Shown: positions 1-64,000 of the stretch, one piece after another | How the letters are laid out: each line of letters starts with the position of its first letter | Numbering within the stretch: the first letter of the stretch is position 1 | Made by a program: the position numbers and the translations under genes | Notes under the pieces: generated by a model | What the model was told of the DNA's origin: nothing | The model's database searches: none | The model's input: the letters and a program-made list of their open reading frames with translations, nothing else | Source of the DNA: an uncultured Acidimicrobiaceae bacterium | GTDB taxonomy: Bacteria; Actinomycetota; Acidimicrobiia; Acidimicrobiales; RAAP-2 | Length of the DNA stretch: 64,000 nucleotides | NCBI GenBank assembly: GCA_963776225.1 | Contig: CAVZLL010000002.1 | Coordinates: 151,585 to 215,584, forward strand | Reading direction: 5' to 3'

Positions 1-218
1 TCCCTCCGCCGCTCCCGCTGGCGGAGCCGGTCGATCGAGAGCCGGGTGACCACCGTGGTGAGCCAGGCGGGCGGCGAGTCGATCTCCTCGGGGCCGGACC
101 GGAGGAAGCGGGCGAAGCTCTCCTGGACGATGTCGTCGGCATCGCTGAGGCTCCCGGTCATCCGGTAGGCGAGGCCGCGCAGCCGGGGTCGCTCCTCCTC
201 GAAGACGGCGACGCTCAC
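1..218 (-). CDS. ECF sigma factor, ECF41/SigJ-like, N-terminal part (gene continues past window start)
   Basis: Own translation of the minus strand from GTG at 218 gives VSVAVFEEERPRLRGLAYRMTGSLSDADDIVQESFARFLRSGPEEIDSPPAWLTTVVTRLSIDRLRQRERRR, which is ECF sigma-70 region 2. The GTG overlaps the TGA of the upstream gene (GTGA). An ECF41-type promoter lies upstream of the operon. Confidence 0.75.
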   Translation of the reverse strand, partial: MSVAVFEEERPRLRGLAYRMTGSLSDADDIVQESFARFLRSGPEEIDSPPAWLTTVVTRLSIDRLRQRERRR

Positions 219-1448
219 CGGCACGAGGCCGCCGCCGCGAGCCCGGCGTCGTGCCCGCTCTTGAGCGCCGCGTCGGCGAGCAGGCCCTCCGGGCCGATCC
301 AGTCCCCGGCGAGGAACACCCCCGGAAGCCCAGACGCATCGATCCGGGGGCGGCCGGCGAGGCCCCCGTGCCGGGGTCCGGGCGTCCCCCCGCTCACGGT
401 CATCGAGGCGAGGAATCGGCTCGTGCACACGTCGTCCGGCCGGACGCCGGCGAGGCCGACCAGCGACTCGAGCTCCGGGCGGTCCTCAGCGGCCGCGCGG
501 GCGCCGTAGCGGATCGCGGCCACCACCGCTCCAGGTGCGGGTGCCTGGGCACCCGGGGGCGACTGCACGGTCGCGTACATCGGGCCGTCGGCGTCGAGGA
601 CGTAGCCGGGTGACGGGACCCTGCCCGTCACCAGATCGAGGCACGCCCCGGTCACCGGAGGGCCGGCCGACTCCCAACAGCGGCCTCTGAGGAGCACGGA
701 CGTCGCGGCCGGTGTCCCGGTGGCGAGCACCACCGTACGGGCCCGGATCGCGGTCGAAGCGGTCCCGAGCTCGTACCCCAGAGGCGTCGACTCGAGGGCG
801 GTGCCCGCGACGCCGGTGCGCACCTCGACCCGTTCCGCCAGTGCCGAGTAGATCGCCGACCAGCCGCCGTGGACGTAGAGCACCCCGCCACGCGCCGCGA
901 GCTGGAGCTGGCGGAGTGCGGCGTCGGCGGAGAGCGCGTCGGTGTCGGACGCGTAGGTGGACAGGCGCAGGAGTGCCCGCGCCGACGCGCGTCCACCTTC
1001 GGTGGGAGCTCCCGGCGGTCGAGCCAACCGCCGATGGAGAGGGTCGCGACGGTCGCCGGTCGGGTGGCGCCCATGTGGGCGAACAGGCGGGCGAATGTCG
1101 CCTTCTCGCGCGCGCCGAGCGCGGAGGTGCGGACCAACGACGACGGCCCGGTCGGGAGCAGATGGAGCGCCCCGCCGAGCCGCACCCGGTACTGCACGAG
1201 CGGCGGAGCCGTCCCGGGTGGGTCGATGCCGAGCGCGCGGAGGACGGCCCGGCCCGGCCCCTTGCGGTAGAGGGCGTGCGCGCCCCTGTTGAGGACCGCG
1301 TCCCCCGCCGCGCCACCCGTGCCCTCCCGCCGGCCTGGTGTGCCTCGATCACGAGCGTCGAGCACCCCTGGGCGGCCGCCGTCGCCCCGGCCGCCAGTCC
1401 GGCCAGTCCCGCTCCCACCACCGCGACGTCCACCATCTGATCAGTCAT
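215..1448 (-). pseudogene. NAD(P)/FAD-dependent oxidoreductase (amine-oxidase / phytoene-desaturase-like), frame broken twice (or two sequence errors)
   Basis: N-terminus MTDQMVDVAVVGAGLAGLAAG (GxGxxG) is in ORF 486..1448. The middle GDAVLNRGAHALYRKGPGRAVLRALGI is in ORF 652..1365. The C-terminus GVFLAGDWIGPEGLLADAALKSGHDAG is in ORF 215..1027. Frame switches fall near 1322 and 998, in C/G runs. Confidence 0.7.
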
Positions 1449-1457
1449 GCCACCTCT

Positions 1458-1484
1458 GACGTCCGGGGGGCCGCCGGTGTGACA
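1458..1484 (-). promoter_or_regulatory. ECF41-type promoter TGTCACA-N16-CGTC
   Basis: The minus strand reads TGTCACAccggcggccccccggaCGTC in the 66-nt gap between the lhr stop and the oxidoreductase ATG (1448). It matches the published ECF41 -35/-10 consensus with 16-nt spacing. The -10 ends about 10 nt from the ATG. Confidence 0.6.
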
Positions 1485-1514
1485 CGGTGGCCCGGCGCCA
1501 CGTGAGCGTCGCGC

Positions 1515-4500
1515 TCAGCCGGCCGGCACCGCCACCCCGCTCGCTGCGGGAAGGCCGTCCCGGTAGCTGACCTCGCGGTGGCGCACCGAGGGAACCCGCG
1601 GACCCTCGAGCACACCCCCGGTCAGATTGAGCGGATCGGCGCCGGCGATGGTGACCTCGGCGCCCCGCGACGGGTCCCGTCTGACCTCTGCGAGCAGCGC
1701 GGCCGCGTCCGGGGACGCGTACTGCTCCCCGGAGAGGCCGGCCACGAAGCGCCCCCCCAGCGCCTGGCCTCTGGCCTCCAGACGCCGCAGGGCCCGGATC
1801 ACGTCGCGCCAGGGGACCCGGTACGGCTCCCGCGCCCAGAGCTCCCAGCACACCACGCCCCACCGGGCCAGCAGCTGCCAGGCCACCGCCTCGGCCAGCT
1901 CCTCGGCCGGCGGCCCGGTGACTGGGGCGCCGGCCTGCACGTCCGGATCGGGCAGCAACGACCACCGCCCCTCGCCGACGCCCGTGCCGATCGCGGCGCG
2001 CCGGCGTCCGAGCCCGGCTCGGCGGGTGGCGGCCCGCCCGCGCCCCGGGACGCCACGGGTGCGCGAGGAGAGGAGGGAACGGACCGCCGAGAAGGCGTCG
2101 GCGGTGACCAGCCCGCGGGCCACCAGGTCCCAGAGGCCTTCGTCGGCATCGGTGCTCAGCCGGCCGGTCGCCGGCGCGAGCTCGGACCGGAAGCAGGCGC
2201 CCCGCTCGCGGAGGACGGCCAGCACCTCGGCCGCCGCCCCGTGGGTCGGCTCGGCGGGACCCTCTCCGGTCCGCACCGCCGCCAGCATCCAGGGCATGTC
2301 CTCGCGGGTCACGATGGCGAGCGGCGTGGCCGGCGAGGGAGTGGCCGACCCGCGCCGTGCCGCATGCTCCCCGCCTGATCCGTCCCCGGTTCCACCCTGT
2401 TCGGGGCGCGACTGGTCGGGGCGGGGCGTGAGCCGTCCCCAGGTCACCTCGCCGGAGAGGCAGAGCTCGTCGAGCCAGCGCGGGTCGTACCCGGCCACCC
2501 GCGACGGCAGCACCCGGCGCTCCCACTCGCCGGCGGCCACCTCGATGCCCTGCAACTGCTCGATGACCGAGAGCAGGCCTGCCCTTCCCTCGGCTTGGGT
2601 CCCCGCGGCGACGTGCTGCCAGCAGGCCACGAAGCGGACCAGCTCGCCGATGGTCGCCGCCTCCACCCGCCGGCGCCGGCGGCTGCGGCTCGCCGCGTGC
2701 AGGCGCACCAGCAGGTGGCGTGCGCACCAACGGCCGTCGGGCAGTGCGATGGCCGACCCCGATGCCTCGAGCCGGGCGAGTCCCGAGCGGGCCCTGCCCA
2801 CCGGGAGCGGCGCGCCACGGAGCGTTCCGGCCGGCAGCTCCCCCTCGGACACCAGCTCCTCGACCGAGACCGGGCCGGCGACCTCGAGGTGGCCTCTGAC
2901 GCACTCGGCGAGCGCCTCGTCGGAGTCGACCATCGGGTCGTCCAGGGAGGCCGCCAGCTCCTCGGCCCGGGCCCTGCGCTCGGTCGCGGCCCAGGAGGAC
3001 CCGACGACGAGGGCCCGGCCGTCCGCCGCGAGCTCCTCGAACCAGTGCCGCCAGGCGGCAACCGGCCGGGCGAGCACCAGCGAGAGCAGCAGGTCGTGGA
3101 GCTCGTCGGTGCCGCGCGGCCGGGGCTGCACCTGGTCGAGCACCTCCGCTGCGGCCGCACCGTCGAGGGGGCCGAGCTCGGAGGGGTCGACCGGGAGACC
3201 GTCCGGCAACCCGGAGGGGCCCAGCGCCGGGAGGCCACGGGGCACCGGAACGGCCCGGCTCCGACGCTCCTCGAGCGGCGCCCCGTCGAGATAGGTGTAG
3301 GGCTTGCCGGTGAGGATCCCGTGGGAGAGGGGGGACGGCTCGACCGACTCGACGCAGTGCACCGCCACCTTCCCCGACTCGAGGTCCTCGAGCAGCGCCA
3401 CCAGCCCGGTCGCATCGAGCGGCTCGGTGAGACAGTCGTGGATGGTCTGCCGCACCAGGACGTGGTCGGGCACCCCGACCGGTCCGGCGCCGGCGTTCTC
3501 CTGGCAGGCGGCCAGGGCCGGCCAGGCGGCGGCGAGCAGGTCGTCGGCCTCCATCCGCTGCAGGTGGATCGGTCGGCGCTTCCCGCCGCGGGACCGTGGC
3601 ACGACCAGCGCGCGGGTGAGGTTCCACCGCCATCGGGCGCCGAGCATCGGGTGGGGCAGGACCGCCTGGGTGAGCACCTCGGGCGCGGTCCGGCTCTGGA
3701 GCATGCGCGGAACGTCGGACAACGGGAAGCTGTGCTGGGGCCCGAGCGAGAGGACCACCGTGTCGTCGTCGGCGGCGGCCTGGAGCTCGAAGTCGAACGA
3801 GACGCAGAAGCGCTTGCGGAGGGCCAGGCCGAGCGCCCGGTTGACCCGGCCCCCGTACGGGGCGTGCACGATGAGCTGGGACCCCTCGACCTCGTCGAAG
3901 ACCCGCTCGATGACCAGTCGGTCCCGGGTGGGCAGCGCGCCGAGGGCGGCCAGCCCCGCGCCGAGATAGGCCGCCACCTGCGCGGCGACCTCCTCGGACA
4001 CCCCGGCCCGCGCCCTGACGAGGGTCCGGGCACCCTCGCCGTCGCCTGCGGCCAGCAGCGGCTCGAGCGCGGCCCGGAGCGCGCTCACCTCATCGGAGAG
4101 CTCCGCCGTGCGCGCCGGCGCCTCACCCAGCCAGAAGGGGATGCTCGGGGGGAGGTCCCCGGCATCGGAGACCCGGACCACCCCGGTCTCGACCTTGGCC
4201 ACCCGCCAGGAGTGGGTCCCGAGCAGGAAGATGTCACCCGCGGTGGCCTCGACCGCGAAGTCCTCGTGGACCGAGCCCACGGTTGTCCCCTCCGGGTCGA
4301 GGACGACGCGGTAGTCCCCGGTCTCCGGTATGGCGCCACCGCTGGTCAGTGCTGCCAACCGGGCGCCGCGCCGGGCGCGGAGCCGTCCGTTGACCGCGTC
4401 GTGGTGGAGATGGGCGCCGCGCCGTCCGCGCCCGGTCGTGATGCCCCACGAGACGAGGTCGACCACGTCGTCGAACACCTCCCGGGTCAGCGCGCCGTAC

Positions 4501-5987
4501 GGGGCCGCCGCGCGCACCAGGTCGAAGAGCGTGTCGACCTCGCACTCCTCGGCTGCGGCGACCTCTGCCACCAGCTGCTGGGCGAGGATGTCGACCGGCG
4601 TGGACGGCGGGTGGAGCTCGTCGAGGTTCCCGGCACGCACCCCGGCCAGGAGCGCGGTGCACTCGACCAGCTCGTCGCGGGTGAGCGGGTAGAGACGGCC
4701 GGCAGGTGTCCCCTCCAGACGGTGGTTGGCCCGACCCACCCGCTGCAGGAAGGTGGCGATCGCCCGCGGCGACCCGATCTGGCAGACCAGCTCCACCGGA
4801 CCGACGTCGATCCCGAGCTCGAGCGAGGCGGTGGCCACCAGGGCACGCAGGTCGCCGGCACGGAGGCGCTGCTCGACGATCCGGCGGCGGGCCGCCGACA
4901 GGCTGCCGTGGTGGGCGGCCACCTGCAGGGCCGCGTCGACCGGGTCGCCCTCACCACCCGGCCGGGTCCGCGCCACCTCCGGGAGCCCCTCGGCGCCGGG
5001 ACTCTCGTCCGGGCCGTCCTCGTCCGGCGCACCCAGTCGCAGGGCGAGCTGATGGGCGACCCGCTCCGCCATCTTGCGGGTGTTCACGAAGACGAGGGTG
5101 GTCCGGTGGTCCAGGACGTGGTCGGCGATCCGGTCGAGGACGTCCCCGAGCTGGGCCCCGCTGGCCACCGACTCGAGCTCGCTGTCGGGGAGCTCGATCG
5201 AGACGTCGAGGTCGCGTGCGTGACCGCAGTCGACGACGGTCGTCGGGCGAGCGGTGGGGTCGGCGCCCGAGAGGAGCCGGGCTACAACCGACAGGGGACG
5301 CTGGGTGGCCGAGAGCCCGATCCGCTGCACCTTGCCCCCGTGGGCGGCGACCAGGTGGGTCAACCGCTCGAGGGTGAGGGCCAGATGCGACCCGCGCTTG
5401 TCCCGGGCCAGGGTGTGGACCTCGTCGACGATGACCGTGTGGACGCCGGTCAGGATCGCCCGCGACGAGGCCGCGGTCAGCAGGAGATAGAGCGATTCCG
5501 GGGTGGTCACCAGCAGGTCGGGCGGGGATCGGCGCATCGCGGTCCGCTCGGCGGCCGGGGTGTCCCCGGTGCGGACGGCCACCGACAGCTCCGGTGCGGA
5601 GAGCCCGAGCCGGTCCGCCTCGGCGGAGATCCCGGCGAGAGGGATCTCCAGGTTCTCGCGCACGTCGACGGCGAGGGCCCGCAGCGGCGAGACGTAGACG
5701 ACGCCGGGCCCGGCGGCCGGTGGTTCCGGCTCGTCCGTCGCCGCCAGGGTGTCCGGGATCGTCGCCGGGCAGGCGAGCGCCGCGGCGTGGGCGCGGTAGG
5801 CGGCGTCGATTGCCACGAGGAACCCGGTCAGGGTCTTGCCGGTGCCGGTCGGCGATGCCACCAGCACGTCGCCCCCCTCCTGGATGCGCGGCCAGGCCGC
5901 GCGCTGGGGCTGGGTCGGCCCGGCGGGGAAGCGGCGGTCGAACCAGCTGGCCACCGCCGGATGGAACGTGCGGAGAATCGGGTCCAC
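1515..5987 (-). CDS. lhr: Lhr-type large ATP-dependent DEAH-box helicase
   Basis: Uninterrupted 1490-aa ORF. Walker A is ASPTGTGKT, the DEVH box is present, and length and N-terminus (FHPAVASWF...PTQPQRAAWP) are typical of Lhr. Confidence 0.95.
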   Translation of the reverse strand: MDPILRTFHPAVASWFDRRFPAGPTQPQRAAWPRIQEGGDVLVASPTGTGKTLTGFLVAIDAAYRAHAAALACPATIPDTLAATDEPEPPAAGPGVVYVSPLRALAVDVRENLEIPLAGISAEADRLGLSAPELSVAVRTGDTPAAERTAMRRSPPDLLVTTPESLYLLLTAASSRAILTGVHTVIVDEVHTLARDKRGSHLALTLERLTHLVAAHGGKVQRIGLSATQRPLSVVARLLSGADPTARPTTVVDCGHARDLDVSIELPDSELESVASGAQLGDVLDRIADHVLDHRTTLVFVNTRKMAERVAHQLALRLGAPDEDGPDESPGAEGLPEVARTRPGGEGDPVDAALQVAAHHGSLSAARRRIVEQRLRAGDLRALVATASLELGIDVGPVELVCQIGSPRAIATFLQRVGRANHRLEGTPAGRLYPLTRDELVECTALLAGVRAGNLDELHPPSTPVDILAQQLVAEVAAAEECEVDTLFDLVRAAAPYGALTREVFDDVVDLVSWGITTGRGRRGAHLHHDAVNGRLRARRGARLAALTSGGAIPETGDYRVVLDPEGTTVGSVHEDFAVEATAGDIFLLGTHSWRVAKVETGVVRVSDAGDLPPSIPFWLGEAPARTAELSDEVSALRAALEPLLAAGDGEGARTLVRARAGVSEEVAAQVAAYLGAGLAALGALPTRDRLVIERVFDEVEGSQLIVHAPYGGRVNRALGLALRKRFCVSFDFELQAAADDDTVVLSLGPQHSFPLSDVPRMLQSRTAPEVLTQAVLPHPMLGARWRWNLTRALVVPRSRGGKRRPIHLQRMEADDLLAAAWPALAACQENAGAGPVGVPDHVLVRQTIHDCLTEPLDATGLVALLEDLESGKVAVHCVESVEPSPLSHGILTGKPYTYLDGAPLEERRSRAVPVPRGLPALGPSGLPDGLPVDPSELGPLDGAAAAEVLDQVQPRPRGTDELHDLLLSLVLARPVAAWRHWFEELAADGRALVVGSSWAATERRARAEELAASLDDPMVDSDEALAECVRGHLEVAGPVSVEELVSEGELPAGTLRGAPLPVGRARSGLARLEASGSAIALPDGRWCARHLLVRLHAASRSRRRRRVEAATIGELVRFVACWQHVAAGTQAEGRAGLLSVIEQLQGIEVAAGEWERRVLPSRVAGYDPRWLDELCLSGEVTWGRLTPRPDQSRPEQGGTGDGSGGEHAARRGSATPSPATPLAIVTREDMPWMLAAVRTGEGPAEPTHGAAAEVLAVLRERGACFRSELAPATGRLSTDADEGLWDLVARGLVTADAFSAVRSLLSSRTRGVPGRGRAATRRAGLGRRRAAIGTGVGEGRWSLLPDPDVQAGAPVTGPPAEELAEAVAWQLLARWGVVCWELWAREPYRVPWRDVIRALRRLEARGQALGGRFVAGLSGEQYASPDAAALLAEVRRDPSRGAEVTIAGADPLNLTGGVLEGPRVPSVRHREVSYRDGLPAASGVAVPAG

Positions 5988-6166
5988 GGGTGCAGTCCAC
6001 CCTAGAGGTGTGACCGGGCCTCCCGCTCGAACGTGCGGGTCGACACACCCATGATCGGAGGGAAGTTACCCCCCGGTAAGCTGCAAGGCCGTCGAGGCCC
6101 GTTGAGCTGAAGGTTCCGCCGCCGGATGTTCCGGGCCTCGGCAACTGGCCCAGCTAGTCTCGCCAA

Positions 6167-6778
6167 ATGGCGGTCGGTGTTGAGGGTCAGACCCTGGTGG
6201 ACTGGGGCTGCATAGTGTTGGCTCTGGCCGTTGTAGGGCTGATCGTTGCGGTCGTCATCGTCGCCGACCGGGCACCTGTGCTCCCCGTGGCGGAATCAGA
6301 TGGCTCCGAGGATGACCCACCCAAGAAGAGGGCCAAGTGGCATGAGAGGGACTATCCACCGCCCTGGATCGTCAGAGTTGGAACGATCCCAACAGTCATC
6401 GTGGGTATCCTGCTCTTTCGCATTGCAGCTGGCTGCGGTGGCACCGGGCAAGGGGCTTGCCCGGGATATGCCCTGGCCAACCCATGGATTCTTCGTGGCG
6501 AAAGGGGAGCCGCTGCGCTCCTTGGGATGATGTTCCTCTTGCTCGTCGTCTGTCGGTTAGGTATTCAGGGACGACTGCCCGACCGGATAAGTAAGGATGG
6601 ACCCGAGTGGGACTCCACGGCCGTCAGTGCCTCCCAGCAGGGAATAGACACTCTTGACGGGATTGTCAAGGACAACGCGAGAGCCGTCAAGCGGTTGAGC
6701 GCATCCACGAGGAAATCGTTTGAGCTTGTGTCAGCCGATATCGACAAGCTGAAAAATGCGGCAGGACAGGTAGGATAG
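6167..6778 (+). CDS. hypothetical membrane protein (3-4 TM segments plus C-terminal coiled-coil-like tail)
   Basis: 203-aa ORF in a lower-GC patch with normal amino-acid composition. Hydrophobic stretches are IVLALAVVGLIVAVVIV, IPTVIVGILLFRIAA and ALLGMMFLLLVV. I recognise no family. Confidence 0.5.
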   Translation: MAVGVEGQTLVDWGCIVLALAVVGLIVAVVIVADRAPVLPVAESDGSEDDPPKKRAKWHERDYPPPWIVRVGTIPTVIVGILLFRIAAGCGGTGQGACPGYALANPWILRGERGAAALLGMMFLLLVVCRLGIQGRLPDRISKDGPEWDSTAVSASQQGIDTLDGIVKDNARAVKRLSASTRKSFELVSADIDKLKNAAGQVG

Positions 6779-6784
6779 GAAACG

Positions 6785-6940
6785 ATGACGAACGAACTGA
6801 CCAGGCAACTCGAGGAAATGGACGACATTGCCAATTCCGTTTCGCCGGACAATCCGGCAGTTCAGCGTCAGTATGAACGCGTTCAAGAGGCAGTCGACAC
6901 GCTCGGGAGAATTGCCCAGCATCGGGCAGCATCCGCCTGA
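6785..6940 (+). CDS. small hypothetical protein (51 aa)
   Basis: Own translation gives MTNELTRQLEEMDDIANSVSPDNPAVQRQYERVQEAVDTLGRIAQHRAASA. The ATG is 6 nt after an AGGA and 7 nt after the previous stop. The ORF is too short for the track. Confidence 0.25.
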   Translation: MTNELTRQLEEMDDIANSVSPDNPAVQRQYERVQEAVDTLGRIAQHRAASA

Positions 6941-6949
6941 TCTTGCATC

Positions 6950-7332
6950 ATCCTGCCGTCAATGGCTTGTAGCTCAGCCGCCGTCCCGCAGCCCTGATCC
7001 CCAATGGCCTGCAACCGCACTGGATCGGACCGCTTGCAGGTGGAGCGCTGAAAGGCGAACTCGTTGACGTAGCGGTGCAAGTGCTCGGGGCTGAGGTGGT
7101 GGTGGGTTCCGTCAATTGACCGTGAGCTGAGAGAAGAATCCTCGGCCTGGTTGGTGCTGACGTTGCCCCGCACATACTCGCCGTCACGGTGGTTGACGGT
7201 CGCGTGGGCCTGGAATCGCTTGCCGGATTCCATGTAGGACTTCGACTCATCCGTGTGAAGGACGCTGTTTGCAACGTCGACATTCTTGCTGAGGAACTTG
7301 CCGACGTTGCCCCTGGTGGCCGAGTTCACCAC
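6950..7332 (-). mobile_element. IS1595-family (ISXO2-like) DDE transposase remnant, C-terminal part only
   Basis: ORF 6883..7332 contains SVLHTDESKSYMESGKRFQAHATVNHRDGEYVRGNVSTNQAEDSS..SIDGTHHHLSPEHLHRYVNEFAFQ. This matches the conserved ...YTDEW.GY...H..VNH..GEYV.G.VHTN.IEGFWS..KR.I.GTYHH.S.KHL.RY..EFAFR block. The N-terminal two thirds of the protein are missing and the IEGFW motif is degraded. Confidence 0.6.
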
Positions 7333-7401
7333 TTCGGTCCGGATCTCACCGGGACGAGAAAGTGAAACTCGACCTGGAGCCGGACGAGGCGATCAAACTC
7401 G

Positions 7402-7704
7402 TCATGGAGAGCGGGGGACACTCCGAAGATGGTGCCGAGCCCAAACCCCCCGACACCCAGCCCGAATCTCGCTGACAAAGAAGGGCAGGCAGAGCAGCGC
7501 TCTTGGGAGGATGCAAACCGAGACGAACCAAACGGGCTCACCGTTGAGGTGGGCGTAATGGACGATCGTCCAAGCCGTACCAGCTGAGACTGGCACAAGA
7601 ACCCACTTGAGGGCGATGGGTCCGATCCACGCCAACACGCTCGCGTTCGCGATCCAGCCCCATGCTCGCTTCAGGCCGCTTGGCTTTTCTGCCTCCATGC
7701 CCAA
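7402..7704 (-). CDS. hypothetical small membrane protein
   Basis: 100-aa ORF in the lower-GC patch with a hydrophobic core (WIANASVLAWIGPIALKWVLVPVSAGTAWTIV...VWFVSVCILP). No family recognised. Confidence 0.3.
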   Translation of the reverse strand: MGMEAEKPSGLKRAWGWIANASVLAWIGPIALKWVLVPVSAGTAWTIVHYAHLNGEPVWFVSVCILPRALLCLPFFVSEIRAGCRGVWARHHLRSVPRSP

Positions 7705-7825
7705 ATCATCTGCCTGTGGCTAGCGACGTTCAAGCCCGCGATCAATGGGTTTGTCAACCCGCCCATCACCCTCGGACCCCGGCACGAAGACCGCCAGCCC
7801 CACGAAGACACGGCTGTGACCAGGG

Positions 7826-7859
7826 AGAACAGAAATCAGAAACCAATTTCGAGAAATTG
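7826..7859 (-). terminator. possible intrinsic terminator of the SDR gene
   Basis: The minus strand reads CAATTTC-tc-GAAATTG followed by GTTTCTGATTTCTGTT. The stem is short and AT-rich, so the call is weak. Confidence 0.3.
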
Positions 7860-7899
7860 CTCAAGTTCGGCATCCGGGGTGCCGATGTGGTGGGAGGGC

Positions 7900-8721
7900 C
7901 TATCGCGGGCGCAATCCCGGATGGCTCCTCGCCACGATCGGGACGATGACGCTGCGGGGGGAGATCCCGGCGACCACCGCGGTGATCCGGTTGGCGGCGC
8001 CGGGGATGACCACGGCACGGTTGGCGTCCATCCCCCGGACGGCGGCGGCGGCCACCTCGCCGGCCGGGACCCACATCACCCTGGGCAACGCCGACACGGC
8101 TTCTTCCTCGTCGAATCCGGCGGTGGCCGCGAACCGGGTCTCCACCGGGCCGGGGCACAGCGCGGTCACCGTGACACCGTGCGGCCGGAGCTCCTCGCGG
8201 ATCGCGTAGCTGTACGAGAGCACGAACGCCTTCGAAGCGCCGTAGGCCGCCTGCCCGGGGATCGGTTGGAAGGCCGCGGTCGACGCGACGTTGAGCACCA
8301 CGCCGCTCCGACGTTCGACCATCCCGGGCGTGAAGAGGGCGCAGAGATGGACCACCGCCTCCACGTCGGTCCGGACCATCGCCACCTCACGGGTGGGATC
8401 GGACCGGTGGACCGGACCCACCGTCGAGAAGCCGGCGTTGTTGACCAGCACGTTGACCGCGAGGTCGCGCTCGGCGATCCGGGCGGGCAGCGACGCGCGC
8501 TCGGCTTCGTCGGTCAGGTCGCACACGATCCACTCGGCGCGCACCCCGTGCGCTGCGGCCAGTCGCTCGGCGAGCTCGCGCAGGCGGGACTCGGTCCGGG
8601 CCACCAGGGTCACCCCGAGACCGCGCGAGGCGAGCTGGCCGGCGATCTCCTCGCCGATCCCCGACGACGCCCCGGTCACCAGGCAGGTCCGGTCGGGGCG
8701 GGGGCTCGGGATGCTGCTCAT
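7900..8721 (-). CDS. SDR-family oxidoreductase
   Basis: TGASSGIG cofactor motif, NNAG, and the catalytic YGASK (YxxxK). Confidence 0.9.
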   Translation of the reverse strand: MSSIPSPRPDRTCLVTGASSGIGEEIAGQLASRGLGVTLVARTESRLRELAERLAAAHGVRAEWIVCDLTDEAERASLPARIAERDLAVNVLVNNAGFSTVGPVHRSDPTREVAMVRTDVEAVVHLCALFTPGMVERRSGVVLNVASTAAFQPIPGQAAYGASKAFVLSYSYAIREELRPHGVTVTALCPGPVETRFAATAGFDEEEAVSALPRVMWVPAGEVAAAAVRGMDANRAVVIPGAANRITAVVAGISPRSVIVPIVARSHPGLRPR

Positions 8722-8817
8722 CGACCGGAAGGGTTGGACATGGGACGGAGCGTAGGCGGGTGGCCGGGGCGGTGCCCGGGCGCACCGCCCCGGCGGACCG
8801 GGGCGGGCGGGCCGGGT

Positions 8818-10053
8818 TCAGGCGCGGCCGGACAGGCTGTAGACCGCACGCGCCCGGTACCGCAACGGGGGCTCGTCGAGCTCCTCGAGGTAGTGGGCCA
8901 CCCATCCGGCCACCCGCGCCACGGTGAAGAGGGTCTGCCCCGCGTCCGGGCCGAGCCCGGCCGCCCAGGCCACCGCGGCCAGTCCGAGGTCGACGTTGGG
9001 CGGCGGGAGATCCGCCTCGGCAGCGAGATCCACCAGCGAGCGCACCAGCTCCCGCTCCCCCGGCGTGGCCAGCGCGCCGAAGAGACCGTCCAGCACGGCG
9101 TAGCGGGCGTCCCCCGAGTCGTAGACCATGTGCCCGAACCCCGGCAGCATCCCGCCGAACCGGAGTGCGTCGGCCACCGCTCGCTCCAACCCGTCGGCGG
9201 CCGCGTCGGACAGCAGGCCGTGCACCAGGCGGCTCGCCCCGCCGTGCAGCCGGCCGGCGAGGGTACCCAGCCCGGCGAGCACCGCGTCGTAGACGTCGGC
9301 GCGGGTCGATGCGGCCACCCGCACCGCGACCGTCGAGGTGGCCAGCTCGTGGTCGGCGAGCAACACCAGCGCCGCGTTGCAGGCGCGGACCACCGTCTCG
9401 CCGGGGGACGGGGTGAGCCGCGCCGCCAGCCTCCCGGCGATCGAGCCCTCGACGACCCGTCCGCCGTCGAGGACCAGCAGGGGCGCCCGGTCGTCGACGC
9501 GCACCGCGCCGGGCGGTTCGAGCGAGGCGATCATCGACGCGACGATCCGCCGGGCCACCCGGACCACCGCGGAGGGGCGCAGGTCGCTCCGGAGCGGGTC
9601 GGAGCCGCCCGCCATCACCACCGCCCAGCGCATGCGGTCCGCCGCGGTGAACGGAGGTGCCGGCCCGAGATCGGCGGGCTCCCAGGCACCCGGCGCCGAC
9701 CCGGCGGCCGACCCGGCGGCCCACCCGGCGGCCCACCCACCCCAGAGAAGTCCGGCCACCTCTTCGTAGGAGGCGCTCGTCGCCAGCTCGGTGGCACGGA
9801 TCCCCCGGTAGAGCGGCCCGCCGTCGGTGAGCTGGGTGACTGCGGTGGTGATGGTGGCCATCCGGGTCTCCACGCTCCTGGCCTGCCGTGACCGGCGGGC
9901 GAGACGCTCCACGTCGTCGACCGAGAACAGGCTGTGCCTCCCACCGGGCTCGGGGTGGGAGACGAGGAGCCCCCTGCTCACGTAGGCGTAGAGGGTCGTC
10001 ACCTTGACCCCGAGCCGACGGGCGGCCTCGTCGCTGCGGAGCATGCGGTCCAT
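8818..10053 (-). CDS. HTH (MerR/excisionase-type) domain fused to a citrate-synthase-fold domain
   Basis: N-terminus LRSDEAARRLGVKVTTLYAYVSRGLL. C-terminal domain carries GRLHGGAS, GFGHMVYDSGDARY and PNVDLG, the His/His/Asp citrate-synthase signature positions. I chose the start at M13 because the AT-rich TTGATCAA region upstream looks intergenic. Confidence 0.8.
   Translation of the reverse strand: MDRMLRSDEAARRLGVKVTTLYAYVSRGLLVSHPEPGGRHSLFSVDDVERLARRSRQARSVETRMATITTAVTQLTDGGPLYRGIRATELATSASYEEVAGLLWGGWAAGWAAGSAAGSAPGAWEPADLGPAPPFTAADRMRWAVVMAGGSDPLRSDLRPSAVVRVARRIVASMIASLEPPGAVRVDDRAPLLVLDGGRVVEGSIAGRLAARLTPSPGETVVRACNAALVLLADHELATSTVAVRVAASTRADVYDAVLAGLGTLAGRLHGGASRLVHGLLSDAAADGLERAVADALRFGGMLPGFGHMVYDSGDARYAVLDGLFGALATPGERELVRSLVDLAAEADLPPPNVDLGLAAVAWAAGLGPDAGQTLFTVARVAGWVAHYLEELDEPPLRYRARAVYSLSGRA
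9687..9743 (-). repeat. in-frame 12-nt tandem repeat (about 4.5 copies) inside the HTH-citrate-synthase-like gene
   Basis: Plus strand reads (c/g)acccggcggcc repeated. It encodes GWAAGWAAGSAAGSA. Confidence 0.8.
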
Positions 10054-10171
10054 GGGCTCCTCCCCGAGCGGTGACATTGACTTGATCAATATTTACACCA
10101 CCGAGGGATCCGTCCACACTGGGGGGAGAGGTCCGCCGACCTCGGAGATCCGCAGACCACGAGGAGCCCGC

Positions 10172-11692
10172 ATGACCCCGACCGCCGTCCAGGAGCTCAT
10201 GTCGTCTCCCCCGGTCACCTGCCCGGCCGACATCTCCCTGGCCGAGGCGACCACCCTGATGCACGACCGCCGCATCGGATCGCTGGTGGTGACCGAGGGC
10301 CACCGGCTGGTCGGGATCGTGACCGAGCGCGACCTGCTGCGGGCGGCCGCCGGGCGGGTCGACCCGGGCCGCGAGCCGGTGCGCCGCTGGATGACCGCCG
10401 ACCCCGACGTGCTCGGACCGCAGGAGGAGGTCGGCGCGGCCTGGTCGGGCCTCACCCACCACCACTACCGCCACCTCCCGGTCGTCGACGGCGACCACCT
10501 GGTCGGGGTGGTCTCGCTCCGGGACCTGCTGACCGTCGCCCAGATCCGTCCCGCTGCCGAGGCCGGCGGCGAGGTGCCGCACGGGCTCGAAGGGGTGGTC
10601 GTCGCCGAGACCGCGGTCGGCGACGTGCGCGGCCGGGAGGGCTTCTACCACTACCGCGAGTACGCGGCCACCGAGCTGGCCGCCCACCGCTCCCTCGAGG
10701 ACGTCTGGCAGCTCCTGTTCGACGGCGCCCTGCCCGACCCGGAGGCGGCCGCACGCTTCGCCGAGGAGGTGCGCGCCCGACGGGCCCTTCCGTCCGGGCT
10801 CTCCTCGCTGCTCCCGCGGATCGCCCCGCTCGGGGGCCCACTGGAGGCGCTGCGGACCGGGATCTCGCTCCTCGGGAGCGAGCTCGGCTGGCCACCGAGC
10901 CACGACATCGGGCCCGAGGAGCTGCGGTTCGAGGCCCTGACCCTCTGCGCGGTGGTGCCCACCCTGCTGACCGCGGTGCACCGGCTCCGGCACGGCCTCG
11001 AGCCGGTGCCCCCGCGGGACGACCTCTCCTACGCCGCCAACTACCTCTGGATGCTCAACGGCAGGGAGGCTCCGCCCGACCACGTCCGGGCCATCGAGCA
11101 GTACCTCGTCCTGACCATCGACCACGGGTTCAACGCCTCCACCTTCACCGCCCGGGTGATCACCTCGACCGGTGCCGACCTGGCCGCAGCCGTCTGCGGC
11201 GCGATCGGCGCCCTCTCCGGACCGCTGCACGGCGGGGCCCCGAGCCGCGCGCTCGACATGCTGGACGACATCGGCACCGCCGACCGGGCCGAGGCGTGGA
11301 TCCGCGGGGCCGTCGGCCGCGGCGACCGGATCATGGGCTTCGGCCACCGCGTGTACAAGACCGACGACCCGCGCTCGGTCTTCCTCCGCGGGGTGGCCCG
11401 CTCGCTCGGCGGTCCGCTGGTCGAGTTCGCCGAGGAGGTCGAACGGACCGCGGTCGAGGTGCTCGCAGACCTCAAGCCCGGCCGGGAGCTCTACACCAAC
11501 GTCGAGTTCTTCGCCGGGGTGGTCATGCACACCTGCGGGATCCCCCGCGAGATGTTCACGCCGACCTTCGCCTCGAGCCGGACCATCGGCTGGGCGGCCC
11601 ACGTCATGGAGCAGGCCGCCGACAACCGGCTCATCCGTCCGGCCGCCCGCTACGTCGGGCCGTCGGCTCCCCGGCCGGTCCCGGTGGCCTGA
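10172..11692 (+). CDS. CBS-pair domain fused to citrate synthase
   Basis: GAGGAG lies 6 nt upstream of the ATG. The N-terminal roughly 130 aa form a CBS pair (IGSLVVTEGHRLVGIVTERDLL ... HLPVVDGDHLVGVVSLRDLL). The rest is citrate synthase (GPLHGGAP, GFGHRVYKTDDPR, TNVEFFAG). Confidence 0.85.
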   Translation: MTPTAVQELMSSPPVTCPADISLAEATTLMHDRRIGSLVVTEGHRLVGIVTERDLLRAAAGRVDPGREPVRRWMTADPDVLGPQEEVGAAWSGLTHHHYRHLPVVDGDHLVGVVSLRDLLTVAQIRPAAEAGGEVPHGLEGVVVAETAVGDVRGREGFYHYREYAATELAAHRSLEDVWQLLFDGALPDPEAAARFAEEVRARRALPSGLSSLLPRIAPLGGPLEALRTGISLLGSELGWPPSHDIGPEELRFEALTLCAVVPTLLTAVHRLRHGLEPVPPRDDLSYAANYLWMLNGREAPPDHVRAIEQYLVLTIDHGFNASTFTARVITSTGADLAAAVCGAIGALSGPLHGGAPSRALDMLDDIGTADRAEAWIRGAVGRGDRIMGFGHRVYKTDDPRSVFLRGVARSLGGPLVEFAEEVERTAVEVLADLKPGRELYTNVEFFAGVVMHTCGIPREMFTPTFASSRTIGWAAHVMEQAADNRLIRPAARYVGPSAPRPVPVA

Positions 11693-12210
11693 GCCGCCGC
11701 CTCCGGGCCCGGGCCGTCCCGAGACGGGCCGAGGCGCGGGATCGGGCGCTCCTCGATCCCGCGCAGGTGGAGGGCACGACGTTCGAAGCGCCATCCGCCC
11801 TCCGTCCGCACGTACACGTCGGCATACCGCAGGTACCAGACGGTGTCGGTGCCGGGAGCGTCGCCGCCCCCCGGGTCCGTGCGTGCGGCGAGGTGGTGGG
11901 CCACGCCGATCACCTCGCCGGAGGCAGCGTCCGCGTCGATCTCGTAGCTGGTCCGGCCCACCCGGTGATGGGTCGCATGGAAGCGGGCGAGGCCGGACGG
12001 GACCCGTCGCAGCGACCGGTGGCCACGCCGGCAGATCACCGGATCGGGCCCGGCCGCCGGATCGGGCACCCAGAGCTCACCCTCGGGGAGGAAGAGCGCG
12101 GCGAACCCCGCACCGTCGAGGGTGTCGACCGCAGCGGCGTAGCCGGTCGAGAGCCGGCGGAGCGAGCGCTCGTCCCCTGGCGCTCCGTTCACCGGACCGG
12201 CCGGTGTCAC
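11650..12210 (-). CDS. SnoaL-like / NTF2-fold protein
   Basis: The pattern LRRLSTGYAAAVDTLDGAGFAALFLPEG ... YLRYADVYVRTEGGWRFERR is typical of SnoaL_4-like proteins. GTG start is inferred. The 3' end overlaps the convergent citrate synthase gene by about 40 nt. Confidence 0.6.
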   Translation of the reverse strand: MTPAGPVNGAPGDERSLRRLSTGYAAAVDTLDGAGFAALFLPEGELWVPDPAAGPDPVICRRGHRSLRRVPSGLARFHATHHRVGRTSYEIDADAASGEVIGVAHHLAARTDPGGGDAPGTDTVWYLRYADVYVRTEGGWRFERRALHLRGIEERPIPRLGPSRDGPGPEAAAQATGTGRGADGPT

Positions 12211-12232
12211 CCGGCCGCCGAGTCCACCCGTT

Positions 12233-13129
12233 TCAACCACCCGTCTGCCGCGGGAGGGCGAACCGGTCGGCGAACACAGAGAGCTCCTCACGGATGTGGT
12301 CGAGGTCGGCGCTCATCGAGGTCGAGAGGAGCATCCGGTCGACGCCGGCTGCCGACGCGGCGGCCACATCCTCCTCGGTGACGCTCGGGAGGTAGCCGGA
12401 CACCGAGAGCTCGATCGCGTTCGGATCCCGCCCGGCCGCCTCGGCCGCCTCGCGCATCTGGCCGACGCGGACCTCGAGCTCGGCGGGGGCGAGCCCGAGC
12501 GGCTGGAAGCCGTCGCCGAGCCGACCCGCCCGTCGCGCCGCTGCCTCGCTGTGACCCCCGACGTGGAGGGGCACTCCCCCGGGCCGCACCGGCTTGGGGA
12601 AGGAGTGGGCATGGCGGAAGGCGACGAAGGCTCCGTCGAACGCCGCCCCCTCCGGACCCGAGTCGGCCCAGAGGGCGCGGAGGGCCGCGATCGTCTCGTC
12701 GGTCCGCCGCCCCCGGGTGCGGGGATCGGCCCCGGTGGCCCGCAGCTCCTCCTCCATCCACCCGACCCCGAGGCACATCCGCACCCGGCCCTTCGAGAGC
12801 ACGTCGACGGTGGCGATGCGCTTGGCCAGGACCACCGCCTGGTGGTTGGGCACGACCAGGACGCCCGTGGCGAGGGTGATCCGACCGGTCACGGCGGCGA
12901 GGAACGCCATCAGGTCGAGCGGGTCGGGGATCCGGCAGTCGTCGGGCAACGGCATCCGTCCCGACGGCGCATAGGGATAGGTGCTCGTGTAGTCGGAGAT
13001 GACCACGGCGTGCTCGACCATCACCAGGCACTCGAACCCGCTCGCCTCGGCGTGGCGGGCGAACCCGGTCATCCAGCCGGGGTCGGCGGTCACTCCGGTG
13101 CGGACCGGGGGGATGATGCCGAACTCCAT
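12233..13129 (-). CDS. LLM-class (luciferase-like) F420-dependent oxidoreductase
   Basis: The C-terminal 298 aa of ORF 12233..14413 (MEFGIIPP...GVGWMEEE...) look coding and GGAGGAG precedes the ATG. The upstream 428 aa of that ORF are Arg/Gly-rich shadow. Confidence 0.85.
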   Translation of the reverse strand: MEFGIIPPVRTGVTADPGWMTGFARHAEASGFECLVMVEHAVVISDYTSTYPYAPSGRMPLPDDCRIPDPLDLMAFLAAVTGRITLATGVLVVPNHQAVVLAKRIATVDVLSKGRVRMCLGVGWMEEELRATGADPRTRGRRTDETIAALRALWADSGPEGAAFDGAFVAFRHAHSFPKPVRPGGVPLHVGGHSEAAARRAGRLGDGFQPLGLAPAELEVRVGQMREAAEAAGRDPNAIELSVSGYLPSVTEEDVAAASAAGVDRMLLSTSMSADLDHIREELSVFADRFALPRQTGG

Positions 13130-13468
13130 GGATGCTCCTCCGTCGCCGGCGGATGCGGTTCCGGCGGGCCGAGCGTACGCAGCGGCGGGAGCCTCCGCCA
13201 GCCGCACCGCGGCGCCCTCGCCGGCCGCCCGCGTTCGGCCCGCCTCCATCGCCGGCAGCGAGATCGGTAGCCTGAACGGGCCCCCGCGTCCCCGCGGGGG
13301 CTTCACGACCCGCAGGGAGTCCTGGGGGCTGGGGGCGACGGGTCCATTCCCATGAGCAGAGACGGCTCCTCGAGCGACGAGAGCGGACACGGCGACAGCC
13401 GGCCTGGCGCGCGGCCCCGCGAGGCGCGGTCCGATCCGGGAGGCGGGACACCCGATCCCGACCCCAGG

Positions 13469-15157
13469 ATGAACCGTCGGCGCTTCCTCGCCTGGTCGGC
13501 TGCGGGCGGGGCCGCGGCCGCCGTCGCGTTGGGAGCGGCGGACGTCGCGGGTGCGTTCGACGCGAGCGCTCCGGTCCGCCGACGTCCCCCGCTCCGCCAC
13601 CGCCCCGAGACGCCCCGACCGGTCTACGACGGGATCACCATGGTCGACGGGGCGATCCTCCCCACCTCTGCGGCGATCATCGAGGAGAACACCCGGACCG
13701 GGGACGCCTGGTGGGTCACCACCAGCCAGCGGTCGGGCGACATCGAGGGGTACGCCGACGCAGTGAGCACGGTGGCCGGCCAGCCGGTCACCCTCTCCGT
13801 GAGCACCAAGGCGGCGACCTTCCACGTCGAGGCCTACCGGATGGGCTACTACCAGGGGATCGGTGCGCGGCTGGTCTGGCGTTCCCCCGAGGTGCCCGGT
13901 CTCCGCCAGGCCCTCCCCTCGCTGCAGGCGCCGACCAACACCATCGAGTGCGGTTGGTCCCCGTCGCTGACCCTCACCGCCGACCCGACCTGGCCCCCCG
14001 GCGCCTATCTGCTCAAGCTGGTCGGCGCCACCGGGGAACAGGGATTCGTGCCCCTCTGCATACGCGACGACACCTCGCGGGCGGCCATCGTCATCCAGCA
14101 CTCGGTGACCACCTGGCAGGCCTACAACCGGTGGGGCGGCTACTCCCTCTACTACGGGAACAGCGGGGGGGCGCTCTCCTTCACCCACGCCCCGTCCGGG
14201 GGGACCTACGCGAACCGGGCCCGGATCGTCTCGTTCGACCGGCCCTACGACCACGACTGGGCGTCGGGGGCGGCCGACTTCGTCGGCAACGAGCTGCCGG
14301 TGGTCTTCCACGCCGAGAAGCTGGGACTCGACGTGACCTACTGGACCGACGTCGACCTCCACACCCGTCCCGGTCTGCTGAGCGCCCATCGCGCGCTGGT
14401 CAGCCTCGGCCACGACGAGTACTGGTCGGCCCCCATGCGGGACGCAGCCGCGGCGGGCGTGGCGAGCGGTCTCAACATGGCATTCCTCGGTGCCAACGCC
14501 TGCTACCGACAGATCCGCTTCGAACCCTCACCGACCGGACCCGACCGCCACCAGGTCTGCTACAAATCTGCGACCGAGGACCCGCTCTCCTCGTACGATG
14601 GCGCGCTGGTGACCGTCAACTGGGCCCAACCGCCGGTCGACCGGCCGGAGGCCGAGCTCATCGGGAGCACCTACCAGGACGTCGAGGCGGCCGCCGACAT
14701 GGTCATCGCCGATCCGACGGCCTGGGCGCTCGCCCGCACCGGCCTCAGGGGCGGCCAGCACCTCCACGGGGTGGTGGTCGGCGAGTTCGACCGCTACGTC
14801 CCCGGTGGGGCGGGCCCGGCAGGGGTCGACGTGATCGCCCACTCACCCGTCGCGAACCGCGGCGGCAACTACTCGGACGTGACCTGGTACACGGCGACCG
14901 CCGGAGGGGGCGTGTTCGCCACCGGCAACGCGAGCTGGATCGGCCAGATGTCGGACGCGCCGCTCATCCCGCCCAATGTGCTCCCCTCGGCGGTGCCCGG
15001 AGTGACCGAGCACCTGCTGCGGATCATGGAGAACGTCTACTCCGTGATCGGGATGGGACCTGCCAGCATCACCCATCCCTCGTCGGGGACCTGGCAGGCC
15101 GCATACCCTCCGGGGTCGACCTCCGCCCGCGCCCCGGTGGGCGACACGACGGCCTGA
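13469..15157 (+). CDS. Tat-signal secreted protein (possibly N,N-dimethylformamidase beta-subunit-like family; function uncertain)
   Basis: Twin-arginine signal MNRRRFLAWSAAGGAAAAVALGA, followed by 520 aa of normal composition. The family assignment is from memory only. Confidence 0.7.
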   Translation: MNRRRFLAWSAAGGAAAAVALGAADVAGAFDASAPVRRRPPLRHRPETPRPVYDGITMVDGAILPTSAAIIEENTRTGDAWWVTTSQRSGDIEGYADAVSTVAGQPVTLSVSTKAATFHVEAYRMGYYQGIGARLVWRSPEVPGLRQALPSLQAPTNTIECGWSPSLTLTADPTWPPGAYLLKLVGATGEQGFVPLCIRDDTSRAAIVIQHSVTTWQAYNRWGGYSLYYGNSGGALSFTHAPSGGTYANRARIVSFDRPYDHDWASGAADFVGNELPVVFHAEKLGLDVTYWTDVDLHTRPGLLSAHRALVSLGHDEYWSAPMRDAAAAGVASGLNMAFLGANACYRQIRFEPSPTGPDRHQVCYKSATEDPLSSYDGALVTVNWAQPPVDRPEAELIGSTYQDVEAAADMVIADPTAWALARTGLRGGQHLHGVVVGEFDRYVPGGAGPAGVDVIAHSPVANRGGNYSDVTWYTATAGGGVFATGNASWIGQMSDAPLIPPNVLPSAVPGVTEHLLRIMENVYSVIGMGPASITHPSSGTWQAAYPPGSTSARAPVGDTTA

Positions 15158-15169
15158 GCCTCGATCCGC

Positions 15170-16234
15170 TCACTCCGCGAGCGTGATCGGCTGATCGTCG
15201 AGCGAGAGGTCTGCATCGTCCGGGAGCTGGCCCGCGGTCGGGTCGACCGTGTTCTGTGCGGCGAGGTGCTCACGGATCCGTTCGTCGATCTCCGCCATCA
15301 GTTGGGGGTTCTCGATGAGGAAGGTCTTCACGTTCTCGCGACCCTGGCCCAGCTGCTCACCCTCGTAGGTGAACCAGGCGCCGGATTTCTTGATGAACCC
15401 GAGCTCGACCCCGACGTCGAGGAGCGAGCCCTCGCGGCTGATCCCCTTGCCGAAGGTGATGTCGAACTCCGCCTGCTTGAACGGCGGTGAGCACTTGTTC
15501 TTGACCACCTTCACCCGGGTACGGTTCCCGACCTGGTCCGCGCCGTCCTTGATGGTCTCGATGCGGCGGATGTCGAGGCGGACCGAGGAGTAGAACTTGA
15601 GGGCGCGGCCTCCCGGGGTCACCTCGGGCGACCCGTACATGACGCCGATCTTCTCGCGCAGCTGGTTGATGAAGATGGCGATGGTCTGCGACTTGGAGAG
15701 GGTGCCGGTCAGCTTGCGCAGCGCCTGGGACATCAGCCGGGCCTGGAGGCCCACGTGCGTGTCGCCCATCTCCCCTTCGATCTCCGCACGGGGCGTGAGC
15801 GCCGCGACCGAGTCGATGACCAGGACGTCGAGGGCACCGGAACGGATCAGCATGTCGGAGATCTCGAGGGCCTGCTCGCCGGTGTCGGGCTGGGAGATCA
15901 GCAGGTCGTCGATGTTGACCCCGATGGCCTTGGCGTAGACGGGGTCCATCGCGTGCTCGGCGTCGATGTAGGCGCAGATCCCGCCGTTGCGCTGGGCCTC
16001 GGCCACCACGTGCATGGCCAGCGTCGACTTCCCCGAGGACTCGGGACCGAAGATCTCGACGATGCGGCCGCGGGGGAGACCGCCGATCCCGAGGGCGAGG
16101 TCGAGGGCGAGCGCGCCGGTCGGGATGGCCTCGATGTTCATGTGGAGGTTCTCACCCATCCGCATGATCGATCCCTTGCCGAACTGCTTCTCGATCTGCC
16201 CCAGGGCCATGTCGAGTGCCTTGTCACGTTCCAT
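15170..16234 (-). CDS. recA: recombinase RecA
   Basis: 354 aa with [11 protein letters not shown] Walker A and an unmistakable RecA sequence throughout. Confidence 0.98.
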
Positions 16235-16318
16235 GTCTGCTCTTCTTCTCCTCGGTGCTGTCGCTCAGTTGACCGGGCCGACCCTATGGAGCGGGTGTGA
16301 CGCCGACCACTCTAGACC

Positions 16319-16332
16319 CGAACGCACGTTCG
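16319..16332. promoter_or_regulatory. LexA SOS box (CGAAC-N4-GTTCG)
   Basis: cGAACgcacGTTCg lies about 85-98 nt upstream of the recA ATG. It matches the Gram-positive/actinobacterial GAAC-N4-GTTC consensus. Confidence 0.7.
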
Positions 16333-16411
16333 ATGGGGGGATCCCAGGGGCGCCGGCCGATCCGGTCAGGGTCCGACTCCTGCGCTCCGGCGCCCACTAA
16401 CGTCGCCCCGG

Positions 16412-17656
16412 ATGCCAGAGCACGACGAGCCGCCCCCGGGGACCCCCGACGACACCACAGGATCGCAGCCGGCCACCCCCACCGGCGCCGCGTCGGGACC
16501 CGATGGACCGCCGGCGGCGGCCGGGGTCGGTGCGCCGGCGGTGCTCTCGCGTCAGGAGCGCCGAGCGCAGCGCTCCCGCGCCTCTCGCACCTGGCGGTAC
16601 GTGCTCGCAGCTGTGGCGGTGGTCCTCGTCGGGACGGTGGTCGGCGTGATCGCGACGCACGGGGCACCCGCGGCTGCGCCCGCCCCGGCCACCACCACCA
16701 CCAGGGCGCTGCCGCCCCCGTCCGCCAACTGCCCGCTGACCGGCGCCCCGGCGCCGGGTGGCGCGGTCCCCGCCAGGCCGGCGCTTGCCGTCAAGATCGG
16801 CAACTACTCCGGCGACCGCCCGTCGGCGGGCCTCAACCAGGCCGACGTGGTCTTCGAAGAGCCGGTCGAGGGGGCGTACACCCGCCTGGTGGCGGTGTTC
16901 CATTGCCAGAGCGCGTCGCTGGTCGGTGACATGCGCTCGGCCCGGGAGCCCGACGTCGCCATCCTCTCGCAGCTCTCGCACCCGTTGTTCTTCCATGCCG
17001 GTGGCATCGATCCGGTCCTGAACCTCCTGGCCGAGGCGCCGCTCCAGGACGAGAACGTCCTGGCGGGCGCGAGCAGCGTCAACATCCACCCGCCGGGACG
17101 CGACGCGCCCTACAGCACCTTCATGAGCACCGCGTCCGGGTGGGCCCTCGCCACGTCGGACACCGCAGCGCCGGCGCCCCTCTTCTCCTATTCCGCCGTC
17201 CCGCCCGCCGGACCGCTTCCCGGCTCGGGTGCCAGCGTGCACATCCCGTTCTCCTCCGATGCCGACGTGACCTGGACCTGGGACACGGCGAGCTCGCGCT
17301 ACCTGCGCGCCTATTCGGGCATCCCGAACCGGCTGCTCGACGGCTCGCAGGTCGCGACCCTCAACATCGTCGTCATGACCGTCAACACCTTCTCCGGTCC
17401 CTGGCTCGAGAACAGCGAGGGCGGCCACGAGGTCGAGGTCACCGCGACCGGATCGGGACCCCTGGTGGTCCTCCGCAACGGCGTGGCGATCACCGGGACC
17501 TGGAGCCGATCGGCGCTCACCAGTCCGGCCACGCTCACCGCGTTCAACGGGCAGCCGATCACCCTCACGCCGGGCCCCACCTGGGAGGAGCTCGTGCCGG
17601 CCGGGATCCCGGTCACCACGACCGCGGCGTCGACCGCACCCGCATCGGGGGGCTGA
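16412..17656 (+). CDS. DUF3048 (YerB-like) membrane-anchored protein
   Basis: N-terminal TM anchor, then CPLTGAP...RPALAVKIGNYSGDRPSAGLNQADVVFEEPVEGAYTRLVAVFH...MRSAREPD, which is characteristic of DUF3048. Confidence 0.8.
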   Translation: MPEHDEPPPGTPDDTTGSQPATPTGAASGPDGPPAAAGVGAPAVLSRQERRAQRSRASRTWRYVLAAVAVVLVGTVVGVIATHGAPAAAPAPATTTTRALPPPSANCPLTGAPAPGGAVPARPALAVKIGNYSGDRPSAGLNQADVVFEEPVEGAYTRLVAVFHCQSASLVGDMRSAREPDVAILSQLSHPLFFHAGGIDPVLNLLAEAPLQDENVLAGASSVNIHPPGRDAPYSTFMSTASGWALATSDTAAPAPLFSYSAVPPAGPLPGSGASVHIPFSSDADVTWTWDTASSRYLRAYSGIPNRLLDGSQVATLNIVVMTVNTFSGPWLENSEGGHEVEVTATGSGPLVVLRNGVAITGTWSRSALTSPATLTAFNGQPITLTPGPTWEELVPAGIPVTTTAASTAPASGG

Positions 17657-17685
17657 CCGGGCCGGGGCCCTCGGCCCGCACCTTA

Positions 17686-17717
17686 TTAAGTTGACACTTA
17701 CGTAAGTGGTCGCTTAA
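17686..17717. promoter_or_regulatory. probable ArsR-family operator (inverted repeat)
   Basis: TTAAGttgaCACTTACGTAAGTGgtcgCTTAA contains a perfect 14-bp palindrome CACTTACGTAAGTG. It sits in an AT-rich patch about 10-40 nt upstream of the ArsR-family GTG. Confidence 0.5.
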
Positions 17718-17727
17718 GCTGGCGGGT

Positions 17728-18069
17728 GTGGACGCGGCCCTCAAAGCACTCGCCGAACCCCGGCGTCGGGCGATCCTGCGGCTCGTCTGGTCGCAGGAGC
17801 TCCCTGCCACCGACATCGCCGACCGTTTCCGGGACGTCAGCCGGCCGGCGGTCTCCCAGCACCTGGCGGTGCTCAAGGACGCCGACCTCGTGACCGAGCG
17901 GCGCGACGGCACCCGCCGCCTGTACCGGGCGAACACCGACACCATGGCGGAGCTGCGCACCTTCCTCGACGACTACTGGACGTCCGGACTCGAACGGTTG
18001 CGCGACGTCACCGAGGCGGCCGAAGCCCGAACCCGCAACGACACGCACCCGACGAAAGGAAAGAAATGA
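17728..18069 (+). CDS. ArsR/SmtB-family transcriptional regulator
   Basis: LKALAEPRRRAILRLV...ATDIADRFRDVSRPAVSQHLAVLKDADLV is a winged HTH of the ArsR family. Confidence 0.9.
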   Translation: MDAALKALAEPRRRAILRLVWSQELPATDIADRFRDVSRPAVSQHLAVLKDADLVTERRDGTRRLYRANTDTMAELRTFLDDYWTSGLERLRDVTEAAEARTRNDTHPTKGKK

Positions 18070-18518
18070 TGGCAGAGCTCGCTCGCGAGATCATGATCGA
18101 CGCCACGCCGGAGACCATCTGGCCGTTCCTCACGGAACCGGCGAAGCATGTCGAGTGGGACGGAACGGTGGCAGAGATCGATCCGAGACCGGGGGGCGTC
18201 TACCGGGTGCTGGTGGCAGGCCGGTTCCAGTCGGCCGGCGAGTACGTGGAGGTCGTGCCCAACGAGAAGGTGGTCTTCACCTTCGGTTGGGAGCAGGAGG
18301 GACATCCCATCCCCGCCGGATCGACCACCGTCGAGATCACGCTGCACCGCGAAGGCGACAAGACGCGCCTACGGCTCGTTCATCGCGACCTCCCCGACGA
18401 CGCGCTCGGCGATCACAGCAACGGTTGGGATCACTACCTCGGCAGACTGGCGATCGCAGCAACCGGGGGGACGCCCGGGCCGGACGTACCCCCGGCGGAC
18501 GACCGGGCCACGGCATAG
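18066..18518 (+). CDS. SRPBCC-fold protein (AHSA1/START-like)
   Basis: Overlaps the ArsR stop (ATGA). IDATPETIWPFLTEPAKHVEWDG... is typical of an ArsR-SRPBCC pair. Confidence 0.85.
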   Translation: MMAELAREIMIDATPETIWPFLTEPAKHVEWDGTVAEIDPRPGGVYRVLVAGRFQSAGEYVEVVPNEKVVFTFGWEQEGHPIPAGSTTVEITLHREGDKTRLRLVHRDLPDDALGDHSNGWDHYLGRLAIAATGGTPGPDVPPADDRATA

Positions 18519-18546
18519 CCGACGCGACAAGGAGGAGGTCCACGGC

Positions 18547-19266
18547 ATGACGACTCACTGCACCGGCACCCGCGAGGAGTGGCTCGAGGCCCGGCTCGAG
18601 GTGCTCAACGCCGAGAAGGAGCTGACTCGGCTGAACGACGACATCGCCCAGAAGCGGAGGGCGCTCCCCTGGGTGCGCATCGACAAGGAGTACCGCTTCG
18701 ACACCGGGGAGGGCACCGCGACGCTCGCCGACTTGTTCCACGGTCGCTCGCAGCTGATCGTCTACCACTTCATGTTCGGGCCCGACTGGGAGGAAGGGTG
18801 CCCCAGCTGTTCCGGGGTCGCCGACGCCTTCGACGAGACCCACCTGCATATCCAGAACCACGACGTGGCGTTCACGGCGGTCTCCCGGGCCCCACTGGAC
18901 AAGCTCCTCGGCTACCGGGAGCGGATGGGTTGGAGCTTTCCCTGGGTGTCGTCAGCCCGGACCGACTTCAATTTCGACTTCAACGTCTCGTTCACGGAGG
19001 AGTCGGTCGCGCTCGGTGGCTCGTACAACTTCAGACCGCTCGAGGGCTGGCAGGTCGACCCCGAGAACCTGCCGTTCGAGGGTCCCGGGCTGAGCGCCTT
19101 CGCGCAGGAGGACGGTGTCGTGTACCACACCTACTCCGCCTACTCACGGGGCCTCGACGCACTCTGGAGCATGTGGCAGTGGCTGGATCGTGCACCGCTC
19201 GGTCGCAACGAAGGAGACACGTCCTGGTTCCGGCGTCACGACCAGTACGACGCCAGCTACCGGTGA
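18547..19266 (+). CDS. DUF899 thioredoxin-like protein
   Basis: AAGGAGGAGG RBS. EEWLEARLEVLNAEKELTR...LIVYHFMFGPDWEEGCPSCS is characteristic of DUF899. Confidence 0.85.
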   Translation: MTTHCTGTREEWLEARLEVLNAEKELTRLNDDIAQKRRALPWVRIDKEYRFDTGEGTATLADLFHGRSQLIVYHFMFGPDWEEGCPSCSGVADAFDETHLHIQNHDVAFTAVSRAPLDKLLGYRERMGWSFPWVSSARTDFNFDFNVSFTEESVALGGSYNFRPLEGWQVDPENLPFEGPGLSAFAQEDGVVYHTYSAYSRGLDALWSMWQWLDRAPLGRNEGDTSWFRRHDQYDASYR

Positions 19267-19282
19267 ACCCGGTGGCCCGGGG

Positions 19283-20590
19283 TCAGGTGCCCGGCACGCT
19301 CCCGGACAGCCACCGGCGGAGCAGGTCGAGCGCGGCGATGGTCGCGTAGCTCCGCACCCGGACGCGATCGCCCGGAAGGGTGAACCGCACCGTCTCGACC
19401 CGTCCGGATCTGGCCAGACCGACGAACACGGTCCCCGGAGGCTGGCCGTCCTGCTCGGTCGGCCCGGCCACCCCGGTGATCGAGAGTCCGACGTCGGCGC
19501 CGAGCACCCGGCGGGCCCCCTCGGCCATGGCGCGGGCGGCCTGCTCGCTGACCACCGGCCCCTCGGTCACGCCGAGGACCTCGAACTTGACCTCGGACGC
19601 ATAGCTCACCACCGCGCCCCGGAACCAGGCGCTCGCTCCGGGCACGTCGACCAGCCGGGACGCGGCGAGCCCGCCGGTGAGCGACTCGGCAAGGCCGAGG
19701 GTGAGGCCGTCCTTCAGGAGGGCCCGCGCCACCGCGTCCTCGATCGCGTCATCGTCGATGCCGAAGACGACATCGCCGGCCGCCGCGTGCAGGATCGAAC
19801 GGATGGCCGCCTCGTGACCGTCGAGGAGCGCTGCGGCGGACTCCCGGTCGGCCGCACGAACGGTGACCCGCACCTTGATCCCCTCGATCCCGCTGGCGAG
19901 GAACGCGATGGTCGCGCCGCCCGACGGCCCGTCCCGCGGATCGCCGTCGGTCGACGGCGGGTCGTCGAGGCCGGCGACATAGCCGGCGAGGGTCTCACCG
20001 AGGTTGGACTCGCTCATCCCCCAGGTGCGGATGACCCGGCTCGCGATGACTCCCGACAACTCACCGCGCTCCGACATCCGCCGGGCCAGATCGAGCGAGA
20101 CGGCCCGCTCGAACATGTCCGACATCTCGTAGGGGACGCCGGGCACCGCGTAGAGCACCTTGTGGCCGACCGGGCAGATCAGGCCCGGCGCGGTCCCGGT
20201 GGTCTGGGGGATGACCGTCGCCCCGGTGGGAACGTCGGCCTGGCGCAGGTTCGATTCCGACATGGCCCGCCCGCGGCTCGAGTACATGGCCTGCATCCTC
20301 GTGACCACCGACTCGTCCCGGACCAGGGGGACGTGCATCACCTCGGCGATCGCCTCCCGGGTGATGTCGTCCTGGGTCGGTCCGAGCCCTCCGCAGACGA
20401 TGACCCCGTCGCCCCGGGCGAGCGCGGTCCGGAGCGCGAGGACGATCCGGTCGTGATTGTCCCCGACGGCCTGGTGGAAGTGGGAGGTGACGCCGATGGC
20501 CGCGAGGTGCTCCCCGAGCCACTGCGAGTTGGTGTCGGCGATCTGCCCGAGGAGCAGCTCGGTGCCGACCGCCACGATCTCGACGCGCAC
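19283..20590 (-). CDS. cinA: CinA-family protein (MoCF-like domain plus nicotinamide-nucleotide amidase domain)
   Basis: MRVEIVAVGTELLLGQIADTNSQWL...GGLGPTQDDITREA, 435 aa. Confidence 0.9.
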   Translation of the reverse strand: MRVEIVAVGTELLLGQIADTNSQWLGEHLAAIGVTSHFHQAVGDNHDRIVLALRTALARGDGVIVCGGLGPTQDDITREAIAEVMHVPLVRDESVVTRMQAMYSSRGRAMSESNLRQADVPTGATVIPQTTGTAPGLICPVGHKVLYAVPGVPYEMSDMFERAVSLDLARRMSERGELSGVIASRVIRTWGMSESNLGETLAGYVAGLDDPPSTDGDPRDGPSGGATIAFLASGIEGIKVRVTVRAADRESAAALLDGHEAAIRSILHAAAGDVVFGIDDDAIEDAVARALLKDGLTLGLAESLTGGLAASRLVDVPGASAWFRGAVVSYASEVKFEVLGVTEGPVVSEQAARAMAEGARRVLGADVGLSITGVAGPTEQDGQPPGTVFVGLARSGRVETVRFTLPGDRVRVRSYATIAALDLLRRWLSGSVPGT

Positions 20591-20597
20591 GGGTCGC

Positions 20598-21278
20598 TCA
20601 GCCGGCGGAGCCGGGACCGTCGAGTGCCGCGGGAACCTGTCGGTCGGGGTGCTGCTCGCGGGTCGCCCGGGCCGCCCTCGCGGCGCGCCGGCCGTCCATG
20701 AGGTACTGCGCGCCGGTGAACAGGGTCATCGCGGTGGCCACCCAGATGGCCGCGTCGAGGAGGCGGGTGCGGCCGGCCAGTGGCGGGGCCAGGCACATCC
20801 CGATGGCGATGTCCTGGAGCAGGGTCTTGAGCTTGGCCGAGTTGCGGGCCGGCACCGAGACGCCGTGCCGGGCGACCACCGCCCGGTAGACGCTCATGGC
20901 GATCTCCCGGGCGGCGATCAGCGCCACCGGGAGCCACCAGACGATCCCCTTGGCCACGAGGGCGAACAGCGCGCCGAGCACCACCACCTTGTCGGCCAGC
21001 GGGTCGAGGAACGCTCCGGATCGGGTGGTCCCCTGCCGGCGGGCCAGCCACCCGTCGATGCCGTCGGACAGCGCCAGGAGCCCCCCGAGGAAGAAGGTGA
21101 TCCAGCTCGCCCCCCACACCATGATGAGGACGACGACCACCGGGGTGGCCAGCAGGCGCACCAGGGTGATCCCGTTCGCCGGGGTCAGGAGGGCCGAAGG
21201 TCCGAAGGTGGCGTCCCGACCGGCCGTCCCGGACGGGGCGCCGGCCGGGAGGCCCGGGGTGAGGGTCTCCCCGCTCAC
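20598..21278 (-). CDS. pgsA: CDP-diacylglycerol--glycerol-3-phosphate 3-phosphatidyltransferase
   Basis: CDP-alcohol phosphatidyltransferase motif DGIDGWLARRQGTTRSGAFLDPLADK. The GTG start overlaps the rimO TGA (GTGA). Confidence 0.9.
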   Translation of the reverse strand: MSGETLTPGLPAGAPSGTAGRDATFGPSALLTPANGITLVRLLATPVVVVLIMVWGASWITFFLGGLLALSDGIDGWLARRQGTTRSGAFLDPLADKVVVLGALFALVAKGIVWWLPVALIAAREIAMSVYRAVVARHGVSVPARNSAKLKTLLQDIAIGMCLAPPLAGRTRLLDAAIWVATAMTLFTGAQYLMDGRRAARAARATREQHPDRQVPAALDGPGSAG

Positions 21279-22645
21279 CGTGCGCCGCCGACGTCCACCG
21301 GGACCGGTTCGGCCACCAGGTCGGGCCCGTCCGCGCCGCACACGACCACGTCGGCGAAGCGACCCACCTCGAGATGGTCCGGCACCGCGACGATGCCGTC
21401 GATCTCGGGAGCCTCGCGGTACGAGCGGGCCTCGCCCGGGGCGTCCACCAGGACCTCGATCGAGGACCCGATCAGCTCCTCGCGCCTCGACGCGGTGATC
21501 GCGTCCTGGAGCTCGGTGCACTCGCCGATCCGTTCGGCGACCAGCTGCCCGGGGACCTGGTCGGAGAGGTCGGCGGCATGGGTTCCCGCCTCCTTGCTGA
21601 ACGGGAAGAACCCGACCCAGTCCAGCCGGGCCTCCACGATCCAGGCCAGGAGCTGGTCGTGGTCGCGTTCGGTCTCCCCCGGGTAGCCGACGATGAAGGA
21701 CGACCGGAAGGCCGCGGTGGGCTCGGCGGACCGGATCGAGCGGATCCGCTCGAGGAACCGCTCGCCGTCGCCCCAGCGGCGCATGCGGGCGAGGAGCGGT
21801 CGCGACACGTGCTGGAGGGAGAGGTCGAAGTACGGCACACCCGTGGCGAGCACGGCCTCGACCACCGCGCCGTCGAGGGCGGACGGGTAGAGGTAGAGGA
21901 GGCGGACCCACGGGACCCGCTCGGCGACCGCCGCCACCAGGTCGACGATGGGCCGACGCCTTCCCGCTGCGGATCGGTCCGGACGCGGTCGGGACTGCCC
22001 GGTCGAGCGGTCGAGCGCGAACGAGGCGAGGTCCTGGGCCACGAGGACCACTTCGGCGAGCGGCAACTCGCCCGTATCGAGCTGCTCGATCTCGTCGAGG
22101 ATCGAGCGCACGCTCCGCGAGCGCTGCCGTCCGCGGAACGAGGGGATGGCGCAGAAGCCGCAATTGCGGTCGCACCCCTCGGCCACCTTCACGTACGACC
22201 AGGGCGTCGCCGACGCCGGGCGGGGCAGGTTCAACAGGTCGAACGACGGGAGAGCGGGCCCGGCCGGTCCACCCGCGGCGGGAGCGGGGGCCTTGCGGCC
22301 GAGCACCACCGGCGTACTCCCGGCGGTGAGCGGCGTCCCGAACGGGGCGACCAGATCGACCTCGGGAAGTGCCCGGGCCAGCTCGCCGCCGTACCGCTCG
22401 GCCAGACAGCCGGTGACCACCAGACGCGCACCGGGGTGCCGGGCGTCGGCCAGCGAGAGGACGGTGTCGATCGACTCCCGCCTGGCGGCCTCGATGAAGG
22501 CGCAGGTGTTGACCACCACCAGGTCCGCCTCCTCGGGGGAGTCCGCCGCCTCGAATCCGTCCCCGGTGAGCGTGCCGACCAGCTTGTCCGAGTCCACCTG
22601 GTTCTTCGGGCAGCCCAACGTCTCGATCCAGTACCGCTCGGCCAC
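21275..22645 (-). CDS. rimO: ribosomal protein S12 methylthiotransferase RimO
   Basis: N-terminal LGCPKNQVDS, radical-SAM CDRNCGFCAIP, and a TRAM-like C-terminus. Confidence 0.95.
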   Translation of the reverse strand: MAERYWIETLGCPKNQVDSDKLVGTLTGDGFEAADSPEEADLVVVNTCAFIEAARRESIDTVLSLADARHPGARLVVTGCLAERYGGELARALPEVDLVAPFGTPLTAGSTPVVLGRKAPAPAAGGPAGPALPSFDLLNLPRPASATPWSYVKVAEGCDRNCGFCAIPSFRGRQRSRSVRSILDEIEQLDTGELPLAEVVLVAQDLASFALDRSTGQSRPRPDRSAAGRRRPIVDLVAAVAERVPWVRLLYLYPSALDGAVVEAVLATGVPYFDLSLQHVSRPLLARMRRWGDGERFLERIRSIRSAEPTAAFRSSFIVGYPGETERDHDQLLAWIVEARLDWVGFFPFSKEAGTHAADLSDQVPGQLVAERIGECTELQDAITASRREELIGSSIEVLVDAPGEARSYREAPEIDGIVAVPDHLEVGRFADVVVCGADGPDLVAEPVPVDVGGAR

Positions 22646-22794
22646 CAGGACAATCTACCGGCGGGACGGACCCGCCCCATGACGGCCCCGTGCCACCCCC
22701 CGGACGTGCGTTCCCGGGTGCCCGGGTCGGGGTGGTCACGCCACGGCCCGGCTGTGTCGCGGTGGGGGCGCCGGCGAATGCGGTCCCCCGCGAG

Positions 22795-22883
22795 CGGAGA
22801 GGGAGGGATTTGAACCCTCGGACCCGGTTACCCAGGTCAACTCATTAGCAGTGAGTCCGATTCGGCCGCTCTCGCACCTCTCC
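22795..22883 (-). tRNA. tRNA-Ser (anticodon GCU)
   Basis: Minus strand reads GGAGAGGTGCGAGAGCGGCCGAATCGGACTCACTGCTAATGAGTTGACCTGGGTAACCGGGTCCGAGGGTTCAAATCCCTCCCTCTCCG. It has a 7-bp acceptor stem, anticodon loop CTGCTAA, a long variable arm and a GGTTCAAATCC T-loop. No CCA is encoded. Confidence 0.9.
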
Positions 22884-22975
22884 GTGCCTGTTCACGACCA
22901 CGAGACGGGACGGGGACAGGGCTCGCCTAGCATACGGCAGCGGTGACCCTCACCTACGACCGAGTGACGGACGGC

Positions 22976-23248
22976 TCATTCGATCCAGGCGCAGAGCTCC
23001 GTGTCGTGATCGGTCGGCTGGATCAGGTGCCCGGTCGTGCTCGGGATGAGGGTCACCGAGTCGCCCGAGACCGCCTCGCAGATACGGACGTCCACGGGGC
23101 CACGATTGAAGATCACCCACAGGCTCCCCGCCTCCTTCGTCCCGATGCCGACCTCGCGGACCGAGACAGCGATCTCGTCGCTGAAATCGCCGGGGCCGGA
23201 TCGGGGGAGACAGCCGATGACGATCGAACCGACGATCTCTTGGCTCAT
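22976..23248 (-). CDS. hypothetical protein (90 aa)
   Basis: This is the tail of ORF 22976..25186, starting MSQEIVGSIVIGCLPRSGPGDFSDEIAVSVREVGIGTKEAGSLWVIFNRGPVDVRI. Composition is normal and GC is lower than the surroundings. The gene is divergent from groEL. No family recognised. Confidence 0.45.
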   Translation of the reverse strand: MSQEIVGSIVIGCLPRSGPGDFSDEIAVSVREVGIGTKEAGSLWVIFNRGPVDVRICEAVSGDSVTLIPSTTGHLIQPTDHDTELCAWIE

Positions 23249-23290
23249 CAGATTCTCCTCGCAGGAGCGACGCGGACAGCAGGAGGGTAG

Positions 23291-25159
<1,869 letters not shown>

Positions 25160-25184
25160 GGAGCACGCTGCAGCAAGCAGTGAC

Positions 25185-25219
25185 ACCGATGGGCGCCCCC
25201 GAGTGGGGCGCCCATCGGT
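25185..25219 (+). terminator. intrinsic terminator hairpin after groEL
   Basis: ACCGATGGGCGCCCC-cgagt-GGGGCGCCCATCGGT is a perfect 15-bp stem, followed by CTCTTCCC, a weak U-tract. Confidence 0.6.
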
Positions 25220-25233
25220 CTCTTCCCTACACT

Positions 25234-25956
25234 GTGGGCGTGCCCGATCCCCTGGTGCCTTCGGTCGGATGGGGAGTCCTCCATCTGTTCTGCAAACTCT
25301 CCGGCTCGGCCGGTCCCGGCGGGGAGCCGCGATCCGATCCGGCCGCGGTGCTCCAGGCGGTCAAGGACGCCGAGGCCGAGCACGTCCAGGTGGTCACCGT
25401 CGCGCTGCTCGGGCACAAGGCCGATCTCGGGGTCATGGCGCTCGGGGCGGACCTCTGGCGGCTGCGCCGTCTCCAGTCCGACCTCCAGGCGGCCGGCCTG
25501 TCGGTGGTCGGCTCGTACGTCTCCCTGACCGAGGTGTCCGAGTACGCGGCAGGGATCCCCGACGAGATGAAGCAGACGCGGCTCTACCCCGACCTCCCCC
25601 CTCCCGGGATGACCGCGTTCTGCTTCTACCCGATGTCCAAGCGGCGCGGGGAGACCACCGGCTCCAACTGGTTCTCCATGCCCTTCGAGGAGCGCAAGGC
25701 GCTCATGTACGGCCACGGCGCCGTGGGCCGGACCTTCGCCGGGCGCATCGTGCAGGTCATCACCGGGTCGACCGGGATCGACGACTGGGAATGGGGGGTC
25801 ACCCTCTTCGGGGTCCATCCCGACGACCTGAAGGAGTGCGTCTACACCATGCGGTTCGACGAGGGATCCGCCCGCTTCGCCGAGTTCGGGCCGTTCTTCA
25901 CCGGGATGGTCGCGCCGGTGGAGGACGTGCTGGCACAGATCGCTCCCGGGGGGTGA
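25234..25956 (+). CDS. hemQ: chlorite-dismutase-family coproheme decarboxylase (HemQ/ChdC)
   Basis: FYPMSKRRGETTGSNWFSMPFEERKALMYGHGAVGRTFAGRIVQVITGSTGIDDWEWGVTLF...MRFDEGSARFAEFGPFFTG. I placed the start after the groEL terminator (GTG at 25234 or 25240). Confidence 0.85.
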   Translation: MGVPDPLVPSVGWGVLHLFCKLSGSAGPGGEPRSDPAAVLQAVKDAEAEHVQVVTVALLGHKADLGVMALGADLWRLRRLQSDLQAAGLSVVGSYVSLTEVSEYAAGIPDEMKQTRLYPDLPPPGMTAFCFYPMSKRRGETTGSNWFSMPFEERKALMYGHGAVGRTFAGRIVQVITGSTGIDDWEWGVTLFGVHPDDLKECVYTMRFDEGSARFAEFGPFFTGMVAPVEDVLAQIAPGG

Positions 25957-26798
25957 GCCCGGTCCCCGCCGACCTCGAGCTGCTGCGCGCCGAGCTCCGC
26001 GGCCTCGGCCGGGTGGTGGTGGCCTTCAGCGGGGGTGCCGACTCGGCCTTCCTGGCCCGGGTGGCCACCGACGCGCTGGGCCGGGACCGCGCCCTCTGCG
26101 TGACCGCGGTGTCCCCCTCCCTCGCCCCCGAGGAGCTGGCCGACTGCCGGGCCCTCGCCGCCGAGTGGGGGCTCGCCCACCGCGAGGTGGCGACCGACGA
26201 GCTGGCCGACCCCTCGTACGCGGCCAACGACGGCAGCCGCTGCGCCCACTGCAAGTCGGCGCTGATGGCGGCCCTGGACCCGCTGACCGCGGCAGCGGGG
26301 GACGCCGGCGGCGAGGCGACGGTGGTGCTCGGGGTCAACCTCGACGATCTGGGGGACCACCGTCCCGGACAGGCGGCCGCCGCCGGGCGCGGTGCGGTGT
26401 TCCCTCTGGTCCGCGCCGGGTTCACCAAGGCCGACGTGCGGTCGTGGTCGCGCCGGCTCGGGCTCAGGACCTGGGACAAACCGGCCGCCGCCTGCCTCGC
26501 CTCCCGTGTGCCCTACGGTACGCCGGTGACCTTCTCCACCCTCGCCGCCGTCGCCCGGGCCGAGTCAGCGCTGCGCGCACTCGGCTTCCGTCAGCTCCGG
26601 GTCCGGCACTACGGCGACACCGCCCGCATCGAGCTCCCCGAGGAGGACCTGGCGGTCGCGGTGGCCCGGCGTGACGAGCTCACCGCCTCGGTGCACGGCG
26701 CCGGCTACCGGTACGTGACCCTCGATCTCGACGGCTTCCGCTCCGGGAACCTCAACGGGGCCCTCACCGCCGATGCCGGGTCCGGGAGCACCCGGTGA
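25953..26798 (+). CDS. larE: LarE-type ATP-dependent (sacrificial) sulfur transferase, PP-loop ATPase
   Basis: PP-loop AFSGGADS and the conserved AACLASRVPYG cysteine motif. The GTG overlaps the hemQ TGA (GTGA). Confidence 0.85.
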   Translation: MSPVPADLELLRAELRGLGRVVVAFSGGADSAFLARVATDALGRDRALCVTAVSPSLAPEELADCRALAAEWGLAHREVATDELADPSYAANDGSRCAHCKSALMAALDPLTAAAGDAGGEATVVLGVNLDDLGDHRPGQAAAAGRGAVFPLVRAGFTKADVRSWSRRLGLRTWDKPAAACLASRVPYGTPVTFSTLAAVARAESALRALGFRQLRVRHYGDTARIELPEEDLAVAVARRDELTASVHGAGYRYVTLDLDGFRSGNLNGALTADAGSGSTR

Positions 26799-27034
26799 TC
26801 GGGGTCCGGGTCAAGCTGACCTTCCCCGAGGAGCTGGTGCGCGAGCCGATCATCGCCCGGATGGTCACCGAGCTGCACGTCGTGCCCAACATCCGGCGGG
26901 CCGACGTCGGCGAGACCTCCGGGTGGATCATCTGCGAGCTCGACGGGGACGGTGCCGTCGTCGAGCGGGCTCTCGAATGGCTCCGGGCCGAGGGGGTCCA
27001 GGTCGACCTGCTCGGCGACGTGGTCGAGAGCTAG
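26795..27034 (+). CDS. stand-alone NIL-domain protein
   Basis: 79 aa, VRVKLTFPEELVREPIIARMVTELHVVPNIRRADV...GWIICELDG, which resembles the NIL domain of MetN C-termini. The GTG overlaps the larE TGA. Confidence 0.7.
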   Translation: MIGVRVKLTFPEELVREPIIARMVTELHVVPNIRRADVGETSGWIICELDGDGAVVERALEWLRAEGVQVDLLGDVVES

Positions 27035-27106
27035 GCCGGGCGCCGGCGGGCGATCGCCGGGGGCACCCACGCCGACCGGCCGCCGCACGGCGGGGACCCC
27101 GGCAGT

Positions 27107-27298
27107 TCAGGCGGGCCGGTCGTCCGGGTTCCGGATGGTCCAGCCCGCGCCCGAGACCTTGCGGGGCTCGTAGAAGAGACAGCCGTCGGGGCAGGCGAAC
27201 GGGATCTGCTCGTTGGCGCCCATGCGGCACTTCTCGAGCTTCTCCTCGTGGGACGTGGTCTGCATGATGTAGTGACGGCAGTCGGCGTGAACGGCCAT
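27107..27298 (-). CDS. small conserved Cys-rich protein (63 aa)
   Basis: This is the tail of ORF 27107..28522: MAVHADCRHYIMQTTSHEEKLEKCRMGANEQIPFACPDGCLFYEPRKVSGAGW. It has four Cys in a C..C..CxxxC arrangement. The rest of that ORF is shadow. Confidence 0.6.
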   Translation of the reverse strand: MAVHADCRHYIMQTTSHEEKLEKCRMGANEQIPFACPDGCLFYEPRKVSGAGWTIRNPDDRPA

Positions 27299-27355
27299 TC
27301 CCCATTCTGCCCGACGATGGACGCCCAGCGGGGGCAGTGCGGTAGCGTCGTCCCC

Positions 27356-28048
27356 GTGGACGCACCCTCCGAGAAGCAGCTGCTGCGCTGGAGCGAGACG
27401 CTGGCCGGCATCGCCCGGACCGGGCTCGGGTTCACCGAATCCCTCTACGAACGTGAGCGCTTCGAGGAGGTCCTGCACGTCGCGGCCGACATCCGCATGG
27501 CGCTCGACGACATCGACGGCGCCCAGGACGTGCACGGCATCGTCGAGGAGTGGCTCGACACGGTGGGTGCCGGGGTCCCCGGGTACGTCACCCCGAAGGT
27601 GGCCGTCGGTGCGGCGGTCGGGAACGACAAGGGTGAGATCCTGCTCGTGCGGCGGGCCGACTCGGGAGTGTGGCTCTACCCGACCGGTTGGGCAGACATC
27701 GGCTACTCGGCCGCAGAGGTCGTGGTCAAGGAGGTGCTCGAGGAGACCGGCATCGAGGCCGAGGTGGTCCGCCTGATCGCCGTCCTCGACGGGCTCCGCC
27801 TCGGGATCAGCCGGATCCCCCTCTACTCGCTGGTCTTCCAGTGCCGCGCAGTCGGCGGCGAGCTCCGGGCGCACCCGCTCGAGTGCTCCGACGTCGGCTG
27901 GTTCTCGCTCGACGAGCTCCCCTATCCGCTGGCCGGAGCCGAGCGGTGGGGTGCCCACGTGTTCGCCGCGCTGCGGGGCGATCCGATCGAGGTGCTCTAC
28001 GACCCGGTGCGCTCGCCGGTCTGGCGCGGGGATCCCAGCAAGGGATGA
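27356..28048 (+). CDS. NUDIX hydrolase with N-terminal helical extension
   Basis: Nudix box GWADIGYSAAEVVVKEVLEETGIEAE. GTG start is inferred. Confidence 0.85.
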   Translation: MDAPSEKQLLRWSETLAGIARTGLGFTESLYERERFEEVLHVAADIRMALDDIDGAQDVHGIVEEWLDTVGAGVPGYVTPKVAVGAAVGNDKGEILLVRRADSGVWLYPTGWADIGYSAAEVVVKEVLEETGIEAEVVRLIAVLDGLRLGISRIPLYSLVFQCRAVGGELRAHPLECSDVGWFSLDELPYPLAGAERWGAHVFAALRGDPIEVLYDPVRSPVWRGDPSKG

Positions 28049-28145
28049 GGCCGTCCGGTCCCGGCGGTCCGCGCAGACGTCGGCCGTGAACCGTCCGGTC
28101 GGCTCGTCGGTCGGCTCGCCCGTCGGCTCGCCCGCGTCGAGCGGG

Positions 28146-28592
28146 GTCGGGGTCGTGGTCGTGGTCGAGGAGGTCCTCCAGGTGACCCCCGAGCTGGTCG
28201 AGGCGTTCGGCCGGTTGATCCCCCAGCTCTCCTCGTCCTCTCCGCCGGCCGATCGCGACGAGCTGGCGGCGATCGTCTCCTCCGATGCCGGCTTCCTGTT
28301 CGTCGCCAGGGACGGCTCGGGCAGGATCGTCGGGACCCTGACCCTCGCGGTCTTCCGGATCCCGACCGGCGTCCGGGCCTGGATCGAGGACGTGGTGGTG
28401 GACGGAGCGGCCCGCGGCGCAGGCGCGGGTGCGGCGCTGGTCCGGGCCGCCCTCGAGCGGGCCGCGGCCCTCGGCGCGAAGACGGTCGACCTCACCTCAC
28501 GCCCGAGCCGCGAGGAGGCCAACCGGCTCTACCTGCGGATGGGCTTCGAGGCCCGCAGCACCAACGTGTACCGGTACGACCTCGGGGGGTGA
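28146..28592 (+). CDS. GNAT-family N-acetyltransferase (start uncertain, 28086-28152)
   Basis: Acetyl-CoA motif VVVDGAARGAGAGAALVRAALERAAALG and C-terminal EEANRLYLRMGF. Confidence 0.8.
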   Translation, partial: VGVVVVVEEVLQVTPELVEAFGRLIPQLSSSSPPADRDELAAIVSSDAGFLFVARDGSGRIVGTLTLAVFRIPTGVRAWIEDVVVDGAARGAGAGAALVRAALERAAALGAKTVDLTSRPSREEANRLYLRMGFEARSTNVYRYDLGG

Positions 28593-28645
28593 CCCGGGGC
28601 TCAGGGGCGGCTCGGTCGGTGCGGTCGCCGTTCGGACGAGCGGTG

Positions 28646-29065
28646 TCAGTCCGGCAGGATTCCCGTCGCGGAGGTGGCGGTGAAGACGGCGATGAGCCGC
28701 CGGTCGTCGACCATGGCCCGTCGGTAGGCCGCCCAGTCCTCGTGCTCACCGTTCCCGCGGCGGTAGTACTCGACCAGCAGATCGGCCACCGGACCGTCGG
28801 GCGTCGTGGCGACGTCGCTCAACTCGACCGTCCCGTCCAGGCTGACCCAGGTGTAGGCGTTGTCGCCGGGCACGTACAGCGCCGCCCTCGGGTCCCGCCG
28901 CAGGTTCCTCGTCTTGGCCCTGGTGTCGGTCAGCGAGATCGTGAACCGGTCGCCATCCGGGACGAAGAGGATCATGGACTGCTGGGGGCGGCCGTCCGCC
29001 CGGAGCGTGGTCAGGAGGCCGTGGTTCCTCCCGCCGGCGAAGCTGAGGGCGCGGGCAAGGTCCAT
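28646..29065 (-). CDS. PPOX-class probable F420-dependent enzyme
   Basis: NHGLLTTLRADGRPQQSMILFV...TRAKTRNLRRDPRAALYV is typical of the pyridoxamine-5-phosphate-oxidase-like F420 family. Confidence 0.85.
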   Translation of the reverse strand: MDLARALSFAGGRNHGLLTTLRADGRPQQSMILFVPDGDRFTISLTDTRAKTRNLRRDPRAALYVPGDNAYTWVSLDGTVELSDVATTPDGPVADLLVEYYRRGNGEHEDWAAYRRAMVDDRRLIAVFTATSATGILPD

Positions 29066-29091
29066 GTCGGCGACACTACCCGGCTCGGGGA

Positions 29092-29634
29092 TCAGCCGAT
29101 CTTGACCAGGTCCACGACGAAGATGAGCGTCTCGTCGGGCGCAATGCCCGATCCCGAAGGCGGACTCGCCCCGTAGGCGAGGGACGGCGGGATGATCAGC
29201 TCACGTCGGCCGCCGACCTTCATCCCGACCACTCCCTGGTCCCAGCCGGGGATCACCGCGCCCTCCCCGAGGTTGAACTGGAAGGGCTGGCCGTGGTCCC
29301 AGGATGCGTCGAACTGCTTCCCGGTCGAGTAGGCGACCCCCACGTACTGCACGGTCACGCTGTCGCCGGCCTTGGCCGCCGGGCCGGTGCCCACGATGAG
29401 ATCCTTGGATGCGAGCTGGGTCGGCGGAGGGCCGGGCGGAACGGTCACCGTCGGCTTGATGCCGAAGGTGCCGGCCGGAGAGGGGTCGGCGATCGCTGCG
29501 GTGGTCGTCGACGTCGTGGGCGGGGTGGTGCCCGGGCCGCTCGTGGTCGGACTCGAGGACGAGCTGCCGCATCCGGCCAGCCCGAGCACGCAGAGGGCCA
29601 GGAGCGGGATCGACCGGGTGCGCAGGCGGGTCAT
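29092..29634 (-). CDS. FKBP-type peptidyl-prolyl isomerase lipoprotein
   Basis: Lipobox LGLAGCGS, a Thr/Pro linker, and FKBP core VQYVGVAYSTGKQFDASWDHGQPFQFNLGEGAVIPGWDQGVVGMKVGGRRELIIPP. Confidence 0.9.
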   Translation of the reverse strand: MTRLRTRSIPLLALCVLGLAGCGSSSSSPTTSGPGTTPPTTSTTTAAIADPSPAGTFGIKPTVTVPPGPPPTQLASKDLIVGTGPAAKAGDSVTVQYVGVAYSTGKQFDASWDHGQPFQFNLGEGAVIPGWDQGVVGMKVGGRRELIIPPSLAYGASPPSGSGIAPDETLIFVVDLVKIG

Positions 29635-29818
29635 CTGAGGGTTCCTTTCGGGTCGGTGCGTCGTCCGGGGCCACCGCGTCCGGCCGTCCGGTTCGCCAGA
29701 CGGTAGCCGCGCCACGACGCCGACGGGTCGGCACCCGGGCGCCGCCCCCGCGTCGCCCGGGCGTCGCTCCGTCACACCCCCCCAGCCTTCCGTCACACCC
29801 CCCTGGAAGCATGGCCCC

Positions 29819-31018
29819 ATGCTCATCGACGGGCTCCGCCGGGTCACCGACCATCTCCGGTCCTCCCTGGCCGACCTCGACCCCGAGCGTCTCAGCGGAG
29901 GCGACGCCGCCTGTCTGCTCGAGGCCTATGCGGAGGTCGAGCGCCTGGCCGCGGCCGGCAAGCTCCTCGCGGCACGCCGCGTGGAGTCCTCCAACATCTG
30001 GCGGCGCACCGGCCACCGCTCCGCGGCCGCCCACGTCGCCGAGGCCACCGGCACCGGACTGGGGCCGGCGATCACCGCGCTCGAGACGGCCCGGAATCTC
30101 GGCTCCCTGCCCGCCACCGATCAGGCGGTGCGTCAGGGAAAGCTCTCCGAGAGCCAGGTCAAGGAGATCGCCGGCGCGGCGATCCTCGAGCCCGGTGCCG
30201 AGCACGACCTGGTGGAGACGGCCGGTCGACAGCCGCTCAGCGTCCTCAAGCTCCGCTGCCGTCGGGTGAAGGCGGGCCGCCAGGACCAGCACAGCTCCTA
30301 CGAGGCCATCCGGAGGGGCCGCTACCTCCGCAACTGGGTGGACGGGGACGGAGCGGTCCGCTTCGACGCCCGCCTCACCCCGGACGAGGGAGCCCGCCTC
30401 CTGGCCTCGGTCAAGGGGGAGGCCGACCGCATCGCCGCCGACGCACGCCGGGCCGGCCTCCACGAGGCGCGCCGCGCCCTCGACGCCGACGCCCTGGTCT
30501 CTCTGGCGTGCGGCGGGGCGAGCGCAGGCGGTCACGGAGCCGACGGTCCCGGGGCCATGGTCCACGTCCGTGTCGACCACGCCGCGCTGGTCCGCGGCCG
30601 GGTCGAGCCGGGGGAGCTCTGCGAGATCCCGGGGATCGGCCCGATCCCGGTCGAGGTGGCACGGCGTCTGGCGGTCGACTCGATCCTGAGCGTCCTCGTC
30701 ACCGACGGGGTCGACGTCACCGGTGTGGCCCACACCGGCCGCACGATCCCGGCACCGCTCCGAAGGGCCCTCGCCGAACGGGATCCGGTCTGCGTCGTCC
30801 CCGGGTGCGGCAGCCGCGAAGGCTTGGAGATCGATCATGTGACCCCGTACGCCGACGGCGGGAAGGCGAGCATGGAGAACCTGGTCCGGCTCTGCCATTG
30901 GCACCACTACCTCAAGACGCACCACCGGCACGGCCTCGAACACGACGGTGACGGCTGGCGCTGGATCGCGCCCGACGATCCACCCAGGGTGCCGCCGCGG
31001 ATCCTCCGGTCGGGTTGA
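29819..31018 (+). CDS. DUF222 + HNH endonuclease (REP13E12-like family)
   Basis: N-terminal DUF222-like helical region. C-terminal CVVPGCGSREGLEIDHVTPYADGGKASMENLVRLCHWHH is the HNH motif. Confidence 0.85.
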   Translation: MLIDGLRRVTDHLRSSLADLDPERLSGGDAACLLEAYAEVERLAAAGKLLAARRVESSNIWRRTGHRSAAAHVAEATGTGLGPAITALETARNLGSLPATDQAVRQGKLSESQVKEIAGAAILEPGAEHDLVETAGRQPLSVLKLRCRRVKAGRQDQHSSYEAIRRGRYLRNWVDGDGAVRFDARLTPDEGARLLASVKGEADRIAADARRAGLHEARRALDADALVSLACGGASAGGHGADGPGAMVHVRVDHAALVRGRVEPGELCEIPGIGPIPVEVARRLAVDSILSVLVTDGVDVTGVAHTGRTIPAPLRRALAERDPVCVVPGCGSREGLEIDHVTPYADGGKASMENLVRLCHWHHYLKTHHRHGLEHDGDGWRWIAPDDPPRVPPRILRSG

Positions 31019-31024
31019 GGACAC

Positions 31025-32335
31025 CTACGCGGGTTCGTCGTCCCCCTCGAACACATCGGCTCCGGCGCCTTCAGGGGTCGCGCCGTGCTCCGACCGCCAG
31101 AGCGCTTCCGCGCGGAAGGCAAGCTCGCGGAGGGGCCTCCCGGTCCGCCGGGCTGCCAGCCTCACGTCCTCGTGCTCGGCCTTGATCCGGTCCGCGCTCA
31201 CCTTGACGCGGATCAGCTGACCGTCCACCAGGACCGACTCGATCGAGCGGGCCGCAGGCCACCGTTCGCCCGTGCTGAGGCGCACCCCGAGCGAGCCGGT
31301 CTCCGACCGCAGGACGCCGCGCAGCTCGCGGACCCGGGCCGGGTCGCAGAGGACGTGGACCAGGTGTCCCGGCCGGCCCTTCTTCATGAGCACGGGCGAC
31401 AGCCAGGCATCGTGGGCCCCGGCCTCGAGCAGGCGCTCGATCGCGTGGGCGAGCTGCTCGCCGGTGGCGTCGTCGACGGCCACTTCGAGGAGCGCGACCG
31501 GCTGCCCGGCGTCCGCCTCCGAGCCGTCGGGGTCCCCCGGTGAGACCCCTCCCGGCGCGTCGGTCCGCCGACCGGTGACCACCTGGGTGCAGTTGGGCAG
31601 CTCATCGAGCTCGCGCCGTCCGGCACCGAACCCCTGGCGGTCCACCAGCATGGGCGGCATCGGGCCGTAGCCCGAGGAGAGCGCCGCCAGGAGCGCGGCG
31701 CCGGTCGGTGTGGTGAGCTCGACGGCGATGTCCCGGCCCCAGGTGGGCACGCCCTTCAGGAGCCCGACCACTGCCGGAGCCGGGTTGGGGAGCATCCCGT
31801 GGGCAGTCCGCACCATCCCCATCCCGATAGCCACCGGACTGGCCCGCACCTCGTCGATGTCGAGGACCTCGAGGGCCGCGGCGGTCCCGACCACGTCGAT
31901 GATCGAGTCGTGTCCACCGACCTCGTGGAAGTGGACCTGGTCGATCGGGCGGCGGTGGATGCCGGCCTCGACCTCGGCGAGCGCTCCGAAGGTCGCCAGG
32001 GCACGGGCGGCGACCCGCTCGGGCAACCGTGCCTCCTCGACCAGCCCCACGATGTGCGCGTAGGTGCGGACGACCACGTGGTCCTGGACCGTGACCACCG
32101 CCCGGCTGGCCGCGATGCCGCCCCGGAGCACCGGTTCGACCTCGAGGGCCCACCCGCCGAACGGGAGCCGTTCGAGCAGCGCGAGCACCTCGTCGATCTC
32201 GGCGCCGGCGTCGATGAGGCTGCCGAGGGCCATGTCCCCGGCGATCCCTGCGAAGCAGTGGAACCAGGCGAGCGAGCGAGCGCCGTGAGCGGGCGGTGGG
32301 ACGGGCCTCACGACCGGCGTGCGCACTCTCCTCAC
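31025..32335 (-). CDS. larC: LarC, nickel-pincer cofactor nickel insertion protein (DUF111)
   Basis: FHCFAGIAGDMALGSLIDAG ... HFHEVGGHDSIIDVVG ... TPTGAALL. The GTG start lies inside the last 14-nt repeat unit. Confidence 0.9.
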   Translation of the reverse strand: MRRVRTPVVRPVPPPAHGARSLAWFHCFAGIAGDMALGSLIDAGAEIDEVLALLERLPFGGWALEVEPVLRGGIAASRAVVTVQDHVVVRTYAHIVGLVEEARLPERVAARALATFGALAEVEAGIHRRPIDQVHFHEVGGHDSIIDVVGTAAALEVLDIDEVRASPVAIGMGMVRTAHGMLPNPAPAVVGLLKGVPTWGRDIAVELTTPTGAALLAALSSGYGPMPPMLVDRQGFGAGRRELDELPNCTQVVTGRRTDAPGGVSPGDPDGSEADAGQPVALLEVAVDDATGEQLAHAIERLLEAGAHDAWLSPVLMKKGRPGHLVHVLCDPARVRELRGVLRSETGSLGVRLSTGERWPAARSIESVLVDGQLIRVKVSADRIKAEHEDVRLAARRTGRPLRELAFRAEALWRSEHGATPEGAGADVFEGDDEPA

Positions 32336-32429
32336 GCCATCCTCCTCACGCCGTCCTCCTCACACCGTCGTCCTCACGCCATCCTCCTCACGCCGTCCTC
32401 CTCACGCCGTCCTCCTCACGCCGTCCTCC
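32332..32429 (-). repeat. 7 tandem copies of a 14-nt unit GGAGGACGGCGTGA filling the whole larB-larC gap
   Basis: Plus strand reads TCACGCC(G/A)TCCTCC x7, with one unit TCACACCGTCGTCC. Coordinates are anchored on the ORF-track larC start (32335) and the larB stop (32430-32432). Confidence 0.9.
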
Positions 32430-33248
32430 TCACGGCAGCATCCGGGCGACCGCACACGCTGCGCCGAAGCCGTTGTCGATGCCGACGACGGTGATTCCCG
32501 CCGCGCACGACGCGTGCATGGCCAGGAGGGCGGTGACGCCTTCGAGCGCCGCGCCGTACCCGGTGCTGGTCGGGACGGCGACGACCGGAGCGGGTGTGAT
32601 CCCACCGACCAGGCTGGCGAGCGCGCCCTCCATCCCTGCCACCACCACGACCGCGTCGGCCTCGGCCAGCTCCTCGGCCGAGGCCAGCATCCGATGCACG
32701 CCGGCCACGCCGCAGTCGGGGAGCAGCGTCGGACGGAACCCGAGCGCGGTGAGGGTGGCCTCGCACTCACGGGCCACGGGCAGGTCGGAGGTCCCGGCGG
32801 TGACCACCAGGGTGCGGGACGGGCGCGCGGCGGCGGGGCGCCACACCACGGTCGAGAGCTCCCCCCTGACCTGGTCGGCGCCGGTGGCCGTTCCGGTGAC
32901 CGTCCGCAGGCCACCGGGGTGGTCGGCCGTGACGGCTCCCACCTGTTCCCCGTCGGCACGGGTCAGGATCACCGGGGCACTGCCGGTGGCGCCCTCCGCC
33001 GGGGTGCCGCCGGGCACCGCGGTGCCCTCGGCGAGGAGCTCACCCACGATCGCCGCGCACTGGGCTGCCGACTTGCCCTGCCCGTAGACGGCCTCGGGAA
33101 GACCCAACCTCAGGTGCCGGTGGTGGTCCACCTTGGCGAACCCGAGATCGGCGAACGGGAGGCGCCGCAGTCGGAGGACTGCGTCGTCGGGGGTGCACCC
33201 GCCCGAGCGCACGTCGTCGAGCAGGCGTTGCAGCGCAGGTTCGTCCAT
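32430..33248 (-). CDS. larB: LarB, pyridinium-3,5-biscarboxylic acid mononucleotide synthase (AIR-carboxylase-like)
   Basis: LPFADLGFAKVDHHRHLRLGLPEAVYGQGK ... VVTAGTSDLPVARE ... VVVAGMEGALASLVGG. The ATG is at residue 14 of the track ORF. Confidence 0.9.
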   Translation of the reverse strand: MDEPALQRLLDDVRSGGCTPDDAVLRLRRLPFADLGFAKVDHHRHLRLGLPEAVYGQGKSAAQCAAIVGELLAEGTAVPGGTPAEGATGSAPVILTRADGEQVGAVTADHPGGLRTVTGTATGADQVRGELSTVVWRPAAARPSRTLVVTAGTSDLPVARECEATLTALGFRPTLLPDCGVAGVHRMLASAEELAEADAVVVVAGMEGALASLVGGITPAPVVAVPTSTGYGAALEGVTALLAMHASCAAGITVVGIDNGFGAACAVARMLP

Positions 33249-33271
33249 GATGTTCACTATCCTGCCTGTGC

Positions 33272-34288
33272 ATGGCCGAGGACGCACCTCCTGGTATCCC
33301 GCCTGGCCGGCCGCTCCGGATCGGGTTCCTCGGCCCGGAGGGGACCTTCACCGAGGAAGCCCTCCTCCGCGAGCCCGAGTACGCCGACGGTGAGATCGTG
33401 CCCCTCGACTCCCTCGCCGACGTGCTCGAGTCGGTGGTCCGGGCCGACGTCGACCTCGGCTTCGTGCCGCTGGAGAACGCGATCGAGGGCACCGTCCGGG
33501 ACATCATCGACAGCCTGGTCTTCGATTACGACCTGCGGATCCAGCGGGAGGTCGTCCTCGACGTCCACCTCCACCTGATGGCCGCACCGGGCACCGCGCT
33601 CAGCGACGTCGAGCGGGTGGCCTCGATCCCCGTGGCGACGGCCCAGTGCCGCCGATTCCTCAACGAGCGTCTGCCCCAGGTGGAGACGGTGGCCACCAAC
33701 TCCACGGCCGACGCCGCCCGCCTGCTCGGCGAGGGCGACCCCTCGATGACCGCGCGCCCGACCGCGGCCATCGCTCCCCGCCTGGCTGCCAAGCTCTACG
33801 GTCTCGAGATCCTGGCGGACAACATCGAGGACCACCCGGACAACCAGACCCGGTTCGTCTCGCTCGCCCGGACCGGCATCCCCGCCCGGACCGGCCACGA
33901 CCGCACCAGCATCGCCTGCTTCCAGAGCGCAGACCACCCGGGAAGCCTCTACGCCATCCTCGGCCACTTCGCCGCCCGCAGCATCAACCTGACCAAGCTC
34001 GAGTCACGGCCGACCAAGCAGGCGCTCGGCGACTACTGCTTCATCATCGACTTCGAAGGCCACATCGGCGACGCGGTGGTGGCCGACTGCCTCGCGGATC
34101 TGCACGCCGAGCTTGCAGGGGTCAAGTTCCTGGGGTCGTACCCGGTCGCCGGTCCCGCGGGAGCGGCCATACGCGAAGAGGCCGACCAGTCCCGGCGCCA
34201 CGCCACTGCGTGGATGGAGGGGCTGCGGGGCGAGATCGCCACGCGCCGGTCCGGCCCGGGCCCGCCGGCGGGGAGCGAACGTGCGTGA
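33272..34288 (+). CDS. pheA: prephenate dehydratase
   Basis: IGFLGPEGTFTEEA, NQTRFV, and ACT domain LTKLESRPTK. Confidence 0.95.
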   Translation: MAEDAPPGIPPGRPLRIGFLGPEGTFTEEALLREPEYADGEIVPLDSLADVLESVVRADVDLGFVPLENAIEGTVRDIIDSLVFDYDLRIQREVVLDVHLHLMAAPGTALSDVERVASIPVATAQCRRFLNERLPQVETVATNSTADAARLLGEGDPSMTARPTAAIAPRLAAKLYGLEILADNIEDHPDNQTRFVSLARTGIPARTGHDRTSIACFQSADHPGSLYAILGHFAARSINLTKLESRPTKQALGDYCFIIDFEGHIGDAVVADCLADLHAELAGVKFLGSYPVAGPAGAAIREEADQSRRHATAWMEGLRGEIATRRSGPGPPAGSERA

Positions 34289-34345
34289 CCGAGCTCGTCT
34301 CGTGCCGGGCAGCGCGATGCCGTGCAGCTACCCTGACGCGCGCCG

Positions 34346-34430
34346 GGAGGGATGGCAGAGCGGACAAATGCGCGGCTCTTGAAAAGCCGTGAGGTGCGAG
34401 CCTCCGTGGGTTCGAATCCCACTCCCTCCG
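34346..34430 (+). tRNA. tRNA-Ser (anticodon UGA)
   Basis: GGAGGGATGGCAGAGCGGACAAATGCGCGGCTCTTGAAAAGCCGTGAGGTGCGAGCCTCCGTGGGTTCGAATCCCACTCCCTCCG. Acceptor stem GGAGGGA/TCCCTCC, anticodon loop CTTGAAA, and a long variable arm. Confidence 0.9.
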
Positions 34431-34577
34431 CTGTTGTGATGTCTCAAGACATCGGAGACCGGTGTCTGGTTCCAGTGCACCGGCTGCGGACATCCCCTTG
34501 CCGAAGGCGCGCTCGGGAGGACGTTTGTCTCCGCCAGAGGATCCTGGCCAAACTCCTTGGATTGGTAGCATCCGGCC

Positions 34578-35063
34578 ATGACCGACATCCGGGAAGACAC
34601 GGTCACCGCCCTCGAAGAGGTGGCCGATGCGCTGAAAGATGCGCAGCGCGCCCTGCGGGTTGCCGAAGTTGCCGCGCGCAAGGCATTGCGAAGCGAGAGC
34701 CGAGGAGTTCCCGATGCCACTGTGCTGCGGAACACACGGGTGGCCGACTATCGACCAGATGTAGACGAGGCCCTCACGAACCTCGAGCGAGCGCGCCACA
34801 GGGTGCTCGTGGCGAACTTCCGGGTTGCTCTCGGGGACGGAATGTCCATCTCGGAGCTTGCCCGCAACTACGGCTTCTCACGCCAGCGTGCCGCACGGTA
34901 CGCCAAGGAGGCTCAAGGAGGTGGTTGGGGTTCGGGGAAGTCGGACGCTCGCACAGTTGTTCGAGGTCTTCAGCGGTCCGGGCGCCGATCGGACGACGGC
35001 GAAGTGACACGTCCTGAAGCTGCCGCCGGTTTCGAGCCTCCGATGAGGGACTGCTCCCTCTGA
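34578..35063 (+). CDS. hypothetical protein with C-terminal HTH-like segment
   Basis: 161-aa ORF in a lower-GC patch just after the tRNA. MSISELARNYGFSRQRAARYAKEA resembles a sigma-region-4/HTH motif. No family recognised. Confidence 0.45.
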   Translation: MTDIREDTVTALEEVADALKDAQRALRVAEVAARKALRSESRGVPDATVLRNTRVADYRPDVDEALTNLERARHRVLVANFRVALGDGMSISELARNYGFSRQRAARYAKEAQGGGWGSGKSDARTVVRGLQRSGRRSDDGEVTRPEAAAGFEPPMRDCSL

Positions 35064-35359
35064 GGGTTGGAAAGCAGTCCCAATCGCCGAGCCCGAAATG
35101 CCGAACACGGCGTCGGAATTCGCCAACAATTTGGGAACGGGCGGCAGGGATTCGACCGGGCACGGGCTCAGATCGCCGTCGACAAGACCCACTAGCCTGA
35201 CGACCGGTGGAAGACCGCTGTACGCCACGGCTGTATCTCGAACTCGGGGGTGGAACCGAGGGCGACGGCGCGCGCCGGGCAGCCGAGCTGCAACGCGATC
35301 CCGGTGTAGGCCGGACCTCGTGGTGGGCCAACTGTGTTCCGGGGCGCACCGAACTTCCA

Positions 35360-35881
35360 ATGCGCGTGCCGGATGGGCCGCTGCTGGTCGTTGCCGAGTT
35401 GAACGAGACCTGCGCGCTCCCCGTCCCCGGGCAGGACGCCACGGCGGTGTGCTTCCGCCGGCACCGGCGCCCGAGCCAAGGCGTCCTGACCGGCCGACCG
35501 ACGACGGGACTGCTGGTCGTCTGGATCAGCCCCCGCACACCCGAAGAGGCTGAGACCCTCCGTGACTGGGGCGATTTCGTGCACATTCGCCACATCGCCG
35601 CAGCCGGGATCCCGGGGTTCACGCAGATCTCGGTCTACGAGAACGAGAGGTCCGGCGACCCGCAGTACATGCACTTCTACGAGTTCGACTCCGACGATGC
35701 CGAGGCCACCTACCAGACGATGGTGGACTTCGTCGCGCCACGGCTCGGGGGTGTCGCGAGCGAGGAGTTCACCGACTGGGCCGATTGGCGGAAGCCGGGT
35801 GGGCGGCTCTTCTACTGCAACACGTTCCGTCTGGCGGGCGATACGGGCTCCGGATCCCCACCGTCGGGCGGCACCGGGTAG
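35360..35881 (+). CDS. hypothetical protein (possible dimeric alpha/beta-barrel, EthD-like)
   Basis: LLVVWISPRTPEEAETLRDWGDFVHIRHIAAAGIPGFTQISVYEN...MHFYEFDS. The start is chosen at the internal ATG. The fold guess is weak. Confidence 0.5.
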   Translation: MRVPDGPLLVVAELNETCALPVPGQDATAVCFRRHRRPSQGVLTGRPTTGLLVVWISPRTPEEAETLRDWGDFVHIRHIAAAGIPGFTQISVYENERSGDPQYMHFYEFDSDDAEATYQTMVDFVAPRLGGVASEEFTDWADWRKPGGRLFYCNTFRLAGDTGSGSPPSGGTG

Positions 35882-35915
35882 GGCCCGCGATCGCGACACG
35901 ATGTGTCGTTTCGCT

Positions 35916-37193
35916 TCACGACCGGTCGCGGCTGACCCGGGCGCGCTCGGACAGAAGGGCGCGCTCCTGGCCGTTCGTTGCCAATGCCGCCGCCCGCTGG
36001 AACTCCGATGCCGCCTCGCCGTGATGGCCCAGCCGGTCGAGCAGGTCGCCTCGCACGCTGTAGAGGAGGTGGTAGCGCTCGAGCGTTCCGGTATCGACGA
36101 GGGCGTCCACCAGAGCCAGGGCTTCTGTGGGACCCGAGGCCCACGAGACCGCGACGGCGCGGTTGAGTTCGACGATCGGCGAGGGTGTGACGCCGGCGAG
36201 CATCGTGTAGAGGGCGACCAGCTCGTCCCAGTCGGTCTCCTCGGGCCGGAACGAGCGGGCGTGGCACGCGGCGATGGCGCCCTGCAGGGTGTAGGGACCT
36301 CGAGTCTCGGCGAGCTCGTCGGCACGGGTCAGCGCAGCTTCGCCCCGCGCGATGTGGAGGCGATCCCACGTGCGGCGGTCCTGGTCGAGGAGCAAGACGG
36401 GCGCGCCGGCGGGACCGATGCGGGCGTTCAGACGGGAGGACTGGAACTCCATGAGCGCGACAAGGCCGTGTACCTCGGGTTCGTCGGGCACGAGGGCGGC
36501 GAGCACGCGGCCGAGGCGGAGTGCCTCGCCGCAGAGCTCGGGCCGCACCCAGTCCTCGCCGACGGTGGCCGAGTAGCCCTCGTTGAAGACCAGGTAGATG
36601 ACCTCGAGCACCGCACTCAGCCGCGAAAGACGATCCACGCCGACCGGGACCTCGAAGCGGACACCGGCCCGGGCGATGGTCTTCTTGGCCCGCACGATGC
36701 GCTGCGCGATCGTGGCTTCGGGGACGACATAGGCCCGGGCGATCTCGGGCACTGTGAGCCCGCCGACGAGACGTAGGGTCAGCGCCACCCGGGCGGGCAC
36801 CGAAAGGACGGGGTGGCACGCCACGAAGATCAGGCGGACTCGATCGTCGTCGATCTCCTCGCTCGACACCGTGCAGAGCACCGCGTCGTCCTCGGGCCCG
36901 ACCGTCGGACGAACCGATTGCTCGCGCCCGATCTGGGCGTACTTGGCGGACAACGTGCGGTGGCGGCGGTAGGCGTCGATGGCCTTTCGTTTCCCGACGG
37001 CAGTGAGCCATGCGCCGGGGTTCTGCGGGCTCCCGTCGCGGGGCCACTGACGGAGTGCGTCCACCAGCGCGTCCTGGGCAAGCTCCTCGGCAAGAGCGAT
37101 GTCGCCGGTGAACGCGGCCAGCACCGCGACCACCCGGGGAAACTCGACCCGGTAGACGGCCTCGATCGCAGCGGTTGAATCGGTGGGCGGCAC
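35916..37193 (-). CDS. ECF42-type sigma factor with long C-terminal (TPR-like) extension
   Basis: Region 2 is FPRVVAVLAAFTGDIALAEELAQDALVDAL and region 4 is LTVPEIARAYVVPEATIAQRIVRAKKTI. A further roughly 230-aa helical extension follows. The upstream YciI/DGPF gene is the hallmark context of ECF42. Confidence 0.85.
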   Translation of the reverse strand: MPPTDSTAAIEAVYRVEFPRVVAVLAAFTGDIALAEELAQDALVDALRQWPRDGSPQNPGAWLTAVGKRKAIDAYRRHRTLSAKYAQIGREQSVRPTVGPEDDAVLCTVSSEEIDDDRVRLIFVACHPVLSVPARVALTLRLVGGLTVPEIARAYVVPEATIAQRIVRAKKTIARAGVRFEVPVGVDRLSRLSAVLEVIYLVFNEGYSATVGEDWVRPELCGEALRLGRVLAALVPDEPEVHGLVALMEFQSSRLNARIGPAGAPVLLLDQDRRTWDRLHIARGEAALTRADELAETRGPYTLQGAIAACHARSFRPEETDWDELVALYTMLAGVTPSPIVELNRAVAVSWASGPTEALALVDALVDTGTLERYHLLYSVRGDLLDRLGHHGEAASEFQRAAALATNGQERALLSERARVSRDRS

Positions 37194-37247
37194 CCCACCG
37201 ATTCAACCACCGCCTCGCGCACTGAACAGGACGTGGACCGACGCCGG

Positions 37248-37586
37248 TCAGACCACCGGGCGGACCCGCACCTCGCCCTCGCCCAGGACGCCGAGGAAGC
37301 GCTTGGACCACTCGACGGCCTCGGGAAGGTCGCGGCAGTCCATGATCGCCCAGCCCCCCACCAGCTCCTTGGCCTCGGCGAAGGGCCCGTCGACTACTGA
37401 GTACTGCCCCTCCTTCAACGTGATCCGGGCGCCCTCGGAGGTCGGGGCGATGCCACCGGTGGCGACGATGATGCCGGCTTTGGTCGCCTCCTCCACGAAA
37501 CGACCCATCGTCTCGTAGAGTTCGGGGGACGGGGGCTCGGTCGGGGACTCCGCCTCGTTGGCCAGGGTGTATCCCAGGAATCGCAT
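37248..37586 (-). CDS. YciI/DGPF-domain protein
   Basis: 112 aa, MGRFVEEATKAGIIVATGGIAP...VVDGPFAEAKELVGGWAIMDC is typical of YCII-related proteins. Confidence 0.85.
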   Translation of the reverse strand: MRFLGYTLANEAESPTEPPSPELYETMGRFVEEATKAGIIVATGGIAPTSEGARITLKEGQYSVVDGPFAEAKELVGGWAIMDCRDLPEAVEWSKRFLGVLGEGEVRVRPVV

Positions 37587-37640
37587 GGTCTGCTCCGTTT
37601 CTCTCCTTCGTGGGCGGCGTTCGCCTCACGCTGCCAGAGC

Positions 37641-37667
37641 GTCGAACGGGCCGGGTCTGGATCGACA
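37641..37667 (-). promoter_or_regulatory. candidate ECF42-type promoter (TGTCGA-N16-TCGAC)
   Basis: Minus strand reads gTGTCGAtccagacccggcccgtTCGACgc, about 55-80 nt upstream of the yciI ATG. It resembles the TGTCGA / CG(A/T)C motif that I recall being reported for ECF42. Confidence 0.45.
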
Positions 37668-37707
37668 CATCGGCGGAGAAATTCCGGATGGCCCAAGACG
37701 GGGCCCA

Positions 37708-37788
37708 CCTGGAACGCCTGGAACGCCTGGAACGCCTGGAACGCCTGGAACGCCTGGAACGCCTGGAACGCCTGGAACGCCTGGAACG
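37708..37788. repeat. perfect tandem repeat, 9 copies of 9 nt (CCTGGAACG)
   Basis: Counted directly in the sequence. It lies in the 349-nt divergent intergenic region between yciI (start 37586) and the YceI-like gene (start 37936). Confidence 0.95.
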
Positions 37789-37935
37789 GCACGGCGTGCT
37801 CGCAGTCCGCAGTCACGCCGCCCGAGCGGTCGGACCGGTTGGACCGCTCGATGATGATCCCCTGCTCTCCCTGGTCAGACATGGATGGCGGGGATATGGT
37901 CCAGGTGTACCCAGCGAGCGACACAGGAGGTTCAG

Positions 37936-38478
37936 ATGGCCGACGACTCCACCGCCACTGACGCCCAGGCACTTCTCGCCCATGGGGCAGGCCACTGGAC
38001 CCTCGACCCCGCCGGCTCGTCGATCAGGTTCCACGTCAAGCACTTCTGGGGGTTGATCACCGTGCACGGACGCTTCGAGAAACTCGAGGGCGACGGCACC
38101 GTCGACCCGGACGGGACCGTCTCGGGTCGCCTGACCATCGACGCCACCTCCCTCACCACCAAGAATCGCAGGCGCGACAAGCACCTCCGCTCCGCGGACT
38201 TCTTCGATGTCGAACACCATCCAACGGTGACGGTGACCGTGGACGCGCTCATCCCCGAGGGCGAACGGGGATTTCGTGGCCGTGTCAGCCTCGAAGCGGC
38301 CGGTCGTCGGGCCGATCTTCAACCGACGATCGACGTGGTGAGCGCTTCCAACGACGCCGTCGTCGTTCACTCGGAGGCGGTGGTCGACCGAACGTTGTTC
38401 GACATGACCTGGAACCCGCTCGGGATGACGTCGTCCCAAGCGCGAGGTGAGGTCACGGCCCGCTTCGTGCGGCGCTGA
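37936..38478 (+). CDS. YceI-like polyisoprenoid-binding protein
   Basis: AGGAGG RBS. WTLDPAGSSIRFHVKHFWGLITVHGRFEKLEG...DATSLTTKNRRRDKHLRSADFFDVEHHP. Confidence 0.85.
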   Translation: MADDSTATDAQALLAHGAGHWTLDPAGSSIRFHVKHFWGLITVHGRFEKLEGDGTVDPDGTVSGRLTIDATSLTTKNRRRDKHLRSADFFDVEHHPTVTVTVDALIPEGERGFRGRVSLEAAGRRADLQPTIDVVSASNDAVVVHSEAVVDRTLFDMTWNPLGMTSSQARGEVTARFVRR

Positions 38479-38674
38479 CCCGTCACCTCACCCTCGGTCG
38501 GAACACCCTGTCCGTGGCTCCTCTCCACGGGAGATCCGCCCAAGGCGGTCTCCGACGCGGCGACCTCGTCCGCCGCGGGCACCGGACCGGCGAACCGGCT
38601 CCGCGGAGGCCCGAGAGCCGGTCGTCACGCTGGCCTCCCTGCTGGGTGGGCTGGCGCCCTGCAAGACTGCAGCG

Positions 38675-39559
38675 ATGGACGTCCATCTGGTCGATGGCAC
38701 GTACGAGCTCTTCCGGCACTTCTTCGGTCAGCCGCCCCGAGCCGCCGACGACGGGAGCGAGATCGGTGCGGCCCGCGGTGTGGTACTCACCCTCCTCGGC
38801 ATGCTCGGCGACGGGGTCACCCACGTCGGGGTGGCCACCGACCGGGTGATCGAGTCGTTCCGCAACGACCTCTGGCCCGGGTACAAGACCGGGTCCGGCA
38901 TCGATCCCCTGCTGCGGTCGCAGTTCGAGATCCTGGAGACGGCCGTCGAGGCGCTCGGTGTGGCGCTCTGGCCGATGGTCGAGCTCGAGGCCGACGACGC
39001 ACTCGCCTCCGCGGCGGCCGTTGCGGCGGACGACCCGGACGTCGATCGTGTCGTCATCTGCACGCCCGACAAGGACCTCGCCCAGTGCGTGCGCGGCGAG
39101 CGGGTGGTCCAGCTCGACCGCAGGAGCGGCACCATCAGCGACGAATCCGGCGTCTGGGCGAAGTTCGGGGTCGCGCCCCTCTCGATCCCCGACTGGCTCG
39201 CGCTGGTCGGGGACTCGGCCGACGGGTTCCCCGGGCTGGCCGGGTGGGGTCGGCGGTCGGCATCGGCGGTGCTCGCCCACTACGGGAGCATCGACGAGGT
39301 GCCGGACCAAGTCGCCGACTGGGACGCGGACGTGCGGGGGGCGGTCCGAGGTGCGGCCAAGCTGGCGGAACGGCTGGCGAGCGAGCGAGAGCGGGCCGAG
39401 CTGTTCCGGGTCCTCGCCACGCTCCGCATCGAGCGGGCACTCCTCCCCGACGTGCGCGCGCTCGAGTGGCAGGGGCCGACCGCGAGCTTCGGGGAGGTCT
39501 GCGCCCACTTCAGGGACCCGGTGATGGCGCAGCGCGCGGAGGCCATGCGGCCCGGCTGA
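38675..39559 (+). CDS. 5'-3' exonuclease / flap endonuclease (FEN, Pol I N-terminal-domain-like)
   Basis: MDVHLVDGTYELFRHFF, ELEADDALAS, CTPDKDLAQC, and H3TH segment IPDWLALVGDSADGFPGLAGWG. Confidence 0.85.
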   Translation: MDVHLVDGTYELFRHFFGQPPRAADDGSEIGAARGVVLTLLGMLGDGVTHVGVATDRVIESFRNDLWPGYKTGSGIDPLLRSQFEILETAVEALGVALWPMVELEADDALASAAAVAADDPDVDRVVICTPDKDLAQCVRGERVVQLDRRSGTISDESGVWAKFGVAPLSIPDWLALVGDSADGFPGLAGWGRRSASAVLAHYGSIDEVPDQVADWDADVRGAVRGAAKLAERLASERERAELFRVLATLRIERALLPDVRALEWQGPTASFGEVCAHFRDPVMAQRAEAMRPG

Positions 39560-39562
39560 GGG

Positions 39563-40630
39563 TCAGCCCTTCGACGCGAAGACCTCGTCCAGCTCGGCCG
39601 GGACCGGCGTATCCAGCTGGGAGTACACGCACGACTCGGGCGTGCGGTCCGGCCGCCACCGGACGAACGAGGTGGCGTGGCGGAACCGGTCCCCCTGGAG
39701 GTGGTCGTAGGACACCTCGGCGACCAGCTCCGGCCGGAGCGGCTCCCAGCTCAGGTCCTTCCCACCGGTCCAGCGACTCTGCCCGCCGGGCACGCGACCG
39801 GCCGGCTCCTCCCCCATCTGCCAGGGGTGCCCGGTGTGCGCGCCCGCCCGGTACGGCTCCAGGGTGCCGACGAACTCCTCACGGCGTGCCGCGCTGAACC
39901 CCGAGGCGACTCCGACATGGTGGAGGACGCCCCGGTCGTCGAAGATCCCGAGGAGGAGCGATCCGACGACACCGCCCACCTTGTGCCATCGGAACCCGGC
40001 GACGACGCAGTCGGCGGTGCGCTCGTGCTTGACCTTGATCATCGCCCGCTTGTCGGGCTGGTAGTGCAGGTCGCCGGCTTTGACCACCACTCCGTCGAGG
40101 CCGGCGCCCTCGAACCGCGAGAACCAGTCCCGGGCCACGTCGACGCTGGTGGTCACCGGTGTGAGGTGGACCGGGGGCCTGGCCTTGCGGAGCGCCTTCT
40201 CCAGGGCGCTGCGCCGGGCGGCGAACGGCCCGTCCATCAGGCTCGCGTCCCCGAGCGCGAGCAGGTCGAAGGCGACGAACGAGGCCGGCGTCGACCTCGA
40301 CAGGAGCAGCACGCGTGACTCGGCCGGGTGGATCCGCTGCGACAGGGCGTCGAAGTCGAGGCCGGAGGGTCCGGCGATCACGATCTCCCCGTCGAGGACG
40401 CACCGCTCGGGCAGGTTCGCCTGCAACGAGTCGACCAGCTCGGGGAAGTAGCGGGTGAGTGGCTTCTCGTTGCGGCTGCCGAGGACGACGTCGTCACCGT
40501 CGCGGAAGACGATGCACCGGAACCCGTCCCACTTCGGCTCGTAGTGGAGGCCGTCCCCCTCGGGCAGCTCCCGGGCCAGCTTGGCCAGCATCGGCGAGAC
40601 CGGGGGCACGACGGGGAGCGTCACCGGCAA
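39563..40630 (-). CDS. ATP-dependent DNA ligase, stand-alone LigC-like
   Basis: Motif I is EPKWDGFR. Size is 355 aa, with adenylation and OB domains only. Confidence 0.9.
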   Translation of the reverse strand: MPVTLPVVPPVSPMLAKLARELPEGDGLHYEPKWDGFRCIVFRDGDDVVLGSRNEKPLTRYFPELVDSLQANLPERCVLDGEIVIAGPSGLDFDALSQRIHPAESRVLLLSRSTPASFVAFDLLALGDASLMDGPFAARRSALEKALRKARPPVHLTPVTTSVDVARDWFSRFEGAGLDGVVVKAGDLHYQPDKRAMIKVKHERTADCVVAGFRWHKVGGVVGSLLLGIFDDRGVLHHVGVASGFSAARREEFVGTLEPYRAGAHTGHPWQMGEEPAGRVPGGQSRWTGGKDLSWEPLRPELVAEVSYDHLQGDRFRHATSFVRWRPDRTPESCVYSQLDTPVPAELDEVFASKG

Positions 40631-40639
40631 ATGGTACGG

Positions 40640-41660
40640 CTATGCCGCGTGGCCGGCGGTCCAGGCGAGGAACTCGTCGAGCGGCAGGGTGTTCATGACC
40701 CGGTCCTCGGGAACGCCCGCCAGGGCGGCCCGTTCGCAACCGTTGCGCTGCCATTCGAGCTGGCCCGGCGCGTGGGCATCGGTGTCCACCACCACCACAC
40801 AGCCCAGCGAGAGGGCGAGGTCGAGCAGCGGCTCGGGGGGGTCGAGGCGCTCCGGTCGCGAGTTGATCTCGACCGCCGTTCCGGTCCGGGCGCACGCGCC
40901 GAAGACCGCGTCGGCGTCGAAGGTGGACGGTGGGCGGCCCCGACCGACCAGGATCCGACCGGTGCAGTGGCCGAGGATGTCGGTGTGCGGGCTCTCGACG
41001 GCGCGCACCATCCGCCTGGTCATCTCGGGCGCGTCCATCCGCAGCTTGGAGTGCACGCTCGCGACGACCACGTCGAGCTGGGCGAGCAACGCCTCGTCCT
41101 GATCGAGCGAACCGTCCTCCAAGATGTCGACCTCGATCCCGGTGAGGATGCGGAACGGTGCGAGCTCGGCGTTCAGTTCCGCGACGATCTCGAGCTGCTG
41201 GCCGAGGCGGGTCGGCATCGAGCCCGTGGGCGACGGTGAGCCGCGGACTGTGGTCGGTGAGCGCCCAGTACCGGTGTCCGAGGTCTCTCGCCGCCTCGGC
41301 CATCTCGCGGATGGGGCTCCCGCCGTCCGACCAGTCGGAGTGGCTGTGGCAGTCCCCCTGCAGCCGGTCGAGGAGGGCGGCCGCCGCGTCGCTCAGCGGG
41401 GACACCTCGACCGACTCGAGCGTGGCCAGGTACGCCGGCGTGGACCCGCCGAGCGCCTCGGTGATCACCTGGGCGGTCGTCTTCCCGACGCCGGGGATCT
41501 TCTGGAGCCGGGCCGGCGTCATGCCGGTCAGCTCGGCGTCGGGGAGGCCGGCGATGGCCGCGGCGGCGTTGCGGAACGCCCGCACCTTGTAGGACTCGGC
41601 CCCGTCACGCTCGAGGAGGTAGGCGATGCGGCGCAGCGCGTCGACCGGGTCCACGACCAC
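40640..41660 (-). pseudogene. PolX-like HhH (8-kDa-like) + PHP phosphoesterase protein lacking a polymerase core; one frameshift
   Basis: N-terminal part VVVDPVDALRRIAYLLERDGAESYKVRAFRNAA...IPGVGKTTAQ...CHSHSDWSDG is in the frame of ORF 40494..43058. The C-terminal PHP part is ORF 40640..41218. The break is at about 41222, where gac-c-cgc carries one extra C relative to the expected G-L-D-A-D-R-L reading. Confidence 0.75.
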
Positions 41661-42701
41661 TATCCCTTCTTGGCGCGGCTCGGGGAGACCCGGGTCGGCT
41701 CGTCGGGCTGCTTGGGGTACTCGGGAGGCCACGGCGCGTCGTGCAGGCCGTCGGCCCGGTCCCGCGCGGCCATGTCCAAGAGCGGTTGGAGCGACTGGGG
41801 GTCGGTCGGCGATCCCCGCCCACGGATCGCCGCGGCGCCGCAGCAGCTCGGGAACGGTCCGGATGGTCAGCTGCCTCGGGATCGACGCCGGCGATCTCCT
41901 CCCAGGCGAGCGGGGTCGAGACCTGGCCCCCCACCCGGGGCGCGGGCGAACCAGGCGCCGAAGACCGTCTTGTGCGGGCGCGTTCTGGTTGAAGTCGACG
42001 AAGATCCGCTCGCCCCGCTCCTCCTTCCACCAGTTGGCCGTGATCAGGTCGGGGTGCCGGCGCTCGAGCTCGCGGGCCAGGGCGACCGCCCCCGCTCGGA
42101 CCTCGAAGCTGTCCCAGCGGTTCTCGAGGCGGACGTAGACGTGCAGGCCGCGGTTGCCGGTGGTCTTCGGGTAGCCGGCGATGCCCAGCTCGTCGAGGAG
42201 CGCCCGCACGTGCACGGCCGCCACCCGGATCTCGTCGAAGGACGTCCCCGGCTGGGGATCGAGGTCGATACGGAGCTCGTCGGCGTGGGCCGGGTCGTCC
42301 GCCCGGTACGGCCACAGGTGCAGGCCGAGGCACCCGAGGTTGACCGCCCAGAGCACGTGCGCGAGGTCGGCGACGACCAGGGCGTTCGAGCGTCGTGCCG
42401 TTCGGGGTGGTGACCACGGTGGTCTGGAGCCACTCCGGCGCGTTGGCGGGGACCCGCTTCTGGAAGAAGGACGATCCCGCCGGCTCCACCGGGGAACCGC
42501 TCGAGGAGGGCTGGCCGGTCGCCCGCCGTGTTGACGCAGTGCGTCGGCGATCTCCAGGTAGTACGAGACCAGGTCGAACTTGGTCGCGCCGAGCTCGGGG
42601 AAGTAGATCTTGTCCGGGCTGGAGATCTCGACGGCGCGACCGGATGCCTCGACGACCCGGATGTCCTTGCCAGCCACCGTCCCACGATATCGGCCGACCA
42701 T
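41660..42701 (-). pseudogene. LigD-Pol / Prim-PolC-type primase-polymerase, about seven frame switches
   Basis: Conserved blocks are scattered over all three minus frames: GKDIRVVEASGRAVEISSPDKIYFPELGATKFDLVSYY; RPALLERFPGG; FFQKRVPANAPEWLQTTVV; LVVADLAHVLWAVNLGCLGLHLWP...ELRIDLDP...TTGNRGLHVYV...FVDFNQNA; KTVFGAWFA; VSTPLAWEEI; LTIRTVPELLRRRGDPWAGI; LQPLLDMAARD...PSRAKKG. The TAG stop overlaps the next gene's GTG. Confidence 0.75.
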
Positions 42702-42765
42702 CCGGCGCCACAGGGGAGCCGGACCGACGGGACGGAACCGGTGCGCCTCGTGACAGAATCGCCCC

Positions 42766-44304
42766 ATGGCCGCCCCCGCACTCCAGAAGGCCGGGGCGGC
42801 GGCCCGGGAGCGGGCCCTGGCGGTGCTGCTCGGGGACTCGCTCGAACCGATCGTGGACCTCGTCGCATGGTCCCCGACCAGCGGTACGTACGAGGTCGCC
42901 TCCTGCCACGGACACCTGCGCTTCCGCCGGCACCACCAGGCGACCGCGTCGAGCGGTCGGCCGGTCTGGGCCTTCGAGAGCGAGCTCCTGAACGGGGAGA
43001 ACCCGATCGCACGCCAGGACCCCGGCCACCTCGGCAGCCTCGCCGAGGAACGGCTCACACCGCACCCGACCCGGCGCGGGAATTCCTATCCGCACGCGTT
43101 CGAGCACCTGGCGCAGCTGTTCGACCATCCCTCGGCGCCCGACCTGGTGGTGCAGCACTCGGCCGCCCACTTCTGGGGGGAGCAGGGCGGGCACCTCGGT
43201 GAGCACGGCTCCCTCGGTGTGCTCCAGGCCCGGGCGCCCTTCATCGCGGCCGGCGCCGGGGTCCGGCCGGCGGGGCTGATCGGCGGGAGCTGCCGCCTGG
43301 TCGACGTGGCTCCCACGGTCCTCGAACTGCTGGGATGTCCCGCACCACCGGGTGCGCCGCCCGGGGCCAGACTGCTCCGCCAGGACGGCGAGGTCCTGCA
43401 CGACCTGATCACCCGCCCGGGCGCGGCCGGCCACGTCGTCGCCATGCTGCTCGACGGGACCAACCCCAACGTCCTCTACGAGATGGCCGGGAGCGGCGAC
43501 GCGCCCGCCGTCGGCCGGCTCATGGAGGCGGGGGCGACCTACCGCCACGGTGCGATCGCCTCCCTCCCCACGGTCACCCTCGCCAACCACACCGGCATCC
43601 TGACCGGGACCCACCCCGGCCACCACGGCATCCTGCACAACGCCTGGATCGACCGGCTGACCGGGAACCAGGTCGTGACCAACTCGCCCTCGACCTGGGC
43701 CACCGCGATGACCTGGCTGAACGGGTCGGTCGAGACGGTCCACCACGCGGTGCACCGATCGAAGCCCGGGTCGGCATCGATCTCGATCAACGAGCCCTGC
43801 GACTCCGGGGCCGACTACTCGATCTTCGACCTCATCCGCCGCGGGGAGCAGATCGACCGCCCGCCGCCCGCCGAGACGCTCCCCGACGCCACCGAGCGGT
43901 TCGTGCGGCCGAGCAAGGACTACCGCTGGTCCTCGCTCGTCGACCACACCGCGGTCGAACAGTTCTGCGGGATCTGGGGCGGCCGGTACCGCGGGCACAC
44001 CTGGCCGACCCCGACGTTCACCTGGGTCAATTTCACGCTGACCGACGCGGCGTTCCACGAGGGTGGGCCGTACTCGGAGATCGCCGCCGCCTCGGTCCGC
44101 GACACGGACGCCCGGATCGGTCGCATCCTCGAGGCGGTCGAGCGCTCTGGCGCATGGGAGGAGACCGCCTTCGTCCTCGTCGCCGATCACGGCATGGAGC
44201 TGGCCGATCCGGGGGTGACCGGCGACTGGGACGAGGCGCTGGTGCGTTCGGGGATCGACGTCCGGGACGAGGGCTACGGATTCCTCTACCTCACCGACCG
44301 GTGA
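42766..44304 (+). CDS. alkaline-phosphatase-superfamily enzyme (nucleotide pyrophosphatase/phosphodiesterase-like)
   Basis: VVAMLLDGTNPNV ... LPTVTLANHTGILTGTHPGHHGI is the catalytic Thr motif. Metal-ligand motifs include VLVADHGM. Confidence 0.8.
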   Translation: MAAPALQKAGAAARERALAVLLGDSLEPIVDLVAWSPTSGTYEVASCHGHLRFRRHHQATASSGRPVWAFESELLNGENPIARQDPGHLGSLAEERLTPHPTRRGNSYPHAFEHLAQLFDHPSAPDLVVQHSAAHFWGEQGGHLGEHGSLGVLQARAPFIAAGAGVRPAGLIGGSCRLVDVAPTVLELLGCPAPPGAPPGARLLRQDGEVLHDLITRPGAAGHVVAMLLDGTNPNVLYEMAGSGDAPAVGRLMEAGATYRHGAIASLPTVTLANHTGILTGTHPGHHGILHNAWIDRLTGNQVVTNSPSTWATAMTWLNGSVETVHHAVHRSKPGSASISINEPCDSGADYSIFDLIRRGEQIDRPPPAETLPDATERFVRPSKDYRWSSLVDHTAVEQFCGIWGGRYRGHTWPTPTFTWVNFTLTDAAFHEGGPYSEIAAASVRDTDARIGRILEAVERSGAWEETAFVLVADHGMELADPGVTGDWDEALVRSGIDVRDEGYGFLYLTDR

Positions 44305-44322
44305 CGGCCGACGTGACGCCGG

Positions 44323-44610
44323 CTACCAGGCCGCGCTGAGCTCGACCAGGGAGTCGAGATACTCGCGACGTCGGCATGCCTGGACGGTCACCCCTTCCAT
44401 CGGTTCATCCGGCGCGATCCTGAGCGCAGGGCTGGAGTGGACACAGCAGGCCACCTGCCGTCTCTCGATGCTGAGCACTCTCACAGCACGCGGCGGGCAC
44501 CCGGTGCGGTCGCAGGACCCCGGTGCCAACGGTGGTACGTTCCTCCCGCTGCCGGGCCCGTTGTAGCAGAGGTTTCCGCCAACCGATGTTCCGGGTCCGG
44601 CGGCACTCAC
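44323..44610 (-). CDS. doubtful Cys-rich ORF (95 aa) downstream of the ABC-2 operon
   Basis: Only this ORF in the 480-nt gap has acceptable composition, and it has 6 Cys. There is no RBS, no family is recognised, and it may be non-coding. Confidence 0.2.
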   Translation of the reverse strand: MSAAGPGTSVGGNLCYNGPGSGRNVPPLAPGSCDRTGCPPRAVRVLSIERRQVACCVHSSPALRIAPDEPMEGVTVQACRRREYLDSLVELSAAW

Positions 44611-44790
44611 GCCGGACCGGGGGCGAAACGACGAACGGCCTGATACCGCCGTTCCGGAGGCGGCACCAGGCCTGTTCGGCGGGATCCCGCCAGCTTGGCA
44701 ACCATCATGGGCGACGATCCGTGCCGATGCAACACGTGTTGCGGAATCAGGTTGCCGGAACGCGTCCGGGTCGCCGTCCGCAGTGGGCGG

Positions 44791-45978
44791 TCAGGCGTCC
44801 CTGGTCACCATCCGCCAGGCACCGAGCGCGGTCCACACCACCAGCCAGGCGACGATGACGCAGACAGCCGCGGTCCGCGATTCGGGCACCAGCAACCGGG
44901 CGCCCCCCGGTCCCCCTCCACCGCCTCCACCCCCGAACGGGAGCGGGAGGCCGCCCGGTTCGATATGGGACATGGCGAGTCCCACGATGCCCCGCTGGGC
45001 GTTGATCAGGTGGCTGATCACGTTGCGGCTGAGGACCGGGGTGAGGATCAGTTCGAGCACGATGAGGAGGATCACCGGGACCGTCCGCTGTCCCATGAGC
45101 GAGGCCAGCCCGAGTCCGACCACGAACCCGATGGTCGCCTCGAGGGTGATCCACAGGCCCGAGTCGACCATCAGCGAGACGGAGGGCACCAGGAAATTGC
45201 TCCGGTAGTCCGAGTAGTCCTGGTTGGCGATCGTGACCGCCGCGGCACTGGCCTGCGCCGGGGTCGCCGGAGCGGGGGCACCGGCACCCCCGGGGCCCTT
45301 CACGATCTGCCCGCCCGGCCCACCCTGCGGCCCGCTGCCACAGGGCACGTTGACGTTGATGTTGTCGGATGGGAAATTGCAGATGACCTGGTCGGCGTGC
45401 GCGGCCGCCCAGCTGTCCAGGGCCGGCTGCGAGAGCCCTTCGGGCATGGTGACCCCGTCGTAGTCGAGCTGGGTCGGGGCGGCGAACACGCAGACGGCGC
45501 AGACGATGGTGAACCCGACCGCGACGATCGGGATCACGATGGCCAGTCCCGCCGGGATCCGCGCCAGGTACAGCGCGAGCCGGGAGCGGCCGGTGATGAC
45601 CAGGTGGCGGAACATCCCCTCGGTGAGGTCGACCGACCCGGCGGTGGACCCCACGGCGGCGGCCACGATGAATCCGAGGATGAACAGGACACCGGCGACC
45701 AGTCCGGTGAAGATGCTGTAGCCGCCGGCCGGTCCGTAGGATTTCGGCGCGAATGCGTGCGCGAGCAGCCGGACCACGAGGAAGACGGTGGGGAGCCCGA
45801 TGTTGACCGCGAGGAGGGCGATCATGAGCCCGCGTCGCTTCCGGAGCTCCATGAACCGGGTCGCGATCATCCCGCCCGTCGGGATCCAGGACCCGCGGCG
45901 ATCGGGCGACCGGACTGCAGGACCCGGCGAGGGGACCGGTGCCGGTGGTGCGGTCCCCACCTCCGGGGTCGTGGTCAC
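44791..45978 (-). CDS. ABC-2-type transporter permease
   Basis: Multiple TM segments. The GTG overlaps the ATPase TGA (GTGA). A long extracytoplasmic loop has Cys pairs and a Gly-run near the C-terminus. Confidence 0.8.
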   Translation of the reverse strand: MTTTPEVGTAPPAPVPSPGPAVRSPDRRGSWIPTGGMIATRFMELRKRRGLMIALLAVNIGLPTVFLVVRLLAHAFAPKSYGPAGGYSIFTGLVAGVLFILGFIVAAAVGSTAGSVDLTEGMFRHLVITGRSRLALYLARIPAGLAIVIPIVAVGFTIVCAVCVFAAPTQLDYDGVTMPEGLSQPALDSWAAAHADQVICNFPSDNINVNVPCGSGPQGGPGGQIVKGPGGAGAPAPATPAQASAAAVTIANQDYSDYRSNFLVPSVSLMVDSGLWITLEATIGFVVGLGLASLMGQRTVPVILLIVLELILTPVLSRNVISHLINAQRGIVGLAMSHIEPGGLPLPFGGGGGGGGPGGARLLVPESRTAAVCVIVAWLVVWTALGAWRMVTRDA

Positions 45979-46949
45979 TCCTCCCCCAGACGGCTGGTGA
46001 CCTGCAGGAACCAGGACTCGAGCGACGCGTGGATCTGTTGCAACCGGTAGACGGCGATCCCGCCCTCGACCAGCACCCGATTGACCTCCGCGATGAGCGA
46101 TCGCTCCGTGCCGTCGGGCAGCACGATGGCGAGCCCGAGCTGGGTGACCTCCGCTCGTGCTCCGACGGCCGTCCGCTCGAGGAGCTGGCGGGCCCGGTCC
46201 GGCTCCGAACACTCGATCTCGAGCGATGACGACGTTCCGGCGAGCAGCTCGGAGATGGGTCCCTGCCGGATGACCTTGCCCCGGTCGACGATGGCGACCG
46301 CGTCGCAGGTCCGCTCCACCTCGTCGAGCAGGTGCGAGGAGAGCACGACGGTACGGCCCTCCGCGACCAAGGCGAGGATCATGTCCCGCATGTCCTGCAT
46401 CCCGGCCGGGTCGAGACCGTTCATCGGCTCGTCCAGGATGAGCAGCTGGGGGTCACCGATCAGGCAGGCGGCGACCCCGAGGCGCTGGCGCATGCCCATC
46501 GAGTACTTGGACACCCGGTCGTCGGCGCGGTGCAGGATGCCGACCCGCTCGAGCGCGGGACCGATCCGCTGCTTCGCTTCGGGCTCGCGGGCGGCAGCCA
46601 GGATCTGGAGGTTCTGCCTCCCGCTCAGGTGACCGTGGAACCGCGGCTCGTCGACGATCGCACCGACCCGGGCCAGGGCCACGTCGCGATGCCTCGGGAC
46701 CGAATATCCGAGCAGGGACATCGTGCCGGCGTCGGCATGGGTGAGCCCGAGCAGCACGCGGATGAGAGTGGTCTTCCCCGCCCCGTTGGGACCGAGGTAG
46801 CCGAACGCCGAGCCCCGGGGGACCCGGAGCTCCACGCCGTCGACCGCGACGTTCTCCTTGAAGCGCTTGGTGAGCCCATGGGTCTCGACCGCCCAGTGGC
46901 TCTCCGCCGCCTGCCGCTCGGATCCGTCGGGGAGTGTCGTCGCGCTCAT
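45975..46949 (-). CDS. ABC transporter ATP-binding protein
   Basis: Walker A GPNGAGKTT, signature YSMGMRQR, and Walker B LLILDEP. Confidence 0.95.
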   Translation of the reverse strand: MSATTLPDGSERQAAESHWAVETHGLTKRFKENVAVDGVELRVPRGSAFGYLGPNGAGKTTLIRVLLGLTHADAGTMSLLGYSVPRHRDVALARVGAIVDEPRFHGHLSGRQNLQILAAAREPEAKQRIGPALERVGILHRADDRVSKYSMGMRQRLGVAACLIGDPQLLILDEPMNGLDPAGMQDMRDMILALVAEGRTVVLSSHLLDEVERTCDAVAIVDRGKVIRQGPISELLAGTSSSLEIECSEPDRARQLLERTAVGARAEVTQLGLAIVLPDGTERSLIAEVNRVLVEGGIAVYRLQQIHASLESWFLQVTSRLGEE

Positions 46950-47006
46950 CTGCCGCCCTCACCGTGCCACGGGGAAACCAAGAGCGGGTCGACTAGAATA
47001 CCGGGT

Positions 47007-47035
47007 ATAATATCCAGGTCCACACCCGCGGTCAA
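47007..47035 (-). promoter_or_regulatory. sigma-70-like promoter TTGACC-N17-TATTAT for the ABC-2 operon
   Basis: Minus strand reads cTTGACCgcgggtgtggacctggaTATTATacc. The -10 lies about 58 nt upstream of the ATG at 46949, in a locally AT-rich patch. Confidence 0.5.
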
Positions 47036-47154
47036 GACCCACGCGGGCAGGCTCGCATGCTACCGCCCGCATGGCCGAGCAGGAGGTCGCGGGCTCGAGG
47101 AACCGGGGCGGGTCGCAGACCGGTGGCGGACGACGGAACGGCCCGCTCGACCGA

Positions 47155-47886
47155 CTACGAGAAGCGGGACGGATCCCAGCGCACCAGCGACTCGAACCCG
47201 GCGGCCAGGAGAAGCCGCGACGGCGCGTCCCCCCAGATCCGGTCGACGAGGGGCGCCAAGCGCTCCGAGACCGCGGCCGGCTCGTCGTCCAGGTAGCAGA
47301 GCGCCACCCGGAGCTTGCCCTCGCTGAACAGGTGGTAGCGGAACGACGCGCTGGTCGCGAAGGTCCACACGCCGGCGACCCCGGGCACCGAGAGCAGCTC
47401 CGGGACGATCTCGACGTGGATCCGTTGCACGAACCGGTCCTGGTCCGTTGCGTCCGGTTCGTCCACGATGAGGTAGACGCCCCGGTGGGGGCGGAAGGGG
47501 ACCACCTCGGGCGAGACGAGGACCCGGGAAGCGGCATGGGCCTCGAGCAGCCGGAGTCCGCCACGGTACTGGGACGGCAGCGAGTACGGGAACCGCCCGA
47601 GGTCGGCGAGATGCCCTCCGAGCGCGAAGAAGTCGTCGACCGTCCGGCCGAGCGGGTCGCCCATCAGGTAGCAGACCACGTGCTCGACGAGCGACCAATC
47701 GTCGATCTCGGCCGCCCGGGTCGCCCGGCAGGCCGGCGTGGACGCCCACCGCTGCCCGAGCACGAGCCCCGGCAGCTGGTACTGCTCGGGCATGTGGTCC
47801 ATCTGGTGCCACTCGAGGTACGGCCCGTCGTCACCGGTCGCCGACCGGTGCGAGAGCGAGAAGAACCCCGCCTCGACCCGGTTCAC
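47155..47886 (-). CDS. hypothetical protein (243 aa), translationally coupled to the upstream LLM oxidoreductase
   Basis: This is the tail of ORF 47155..48762: VNRVEAGFFSLSH...YLEWHQMDHMPEQ.... Composition is normal and the GTG overlaps a TGA (GTGA). Confidence 0.6.
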   Translation of the reverse strand: MNRVEAGFFSLSHRSATGDDGPYLEWHQMDHMPEQYQLPGLVLGQRWASTPACRATRAAEIDDWSLVEHVVCYLMGDPLGRTVDDFFALGGHLADLGRFPYSLPSQYRGGLRLLEAHAASRVLVSPEVVPFRPHRGVYLIVDEPDATDQDRFVQRIHVEIVPELLSVPGVAGVWTFATSASFRYHLFSEGKLRVALCYLDDEPAAVSERLAPLVDRIWGDAPSRLLLAAGFESLVRWDPSRFS

Positions 47887-48863
47887 CGGGACCTCACGCC
47901 GACCTCGCCCCGACCCGGCGCATCGATCGCCGCCATCTCGCCCACCAGCTCGACCATCGCACCCAGCTGCTCGAGGTAGTGCGCGCGGGAGCGGTGGACG
48001 AACCCGAGCTGCAGGTCGGTCGCCCCGGCCCCGATCAGGCGGTCGACCACCTTCCTCGCACCGGCCGGGTCCGAGAGCGGGTCGAGCGGCCGGCCGTTGC
48101 GCAACACGACCTCGAGCGGTCTCGTCCGTGCCGCCCAGGCCGCCGTGGTCCTGGCGTGCTCGATCATGGCCGCGACGTCGGCGGCCCGGACCGCGAAGGG
48201 CACCCATCCGTCCCCGAGCTCGACCGCGCGTCGCAGGGAGCGGCCGGTGCGGCCGCCGATCCACAGCGGGACCGCGGACTGGCGGGCACAGGGGTCCACC
48301 ACCACGTCCGAATACCGGTAGAACGGTCCCTCGTAGCTCGGCCGGTTGGTCGAGAGCGACGCCCGCAGCGCCGACAGCGCGTCGTCGGCGCGGGCACCCC
48401 TGCCCTCGAAGTCGACGCCGAGCAGGTCGAACTCCTCCTCGAGCGACCCGACCCCGAGACCGAGGATCAGCCGGCCGGACGAGACCTGGTCGAGCGTGCC
48501 GTACCGCTTGGCGATCTCGAGCGGGTGGTGGTACGCGAGCACCAGGACATTGGTGGCCAGGCGGATCCTCGAGGTCACCGCGGCCAGGTACCCGAAGGTG
48601 GCGAGGGGATCCCAGTAGCGGCTCCCCCGCGTCGCGGCCACCCCGGTCGGGACCGCCACATGCTCGCTGCAGGTCAGATGGGAGTACCCGAGCGACTCGG
48701 CGGTCCGTGCGACGAGGGCGACGTCCCCGATGTCGCCCTCGACCTCCCAGGGTGCGTGCCATCCGGGAAGGAGGGTCAGCACCGGCGTCGTGATCCCCAA
48801 TCGGAGCGGGAGCCCGGCGCGTCCGGCTGCCGCCGGATTGTGGTGTTCGCCCTCGGCGACCAC
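47883..48863 (-). CDS. LLM-class F420-dependent oxidoreductase
   Basis: LRLGITTPV...GYSHLTCSEHV...LGLGVGSLEEEF...PLWIGGRTGRSLRRAVELGDGW. Confidence 0.85.
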   Translation of the reverse strand: MVAEGEHHNPAAAGRAGLPLRLGITTPVLTLLPGWHAPWEVEGDIGDVALVARTAESLGYSHLTCSEHVAVPTGVAATRGSRYWDPLATFGYLAAVTSRIRLATNVLVLAYHHPLEIAKRYGTLDQVSSGRLILGLGVGSLEEEFDLLGVDFEGRGARADDALSALRASLSTNRPSYEGPFYRYSDVVVDPCARQSAVPLWIGGRTGRSLRRAVELGDGWVPFAVRAADVAAMIEHARTTAAWAARTRPLEVVLRNGRPLDPLSDPAGARKVVDRLIGAGATDLQLGFVHRSRAHYLEQLGAMVELVGEMAAIDAPGRGEVGVRSR

Positions 48864-48973
48864 GGTCCCTCCTTCGGGTGGTCGGCGGTCCCTCCTCCGG
48901 GTGGTCCGCTCGATCGGGACGAAGCTATCACCGGACGCCTCCCCGCCCCGGGGCCTGCACTACGGTGACGTCG

Positions 48974-50539
48974 ATGTCGGACTACGACGCAATCGTGATC
49001 GGTGCCGGCCACAACGGTCTCACCGCGGCGGCGGTGATGGCGCGGGGCGGGATGCGGGTCCTCTGCCTGGAGAAGAACCACTTCATCGGGGGCATGGCGA
49101 CGACCACCGAACTGACCCGGGGCTACCGCTTCGAGCTGGCCGGATCGATCCAGTTCCCCATCCCACGCGAGATCTTCGACGAGCTGGACCTTGCGTCCTG
49201 CCCCATCTACGAGCCCGAGGTGCAGTCCGCCAGCATCGGTGCACCCGGCAAACCCCCGATCCTCCTCTACAGCGACCCCGAGCGGCTCCTCGAGCACCTC
49301 AACGAGACGCTCGGGCTCGAGGCGGTCCTCGGTATGGCCGAGGTCGCGGCCTGGGCGGAGGCACCGGCACGGGCCATCGGACGGTTCGAGGTGCGCAGGC
49401 CGCCGCGTTCGCTCGACGAGATGTGGGCGTGCGCCGCCAACGAGAAGGAACGGGAGGCGATCCGCACCGCGATGTTCGGCAGCGTGATGGACGTGGTCGA
49501 CCGCTACCTCCCGGATCGGGAGAAGCACGCCCAGGTCCGCAGCATGCTGGCGTTCCTGTCGGTCAACTCGACCTATCGCGGTCCGTACTCCGCGGGCAGC
49601 GCGCTCTGCCTGGCCTTCGCGCTGGCCTCGACCGGCGACGCGACCATGTCCAAGGTCCGGGGCGGGATCGGGACGATCTCCGATCACCTGCGAGGACTGT
49701 TCGAACAGCACGGCGGCGAGCTCCGCCGCCACGTGAAGGTCGCCGAGATCCGCCTCGACGCCGGACGGGTCACCGGGGTCGCGCTGTCCGACGGCGAGGT
49801 GGCGACTGCGCCGGTGGTGGTGTCCAACCTCGACCCGACGGCCACCTTCACCCAGCTGCTCGACCGGGACGGGCTGCCGGACGCCTTCGTCCGGCGGATC
49901 GACGCCATCGACCACCGGGCCGCCTACTTCCAGATCCACTTCGCACTCGACGGCCTCCCCGAGTACGCGGGGCGGTACCAGAGCCTCAACGAGGGTGACC
50001 TCCGCCACAACGTGACCTTCTTCGGAACCGCCGAGCAGATGCAGCTCGACTTCGAGGGATGCGTCCGCGGTCTGGTGCCGCAGTCCCCTTCGTTCAACCT
50101 CTCGGTGCCCTCCCTCCGCGACAAGGAGCTGGCCCCCCCGGGCAAGCACGTCGCGAGCTGTTTCGGCTTCTACGCCCCGATCGGTGCCACCCACGCCCGG
50201 CAGGCGGCGTTGCGCGACGAGATGGCCGGCCGCATCGTGGAGAAGATCACCGAGGCCGCGCCCAACTTCCCCGATGTGGTCGAGCGCCAGTTCAACTATC
50301 CCGCCTACGCCTACGAGCGGATGTTCGGGTGCACCGGCGGCGACTTCACCCACGGGCTCCTGCAACCGGAGTTCATGGGCCCGTTCCGGCCCGGCCCGCG
50401 CGGCTGGCCCGACAACCCGGTGCCGATCGGTGGCCTGTATCTCTGCGGCGCGGGCTGCCACGGCGGTCCCGGAGTCACCTTCATCCCCGGATACAACTGT
50501 GGGCACGCCGTGCTCGACGAGGCCGGCGCCCGGTCGTAG
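48974..50539 (+). CDS. phytoene-desaturase-family NAD(P)/FAD-dependent oxidoreductase
   Basis: MSDYDAIVIGAGHNGLTAAAVMARGGMRVLCLEKNHFIGG. The C-terminus GLYLCGAGCHGGPGV is typical of CrtI-like enzymes. Confidence 0.85.
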   Translation: MSDYDAIVIGAGHNGLTAAAVMARGGMRVLCLEKNHFIGGMATTTELTRGYRFELAGSIQFPIPREIFDELDLASCPIYEPEVQSASIGAPGKPPILLYSDPERLLEHLNETLGLEAVLGMAEVAAWAEAPARAIGRFEVRRPPRSLDEMWACAANEKEREAIRTAMFGSVMDVVDRYLPDREKHAQVRSMLAFLSVNSTYRGPYSAGSALCLAFALASTGDATMSKVRGGIGTISDHLRGLFEQHGGELRRHVKVAEIRLDAGRVTGVALSDGEVATAPVVVSNLDPTATFTQLLDRDGLPDAFVRRIDAIDHRAAYFQIHFALDGLPEYAGRYQSLNEGDLRHNVTFFGTAEQMQLDFEGCVRGLVPQSPSFNLSVPSLRDKELAPPGKHVASCFGFYAPIGATHARQAALRDEMAGRIVEKITEAAPNFPDVVERQFNYPAYAYERMFGCTGGDFTHGLLQPEFMGPFRPGPRGWPDNPVPIGGLYLCGAGCHGGPGVTFIPGYNCGHAVLDEAGARS

Positions 50540-50606
50540 CCCGAGCCTCCCGTCGGGCGGTCTGCTCCACGGACGCCCGCCCGACCCGCGGGGTAATCTG
50601 CCGCAA

Positions 50607-51248
50607 GTGGTCAACCCTGCACCCGGCCCGGCCGGGATCCCGGCCGACACCACGACTCCGACCCCGGCGCCCCCAGCGGGACTGACCGGCGAACGCGTCT
50701 GGTGGGCGGCGGCCGGCATCGCCGGGATCGCGCTCCTCGGGTTCGTCGGCTTCATCGTCTCCCGTCCCCACCACCCGACGCCGGTCGCCGCTCCGGTGAC
50801 GCCGGTCACCACCCTTGCCGTGGGCAGCGTCGCCCCGGGATTCGCCCTGCCCCGCCTCGGCGGCGGTCCGCCGGTCTCGCTGGTCGCGAGCGCCGGGACA
50901 CCGACCGTGGTCAACTTCTTCGCCTCCTGGTGCCACGACTGCCAGAGCGAGCTCGCCAACGTCGCCACGCTGGCCCACCGGACCGCCGGCAGCGTGGACG
51001 TGATCGGGGTCGACTCCAACGACGCGCAAGGATCCGCCGCCCGGGTCCTGCTGGCCGGTGCCGGTGCCGACTACCCGGTCGGCGTCGACAGCCGGGCCGC
51101 GGTCGCCACCGCCTACCGGCTCGCCGCCCTGCCGGTGACCTTCTTCCTCGACCGCCGGGACCGGGTCGTGCACGTCGCGCTGGGCAGCCAGACCCTCGCC
51201 TCCCTCACCCACTGGGCCGGCGTCCTCGCCGCGGGAGGTACCCGGTGA
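50607..51248 (+). CDS. TlpA/ResA-like thiol-disulfide oxidoreductase, membrane anchored
   Basis: TM anchor WWAAAGIAGIALLGFVGFIV and thioredoxin-fold CxxC FFASWCHDCQSE. GTG start is inferred. Confidence 0.8.
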   Translation: MVNPAPGPAGIPADTTTPTPAPPAGLTGERVWWAAAGIAGIALLGFVGFIVSRPHHPTPVAAPVTPVTTLAVGSVAPGFALPRLGGGPPVSLVASAGTPTVVNFFASWCHDCQSELANVATLAHRTAGSVDVIGVDSNDAQGSAARVLLAGAGADYPVGVDSRAAVATAYRLAALPVTFFLDRRDRVVHVALGSQTLASLTHWAGVLAAGGTR

Positions 51249-52141
51249 CACCGGACCCCGCCGACACGACCCGGCCTCCGCCGCGCCTGAGCACCGAGGA
51301 ACGCGCCGCCGCCTTCGCAACCGGCCTGGCTCCATCGGACCGGGCCGCCGCGCTCCGGACCGGGCGCACACCGGTCCCCCGCCGCCTGGTGGTCTGGATC
51401 GCCGTCGGGTTCGCGGTGCTCGCCGGGGGCGGGATCGTCCTCGACCACTTCTTCGGCGACGCGGGCAACGCGGCGACCTCGTTCCCGACCACCACCCTGG
51501 TCGGGACCGGGGCGCCCCCGGTCCCGGCTCCGCCGCCGGTCCCGCCGATCAGCGCCCCGCTCGGTGCGTTCCTCGGACTCAAGCAGCTGGGCGGCCGCAC
51601 CGCACCCCCCATCACGCTCGAGACACCCGACGGGTCGCGGTGGCAGCTCACCGATGCCCTCGGCAAGGTGGTCGTGGTGACCTTCTTCGACACCGGGTGC
51701 ACCGACATCTGTCCGGTGCTTGGTCGTGAGATCGTGCGCGCGGTGGCGCTGCTCGGAAACGGCGCCCCCGACGTCGAATTCGCGGTGGTCAACGCCGACC
51801 CCACCGAGACGGCGGTCGACCCCGCCCCGGCGGCCCTCACCGAGACCGGGCTCGACCGCCTCGCCAGCGTCCACTTCCTCACCGGGCCGCTCGACACCCT
51901 CGACTCGGTGTGGACCGCCTACGGCGTCGCCGTCAACGTCGGACGGGACCGGTTCCAGCAGTCCCACAACGACATCCTCTACTTCGTCGACCCACGGGGG
52001 CGCCTCCGGGCCGAGGCCACCCCGTTCGCCGACGAAGGACCGAACGGGTCCTACACCCTCGCCGCTGCGGACGTCGACCGGTTCGCCGAGGGGATCGCCC
52101 AGACGGCCGCACACCTCACCCGCACCGGTGCCTCCTCCTGA
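51245..52141 (+). CDS. SCO1/SenC-family copper chaperone
   Basis: TM anchor, FFDTGCTDICP (CxxxCP), and a downstream His in QQSHNDILYFVDP. The GTG overlaps the TlpA TGA. Confidence 0.85.
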   Translation: MTPDPADTTRPPPRLSTEERAAAFATGLAPSDRAAALRTGRTPVPRRLVVWIAVGFAVLAGGGIVLDHFFGDAGNAATSFPTTTLVGTGAPPVPAPPPVPPISAPLGAFLGLKQLGGRTAPPITLETPDGSRWQLTDALGKVVVVTFFDTGCTDICPVLGREIVRAVALLGNGAPDVEFAVVNADPTETAVDPAPAALTETGLDRLASVHFLTGPLDTLDSVWTAYGVAVNVGRDRFQQSHNDILYFVDPRGRLRAEATPFADEGPNGSYTLAAADVDRFAEGIAQTAAHLTRTGASS

Positions 52142-52818
52142 TGGACGACGATACGGACCTACCCCGTCCCTACGATCCGGCGAGCATGCCGGCCTCGTCG
52201 CTCGCCCGGACCAGATCGGTCTGGTACCGACGGCCCTGGGTCCTCGTCTCCGCGGCGATCGTGGTCGTGGTGGGTGCCTCCATCCTCGTGGACCTCCCAC
52301 GGCAGGTGAGCACGTCGGACGATGTGGCCAGCCAGACCGCCTCGCTGGTCGAGATCAACCAGGACGTCAGCCCGTGCAAGTTTGCGGTCCAGGAGACCTT
52401 CGCCATCTACGGGGACCTGCGGAGCGGGACGCTGAGCACCGCCGATCGGGCCCAGGCCCCGACGATGCTCCGCGACGACCAGTCGGCCTGCTCCTTCACC
52501 AACAGCGCGATCTTCGACCTGACCAACGACATCCAGATCCAGGACACGGCTGCGGGCAAGGACATCGACCACATGCTCAGCGTCGTCACCATCTGGGTGA
52601 CCTCGGACGCCCTGGCCGCAGTGGAGGACATCCAGACCCTCTACGGGAATCCGGGGAACCGGGCCGCCGCCCTCGACCTCGCCGCGCAGGAGCGGCTGCT
52701 GGCCACGGACCGGGGCGAGGCGGTCAGCGACGTGCAGGCCGCGGACGTCCTGCTCGGCGGGGCCCATCTCCCGATGCCCAACCTGCCGATCCTGCCCCTA
52801 GCGGGCAGCAGCGCCTGA
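52141..52818 (+). CDS. hypothetical membrane-anchored protein
   Basis: The ATG overlaps the Sco TGA (TGATG). There is one TM segment (WVLVSAAIVVVVGASILV) and a 170-aa extracytoplasmic domain with two Cys. Confidence 0.6.
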   Translation: MDDDTDLPRPYDPASMPASSLARTRSVWYRRPWVLVSAAIVVVVGASILVDLPRQVSTSDDVASQTASLVEINQDVSPCKFAVQETFAIYGDLRSGTLSTADRAQAPTMLRDDQSACSFTNSAIFDLTNDIQIQDTAAGKDIDHMLSVVTIWVTSDALAAVEDIQTLYGNPGNRAAALDLAAQERLLATDRGEAVSDVQAADVLLGGAHLPMPNLPILPLAGSSA

Positions 52819-53784
52819 GTCCCGACCCTTTGGGCCGGCGCCGGGCTCGACCGGCCGGCCCCGGGTGCGCTCCTGACGCACCAGACGGAACAGCTCGTCG
52901 TCGGGATCCTCCTCCGACTGCAGCCAGCGGACCAGGTTCCAGAAGACGACCGGGACGAAGGCACAGCCCGACACCACCCACAAGAGCCCCGACGTGAGCT
53001 GCTGGTCCGCCGAGACGCTCAGGCCCTGGCCGGCGACGTGGTCGTATCCCGTGTACCAGGCACCGTGGGAAAGGCCGACCAGGTAGGCGGTTATCCAGAT
53101 GACCCACATGGCCACCGCGGCCAGAGCCACCCGCTGGGGACGCGAGAGGCGGGGTCGGAGCGGGGGCGACTCGATGAGCTCGAGCCACAGGGCGGTCTCG
53201 ACCGCCACCAGGGTGGCCGCCTCGACCCCGACCAGCCACGGATGGCCGGGCAGGGCATCGACCGTGAGCGGGATGCGCCACAGGATCGTGCCGCCCACCC
53301 CGAGGGCGGCAAACGCCCCGGCTCGCCACGGCTCCGGGTGGCGCCTGCGGCCGAGCGCAAGCCGGTCCACCGGGCGCAGAGATGCGGTCGACACGAGGAC
53401 CACGTCCTCCTCCGCCTCCGGCAGCCCGGCACCGGCCAACCCGAGCAGCCGCCAGGGAGCCCCCGCGACCAGCAGGGCCGGGACCACCACGGCGAGGAGG
53501 GAGAACTGGAGCGCCTCGACCACCTCGTAGCGACGGGCGGACGTCGCCAGCGGCGGTGCCAGGCAGAGCACGAAGAGCACCAGTGCACCGATTGCGAGAC
53601 TGTGCCGGAGCGTGGCGACTCCGTCAGGGGACCGCGCGTCGGCGGTCCCCGGTGTCACCGGGACGAGCGGCGCTGGAAGAAGCCCCAGAGGAGGACCGCG
53701 AACAAGCGTGCCCAACGGGATCGCGAGGGTCAGGACCTCAGGTCCGATGTAGCTGTCTGCGCCGATACTCACAGGCCGACCCAC
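52798..53784 (-). CDS. CtaG-like (caa3-type) cytochrome c oxidase assembly factor, polytopic membrane protein
   Basis: Roughly 7 TM segments with a pattern like the paralogue at 58523..59485 (VVPALLVAGAPWRLL; SADQQLTSGLLWVVSG). It sits directly downstream of ctaE. The start is uncertain. Confidence 0.65.
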   Translation of the reverse strand: MGRPVSIGADSYIGPEVLTLAIPLGTLVRGPPLGLLPAPLVPVTPGTADARSPDGVATLRHSLAIGALVLFVLCLAPPLATSARRYEVVEALQFSLLAVVVPALLVAGAPWRLLGLAGAGLPEAEEDVVLVSTASLRPVDRLALGRRRHPEPWRAGAFAALGVGGTILWRIPLTVDALPGHPWLVGVEAATLVAVETALWLELIESPPLRPRLSRPQRVALAAVAMWVIWITAYLVGLSHGAWYTGYDHVAGQGLSVSADQQLTSGLLWVVSGCAFVPVVFWNLVRWLQSEEDPDDELFRLVRQERTRGRPVEPGAGPKGRDSGAAAR

Positions 53785-53842
53785 CTACTCTCTTCGCAAC
53801 CCATCGTACTCACCACCCTGCCGCGGCCACAACGCGACCGCT

Positions 53843-53862
53843 CAGATCAGATCAGATCAGAT
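53843..53862. repeat. pentanucleotide microsatellite (CAGAT)4 spanning the ctaE stop codon
   Basis: Counted directly in the sequence. On the coding strand (ATCTG)4 supplies TGA in all three frames. Confidence 0.85.
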
Positions 53863-54513
53863 AGAACATCACCCAGAAGAGGGTGCTGCCCACCGCCACG
53901 AAGCCCCAGAAGTACGTGCAGGCGGAGACGTTCGCCCGGAAGATCTGGGCCGACGGCGACATGGTCAGCTGGGGAGGACCGTCCTCCGACGGTTCCCGAC
54001 GCAGCCGGATGGAGCGGGCCAGCACGGTTTCGAGCCAGTAGGTCGCGCCGCCGCACCATCATGATGTTGACGACGGCCCATCCGATGAAACAGGAGGCGT
54101 ACCCACTCGATCCGGGGAAGAAGGGCAGCTGGGTCAGCTGCCAGATCTGCAGCCCGATCGCCACCAGGCCACCGAGCACCGCCGTCCAGCCGGCGACCTC
54201 CCAGTCGATCACCAAGCCCGTTGCGCATCCGCCACTGCCCGTAGATGGCGAGGACCGCCGAGGCGAGGACCATGAAGTAGATGGCCCAGCCGATGCTGGT
54301 CGGCGCGGTGATGTTCGCCGGGCGCCAGAGCTGACCGTTGTTGCTCGAGCGCAGGTAGAAGTAGGCGAAGGCCTCGGACGCCAGGACGAAGGTGAACATG
54401 CCGATGAACAGCCGCCCGCCGGTCCAGTAGGAGCCGACGGCGGCCCGCAGCTCGAACTCTCTCTCCTCGGGGGTGTCCGAGTAGCGCGGTGTCTGTCTGG
54501 CGATGTCGGTCAC
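53852..54513 (-). pseudogene. ctaE: cytochrome c oxidase subunit III, two frame switches
   Basis: The gene is split across ORF 53965..54513 (MTDIARQT...FIGMFTFVLASEAFAYFYLRS...), ORF 53847..54215 (DWEVAGWTAVLGGLVAIGLQIWQL...) and a third frame (own translation ...YWLETVLARSIRLRREPSE...YFWGFVAVGSTLFWVMFYLI*). Breaks fall near 54210 and 54050. Confidence 0.75.
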
Positions 54514-54534
54514 GGGGTCGACTCCATCTGATCG

Positions 54535-56556
54535 TCAGGGGGTGCCCGGGGTCGGCGGCGGGTCGGCGGGTGGGTCATTCCCGGTGATGCCCCCGGTCGG
54601 AGCCGACGGGGCAACGGCTCCCACCAGGACCGGCTCACCGAGGTCGGCGACGGCGGGGGCGCCCACCTCGCTGTAGTGGTAGGGGTCGGTGAGCACGACC
54701 GGGATCCGCTCGAAGTTGTAGTAGGGCACCGGGTTGGCAGTCTGCCACTCGAGGCCCAGCGAGTCCCACGGGTTGGCCGGTGACGGCGTCGGCTTGAGGA
54801 AGATCGACCAGACGAAGTTGGCGATGAAGAAGAGGAACGAGGCACCCAGGATGAAGGCGCTGACCGAGGAGAAGTCGTTGAGCGCCTGCAGGTTCGCCTG
54901 GTACTCGAAGACCCGCCGGGGCTGGCCGAGCAGGCCGATCACGAACATCGGGAAGAAGGTCAGGTTGAAGAAGATGAACATGAACCAGAAGTGGAGCTGG
55001 CCGAGCCTCTTGTTCATGGTCTTGCCGGTCATCTTGGGGAGCCAGAAGTAGAGACCCCCGAAGAAGGCGAAGATGAGGCCGCCCATGATCGTGTAGTGGA
55101 AGTGGGAGAGCACGAAGAACCCGCCGTGCACGGTCACGTTGACCGGCACGTCGGAGAGGAACACGCCGGTCACCCCGCCGATCAGGAAGTTGAAGAACAC
55201 CGCCAGGGCGAACAGCATCGGCACCTCGAAGCGGATCTTGGACTTGTAGAGCGTCCCCATGCCGACCAGGAAGATGAACCCGGTCGGGATCGAGATGAGC
55301 TCGGTGGTGAGCATGAAGAGCGGCCGCATGTCCGGGTTGATCCCGCTCTGGAACAGATGGTGCTGCCAGACGAAGAACGAGAGCAGCGCCACACCGAGCA
55401 TGCCGGCGGCGGCCACCTTGTAGGCGAACAGCGGCTTGCGGGTGAACACCGGGAGGATCTCGACGACGATCCCGAACCCGGGCAGGGCCATGATGTACAC
55501 CTCCGGATGGCCGAAGAACCAGAACAGGTTCTCCCAGAGGTACGAGCTGCCCCCGTGCTCGGTCACGTAGAAGGCGGTCTGGGCGGTGTGGTCGAGGATG
55601 CCGAAGAGGCGCGGCCATGAACAGGGTGGGGGTGGCCAGGGTCAGCAGGGCGCAGGTCGACAGGATCGCCCAGACGAAGATGGGAACCCGGCTCCAGGTC
55701 ATGCCCGGTGCCCGGTAGTTGATGATGGTCACCGCCAGGTTGAAGCCGGCGGCCATCATCCCGAGGCCGATCAGGGCGAATCCGACCAGGTAGGAGATCA
55801 TGCCCCCGCCGGCCTGGGTCTGCAGCGGCGCGTACCCGGTCCAGCCGGTCGGGAAGCCACCGTAGGGCAGGGCGGTGAGGATGACCAGGTAGCCGGCGCT
55901 GAAGACCCAGAAGCTGAACGCCTCGACGCGGGGGAAGGCGGTGCGCCTCGCCCCGATCATGAGCGGGTATCAGCCAGTTCCCGAGCGGTCCGACGACGAC
56001 CGAGGTGGCCATCATCATCATCATCGTGCCGTGCTCGCTCACGATCGCGATGTAGGTCCCGGGACCGAAGACGTGGCTGGTCGGGGTCAGCAGCTCGGTG
56101 CGGATGGCCATGGCCAGCAGTCCGCCGGTGAAGAAGAAGATCAGCACGCCGATCACGTACTGCATGCCCACCACCTTGTGGTCGGCGGTGTAGCGGAAGT
56201 ACCTGGTCCAACTGGTCGACTCGTACTCCGGCGCGGGCTCCATGCCGACCATCTTGGCGAGCGGGTAGTTGAGCGGCACCGATGCCGATCAGCCATCCCA
56301 GCGCACCGAGGACGAGGCCCCCGGCGTTGGCGGTGCTGTTGACGCCGGTGTTGGCGACGTTGGTGTACCCGCTGGCCACGACGTTGCCCAGCCAGTGGCC
56401 GAGCAGGTACCCGAGCACCGCCCCGATGATGGCGGTGCCGAGGTGCTGGCTCAGCCAGCCCGGGCGGGCGGGGAGCCCCTGGAACCCCCCGGCGGCCGAT
56501 GGGGGCGTGGGGTCCGGGTAGGTGACCTCGAGGTCTCGGTCGGCACTGATGGTCAT
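54535..56556 (-). pseudogene. ctaD: cytochrome c oxidase subunit I with about 95-aa N-terminal extension, three frame switches
   Basis: Four pieces were identified: MTISADRD...GALGWLIGIG (frame of ORF 55957..58152, GGAGG RBS); PLNYPLAKMVGMEPAPEY...GNWLIP (ORF 55563..56279); MIGARRTAFPRVEAFSFW... (ORF 54635..55960); ...WFFGHPEVYI...VWQHHLF... (ORF 54535..55566). Breaks fall near 56280, 55965 and 55612. Confidence 0.9.
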
Positions 56557-57606
56557 TGGGCGACCTCCACCCTTCCTCTGCCTGGCGGAGCCATGGGTGC
56601 CGGGCCGGGTCTCACGATGCGGGCTGCTTCGCGCCGTAGACCTCGCGTCGGGCTGTACGGATCGACGTTGTCCGGGTAGTACCCGCCGTCGGCCCCGTTG
56701 GCGTCCGGGGATGTAGGTCCAGGCGAACGGGGGCAGGAGCTTGGTGTTGGCTGACGTTGGCCGTCTCGGTCGACGTGGCCCACGACTCGAAGGCGCGCCT
56801 TCGAGACCACCTGGCCGTAGTTGAACATCGCGCCGTGCCAGAGGCCGCAGAGCTCGCTGCACCGGACGGTCACGCTCCCGGTGTGGTTGGTGGTGGTGTA
56901 GGCCACGTTGTCGACCTGGGGGTTGGCGTCGGCCTTGATGCTCAGCTGGTACGCCCAGAAGCTGTGGATCACGTCGAGCGAGGTGACGTGGAAGGCGATG
57001 GTGGTGTCGACCGGCAGCATCAGGTCCTGGGTCTCGAAGCCGCCGAAGCTCGGGTACCGGTAGGTGAACTTCCACTGCTGGGCGATCACCTGCACGGTCA
57101 GGATGTTCGCCGACGTCGGCGTCCAGATCGGATTGGGCCCCTCGCCCGCCGCCCGATCCGGTGTTGGTGATGAGCTCGACCGTCCCGAAGACGAACAGGC
57201 CGATCACGATGACCGAGGTGGTGACGATCCAGCCGACCTGCACCCCGAAGTGGCCGCGGGCCTCCTCACCACCGACCGGCTCCGGAAGACCCTCACGGGT
57301 CGAACGCCAGGTGACCAACGAGTACCCGAGGTAGACCCAGACCGCGATGAGCACGGGGAGGGCGATCACCAACAGGACGTTGAAGTCGAACTGGTTCTCC
57401 TCGGCGGTCGAGGTCATCGTGCCCGGCGGCACGTGCGGACCGACCAGGAAGTAGAAGAGCGGATCGGTGATCGCCGAGAGGACCAGCCAGATGGTCACCA
57501 TCCGGAGCATGTGGCGGGGCTGGCCGGCCGGTGCCCCGGGAGGACCCGGGGATCCTTGCGCCCCTGGAGCGTCGGGTTCCTCCGACTGCGGGGCGTCGAC
57601 GGTCAC
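56553..57606 (-). pseudogene. ctaC: cytochrome c oxidase subunit II, about four frame switches
   Basis: The N-terminal TM hairpin is in the frame of ORF 55957..58152. The CuA domain HSFWAYQL...RCSELCGLWHGAMF is in ORF 56553..57095. The C-terminal FESWATSTETANV / ANTKLLPPFAWTYIP / DANGADGGYYPDN lies in three frames. Breaks fall near 57145, 56790, 56755 and 56705. The ATGA overlap links it to ctaD. Confidence 0.85.
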
Positions 57607-58285
57607 GAGACCACGTCCAGGAATCCGCCCATGTACCCGACCGTGCTCATCGGTCCGCCGTTGCCGTACAGGAAGCCGAGACCGCAGGGCACGAAGCACT
57701 GCCACGGGTACTCGCCCGGCACCGGGCGTCATGATCGAGAACTTGAGGATGTTGTGCACGTTGCCACTTTCCCCGCAGGGCGCAGTGCTGCACACGTTGG
57801 TCGCGTTGGGGTCGACCCCGACCAGCGGCACGTTGACCCCGAGGGTGGGGATGGCGAACGTGTGGCCGACCCCGTTCGTGCTGTTGGAGTCGTAGACCGA
57901 GAAGGTGCTTGCCGTTGAGCTCGGCCGTGTGCCCGATGGTCCCCTGCACCTGTCCCCACTGCTGGTTACGGAGCGGGCTCCCGCTGTCGAATTGCTCGAT
58001 CGTGAAGTTGATCCGGGTGTGGGCCGGCACCTTCCAGGTGGTCGTGTGGATCCACTGGCCCGCCGGGTTCTCGACCAGATAGGAGACCCAGGTGGGGTGG
58101 GGGCCGAAGCCGATGCTCCCCACGGTCTGCAGGGTGATGTCGACCGGCGCACCCGCCGGCTGGGCCGAGGTGAAGTCGACGACGGCGGGCTGCGGGGTCA
58201 GATAGGTCACCACCGCGTAGACCACCAGTGCGACGGCCACCGCGAGGAGGCCGACGAACGTGGCGATCCTTCCTCCGTACGACAT
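57603..58285 (-). pseudogene. membrane-anchored cupredoxin-like protein upstream of ctaC, two frame switches
   Basis: MSYGGRIATFVGLLAVAVALVVYAVV... is in ORF 57647..58327. STFSVYDSNSTNGVGHTFAIPTLGVNVPL... is in the frame of ORF 55957..58152. Own translation of the third frame gives EYPWQCFVPCGLGFLYGNGGPMSTVGYMGGFLDVVS*. There is an AGGAG RBS, and the TGA overlaps the ctaC GTG. Confidence 0.65.
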
Positions 58286-58522
58286 GCTGGCTCCTGACGC
58301 AATCGTACTCCCGCGCGCATGCATCACCCGCGGTGTCGGCGCCGGACCCGCACCCCCATCTTGCGGCCGAAACGAGCCGCTCGCCCCCGGTGTGGAACCG
58401 GCAACGGACCGACAGTAGGACCGGGACCGATGGTGGTCAAGTACCTGGTCTGACGACGCTGCGGCCCCCGGAACCTCGCCCCGGAGCCCCGACCCGGGAC
58501 CGGGCCCGACCGGTTCAGCCGC

Positions 58523-59485
58523 TCAGCGGCTGCCCCCGGCCCGTGCCCTGGCGGCCTGGAACGCCTCGGCCGACGGCACCGGACCCCGCCCGCCGAGCCG
58601 GTCGATCACCGTGCTCCACGAGCCGTCCTGGTCGATGATCCGCCTGAACACCACGATCAGCGCGGGGATCGCCCAGAAGTCACCGCACACCCACAGGATT
58701 GCCGCCCCGATCTGCTGGTCGGCGAACGGGGGCAGGGTGACGCCGGGGACGTTCGCGTAGCCCGGGTACCAGCTGGCCGCGCTGAAGATGCTCAACGCCA
58801 TGGCCAGGACGAACATCACCATGTTGGTGGAGATGATGGCCCCCGCCTGCCAGATCGGGCTCGCCTTCGGGCGCATCGGGTGGGAGGGGATGATCTGGAG
58901 CCAGAACAGGACCCCGGTGACGAAGAAACTGCCGTGCATGAGCCAGATGTGGACGGTCTGGTTCTGCTCGGCGAGGTCGAAGAGCGCCGGCACGTGCCAG
59001 GCCACCATCACCACATTGAAGGAGACCAGCGCGAACCAGGGGTTCAGCACCACCCGGCCGAATGTCCGGAACACCGACGACCAGGCGCCGAGGATCAGGA
59101 ACCGGCCGACCCTGCGCCTGAGCCCGACCGGGAGGGCGAACAGCAGCGGGATCCAGGGGGCCCCGGCCACGATGAGGATGGGAGCGTAGAAGGCGATGAG
59201 CAGGTGCTCGATCATGTGCACGAAGAAGTAGTCGCCCGCCCAGTAGTCGATGGGTGATTCGACCGCGATGAGCAGGACGCCCAGTCCCGCGTAGAAGGCC
59301 AGCGAGCGGAGCCGGCGCTGCCTGGTGCGTGCAGCGACCGAGCGGGTTCGCAGCCGTGCCAGGCCGACCTCGTTGGCGACCACGAGGACGGAAACCACCA
59401 CCAGGAACGGATCGAACGACCAGTCGTCGATGAGGTAGTGCACGACGGAACTCCAGTGCCCCCGTCTGCGAGGTGGGTGGTCCAA
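58523..59485 (-). CDS. ctaG: CtaG (caa3-type) cytochrome c oxidase assembly factor
   Basis: FFVHMIEHLLIAFYAPILIVAGAPWIPLL ... WHVPALFDLAEQN ... FADQQIGAAILWVCGDFW, with about 7 TM segments. Confidence 0.8.
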   Translation of the reverse strand: MDHPPRRRGHWSSVVHYLIDDWSFDPFLVVVSVLVVANEVGLARLRTRSVAARTRQRRLRSLAFYAGLGVLLIAVESPIDYWAGDYFFVHMIEHLLIAFYAPILIVAGAPWIPLLFALPVGLRRRVGRFLILGAWSSVFRTFGRVVLNPWFALVSFNVVMVAWHVPALFDLAEQNQTVHIWLMHGSFFVTGVLFWLQIIPSHPMRPKASPIWQAGAIISTNMVMFVLAMALSIFSAASWYPGYANVPGVTLPPFADQQIGAAILWVCGDFWAIPALIVVFRRIIDQDGSWSTVIDRLGGRGPVPSAEAFQAARARAGGSR

Positions 59486-59500
59486 CCCTATCCCGGTCGG

Positions 59501-60772
59501 TCAGCCGGAGCTGCCGTACTGGATGGGCACGTCGACGCTGGCTCGGTGCAGCCAGCGGCCCCCGACCAGCGCGTCGACGTCGAGTGTGGAACCGGAAGAC
59601 GAGAGTGCCTCGAACTGCCCGCCTGGCTCCGCCACCACCAGGCCGGTCGACCACGGCAGCCGGGGCAGCGTCCGCCAGACCGAACCGGGCGAGGTCACCG
59701 AGGCGGTCGCTGCACCCCGACCACCGGCCAGCACCACCACCATCCCCCCGGTCGGGGTCAGCGACGTCGAGACGACGGAGTGGCCGCCGGTTGCGAGGGA
59801 TGCCGAGATCGACCAGGGGGCAGCACCGTCGGGACCGGAGACCAGCACCAGGCGGGCCGTCGGTCCCGTGCCCGAACCGACCAGCGCGGTGAGCACTCCG
59901 GCCGTGTCCACCAGCCGCTCGACACGGACCGGGACGTCCCGGGCCGGAAGATGCGGTCCGACCGGCCGGCCGGCCGCTCCTTCCAGGCGGTAGATGGGGA
60001 CCGCCGTCCCCGTCGCGCACGCGCCCCCGGCGTACCGCTGCTCCGGGTAGCCAGGACCGGGCCCGGCAAGGGCCACCCCGGTCAGCGCGGTGAGGGCGCA
60101 CCCGGTGGACCTCGTCGCCGTCGCCAGCGCCCGTTCCGTGACCACCGTCGTCCAGGTGTCGAGGTCGCCGGTCGAGGACACCACCTCGCCCCCGCCACCG
60201 GTGAGCACGGCCAACCGCGAGGTCGGTCCTGACGCCGCCAACGCGTCGGGACCCTGGGCCAGGCTGCCCGGCAGCACTCCGGTCGACCAGGTCGATGCCC
60301 GGTCACTGGTCTCGGTCACCGGGGAGAAGTGCAGGTCGAGGGAGGTCCCGAACCCGACGAAGAGCGCCCCGTCGGGGTTGGGGGCGGTGATCAGTCCACC
60401 GTTGGTGGCCACCCCCGGCGGGGTGGCCAGGACCCACTCTCCGCCTGGCGGACAGCCGGCGCCGGCCGTACACGATCCGGTGCGGTCGAACAGCTGCCAG
60501 AACGTGTCGACGGGGTTGCCGAGCTGGCCCATGGCCAACGTTGCCCAGGTGCCCGCCGGGCCGGAGAACGCCTGCGGCAGCGGGAGAATGCCCGTCCCGC
60601 CCGCGTCGACCGCAGCATCAGCGGACCCGTCGGCTCCCGAGGTGGGAGCGGACGGGGAGCACCCGGCAACGGCAGCCGCCAGCACCACGACGCCCGCCAC
60701 GACGGCGACCGGCAACCGGGAGCGGCTCCTCCGCCGGCCCCCTGCGAGGCCCCCGCGGCCGGTGAACCTCAC
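59501..60772 (-). CDS. secreted lipoprotein of unknown function (Gly/Thr/Ser-rich, beta-rich)
   Basis: The GTG overlaps the upstream TGA (GTGA). Signal peptide with lipobox is LPVAVVAGVVVLAAAVAGCS. Confidence 0.7.
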   Translation of the reverse strand: MRFTGRGGLAGGRRRSRSRLPVAVVAGVVVLAAAVAGCSPSAPTSGADGSADAAVDAGGTGILPLPQAFSGPAGTWATLAMGQLGNPVDTFWQLFDRTGSCTAGAGCPPGGEWVLATPPGVATNGGLITAPNPDGALFVGFGTSLDLHFSPVTETSDRASTWSTGVLPGSLAQGPDALAASGPTSRLAVLTGGGGEVVSSTGDLDTWTTVVTERALATATRSTGCALTALTGVALAGPGPGYPEQRYAGGACATGTAVPIYRLEGAAGRPVGPHLPARDVPVRVERLVDTAGVLTALVGSGTGPTARLVLVSGPDGAAPWSISASLATGGHSVVSTSLTPTGGMVVVLAGGRGAATASVTSPGSVWRTLPRLPWSTGLVVAEPGGQFEALSSSGSTLDVDALVGGRWLHRASVDVPIQYGSSG

Positions 60773-62622
60773 GAGTTGGCGACGTGCTGGACCTGCGCCG
60801 CGAGCAGCGTGGAGAACGACGAGTGAAGTGCCGTGGCCCCCTGGCCCCCCGGGTCGGAGTTCATCACGACCCGCAGATGGCCGGTGCGGTCGATCACGCA
60901 CAGCAGGTCGGAATGCGCGACCATCGCGCCGCCGGGCGCGACGGCGGTCTGGAGACCGTAGCTGTTCCACGTGTTCTCGAGTTGGGGGAGCGGTCCGGTC
61001 AGGTAGTGCCAGTTGGGGAGCTGGTCGAGTCCCTCCTGCCGGGTGAAGGCCATGGTGACCGCCGTCGACCGGTAGAGCGGGTTGGCGTTGACGGCAACCA
61101 GCTCAACGCTGGCGGCATCGCTTCCGAGCATCTGGTCGGTGATCCGCAGCTCCTGGGCGATCAGCGGGCAGTCCGTGGTGCAGACCGGGTCGAGGAAGGT
61201 GAGCACGACGGTGTGACCGGCCAGACCGGCCAGGCTCACCGTTCGGCCGTTCTGGTCGGTGAAGGAGAACGCCGGAGCCGGCGAGTCGACGTAGTCGGGT
61301 GTGCCGTCGGCGGCCTCGGTGAGGATCGGGTCGGCGTTGGGATTGGTGGCGGCCAGCGCCATCGGTGTCGCTCCGACCAGCACGATGCCGACCGCACAGA
61401 TCGCGGCCAGGCTCCGGAGCAGGTAGGAGGGGCTCAGGCGGTCGAGCCAACCGGTCGGTCCGTCCGCTGCATCGACGGTCTCGGCCGCCGGTGCGGCGAC
61501 GGGCGCGGTGGCACGCACCGGCAGGCGCACCATGGCCAGGTACCCGGCGGAGAAGAACAGGGCCATCGGGATCATCGAGTTGGGATCCGTGCCGACCCCT
61601 CCGAAGAACCCGAAGTCCTCGACGAGCACCCAATCGGCGAGGCAGACCACGATTCCCGCCGCCACCCCCATCCGGGCAGGTCCTCGACGGCCGGTCAGCA
61701 TGAGAGCCCCGATCGCGGCGAGCAGCACCACGACGACCAGGTTGACCCCCCACCCGTGGGCGGCGTCGAACGACCCGAAGTCGCGCGCCCAGGATGCGGT
61801 CAGCGACGGCTGCGAGAGCGCTGCCATCTGGCGCTCCATCGCGGTGAGCGTCCCGGCCGTGCCGACCGGGTGGGGCTGTCCGGTCCAGAATCCCCGACCC
61901 GGCCAGGCCTGGAGGAGCGCCATCCCGAGGAAGTAGAGGCCGGTCACCCGGAGCACGGCCTTGCCGAGACGGGGTGTCTCCCAGGCCGGATCGGCCAACG
62001 CGACGAGAAGGCCCGCGGCGACGTAGAACACCGCCGCGCCCGGTGCCCCGAAGAGCCAGCTGCTGCCCTGCCCGAAGATCCCCCCGAATGCCTCCCCGAA
62101 GACCCAGACGATGAGGCCCCACCCGGCGCTCACCAGGCCGGCGGTCCGCGACCAGCGGCCCCGCGGCGCGACCAGGAGGAAGACGCCGATCCCCACCTGG
62201 ATCCACACCGTGGCGGCCGCTGCGGGCACCGGATGGTTGTTCCAGATGGTGACGCCGGAGTTGACCAGGTGCTGGACCCACCCGGGTGAGGAGGAGGCCG
62301 CTGGGGTGATCACCTGACCGGTGAGCCCGAGGGGCATCGAGCCCTGGGTCTGGAGGATGCCGTCGAAGATCCAGATGACCCCGAAGGAGATCCGGAGGAG
62401 CCGGCGGGCGGCCGGCTCCGGATATGGCCAGGGAACGGACGACGGAACGCCGAGCGTCCCTGCGGTGACCGCCCGCCGGAAGCGGAGGGTGCGGATCGTG
62501 TTCCAGACGATGGCGAGAAGGGTCGCGAGCAGGAGCACCACGATGAGCTGATGGTCCAATGCCGAGCGGAAGGCGGCGCCGACAGCGGGGTCGTTGGTCG
62601 GCACCCCGTGCCCCATGTTCAT
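60769..62622 (-). CDS. fusion protein: about 430-aa polytopic membrane domain + C-terminal SCO1/SenC domain
   Basis: About 10 hydrophobic segments are followed by VVLTFLDPVCTTDCP (CxxxCP) and MVAHSDLLCVID (conserved His). The start is at the internal ATG (MNMGHG). Confidence 0.8.
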   Translation of the reverse strand: MNMGHGVPTNDPAVGAAFRSALDHQLIVVLLLATLLAIVWNTIRTLRFRRAVTAGTLGVPSSVPWPYPEPAARRLLRISFGVIWIFDGILQTQGSMPLGLTGQVITPAASSSPGWVQHLVNSGVTIWNNHPVPAAAATVWIQVGIGVFLLVAPRGRWSRTAGLVSAGWGLIVWVFGEAFGGIFGQGSSWLFGAPGAAVFYVAAGLLVALADPAWETPRLGKAVLRVTGLYFLGMALLQAWPGRGFWTGQPHPVGTAGTLTAMERQMAALSQPSLTASWARDFGSFDAAHGWGVNLVVVVLLAAIGALMLTGRRGPARMGVAAGIVVCLADWVLVEDFGFFGGVGTDPNSMIPMALFFSAGYLAMVRLPVRATAPVAAPAAETVDAADGPTGWLDRLSPSYLLRSLAAICAVGIVLVGATPMALAATNPNADPILTEAADGTPDYVDSPAPAFSFTDQNGRTVSLAGLAGHTVVLTFLDPVCTTDCPLIAQELRITDQMLGSDAASVELVAVNANPLYRSTAVTMAFTRQEGLDQLPNWHYLTGPLPQLENTWNSYGLQTAVAPGGAMVAHSDLLCVIDRTGHLRVVMNSDPGGQGATALHSSFSTLLAAQVQHVANS

Positions 62623-62828
62623 CGAGCTACCACGCTTCCCTCTGACTTCCGGGTGGTCCGGATCCTCTGGAGGGCCGACATCCCGGACCGGCGCCCGCCC
62701 GGTGCCGGTGTCCGCGTCGGCGACCCTGGACGGCCCACTGTAGATCCCGGACGGAGGCGTCCCCAAGGCAGCCCCCGTCGGCGCGACCCGCGGCTGACGA
62801 CGCTGGAGCCGCGTCCGGCGCCCACCGG

Positions 62829-63320
62829 TCAGCCCGGAGCACCCCCTGGGGCAGGTCCGGTTCCGTGCGGGGCTCGACGACCGGATTCGGCCACCGCGTC
62901 CTGCTCCGCCTGCGCGGCGAGGAGCTCCCGCCGGTGGGCCTCCCATGCATCGAGCATCCCGGCGTACTCGGGGGCCACGGCGGGTCGGGTCGCACGGGAA
63001 CGGGCGGCCGAGCGCCGGGTGGAGCGGCCCCCGTGGAGCACGTTCCACCACATGTAGACGGCGAACACGGCGAACAGCGGCCACTCGAAGACGTAGGCCC
63101 AGCTCAGTGAATTGCCCCCGAGGGCCCGGCCGAGCTCGAACCAGAATGCCGTGATGCAGAGGGCGAGGCCCAACAAGAGGGTGATGTGGACCCTGACGGC
63201 TTCCGGCCCGCGGAGGCGAAGGAGTCCGACCTCGGCACCCTCGCCGTGGCCGACGGAATACGTCGAGTCGTCCGATCCGGCCGGCCCGGCGGCGGGCTCG
63301 GGGACCTGGGGACCATCCAC
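62829..63320 (-). CDS. small membrane protein, unknown function
   Basis: Two TM segments (ITLLLGLALCITAFWF, WPLFAVFAVYMWWNVL) and a charged tail. The start is uncertain. Confidence 0.5.
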   Translation of the reverse strand: MDGPQVPEPAAGPAGSDDSTYSVGHGEGAEVGLLRLRGPEAVRVHITLLLGLALCITAFWFELGRALGGNSLSWAYVFEWPLFAVFAVYMWWNVLHGGRSTRRSAARSRATRPAVAPEYAGMLDAWEAHRRELLAAQAEQDAVAESGRRAPHGTGPAPGGAPG

Positions 63321-63397
63321 CGCGATCAGCCTACCGGCCGACGGCTGGTCCCTCCCACGGTCGGTTGCATCGGTTCGAGCGTTTCGCCGCGGGTCGT

Positions 63398-64000
63398 CTA
63401 CTCGCCGAAGAGCAGGCTGTAGTCGGCGCCCCGCCGGAGATGGTGGCCTCCGTCGACCGGCAGGTTGACCCCGGTGATCCACCCGGACTCCGGGCCCGCC
63501 AGGAACCGGACCGTCGCCGCAACGTCCTCGACGGTGCCAAGCCGGCTGATCGCCATGTTGGCCAGGTAGTCGTCGAGCAGTGGTCCCCCAGCGGTGATCA
63601 TCGCCATCAGCGCGTCGTCGACGATGCCAGGCTGCACCGAGTTGACCCGGACACCGGTCGATCCGAGCTCCTCGGCGGCATACCGGCAGAGCATGTCGAT
63701 CCCCGCCTTGGAGGCGCCGTAGGCCCAGAGCCAGCGGTGAGGGAAGTGGCCGGCCCCCGATGACATCGCGACGATCGAACCGCCGGGCGCATCGCCTCCG
63801 CCGACGCCCTTCCCGACACCGGCCGCCATCAGCGGGGCAGCGTGCTTGATGCAGAGGTAGGTCCCGATCAGGTTGAGGTCGACGGTCGCCCGGACCGCGG
63901 CAGTGTCCGCCCCGACGATCGGCCCCATCTGGAGGCTCCCGCCGGCGCAGGCGAACAGGATGTCCAGCCGGCCACGGGCCGACGCAGCCTCTGCGACAGC
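63398..64000 (-). CDS. SDR-family oxidoreductase, C-terminal part (gene continues past window end)
   Basis: YGASKAGIDMLCRYAAEEL (YxxxK), RVNSVQPG, and C-terminal ITGVNLPVDGG. Confidence 0.85.
   Translation of the reverse strand, partial: AVAEAASARGRLDILFACAGGSLQMGPIVGADTAAVRATVDLNLIGTYLCIKHAAPLMAAGVGKGVGGGDAPGGSIVAMSSGAGHFPHRWLWAYGASKAGIDMLCRYAAEELGSTGVRVNSVQPGIVDDALMAMITAGGPLLDDYLANMAISRLGTVEDVAATVRFLAGPESGWITGVNLPVDGGHHLRRGADYSLLFGE

Follow-up and report, generated by a model that had tools for sequence, protein, structure and literature searches.

The larB–larC locus

The window, that is, the whole 64,000-nt stretch of DNA that was analyzed, carries larB and larC on its minus strand with a tandem repeat array between them. 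The longest larB ORF (32430..33287, minus strand) ends in CGG ATG CTG CCG TGA and matches PF00731 and the NCBIfam LarB equivalog NF033503 (209 bits); translation may in fact begin at the ATG at 33248. larC (31025..32335, minus strand) is a 436-aa ORF that matches PF01969 (398 bits), TIGR00299 and NF052512, and an identical 436-aa LarC product is on record in NCBI/ENA. The gene identities given in an earlier note on this DNA therefore hold. The same note cited as precedent the programmed frameshift that joins larC1 and larC2 in L. plantarum. This frameshift is real (PMC13510736) but irrelevant here, since the LarC1 and LarC2 models are both matched by one uninterrupted 436-aa ORF, and a programmed larC1/larC2 frameshift in the window was rejected for that reason. 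Fusion of LarB to LarC by frameshifting or readthrough was also rejected, because each of the three frames on the coding strand of the array hits a TGA every 42 nt.

The array occupies 32332-32429 on the minus strand and consists of seven head-to-tail 14-nt units with the consensus GGAGGACGGCGTGA. Tandem Repeats Finder reports a repeat at 32328-32434 with a period of 14, 7.6 copies, 92% matches and a score of 186, the top score within the 64-kb window. A search of the window for the unit pattern, allowing up to two mismatches, gave 13 matches where 2.5 were expected, a number reached in none of 100 shuffles, and it located the seven adjoining units precisely at 32332-32429 (minus strand). Thus, both methods support the seven-copy array as first described. 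Units 1 (32416-32429), 2 (32402-32415), 3 (32388-32401) and 6 (32346-32359) have the consensus GGAGGACGGCGTGA, units 4 (32374-32387) and 7 (32332-32345) read GGAGGATGGCGTGA, and unit 5 (32360-32373) reads GGACGACGGTGTGA, all on the minus strand, such that the order on the coding strand is A A A B C A B. There are three variant units, with 1, 2 and 1 substitutions, rather than the two units with 1–3 substitutions that had been reported. Because variant units are interspersed, uncertainty about the copy number is confined to the first three, identical units. With head-to-tail units in the 10–100 bp range, the array has the form of a minisatellite, or VNTR; the exact array is known from one assembly, the metagenome-assembled genome (MAG) of an uncultured Acidimicrobiaceae bacterium. 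The array is followed by a stretch, GGAGAGTGCGCACGCCGGTCGTGA (32308..32331, minus strand), the start of which resembles a decayed unit; its last bases are a ninth GTGA, translated in the larC frame as Val9.

Serial stop/start overlaps

There are eight GTGA stop/start overlaps, from 32433-32430 to 32335-32332. In the first of these (32430..32433, minus strand), the larB TGA (32432-32430), which is indeed the tail of a partial unit (CTGCCGTGA), is overlapped by the GTG that opens the first mini-ORF. This overlap has the same form as the RTGA overlap at the larB stop of relatives. As proposed, a period of 14 puts the TGA of each unit in frame with the GTG of the unit before it, creating seven 5-codon mini-ORFs: VRRTA four times, VRRMA twice and VRTTV once. 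The count of six junctions in the earlier note is right for the internal ones; the junctions with larB and larC add two, for a total of eight.

All seven mini-ORFs lie on the minus strand, and their Shine-Dalgarno (SD) pairing energies were calculated with a canonical anti-SD assumed for the host. Mini-ORF 1 (32416..32433; GTG AGG AGG ACG GCG TGA, VRRTA) is without a strong upstream SD (−4.6 kcal/mol). Mini-ORF 2 (32402..32419, VRRTA) has GGAGGA 4 nt before its GTG (−12.2 kcal/mol), and the same energy applies to mini-ORFs 3 (32388..32405, VRRTA), 4 (32374..32391, VRRMA) and 5 (32360..32377, VRTTV). The SD of mini-ORF 6 (32346..32363, VRRTA) is weakened (GGACGA, −5.9 kcal/mol), and that of mini-ORF 7 (32332..32349, VRRMA), the TGA of which is overlapped by the larC GTG, pairs at −12.0 kcal/mol. 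Overall, GGAGGA is perfect in six of the seven units, with GGAGG 5 nt ahead of the next GTG.

As had been claimed, the larC ORF has its first start codon in the last unit, whose GTG (32335-32333) is preceded at 4 nt by GGAGGA (−12.2 kcal/mol). This GTG opens a 20-codon N-terminal extension (32276..32335, minus strand) that precedes the conserved S-L-A-W-F-H-C-F. The extension is of equal length in the window and in four related loci (L001, L002, L004 and L006), and the first 21 LarC codons, comprising the extension and the first conserved codon, differ between the window and L001 by four synonymous and two conservative changes. LarC translation is predicted to start at the last GTG of the array. 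Because the extension has the same length in relatives with a direct overlap, the last GTGA is taken to be homologous to the ancestral larB–larC junction.

The junction across the Acidimicrobiales

The larB–larC junction was compared across 84 Acidimicrobiales loci, including the window, L001 and L003. An unbroken RTGA-type overlap chain links larB to larC in 83 of these. In 66 of the 84, the larB TGA overlaps the larC RTG directly, which is judged to be the ancestral state. The larB stop is TGA at every locus (84/84), the preceding base is G or A at 82/84, and the rare codon CCA precedes the larB TGA at 19. The chain is retained by 14 of the 15 non-direct loci in the shuffle control, or 17 of 18 when the array loci (the window, L001 and L003) are counted, while in shuffles it occurs 0–0.37 times per locus, mostly about 0.2. 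When both sets were called with one crude gene finder, chains were found at 64 of 65 larB–larC junctions versus 9 of 79 other co-directional gene pairs in the same DNA. On the LarC tree, non-direct states appear in eight or more separate places. As judged from these comparisons, bridge mini-ORFs arose in at least eight lineages, far above the frequency seen in shuffles or in other gene pairs. Besides the array loci, the 80 distinct loci have 0–2 bridge ORFs. In one clade of six species, a 17-nt bridge ORF has kept the form RTGA-N13-RTGA without an indel, and of the 13 inner bases, all but 1 vary. With the peptide free to vary, this shows what looks like selection on the coupling geometry itself.

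Not every feature of the array is shared so widely. The statement that each junction has its own GGAGGA is correct for this genome, in six of seven units, but the motif is absent from the array of the closest relatives and from the 66 direct-overlap relatives. The latter are essentially without an SD (median −3.3 kcal/mol), and the sister array has AGAGCC units with SD pairing of just −4 to −7 kcal/mol and a larC start at −6.9 kcal/mol. The GGAGG of the window array is identical to larC codons 2–3 (AGG AGG) of its own lineage and may therefore have come along incidentally with the duplicated sequence.

Origin of the array

The closest relatives of the window locus, L001 and L003, are 94–95% identical in the flanks and 96% identical in LarC. 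They carry a different 14-nt array of about 5.6 units at the same junction, without an SD motif, and the two arrays, from separate records (JGI, ENA), are identical to each other. The outer units of the sister array match the final 14 nt of larB exactly; what the window and sister arrays have in common is the period and CGTGA alone. One unit in L001 is irregular (9 nt) but nonetheless preserves the overlap chain. Loci L002, L004 and L006 are without an array; their LarC is 85–89% identical over the conserved region. In L004, the final 14 nt of larB recur imperfectly, in direct orientation and at a spacing of 14 nt, as the opening 14 nt of larC (GGATGCTgCCGTGA/GGATGCTcCGG), and a repeat of this type in the subclade of the window would be a ready substrate for slippage. 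At the level of sequence, these comparisons show in-situ origin and rapid turnover of the array.

Searches beyond the junction covered several kinds of DNA. There is no unit elsewhere in the 64-kb window beyond chance two-mismatch matches, and a dispersed repeat family was rejected for this reason. A 161-nt array query had no match among 72,556 plasmids, and a generalized (GGAGG-N5-RTGA)x2-GGAGG pattern had none in viral contigs. When metagenomes were scanned for another copy of the window array, with the larB end as anchor, the L001 contig was the sole match, and an exact-protein look-up found no contig on record with the exact LarC protein of the window. Across 556 kb, relay chains of at least two mini-ORFs elsewhere are at the shuffle level, except within tandem repeats. 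A 23-nt array in one of the loci (L023) adjoins a tRNA rather than lying at a gene junction.

The array is probably a locus-specific minisatellite that arose by replication slippage of the larB-stop/larC-start overlap and is tolerated as a relay between the two genes. Each slippage copy would bring its own GTGA, and since 14 equals 2 modulo 3, would add a 5-codon ORF that overlaps the next GTG. Hence, the relay of 5-codon ORFs should stay intact at any copy number. larB would still stop at the first TGA, and larC would still start at the last GTG with its 20-codon extension unchanged. The claim that a change in copy number breaks neither gene is borne out: neither the stop of larB nor the start or frame of larC is affected. 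The array would be tolerated in that it restores the coupling that an insertion would otherwise break.

How ribosomes may reach larC

Most likely, ribosomes that finish larB pass by serial termination-reinitiation through the mini-ORFs to larC. The mini-ORFs are presumably translated, and larC would then be fed by reinitiation and not just by de novo initiation at the last SD. The relay suggested in the earlier note is partly upheld, as its geometry is correct and an unbroken chain that includes independent bridge mini-ORFs is found at 83/84 junctions, which supports a relay indirectly. Coupling works best at spacings of −4 to +3, weakens across tens of nt and benefits from an SD (PMC12548453; PMC6728339). 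GGAGGA would help to hold post-termination ribosomes, and it would also admit free 30S subunits at the last unit and at earlier units. Reinitiation through eight junctions could, on the other hand, be very inefficient, with the last SD and GTG alone sufficing.

Beyond the first few units, copy number is probably near neutral, with no designed regulator. There are three considerations that bear on neutrality. The six perfect GGAGGA motifs in seven units, set against SD-poor relatives, could point to selection of higher LarC output instead of neutrality. Two lineages that are ~5–6% diverged have arrays with one period in common, which could mean that the array is maintained for a benefit. Lambda bar minigenes are costly through peptidyl-tRNA drop-off, and seven 5-codon minigenes with strong SDs might be costly in the same way, which would argue against pure neutrality.

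The earlier note raised the idea of metering by a copy-number dial, in which the number of units sets the ratio of LarC to LarB and slippage retunes it without breaking either gene. Imperfect hand-offs could lower the LarC output, or several SD entry points could raise it. No copy number is ruled out by the geometry, the 42 nt of three consecutive perfect units are prone to slippage, and the sister lineages differ in both the sequence and the number of units (7 versus about 5.6). LarC of L. plantarum is thought to be a single-turnover protein (PMC11796402), which may raise the need of a cell for LarC above that for LarB, and an SD-rich array that raises LarC would fit. There is also precedent for expression control by tandem-repeat copy number, at promoters: in another actinobacterium, M. 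tuberculosis, it gives phase-variable expression (PMC12817950). Nevertheless, a dial is rather unlikely. The arrays of L001 and L003 are identical and no second copy of the window array was found in collections; the sister array is without an SD, such that any effect would have the opposite sign; the other 80 distinct loci manage with 0–2 bridge ORFs; and the GGAGG, perhaps a by-product, is accounted for by duplicated larC codons. A broader version is a shade more doubtful still: that the larB–larC junction of the Acidimicrobiales was selected for hand-over, and that expansion of a 14-nt “SD + GTGA” unit created an evolvable translational rheostat, with unit number and SD content setting the amount of LarC per LarB. 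A rheostat of this kind, if true, would rank as the smallest serial reinitiation cassette in nature and would allow reinitiation efficiency to be measured per junction in a natural setting.

The remaining alternatives give the mini-ORFs no role, or deny that the array exists as assembled. The array could be an inert spacer, in which only the last GGAGGA-N4-GTG counts, LarC is initiated de novo and the upstream mini-ORFs are negligibly translated. The SD and spacing of the last unit are near ideal (−12.2 kcal/mol), the unstructured mRNA makes access by free 30S subunits plausible, and coupling declines with distance (PMC12548453). This reading is improbable: all upstream units but one share the strong SD and start codon, leaving ribosomes without a reason to skip them; the sister larC start has no usable SD (−6.9 kcal/mol), yet the chain is kept there through an irregular unit; and the unbroken chains across the clade argue that hand-over matters at this junction. 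Expansion of one or a few true units by the assembler would be a natural suspicion for a single MAG assembly, given that tandem repeats are error-prone and that no independent contig was found. It is very improbable, since over-expansion would not create interspersed variant units (A A A B C A B), two records (JGI, ENA) agree on the assembly of the sister array, which has the same period, and this and related genomes contain other tandem arrays. Least credible of all is a DNA- or RNA-level element that acts apart from translation, such as an internal promoter, a G-quadruplex, a structured RNA or protein-binding iterons. Seven direct repeats with many GG runs invite such a reading, but the G-runs are just 2 long and the unit sequence is unconserved even in the 94–95% identical sister. 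Folding of the mRNA strand at 32270-32470 gave no stability beyond that of shuffles (z = +1.1), so RNA structure was rejected. A search of the array against Rfam (E ≤ 1) gave no match. An internal promoter or terminator was also rejected, as no such site was found at the array, and the array has no TA dinucleotide for a −10 element. Elsewhere in the window, Rfam matched a tRNA at 34346-34430 and gave two chance matches.

Comparison with known systems

Mycobacterial interspersed repetitive units (MIRUs) are roughly 40–100 bp long, compared with 14 nt for the unit described here, and their variable copy number is the basis of MIRU-VNTR typing. The earlier note knew of no described equivalent of the array. 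This was wrong: MIRUs, short ORFs that deliver ribosomes and bicistronic designs are all covered in a review (PMC12548453). According to the same source, the ORF of a MIRU is coupled to the flanking gene with a −4 spacing, and MIRU insertion barely disturbs expression (Supply et al. 1997, via PMC12548453). The MIRUs at senX3-regX3 and the window array are both tandem repeats between co-directional genes of an actinobacterial operon, and both have a short ORF in each unit, the ends of which overlap the neighboring stop or start at −4; the window array does so with eight GTGA overlaps and seven mini-ORFs. The differences are in dispersal, content and host. MIRUs are mycobacterial, dispersed at many loci and apparently mobile, whereas the window unit lies in the Acidimicrobiia, arose locally from the end of larB and the start of larC, has no other copy within the 64-kb window, and comprises little beyond an SD and a start/stop. 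The array is thus a small, home-grown version of a MIRU-type layout and no new kind of system.

Other systems resemble the array in part. Overlapping gene pairs (ATGA/GTGA, TGATG; Huber et al. 2019, PMC6728339; PMC12548453) have the same −4 overlap that is found at every array junction, and in termination-reinitiation pairs, as in the array, the SD of the next start lies inside the preceding ORF. This layout is present in the window and conserved at 83/84 related loci. Known overlap pairs have a single junction between two real genes, whereas the window has eight junctions via seven non-functional 5-codon ORFs. The use of short ORFs to “deliver” ribosomes has been discussed as a mechanism (PMC12548453), and each array unit is a minimal form of the bicistronic design, in which a leader ORF has an embedded SD and an overlapping start (PMC12548453); the array differs in being natural, in tandem, and between two genes instead of in a 5′ leader. 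Contingency loci and the M. tuberculosis promoter repeats (PMC12817950) share with the array a slippage-prone repeat, the copy number of which could alter expression of the adjacent gene. Phase-variable contingency repeats switch a gene by frameshift or promoter architecture and spacing, but copy number in the window alters neither frame nor, apparently, transcription. A literature search on tandem or multiple Shine-Dalgarno arrays found nothing relevant.

Functional implications

What are the implications of such an array? The principle behind the array is already realized in MIRUs and engineered bicistronic designs; the array is a very compact natural case of serial stop/start overlaps, with a 14-nt unit that is approximately a ribosome-binding site plus GTGA. 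The window and its relatives form a natural termination-reinitiation series, with 0, 1, 2, 5 and 7 bridge ORFs, in forms that have an SD and forms that lack one. This series could reveal the efficiency of hand-on, the contribution of the SD, and whether scanning involves 70S ribosomes or 30S subunits. Reinitiation efficiency, the SD effect and 70S/30S scanning are described as open in a 2025 review (PMC12548453). The comparative result, a chain in 83 of 84 loci and a bridge ORF kept in six species, may outweigh the array in usefulness. For annotation, junction arrays explain odd gaps in operons and help with the placement of start codons. Start placement also matters at three further metagenome loci (P0004, P0010 and P0013), where LarC was called from “VAWFHCF”. 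These had been candidates for broken chains, which was rejected: the larB–larC overlap is direct, and because a direct in-frame GTGA overlap is present, the short LarC starts reflect the choice of the gene caller.

Structure of the larB-larC array

The repeat between the nickel-cofactor genes larB and larC is a real feature whose origin is explained: it is most likely a minisatellite of the overlap junction, born by slippage. On the coding (minus) strand the order is ...CGG ATG CTG CCG TGA, seven 14-nt units and GGAGAGTGCGC..., as the earlier note had described. Tandem Repeats Finder reports period 14, 7.6 copies, 92% matches and a score of 186 at 32328-32434, the top score of the window, and in a pattern search of the window the seven units span exactly 32332-32429(-). 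With up to two mismatches allowed, the unit matches 13 times in the window versus a shuffle mean of 2.5, and 0 of 100 shuffles reach 13. The order is three consensus copies, GGAGGATGGCGTGA, GGACGACGGTGTGA, one consensus copy and GGAGGATGGCGTGA; three units therefore vary, not two as the note had it.

The upstream gene, larB (32430-33287(-)), matches the NCBIfam LarB equivalog at 209 bits. Its longest ORF (GTG at 33287) would overlap the start of the divergent pheA gene (33272), and larB probably begins at the ATG at 33248 instead. A start there would leave almost no divergent promoter region, which hints at leaderless transcripts. The downstream gene, larC (31025-32335(-); PF01969, 398 bits), holds LarC1 and LarC2 in one frame, and an identical 436-aa LarC, with its start called at the GTG of the last unit, is on record in NCBI/ENA.

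The note had proposed a relay of 5-codon mini-ORFs across the array. The chain can indeed be traced from larB to larC, but the junction count needs correcting: there are eight GTGA stop/start overlaps at 14-nt spacing (32433-32430 to 32335-32332) and, by mechanical tracing, seven 5-codon ORFs (VRRTA four times, VRRMA twice and VRTTV), the chain terminating on the larC GTG. A ninth GTGA lies 24 nt beyond the eighth. All three coding-strand frames meet a stop every 42 nt in the array; therefore, a LarB-LarC fusion protein is impossible.

The claim of a Shine-Dalgarno (SD) sequence in every unit holds for the window genome only. SD energies were calculated by pairing the 16 nt upstream of each start with a 16S 3′ end that was taken to be canonical in the window genome. 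On this basis, six of the seven array-borne GTGs, the larC start included, score about -12 kcal/mol, and the GTG overlapping the larB stop scores -4.6 kcal/mol. With the same assumed 16S end, units of the related array at locus L001 range from -4 to -6.9 kcal/mol, and the 66 loci at which larB and larC overlap directly are essentially without an SD (median -3.3, best -8.1 kcal/mol). The SD in each unit is thus real, but peculiar to the window genome. No unusual mRNA structure was found (fold versus shuffles, z = +1.1), no Rfam family on the array, and no promoter- or terminator-like site between the two genes; the array lacks the TA dinucleotide for a -10 element.

Conservation of coupling geometry in relatives

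Junctions were compared across 84 loci: the window, L001-L003 (exact-protein look-ups) and 80 species-representative genomes. These are 82 distinct loci, since L005 and L002 are one contig and L003 matches L001. The LarC relatives are MAGs named Acidimicrobiales or Acidimicrobiaceae, and each junction was extracted from the larB stop to the conserved LarC motif S/T-x-A-W-F-H-C-F. The larB stop is TGA at all 84 loci, preceded by G in 57, A in 25 and C once; the rare codon CCA precedes it in 19. At 66 loci this TGA and the RTG of an in-frame larC overlap directly. The same in-frame GTGA occurs in all three extra metagenome loci, which were picked for a suspiciously short LarC gene call. The invariant TGA and its preceding G or A are the mark of a -4 overlap under selection.

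At the remaining 18 loci larC is out of frame with the RTG at the larB stop, and 17 of them reach larC through overlapping short ORFs: 13 loci have one such bridge ORF, L063 has two, L001/L003 have five and the window has seven. The chain is broken only at L080. At L063 (2149-2168) an 8-nt junction duplication, ATGAGGCG ATGACGCC GTGA, creates two 3-codon bridge ORFs (MRR and MTP) and is an independent, small-scale counterpart of the window array. A six-species clade (L008, L018, L021, L023, L026 and L028) shares a 6-codon bridge, RTGA-N13-RTGA, with a fixed 17-nt spacing and no indels. A single one of the 13 inner positions is invariant, and the peptides bear no relation to one another (MTTKAP, VSRTVS, MIRATR, VNRTES, VIGTGP and VSGGGS). 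What is conserved at larB-larC is the geometry rather than the peptide sequence.

Four controls bear on the chain, the six-species bridge among them. Shuffled spacers, conditioned on a viable larC start, keep the chain unbroken in 0-37% of trials, depending on the locus (~20% in most), and non-direct states occur in at least eight separate places of the LarC tree. In the same DNA, a chain links 64 of 65 larB-larC pairs versus 9 of 79 other co-directional pairs, as called by a crude GC3-based gene finder. The conserved geometry is the strongest evidence, albeit indirect, that handing ribosomes on across RTGA overlaps is important for this gene pair. The same crude finder predicts one-step relays between co-directional ORFs elsewhere in the window, at ~28046-28090(+) (ATGA...GTGA, 14-codon bridge) and ~12210-12235(-) (TTGA...GTGA).

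Origin and turnover of the array

The nearest relatives, L001 and L003, are identical to each other across the compared flanks; their LarC is 96% identical to that of the window, or 97% within the conserved region, and for the DNA flanks the figure is 93-95%. Their junction carries a different 14-nt array: GGATGCTGCCGTGA, AGAGCCTGCCGTGA three times (one variant), a 9-nt fragment and GGATGCTGCCGTGA, then larC. GGATGCTGCCGTGA is identical to the last 14 nt of larB. Units of the two arrays differ at 5 of 14 positions between flanks so similar; the array turns over much faster than its surroundings. The next relatives, L002/L004/L006 (LarC 85-89% identical over the conserved region), have a direct overlap and no array. 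All of these loci share an N-terminal LarC extension of 20 codons; therefore, the last array GTGA is homologous to the ancestral junction, with the copies upstream. At L004 the junction is GGATGCTgCCGTGAGGATGCTcCGG: the larC start (V-R-M-L) imperfectly repeats the larB end (R-M-L-P-stop) at a distance of 14 nt, and this direct repeat is an obvious slippage substrate. The window unit starts with GTGAGGAGG, the larC start of the window/L001 lineage (V-R-R), and its SD-like GGAGG may be larC codons 2-3 copied along with the duplication. Four synonymous and two conservative changes separate the first 21 LarC codons of the window from those of L001, a pattern that supports LarC translation from the last-unit GTG.

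Across the clade the extension varies from 0 to 54 codons, and the stretch from the larB stop to the conserved part of LarC holds in-frame repeats of 12, 15, 18 and 21 nt in L007, L051, L054 and L036. The junction and extension together are a repeat hotspot. In-frame tandem repeats in the extension also occur in L053 and L068. The array unit was found neither elsewhere in the window nor in plasmids, and a generalised unit pattern was not found in viral contigs; a metagenome scan that took the larB end as its anchor matched only L001.

Functional implications

What might the array do? Ribosomes leaving larB would be relayed through the 5-codon ORFs to larC, a reading that the comparison of loci supports. 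Each copy rebuilds the -4 overlap because the unit contains GTGA and 14 = 2 mod 3. The GGAGGA inside the unit would keep hold of ribosomes that terminate and also let fresh ones enter. Coupling works best at -4 to +3, fades over tens of nucleotides and is aided by an SD (PMC12548453; PMC6728339). With imperfect hand-offs and entrants at each SD, output would level off within a few units, so that extra copies would be almost neutral and copy number could drift. LarC of L. plantarum, unlike LarB, is thought to be single-turnover (PMC11796402), and it is conceivable, given such a LarC, that the array raises LarC relative to LarB.

The note knew of no described equivalent, but precedents exist. 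PMC12548453, citing Supply et al. 1997, covers MIRUs, bicistronic designs and ribosome-delivering short ORFs. The array would operate along the same lines but is not a MIRU: its unit is 14 nt, locally made and undispersed within the window. The larC1/larC2 frameshift cited as a parallel is real in L. plantarum (PMC13510736), whereas larC is a single ORF here. The note's suggestion that the array could also be a copy-number dial is conjecture. Tandem-repeat copy number controls expression at M. tuberculosis promoters (PMC12817950), but the dial for which this is a precedent would be transcriptional, not translational. The main value of the array is as a natural series for the study of serial termination-reinitiation, and larB-larC offers evidence for selection on coupling geometry itself.

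Other features of the locus

Other short-period arrays are present in the window's and related genomes. A perfect (CCTGGAACG)x9 array at 37708-37788 separates ORF 37248-37586(-) from the divergent ORF 37885-38478(+) and is possibly a VNTR in a promoter region. In L015, from another Acidimicrobiales MAG, units resembling GGTGAGTTGCGCC form a 13/14-nt array in intergenic DNA at 5841-5960(-). At L023 (380-452(-)) a tRNA-like 3′ end lies directly upstream of a 23-nt tandem array of 3-4 copies with ATGA, at a position that is not a gene junction. In the window, a tRNA gene (34346-34430(+); Rfam, 55.9 bits) sits beside pheA. A DUF222 and HNH endonuclease gene (29819-31018(+)) converges on larC; given its synteny in L002 and L085, it is no recent insertion.

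Follow-up and report, generated by a model that had tools for sequence, protein, structure and literature searches.

The window analysed here, 64,000 nucleotides of a contig from an uncultured Acidimicrobiaceae bacterium, carries on its minus strand, from 58285 down to 53852, an oxidase operon with 12 frame breaks in its four structural genes (a cupredoxin-like gene, ctaC, ctaD and ctaE). The breaks were mapped by tblastn with intact relatives' proteins and by a MAFFT DNA alignment with 10 relatives. All 12 were +1 single-base insertions, with no deletion, and none of them was found in any of the 10 aligned relatives. The earlier note had counted eleven switches, and at each of its 11 positions tblastn and MAFFT placed a frame change within about 10 nt; the total, however, is 12, a fifth ctaC break near 56646 having been overlooked.

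The cupredoxin-like gene (57603..58285, minus strand), upstream of ctaC, passes through three reading frames by way of 2 extra bases, in the order 3>1>2 when an intact homologue from locus L003 was used as the tblastn query. The first extra base, at 57906, is best assigned to the A of c[A]c, outside any homopolymer, and the second is ambiguous over 2 nt (57720..57721). Skipping 57906 and 57720 yields a 226-aa protein that is alignable to relatives and has no Pfam match at E≤0.001. The next gene, ctaC (COX2, the CuA subunit; 56612..57705, minus strand), contains 5 extra bases; its start is uncertain, and the GTG at 57705 was assigned by homology with L003. These bases lie at 57144..57148 (MAFFT position 57147, ambiguous inside CGGGC), at 56796..56799, at 56754 (the T in g[T]c, non-homopolymer), at 56705..56710 (listed at 56706, ambiguous inside CCCCGG) and near 56646, the last being positioned by MAFFT and by recovery of the stop codon, and required for the conserved C-terminus ...EVYGAKQPAS*. 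The read-through protein matches Pfam COX2 (PF00116, E=8e-14).

In ctaD (COX1; 54535..56556, minus strand), 3 extra bases, at 56274..56276, 55964..55968 (listed at 55968) and 55611 (the C in g[C]g, non-homopolymer), divide the gene into four pieces with the frame order 1>2>3>1, as read by tblastn with intact relatives' proteins. A genome search recovers it as three separate COX1 pieces, and the read-through protein matches Pfam COX1 (PF00115) with E=2e-124. The ctaE-like subunit III gene (53852..54513, minus strand) follows the frame order 1>2>3 by tblastn through 2 extra bases, at 54220 and at 54050..54052 (listed at 54052), and its read-through product shares 74-76% identity with proteins named 'oxidase subunit 3' by JGI.

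When the 12 insertions are skipped, all four proteins are obtained at full length, ending at their natural stops and free of internal ones. As had been noticed before, the hallmark motifs are kept in the broken genes, namely the CuA motif CSELCGLWHGAM in ctaC together with WFFGHPEVYI and QHHLF. At 319 columns (24+55+221+19) with no variation across 62-78 relatives, the read-through proteins showed 0 private changes, so nothing suggests relaxed constraint.

The patch is bounded by two intact CtaG-type assembly factor genes. On the low side lies a 328-aa ORF (52798..53784, minus strand) covering positions 15-236 of the 237 of the Pfam Caa3_CtaG profile, and on the high side a 320-aa ORF (58523..59485, minus strand) matching the same family with E=1e-47. 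Farther out, a Sco1/SenC fusion (60769-63084) and a second Sco1 protein (50702-52141), each with a family match, and a 489-aa ORF (59501-60970) are likewise uninterrupted. The observation that the flanking assembly genes are intact thus holds for both CtaG genes and the Sco1/SenC fusion. The clustering is also far beyond chance, as had been proposed: at the genome-wide detector rate about 0.5 events are expected in 4.4 kb, and 8 were detected (Poisson P ~5e-8).

Frame-switch patches across the genome

A frame scan of the whole genome returned 424 candidate frame switches and, counting groups of four or more, 19 clusters, with patch sizes of 0.6-6 kb. The confinement of the breaks to the structural genes of the oxidase is therefore true locally but not genome-wide, where 18 other such patches exist. 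The scan also flagged the stretches at 40.6-42.7 kb and 0.2-1.4 kb of the window, to which the earlier note had likened the operon as possibly mis-polished; this suggestion gained support, the genome-wide patches including essential genes. Genes struck comprise qcrB/cytochrome b (7 shifts), qcrC/A, murC, gltB, a GH92 hydrolase, an OYE reductase, an ABC transporter and others, and the broken qcrCAB is the only such set seen beside the second oxidase genes. The events are blind to gene function, indispensable genes being struck as well. The completeness of this genome was estimated at 91.6%.

Insertion-like events make up 85% of the candidates in clusters of at least five and 45% of the singletons. 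Direct alignment of six other patches with the three nearest relatives revealed 66 one-base insertions and 3 one-base deletions, giving 78 to 3 for the operon and the six patches together. All four bases were inserted at the 66 sites (C25, G18, A12, T11), and the insertions per codon slot were even (21/25/26; chi-square p=0.75). A same-base run was extended by 15 of the 66 insertions against 31.8 expected; such scarce run extension is unlike replication slippage. An adjacent transition partner was weakly enriched (31 versus 25 expected, P=0.07).

Sequencing technology and relatives

With the same detector, the frame-switch density of this genome (0.11/kb) equalled that of 30 Nanopore MAG loci of relatives and was 6-8 times that of short-read loci, with 0.019/kb in short-read MAG loci and 0.014/kb in JGI/ENA metagenome contigs. 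Among long-read loci, 6/30 showed frame changes in the same operon, compared with 0/50 of the other MAG loci (Fisher p=0.002); of the metagenome contigs, 2/80 did so. One long-read locus, L058, carries five +1 shifts in ctaC and ctaD, at positions other than those of this genome. The frequency of the events follows sequencing and assembly technology rather than lineage, the platform of this genome itself being deduced, like its pipeline, from contiguity (4 contigs) and error density. Its closest relatives come from a Nanopore-only pipeline of Flye and one round of Medaka, whose authors acknowledge coverage-linked errors (PMC12313526).

Sequence from the same population was not found in the protein, genome or metagenome collections: the best protein-search match to the read-through CtaD reached 91% identity and the cluster members inspected at most 89-91%, the intact CtaG had zero exact matches, and a scan of JGI/ENA metagenome contigs gave best values of 90-94%, too distant for a second sequencing of the organism. 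Measured against family relatives, conservation within the locus peaks in the operon patch, with best identities of 80-93% against 70-80% in most flanks, yet the CtaG at 58.5-59.5 kb, itself well conserved (80-86%), is clean. Unusually wide conservation was seen in only about half of the patches, and the best identities to genus relatives of eight patch segments (86, none, 76, 83, 90, 82, 89 and 88) were similar to those of eight random coding controls (86, 84, 73, 68, 89, 81, 94 and 79). The idea that conserved genes draw in reads of relatives by cross-mapping was not supported by these comparisons. At 50.8-58.3 kb the nearest clade differs from that found over the remainder of the contig. 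A chimera of the whole contig was considered and rejected, because between 36 kb and 62.7 kb the contig runs colinear with G015, its nearest relative.

Origin of the extra bases

From the comparison of sequences, the 12 breaks very probably represent a local consensus artefact of long-read metagenome assembly, not mutations of the organism, in which the four oxidase genes are most likely intact. The source assembly would be long-read-only, probably Nanopore, of the Flye plus Medaka type, and would contain about 19 patches of 0.6-6 kb, each with one spurious base per roughly 200-550 bp. The oxidase operon would lie inside one of these, whose edges would fall by chance between the two CtaG genes. 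The patchiness may come from local dips in usable coverage or from mixed reads during polishing. An insertion-only spectrum, an even spread over codon slots, the occurrence in essential genes and the association with long reads were all observed, and the raw reads would be expected to fail to support the extra bases.

A nearly pure insertion spectrum is not what is usually described for raw Nanopore reads. Unpolished raw single-read sequence predicts comparable numbers of deletions, and the 78-to-3 insertion bias makes it unlikely as it stands. The frameshift indels known from Nanopore-only genomes and MAGs, the problem addressed by the IDEEL test (Sereika et al., 2022, PMC9262707; MFD catalogue, PMC12313526), likewise fragment conserved genes, occur at a similar density (0.11/kb) and do not appear where the operon was assembled from short reads. 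The quality of long-read assemblies depends on coverage (PMC9262707, PMC12313526), R10.4 consensus being near-finished only from about 40x (PMC9262707). Homopolymer indels are stressed in that literature, whereas the events described here are almost pure insertions, homopolymer-depleted and gathered in kb-scale patches.

One form that the artefact could take is a consensus of a mixed population, in which reads of two strains or species were merged in conserved genes and both alleles were written side by side; we regard this sub-type as unlikely. Side-by-side alleles predict that the inserted base is rarely the same as its neighbour, as was found, and both the high conservation of the operon patch within its locus and the different nearest clade at 50.8-58.3 kb agree with merged reads. 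However, third codon positions were not preferred, columns adjacent to insertions were variable in 46% of cases against 41% expected (p=0.31), only 11/80 inserted bases matched a relative's base at the neighbouring column, the patch segments resembled the random controls in their best identity to genus relatives, and the conserved CtaG at 58.5-59.5 kb stayed clean. As a general mechanism, side-by-side alleles at synonymous polymorphic sites were rejected, the optimal placements including within-codon insertions, the slots being even and the neighbours no more variable.

The earlier note had also raised the possibility that a respiratory oxidase was very recently inactivated. A burst of single-base insertions that truly abolished this alternative haem-copper oxidase and left the population reliant on other oxidases would agree with the presence of the breaks in the deposited sequence and with a patch that matches the extent of the four structural genes and leaves the adjoining assembly genes clean. 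Such a loss would be tolerable: the search for a second oxidase set, which had been advised, revealed an intact aa3 set (ctaC-ctaD-ctaF with ctaE) elsewhere in the genome, as well as a gene that matches cytochrome bd subunit I over its full length. Bacterial indel spectra, however, are deletion-biased and slippage-prone, and in pseudogene decay, of which the reductive evolution of Mycobacterium leprae is an example, multiple frameshifts in recognisable genes are accompanied by deletions, stop codons and excess substitutions. The mixture of deletions, nonsense and missense changes that marks a pseudogene was found neither in the operon (12 insertions, 0 deletions, 0 stops) nor in the six patches, and 12 insertions with no private change at the 319 invariant residues are unlike neutral decay. 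Nor were only dispensable functions affected, murC and qcrCAB being broken too; identical patches lie in MurC, cytochrome b, QcrC/A and GltB, and a cell in which all of these were dead would not be viable. The insertions moreover avoid homopolymers, are even across codon positions and follow the sequencing platform, and we consider a real inactivation very improbable. Even less probable is that the extra bases are real and that this soil Acidimicrobiaceae population carries localised bursts of non-slippage +1 insertion, made for example by a repair polymerase that is prone to insertions and works on tracts of kb length; in that case the bursts would just have knocked out the alternative haem-copper oxidase along with the bc1 complex and further genes. 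To our knowledge, no mutational process of this kind has been described in bacteria. Finally, real extra bases could be read past, whether by a programmed +1 shift of the ribosome, by decoding of quadruplets or by editing of the transcript. Programmed +1 frameshifting is known from prfB-type sites and, at multiple sites, from some mitochondrial cox1 genes, to which the operon is alike in its all-+1 shifts and in their location in oxidase subunit I among other genes, and its read-through products are perfectly conserved. In contrast to those systems, the 12 operon and 66 other sites share no common sequence context and no conserved slippery or rare-codon context, the codon slots are evenly used, and none of the 12 operon sites recurs in any aligned relative (n=10), the +1 shifts of L058 lying elsewhere. 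The events also form kb-scale patches that are neither genome-wide nor gene-specific, and short-read assemblies of this operon lack them. Recoding by quadruplets of the CGGN type or by a motif was rejected, with no in-frame CGGN and no common motif at the sites, and recoding in any form appears exceedingly improbable.

Implications

The consensus artefact, which we prefer, bears in the first place on data quality, in that a species-representative genome of a public catalogue would hold, by our estimate, roughly 350 spurious frame breaks concentrated in patches. Breaks of this kind lead to mis-annotation of pseudogenes, to lower completeness estimates and to false accounts of a 'loss of respiration'. 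The signature found here (insertion-only, homopolymer-depleted, codon-even and patchy) departs from the usual picture of homopolymer deletions and may aid frameshift-aware tools for annotation and polishing. As regards the organism, no physiological conclusion is warranted from the breaks, and its oxidase is to be treated as intact.

Twelve Frame Breaks in the Oxidase Operon

The genome comprises 3.84 Mb in four contigs with about 70% G+C. The window corresponds to positions 151,585-215,584 of its contig C2, and its closest public loci belong to metagenome-assembled genomes (MAGs) of uncultured Acidimicrobiaceae or Acidimicrobiales, many of them from one Nanopore long-read soil project. The oxidase operon occupies the minus strand of the window at 58285-53852 and consists of four genes, for a cupredoxin-like protein, ctaC (Pfam COX2), ctaD (Pfam COX1, at E=2e-124 for its read-through protein, in which the extra bases described below are skipped) and a subunit-III-like ctaE. 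As the earlier note had reported, the assembly genes beside it are intact, and the reading frames of both Caa3_CtaG genes, the 489-aa ORF and the Sco1/SenC fusions are unbroken.

A tblastn search of the region, with the intact proteins of the short-read relative L003 as queries, showed every operon gene broken into pieces that lie in successive frames (cupredoxin 3>1>2; ctaC 1>2>3 and onward; ctaD 1>2>3>1; ctaE 1>2>3). In a MAFFT DNA alignment of the operon with ten relatives, these breaks resolved to twelve single-base insertions in the window, at approximately 57906, 57720, 57147, 56796, 56754, 56706, 56646, 56274, 55968, 55611, 54220 and 54052 (minus strand), and no frame-breaking deletion was found. 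All eleven frame switches described previously are among them; the count rises to twelve because the conserved C-terminus of ctaC was not recovered without skipping 56646. With the twelve bases skipped, for analysis only, all four proteins could be read without interruption to their natural stops. For at least four of the insertions (c[A]c, g[T]c, g[C]g, aa[C]ggg), a position outside any homopolymer is unambiguous.

Several other features of the operon were observed in the comparison. The cupredoxin-like gene (58285-57603), conserved upstream of ctaC and with no Pfam match, and an N-terminal extension of CtaD (56556-56270), about 100 residues before a COX1 domain starting at residue 129, are both common to dozens of Acidimicrobiales loci. 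In-frame length differences from the relatives, of 27 nt in the ctaC N-terminal linker (57558-57584) and about 41 nt in the CtaD C-terminal tail (54572-54612), look like ordinary low-complexity Pro/Gly-rich variation and not errors. The block 50800-58300, which takes in the four oxidase genes together with the Sco/CtaG genes on the left-hand side and exceeds the frameshift patch in size, is phylogenetically discordant with 36000-50500 and 58600-62700. Of the genus genomes, G015, G006 and G007 are nearest along most of the contig, colinear at 80-87% nucleotide identity, but they fall to 70-80% in this block, where G005, G004, G016, G009, G008, G017 and G018 are closest (ctaD 84-87%). The oxidase operon could have undergone allelic replacement or horizontal transfer within the genus, or the G015 clade could have diverged.

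Decay or Local Consensus Failure

The earlier note had offered recent inactivation of the oxidase as one reading. When the read-through proteins were aligned with 62-78 intact relatives, the window sequence was no outlier in any of the four genes, and none of the 319 columns invariant in all others (24+55+221+19) carried a private change. Neutral decay following a first inactivating hit should not take the form of twelve independent frame breaks unaccompanied by any deletion, nonsense codon or excess substitution, and we regard a real inactivation as very improbable. Recoding of the extra bases is effectively excluded. We also looked for this population in independently obtained sequence and found no match: the best full-length CtaD in the protein search was 91% identical, no cluster member read was closer than that, an exact CtaG look-up was empty, and the best identity in a scan of metagenome contigs was 90-94%.

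The other reading, a mis-polished assembly, is supported by the rest of the genome. A codon model trained on the genome's own long ORFs was used in a seven-state Viterbi frame scan of all four contigs, counting same-strand frame switches more than 24 nt ahead of an in-frame stop. It returned 424 switches (0.11 per kb), strongly over-dispersed, with nineteen clusters of at least four events, each 0.6-6 kb long. The oxidase patch is one of the nineteen, with 8 of its 12 events picked up, and the damage noted earlier at 0.2-1.4 kb and 40.6-42.7 kb was flagged as well. Clusters of at least five events were 85% insertion-like and singletons 45%, as expected if many singletons are false positives. 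Genes broken in other patches include cytochrome b (7 shifts), QcrC/QcrA (3), MurC (4), glutamate synthase (5), a GH92 hydrolase (5), an OYE-type reductase, an ArsA-like ATPase and an ABC transporter; it is implausible that MurC and the bc1 complex are all non-functional in a viable organism. The densest patch, C2:70686-76123 on the same contig, outside the window, covers qcrB, qcrC/A and neighbouring helicase genes, and by alignment carries 15 one-base insertions, 1 one-base deletion and 1 two-base deletion. A few clusters, seen at C2:330388-331481 and window 986-1326, are deletion-like (-1) and not insertion-like, one of them at the very end of contig C2, and the assembly therefore has at least two error regimes.

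Six other patches, aligned with the orthologous sequences from the three closest relatives in the genus, held 66 one-base insertions private to the genome against 3 one-base deletions (78 against 3 with the operon). All four bases were inserted (C25, G18, A12, T11), and an identical base lay beside the insertion in 15 of 66 cases, against 31.8 expected under random placement (P<2e-4, simulation), a pattern contrary to both replication slippage and classical homopolymer error. The three codon junctions were used evenly (21/25/26, p=0.75); the inserting process is blind to reading frame.

The same detector, applied to relatives' loci, gave 0.019 candidates/kb in short-read MAGs (578 kb), 0.014 in JGI/ENA metagenome contigs (625 kb) and 0.11, 70% insertion-like, in Nanopore MAGs (390 kb), against 0.11 in the source genome (3.84 Mb). 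Within the oxidase operon, tblastn frame changes occurred in 6/30 long-read loci versus 0/50 other MAG loci (Fisher p=0.002), and in 2/80 metagenome contigs, one event each. In the long-read locus L058, ctaC and ctaD together carry five shifts, each of them +1 and at a position different from the window's. Two long-read MAGs of the family, L058 (3950-6969) and L001, have their own break clusters in or around this operon, with 8 and 9 frame-scan candidates, respectively. The long-read MAG pipeline is Nanopore-only, with Flye --meta and one Medaka round, and its authors acknowledge coverage-linked Nanopore errors (PMC12313526); earlier work of the same group reported near-finished R10.4 consensus at ~40x coverage (PMC9262707). 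From its contiguity and error density, we infer that the source genome came from such a pipeline.

Why the errors are patchy was considered in two ways. A consensus that set down two alleles from a mixed population next to each other would fit the depletion of same-base neighbours, but the codon slots are evenly used, neighbouring columns are not more variable (46% vs 41%, p=0.31), and the inserted base matches a relative's neighbouring base in just 11/80 cases. Conserved genes might instead draw in reads from co-occurring relatives, and conservation within the locus is indeed highest in the oxidase patch (80-93% vs mostly 70-80%); yet CtaG at 58.5-59.5 kb is conserved and clean, and best identities to genus relatives were similar for eight segments taken from patches and for eight random coding controls. 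Given these results we commit to local consensus failure alone, with low or mixed usable coverage as a likely cause.

Taken together, the oxidase frame breaks are very probably an assembly artefact, and the value of the finding is that of a data-quality warning. The other oxidases that the earlier note had suggested looking for were found: a second ctaC-ctaD-ctaF set (C2:65,999-69,118) and a ctaE (C2:74,107-74,702), both uninterrupted and directly adjoined by the densest patch, and a full-length match to cytochrome bd subunit I on another contig (C3:725,523-726,836). Even if the breaks were real, these would remain in the genome.
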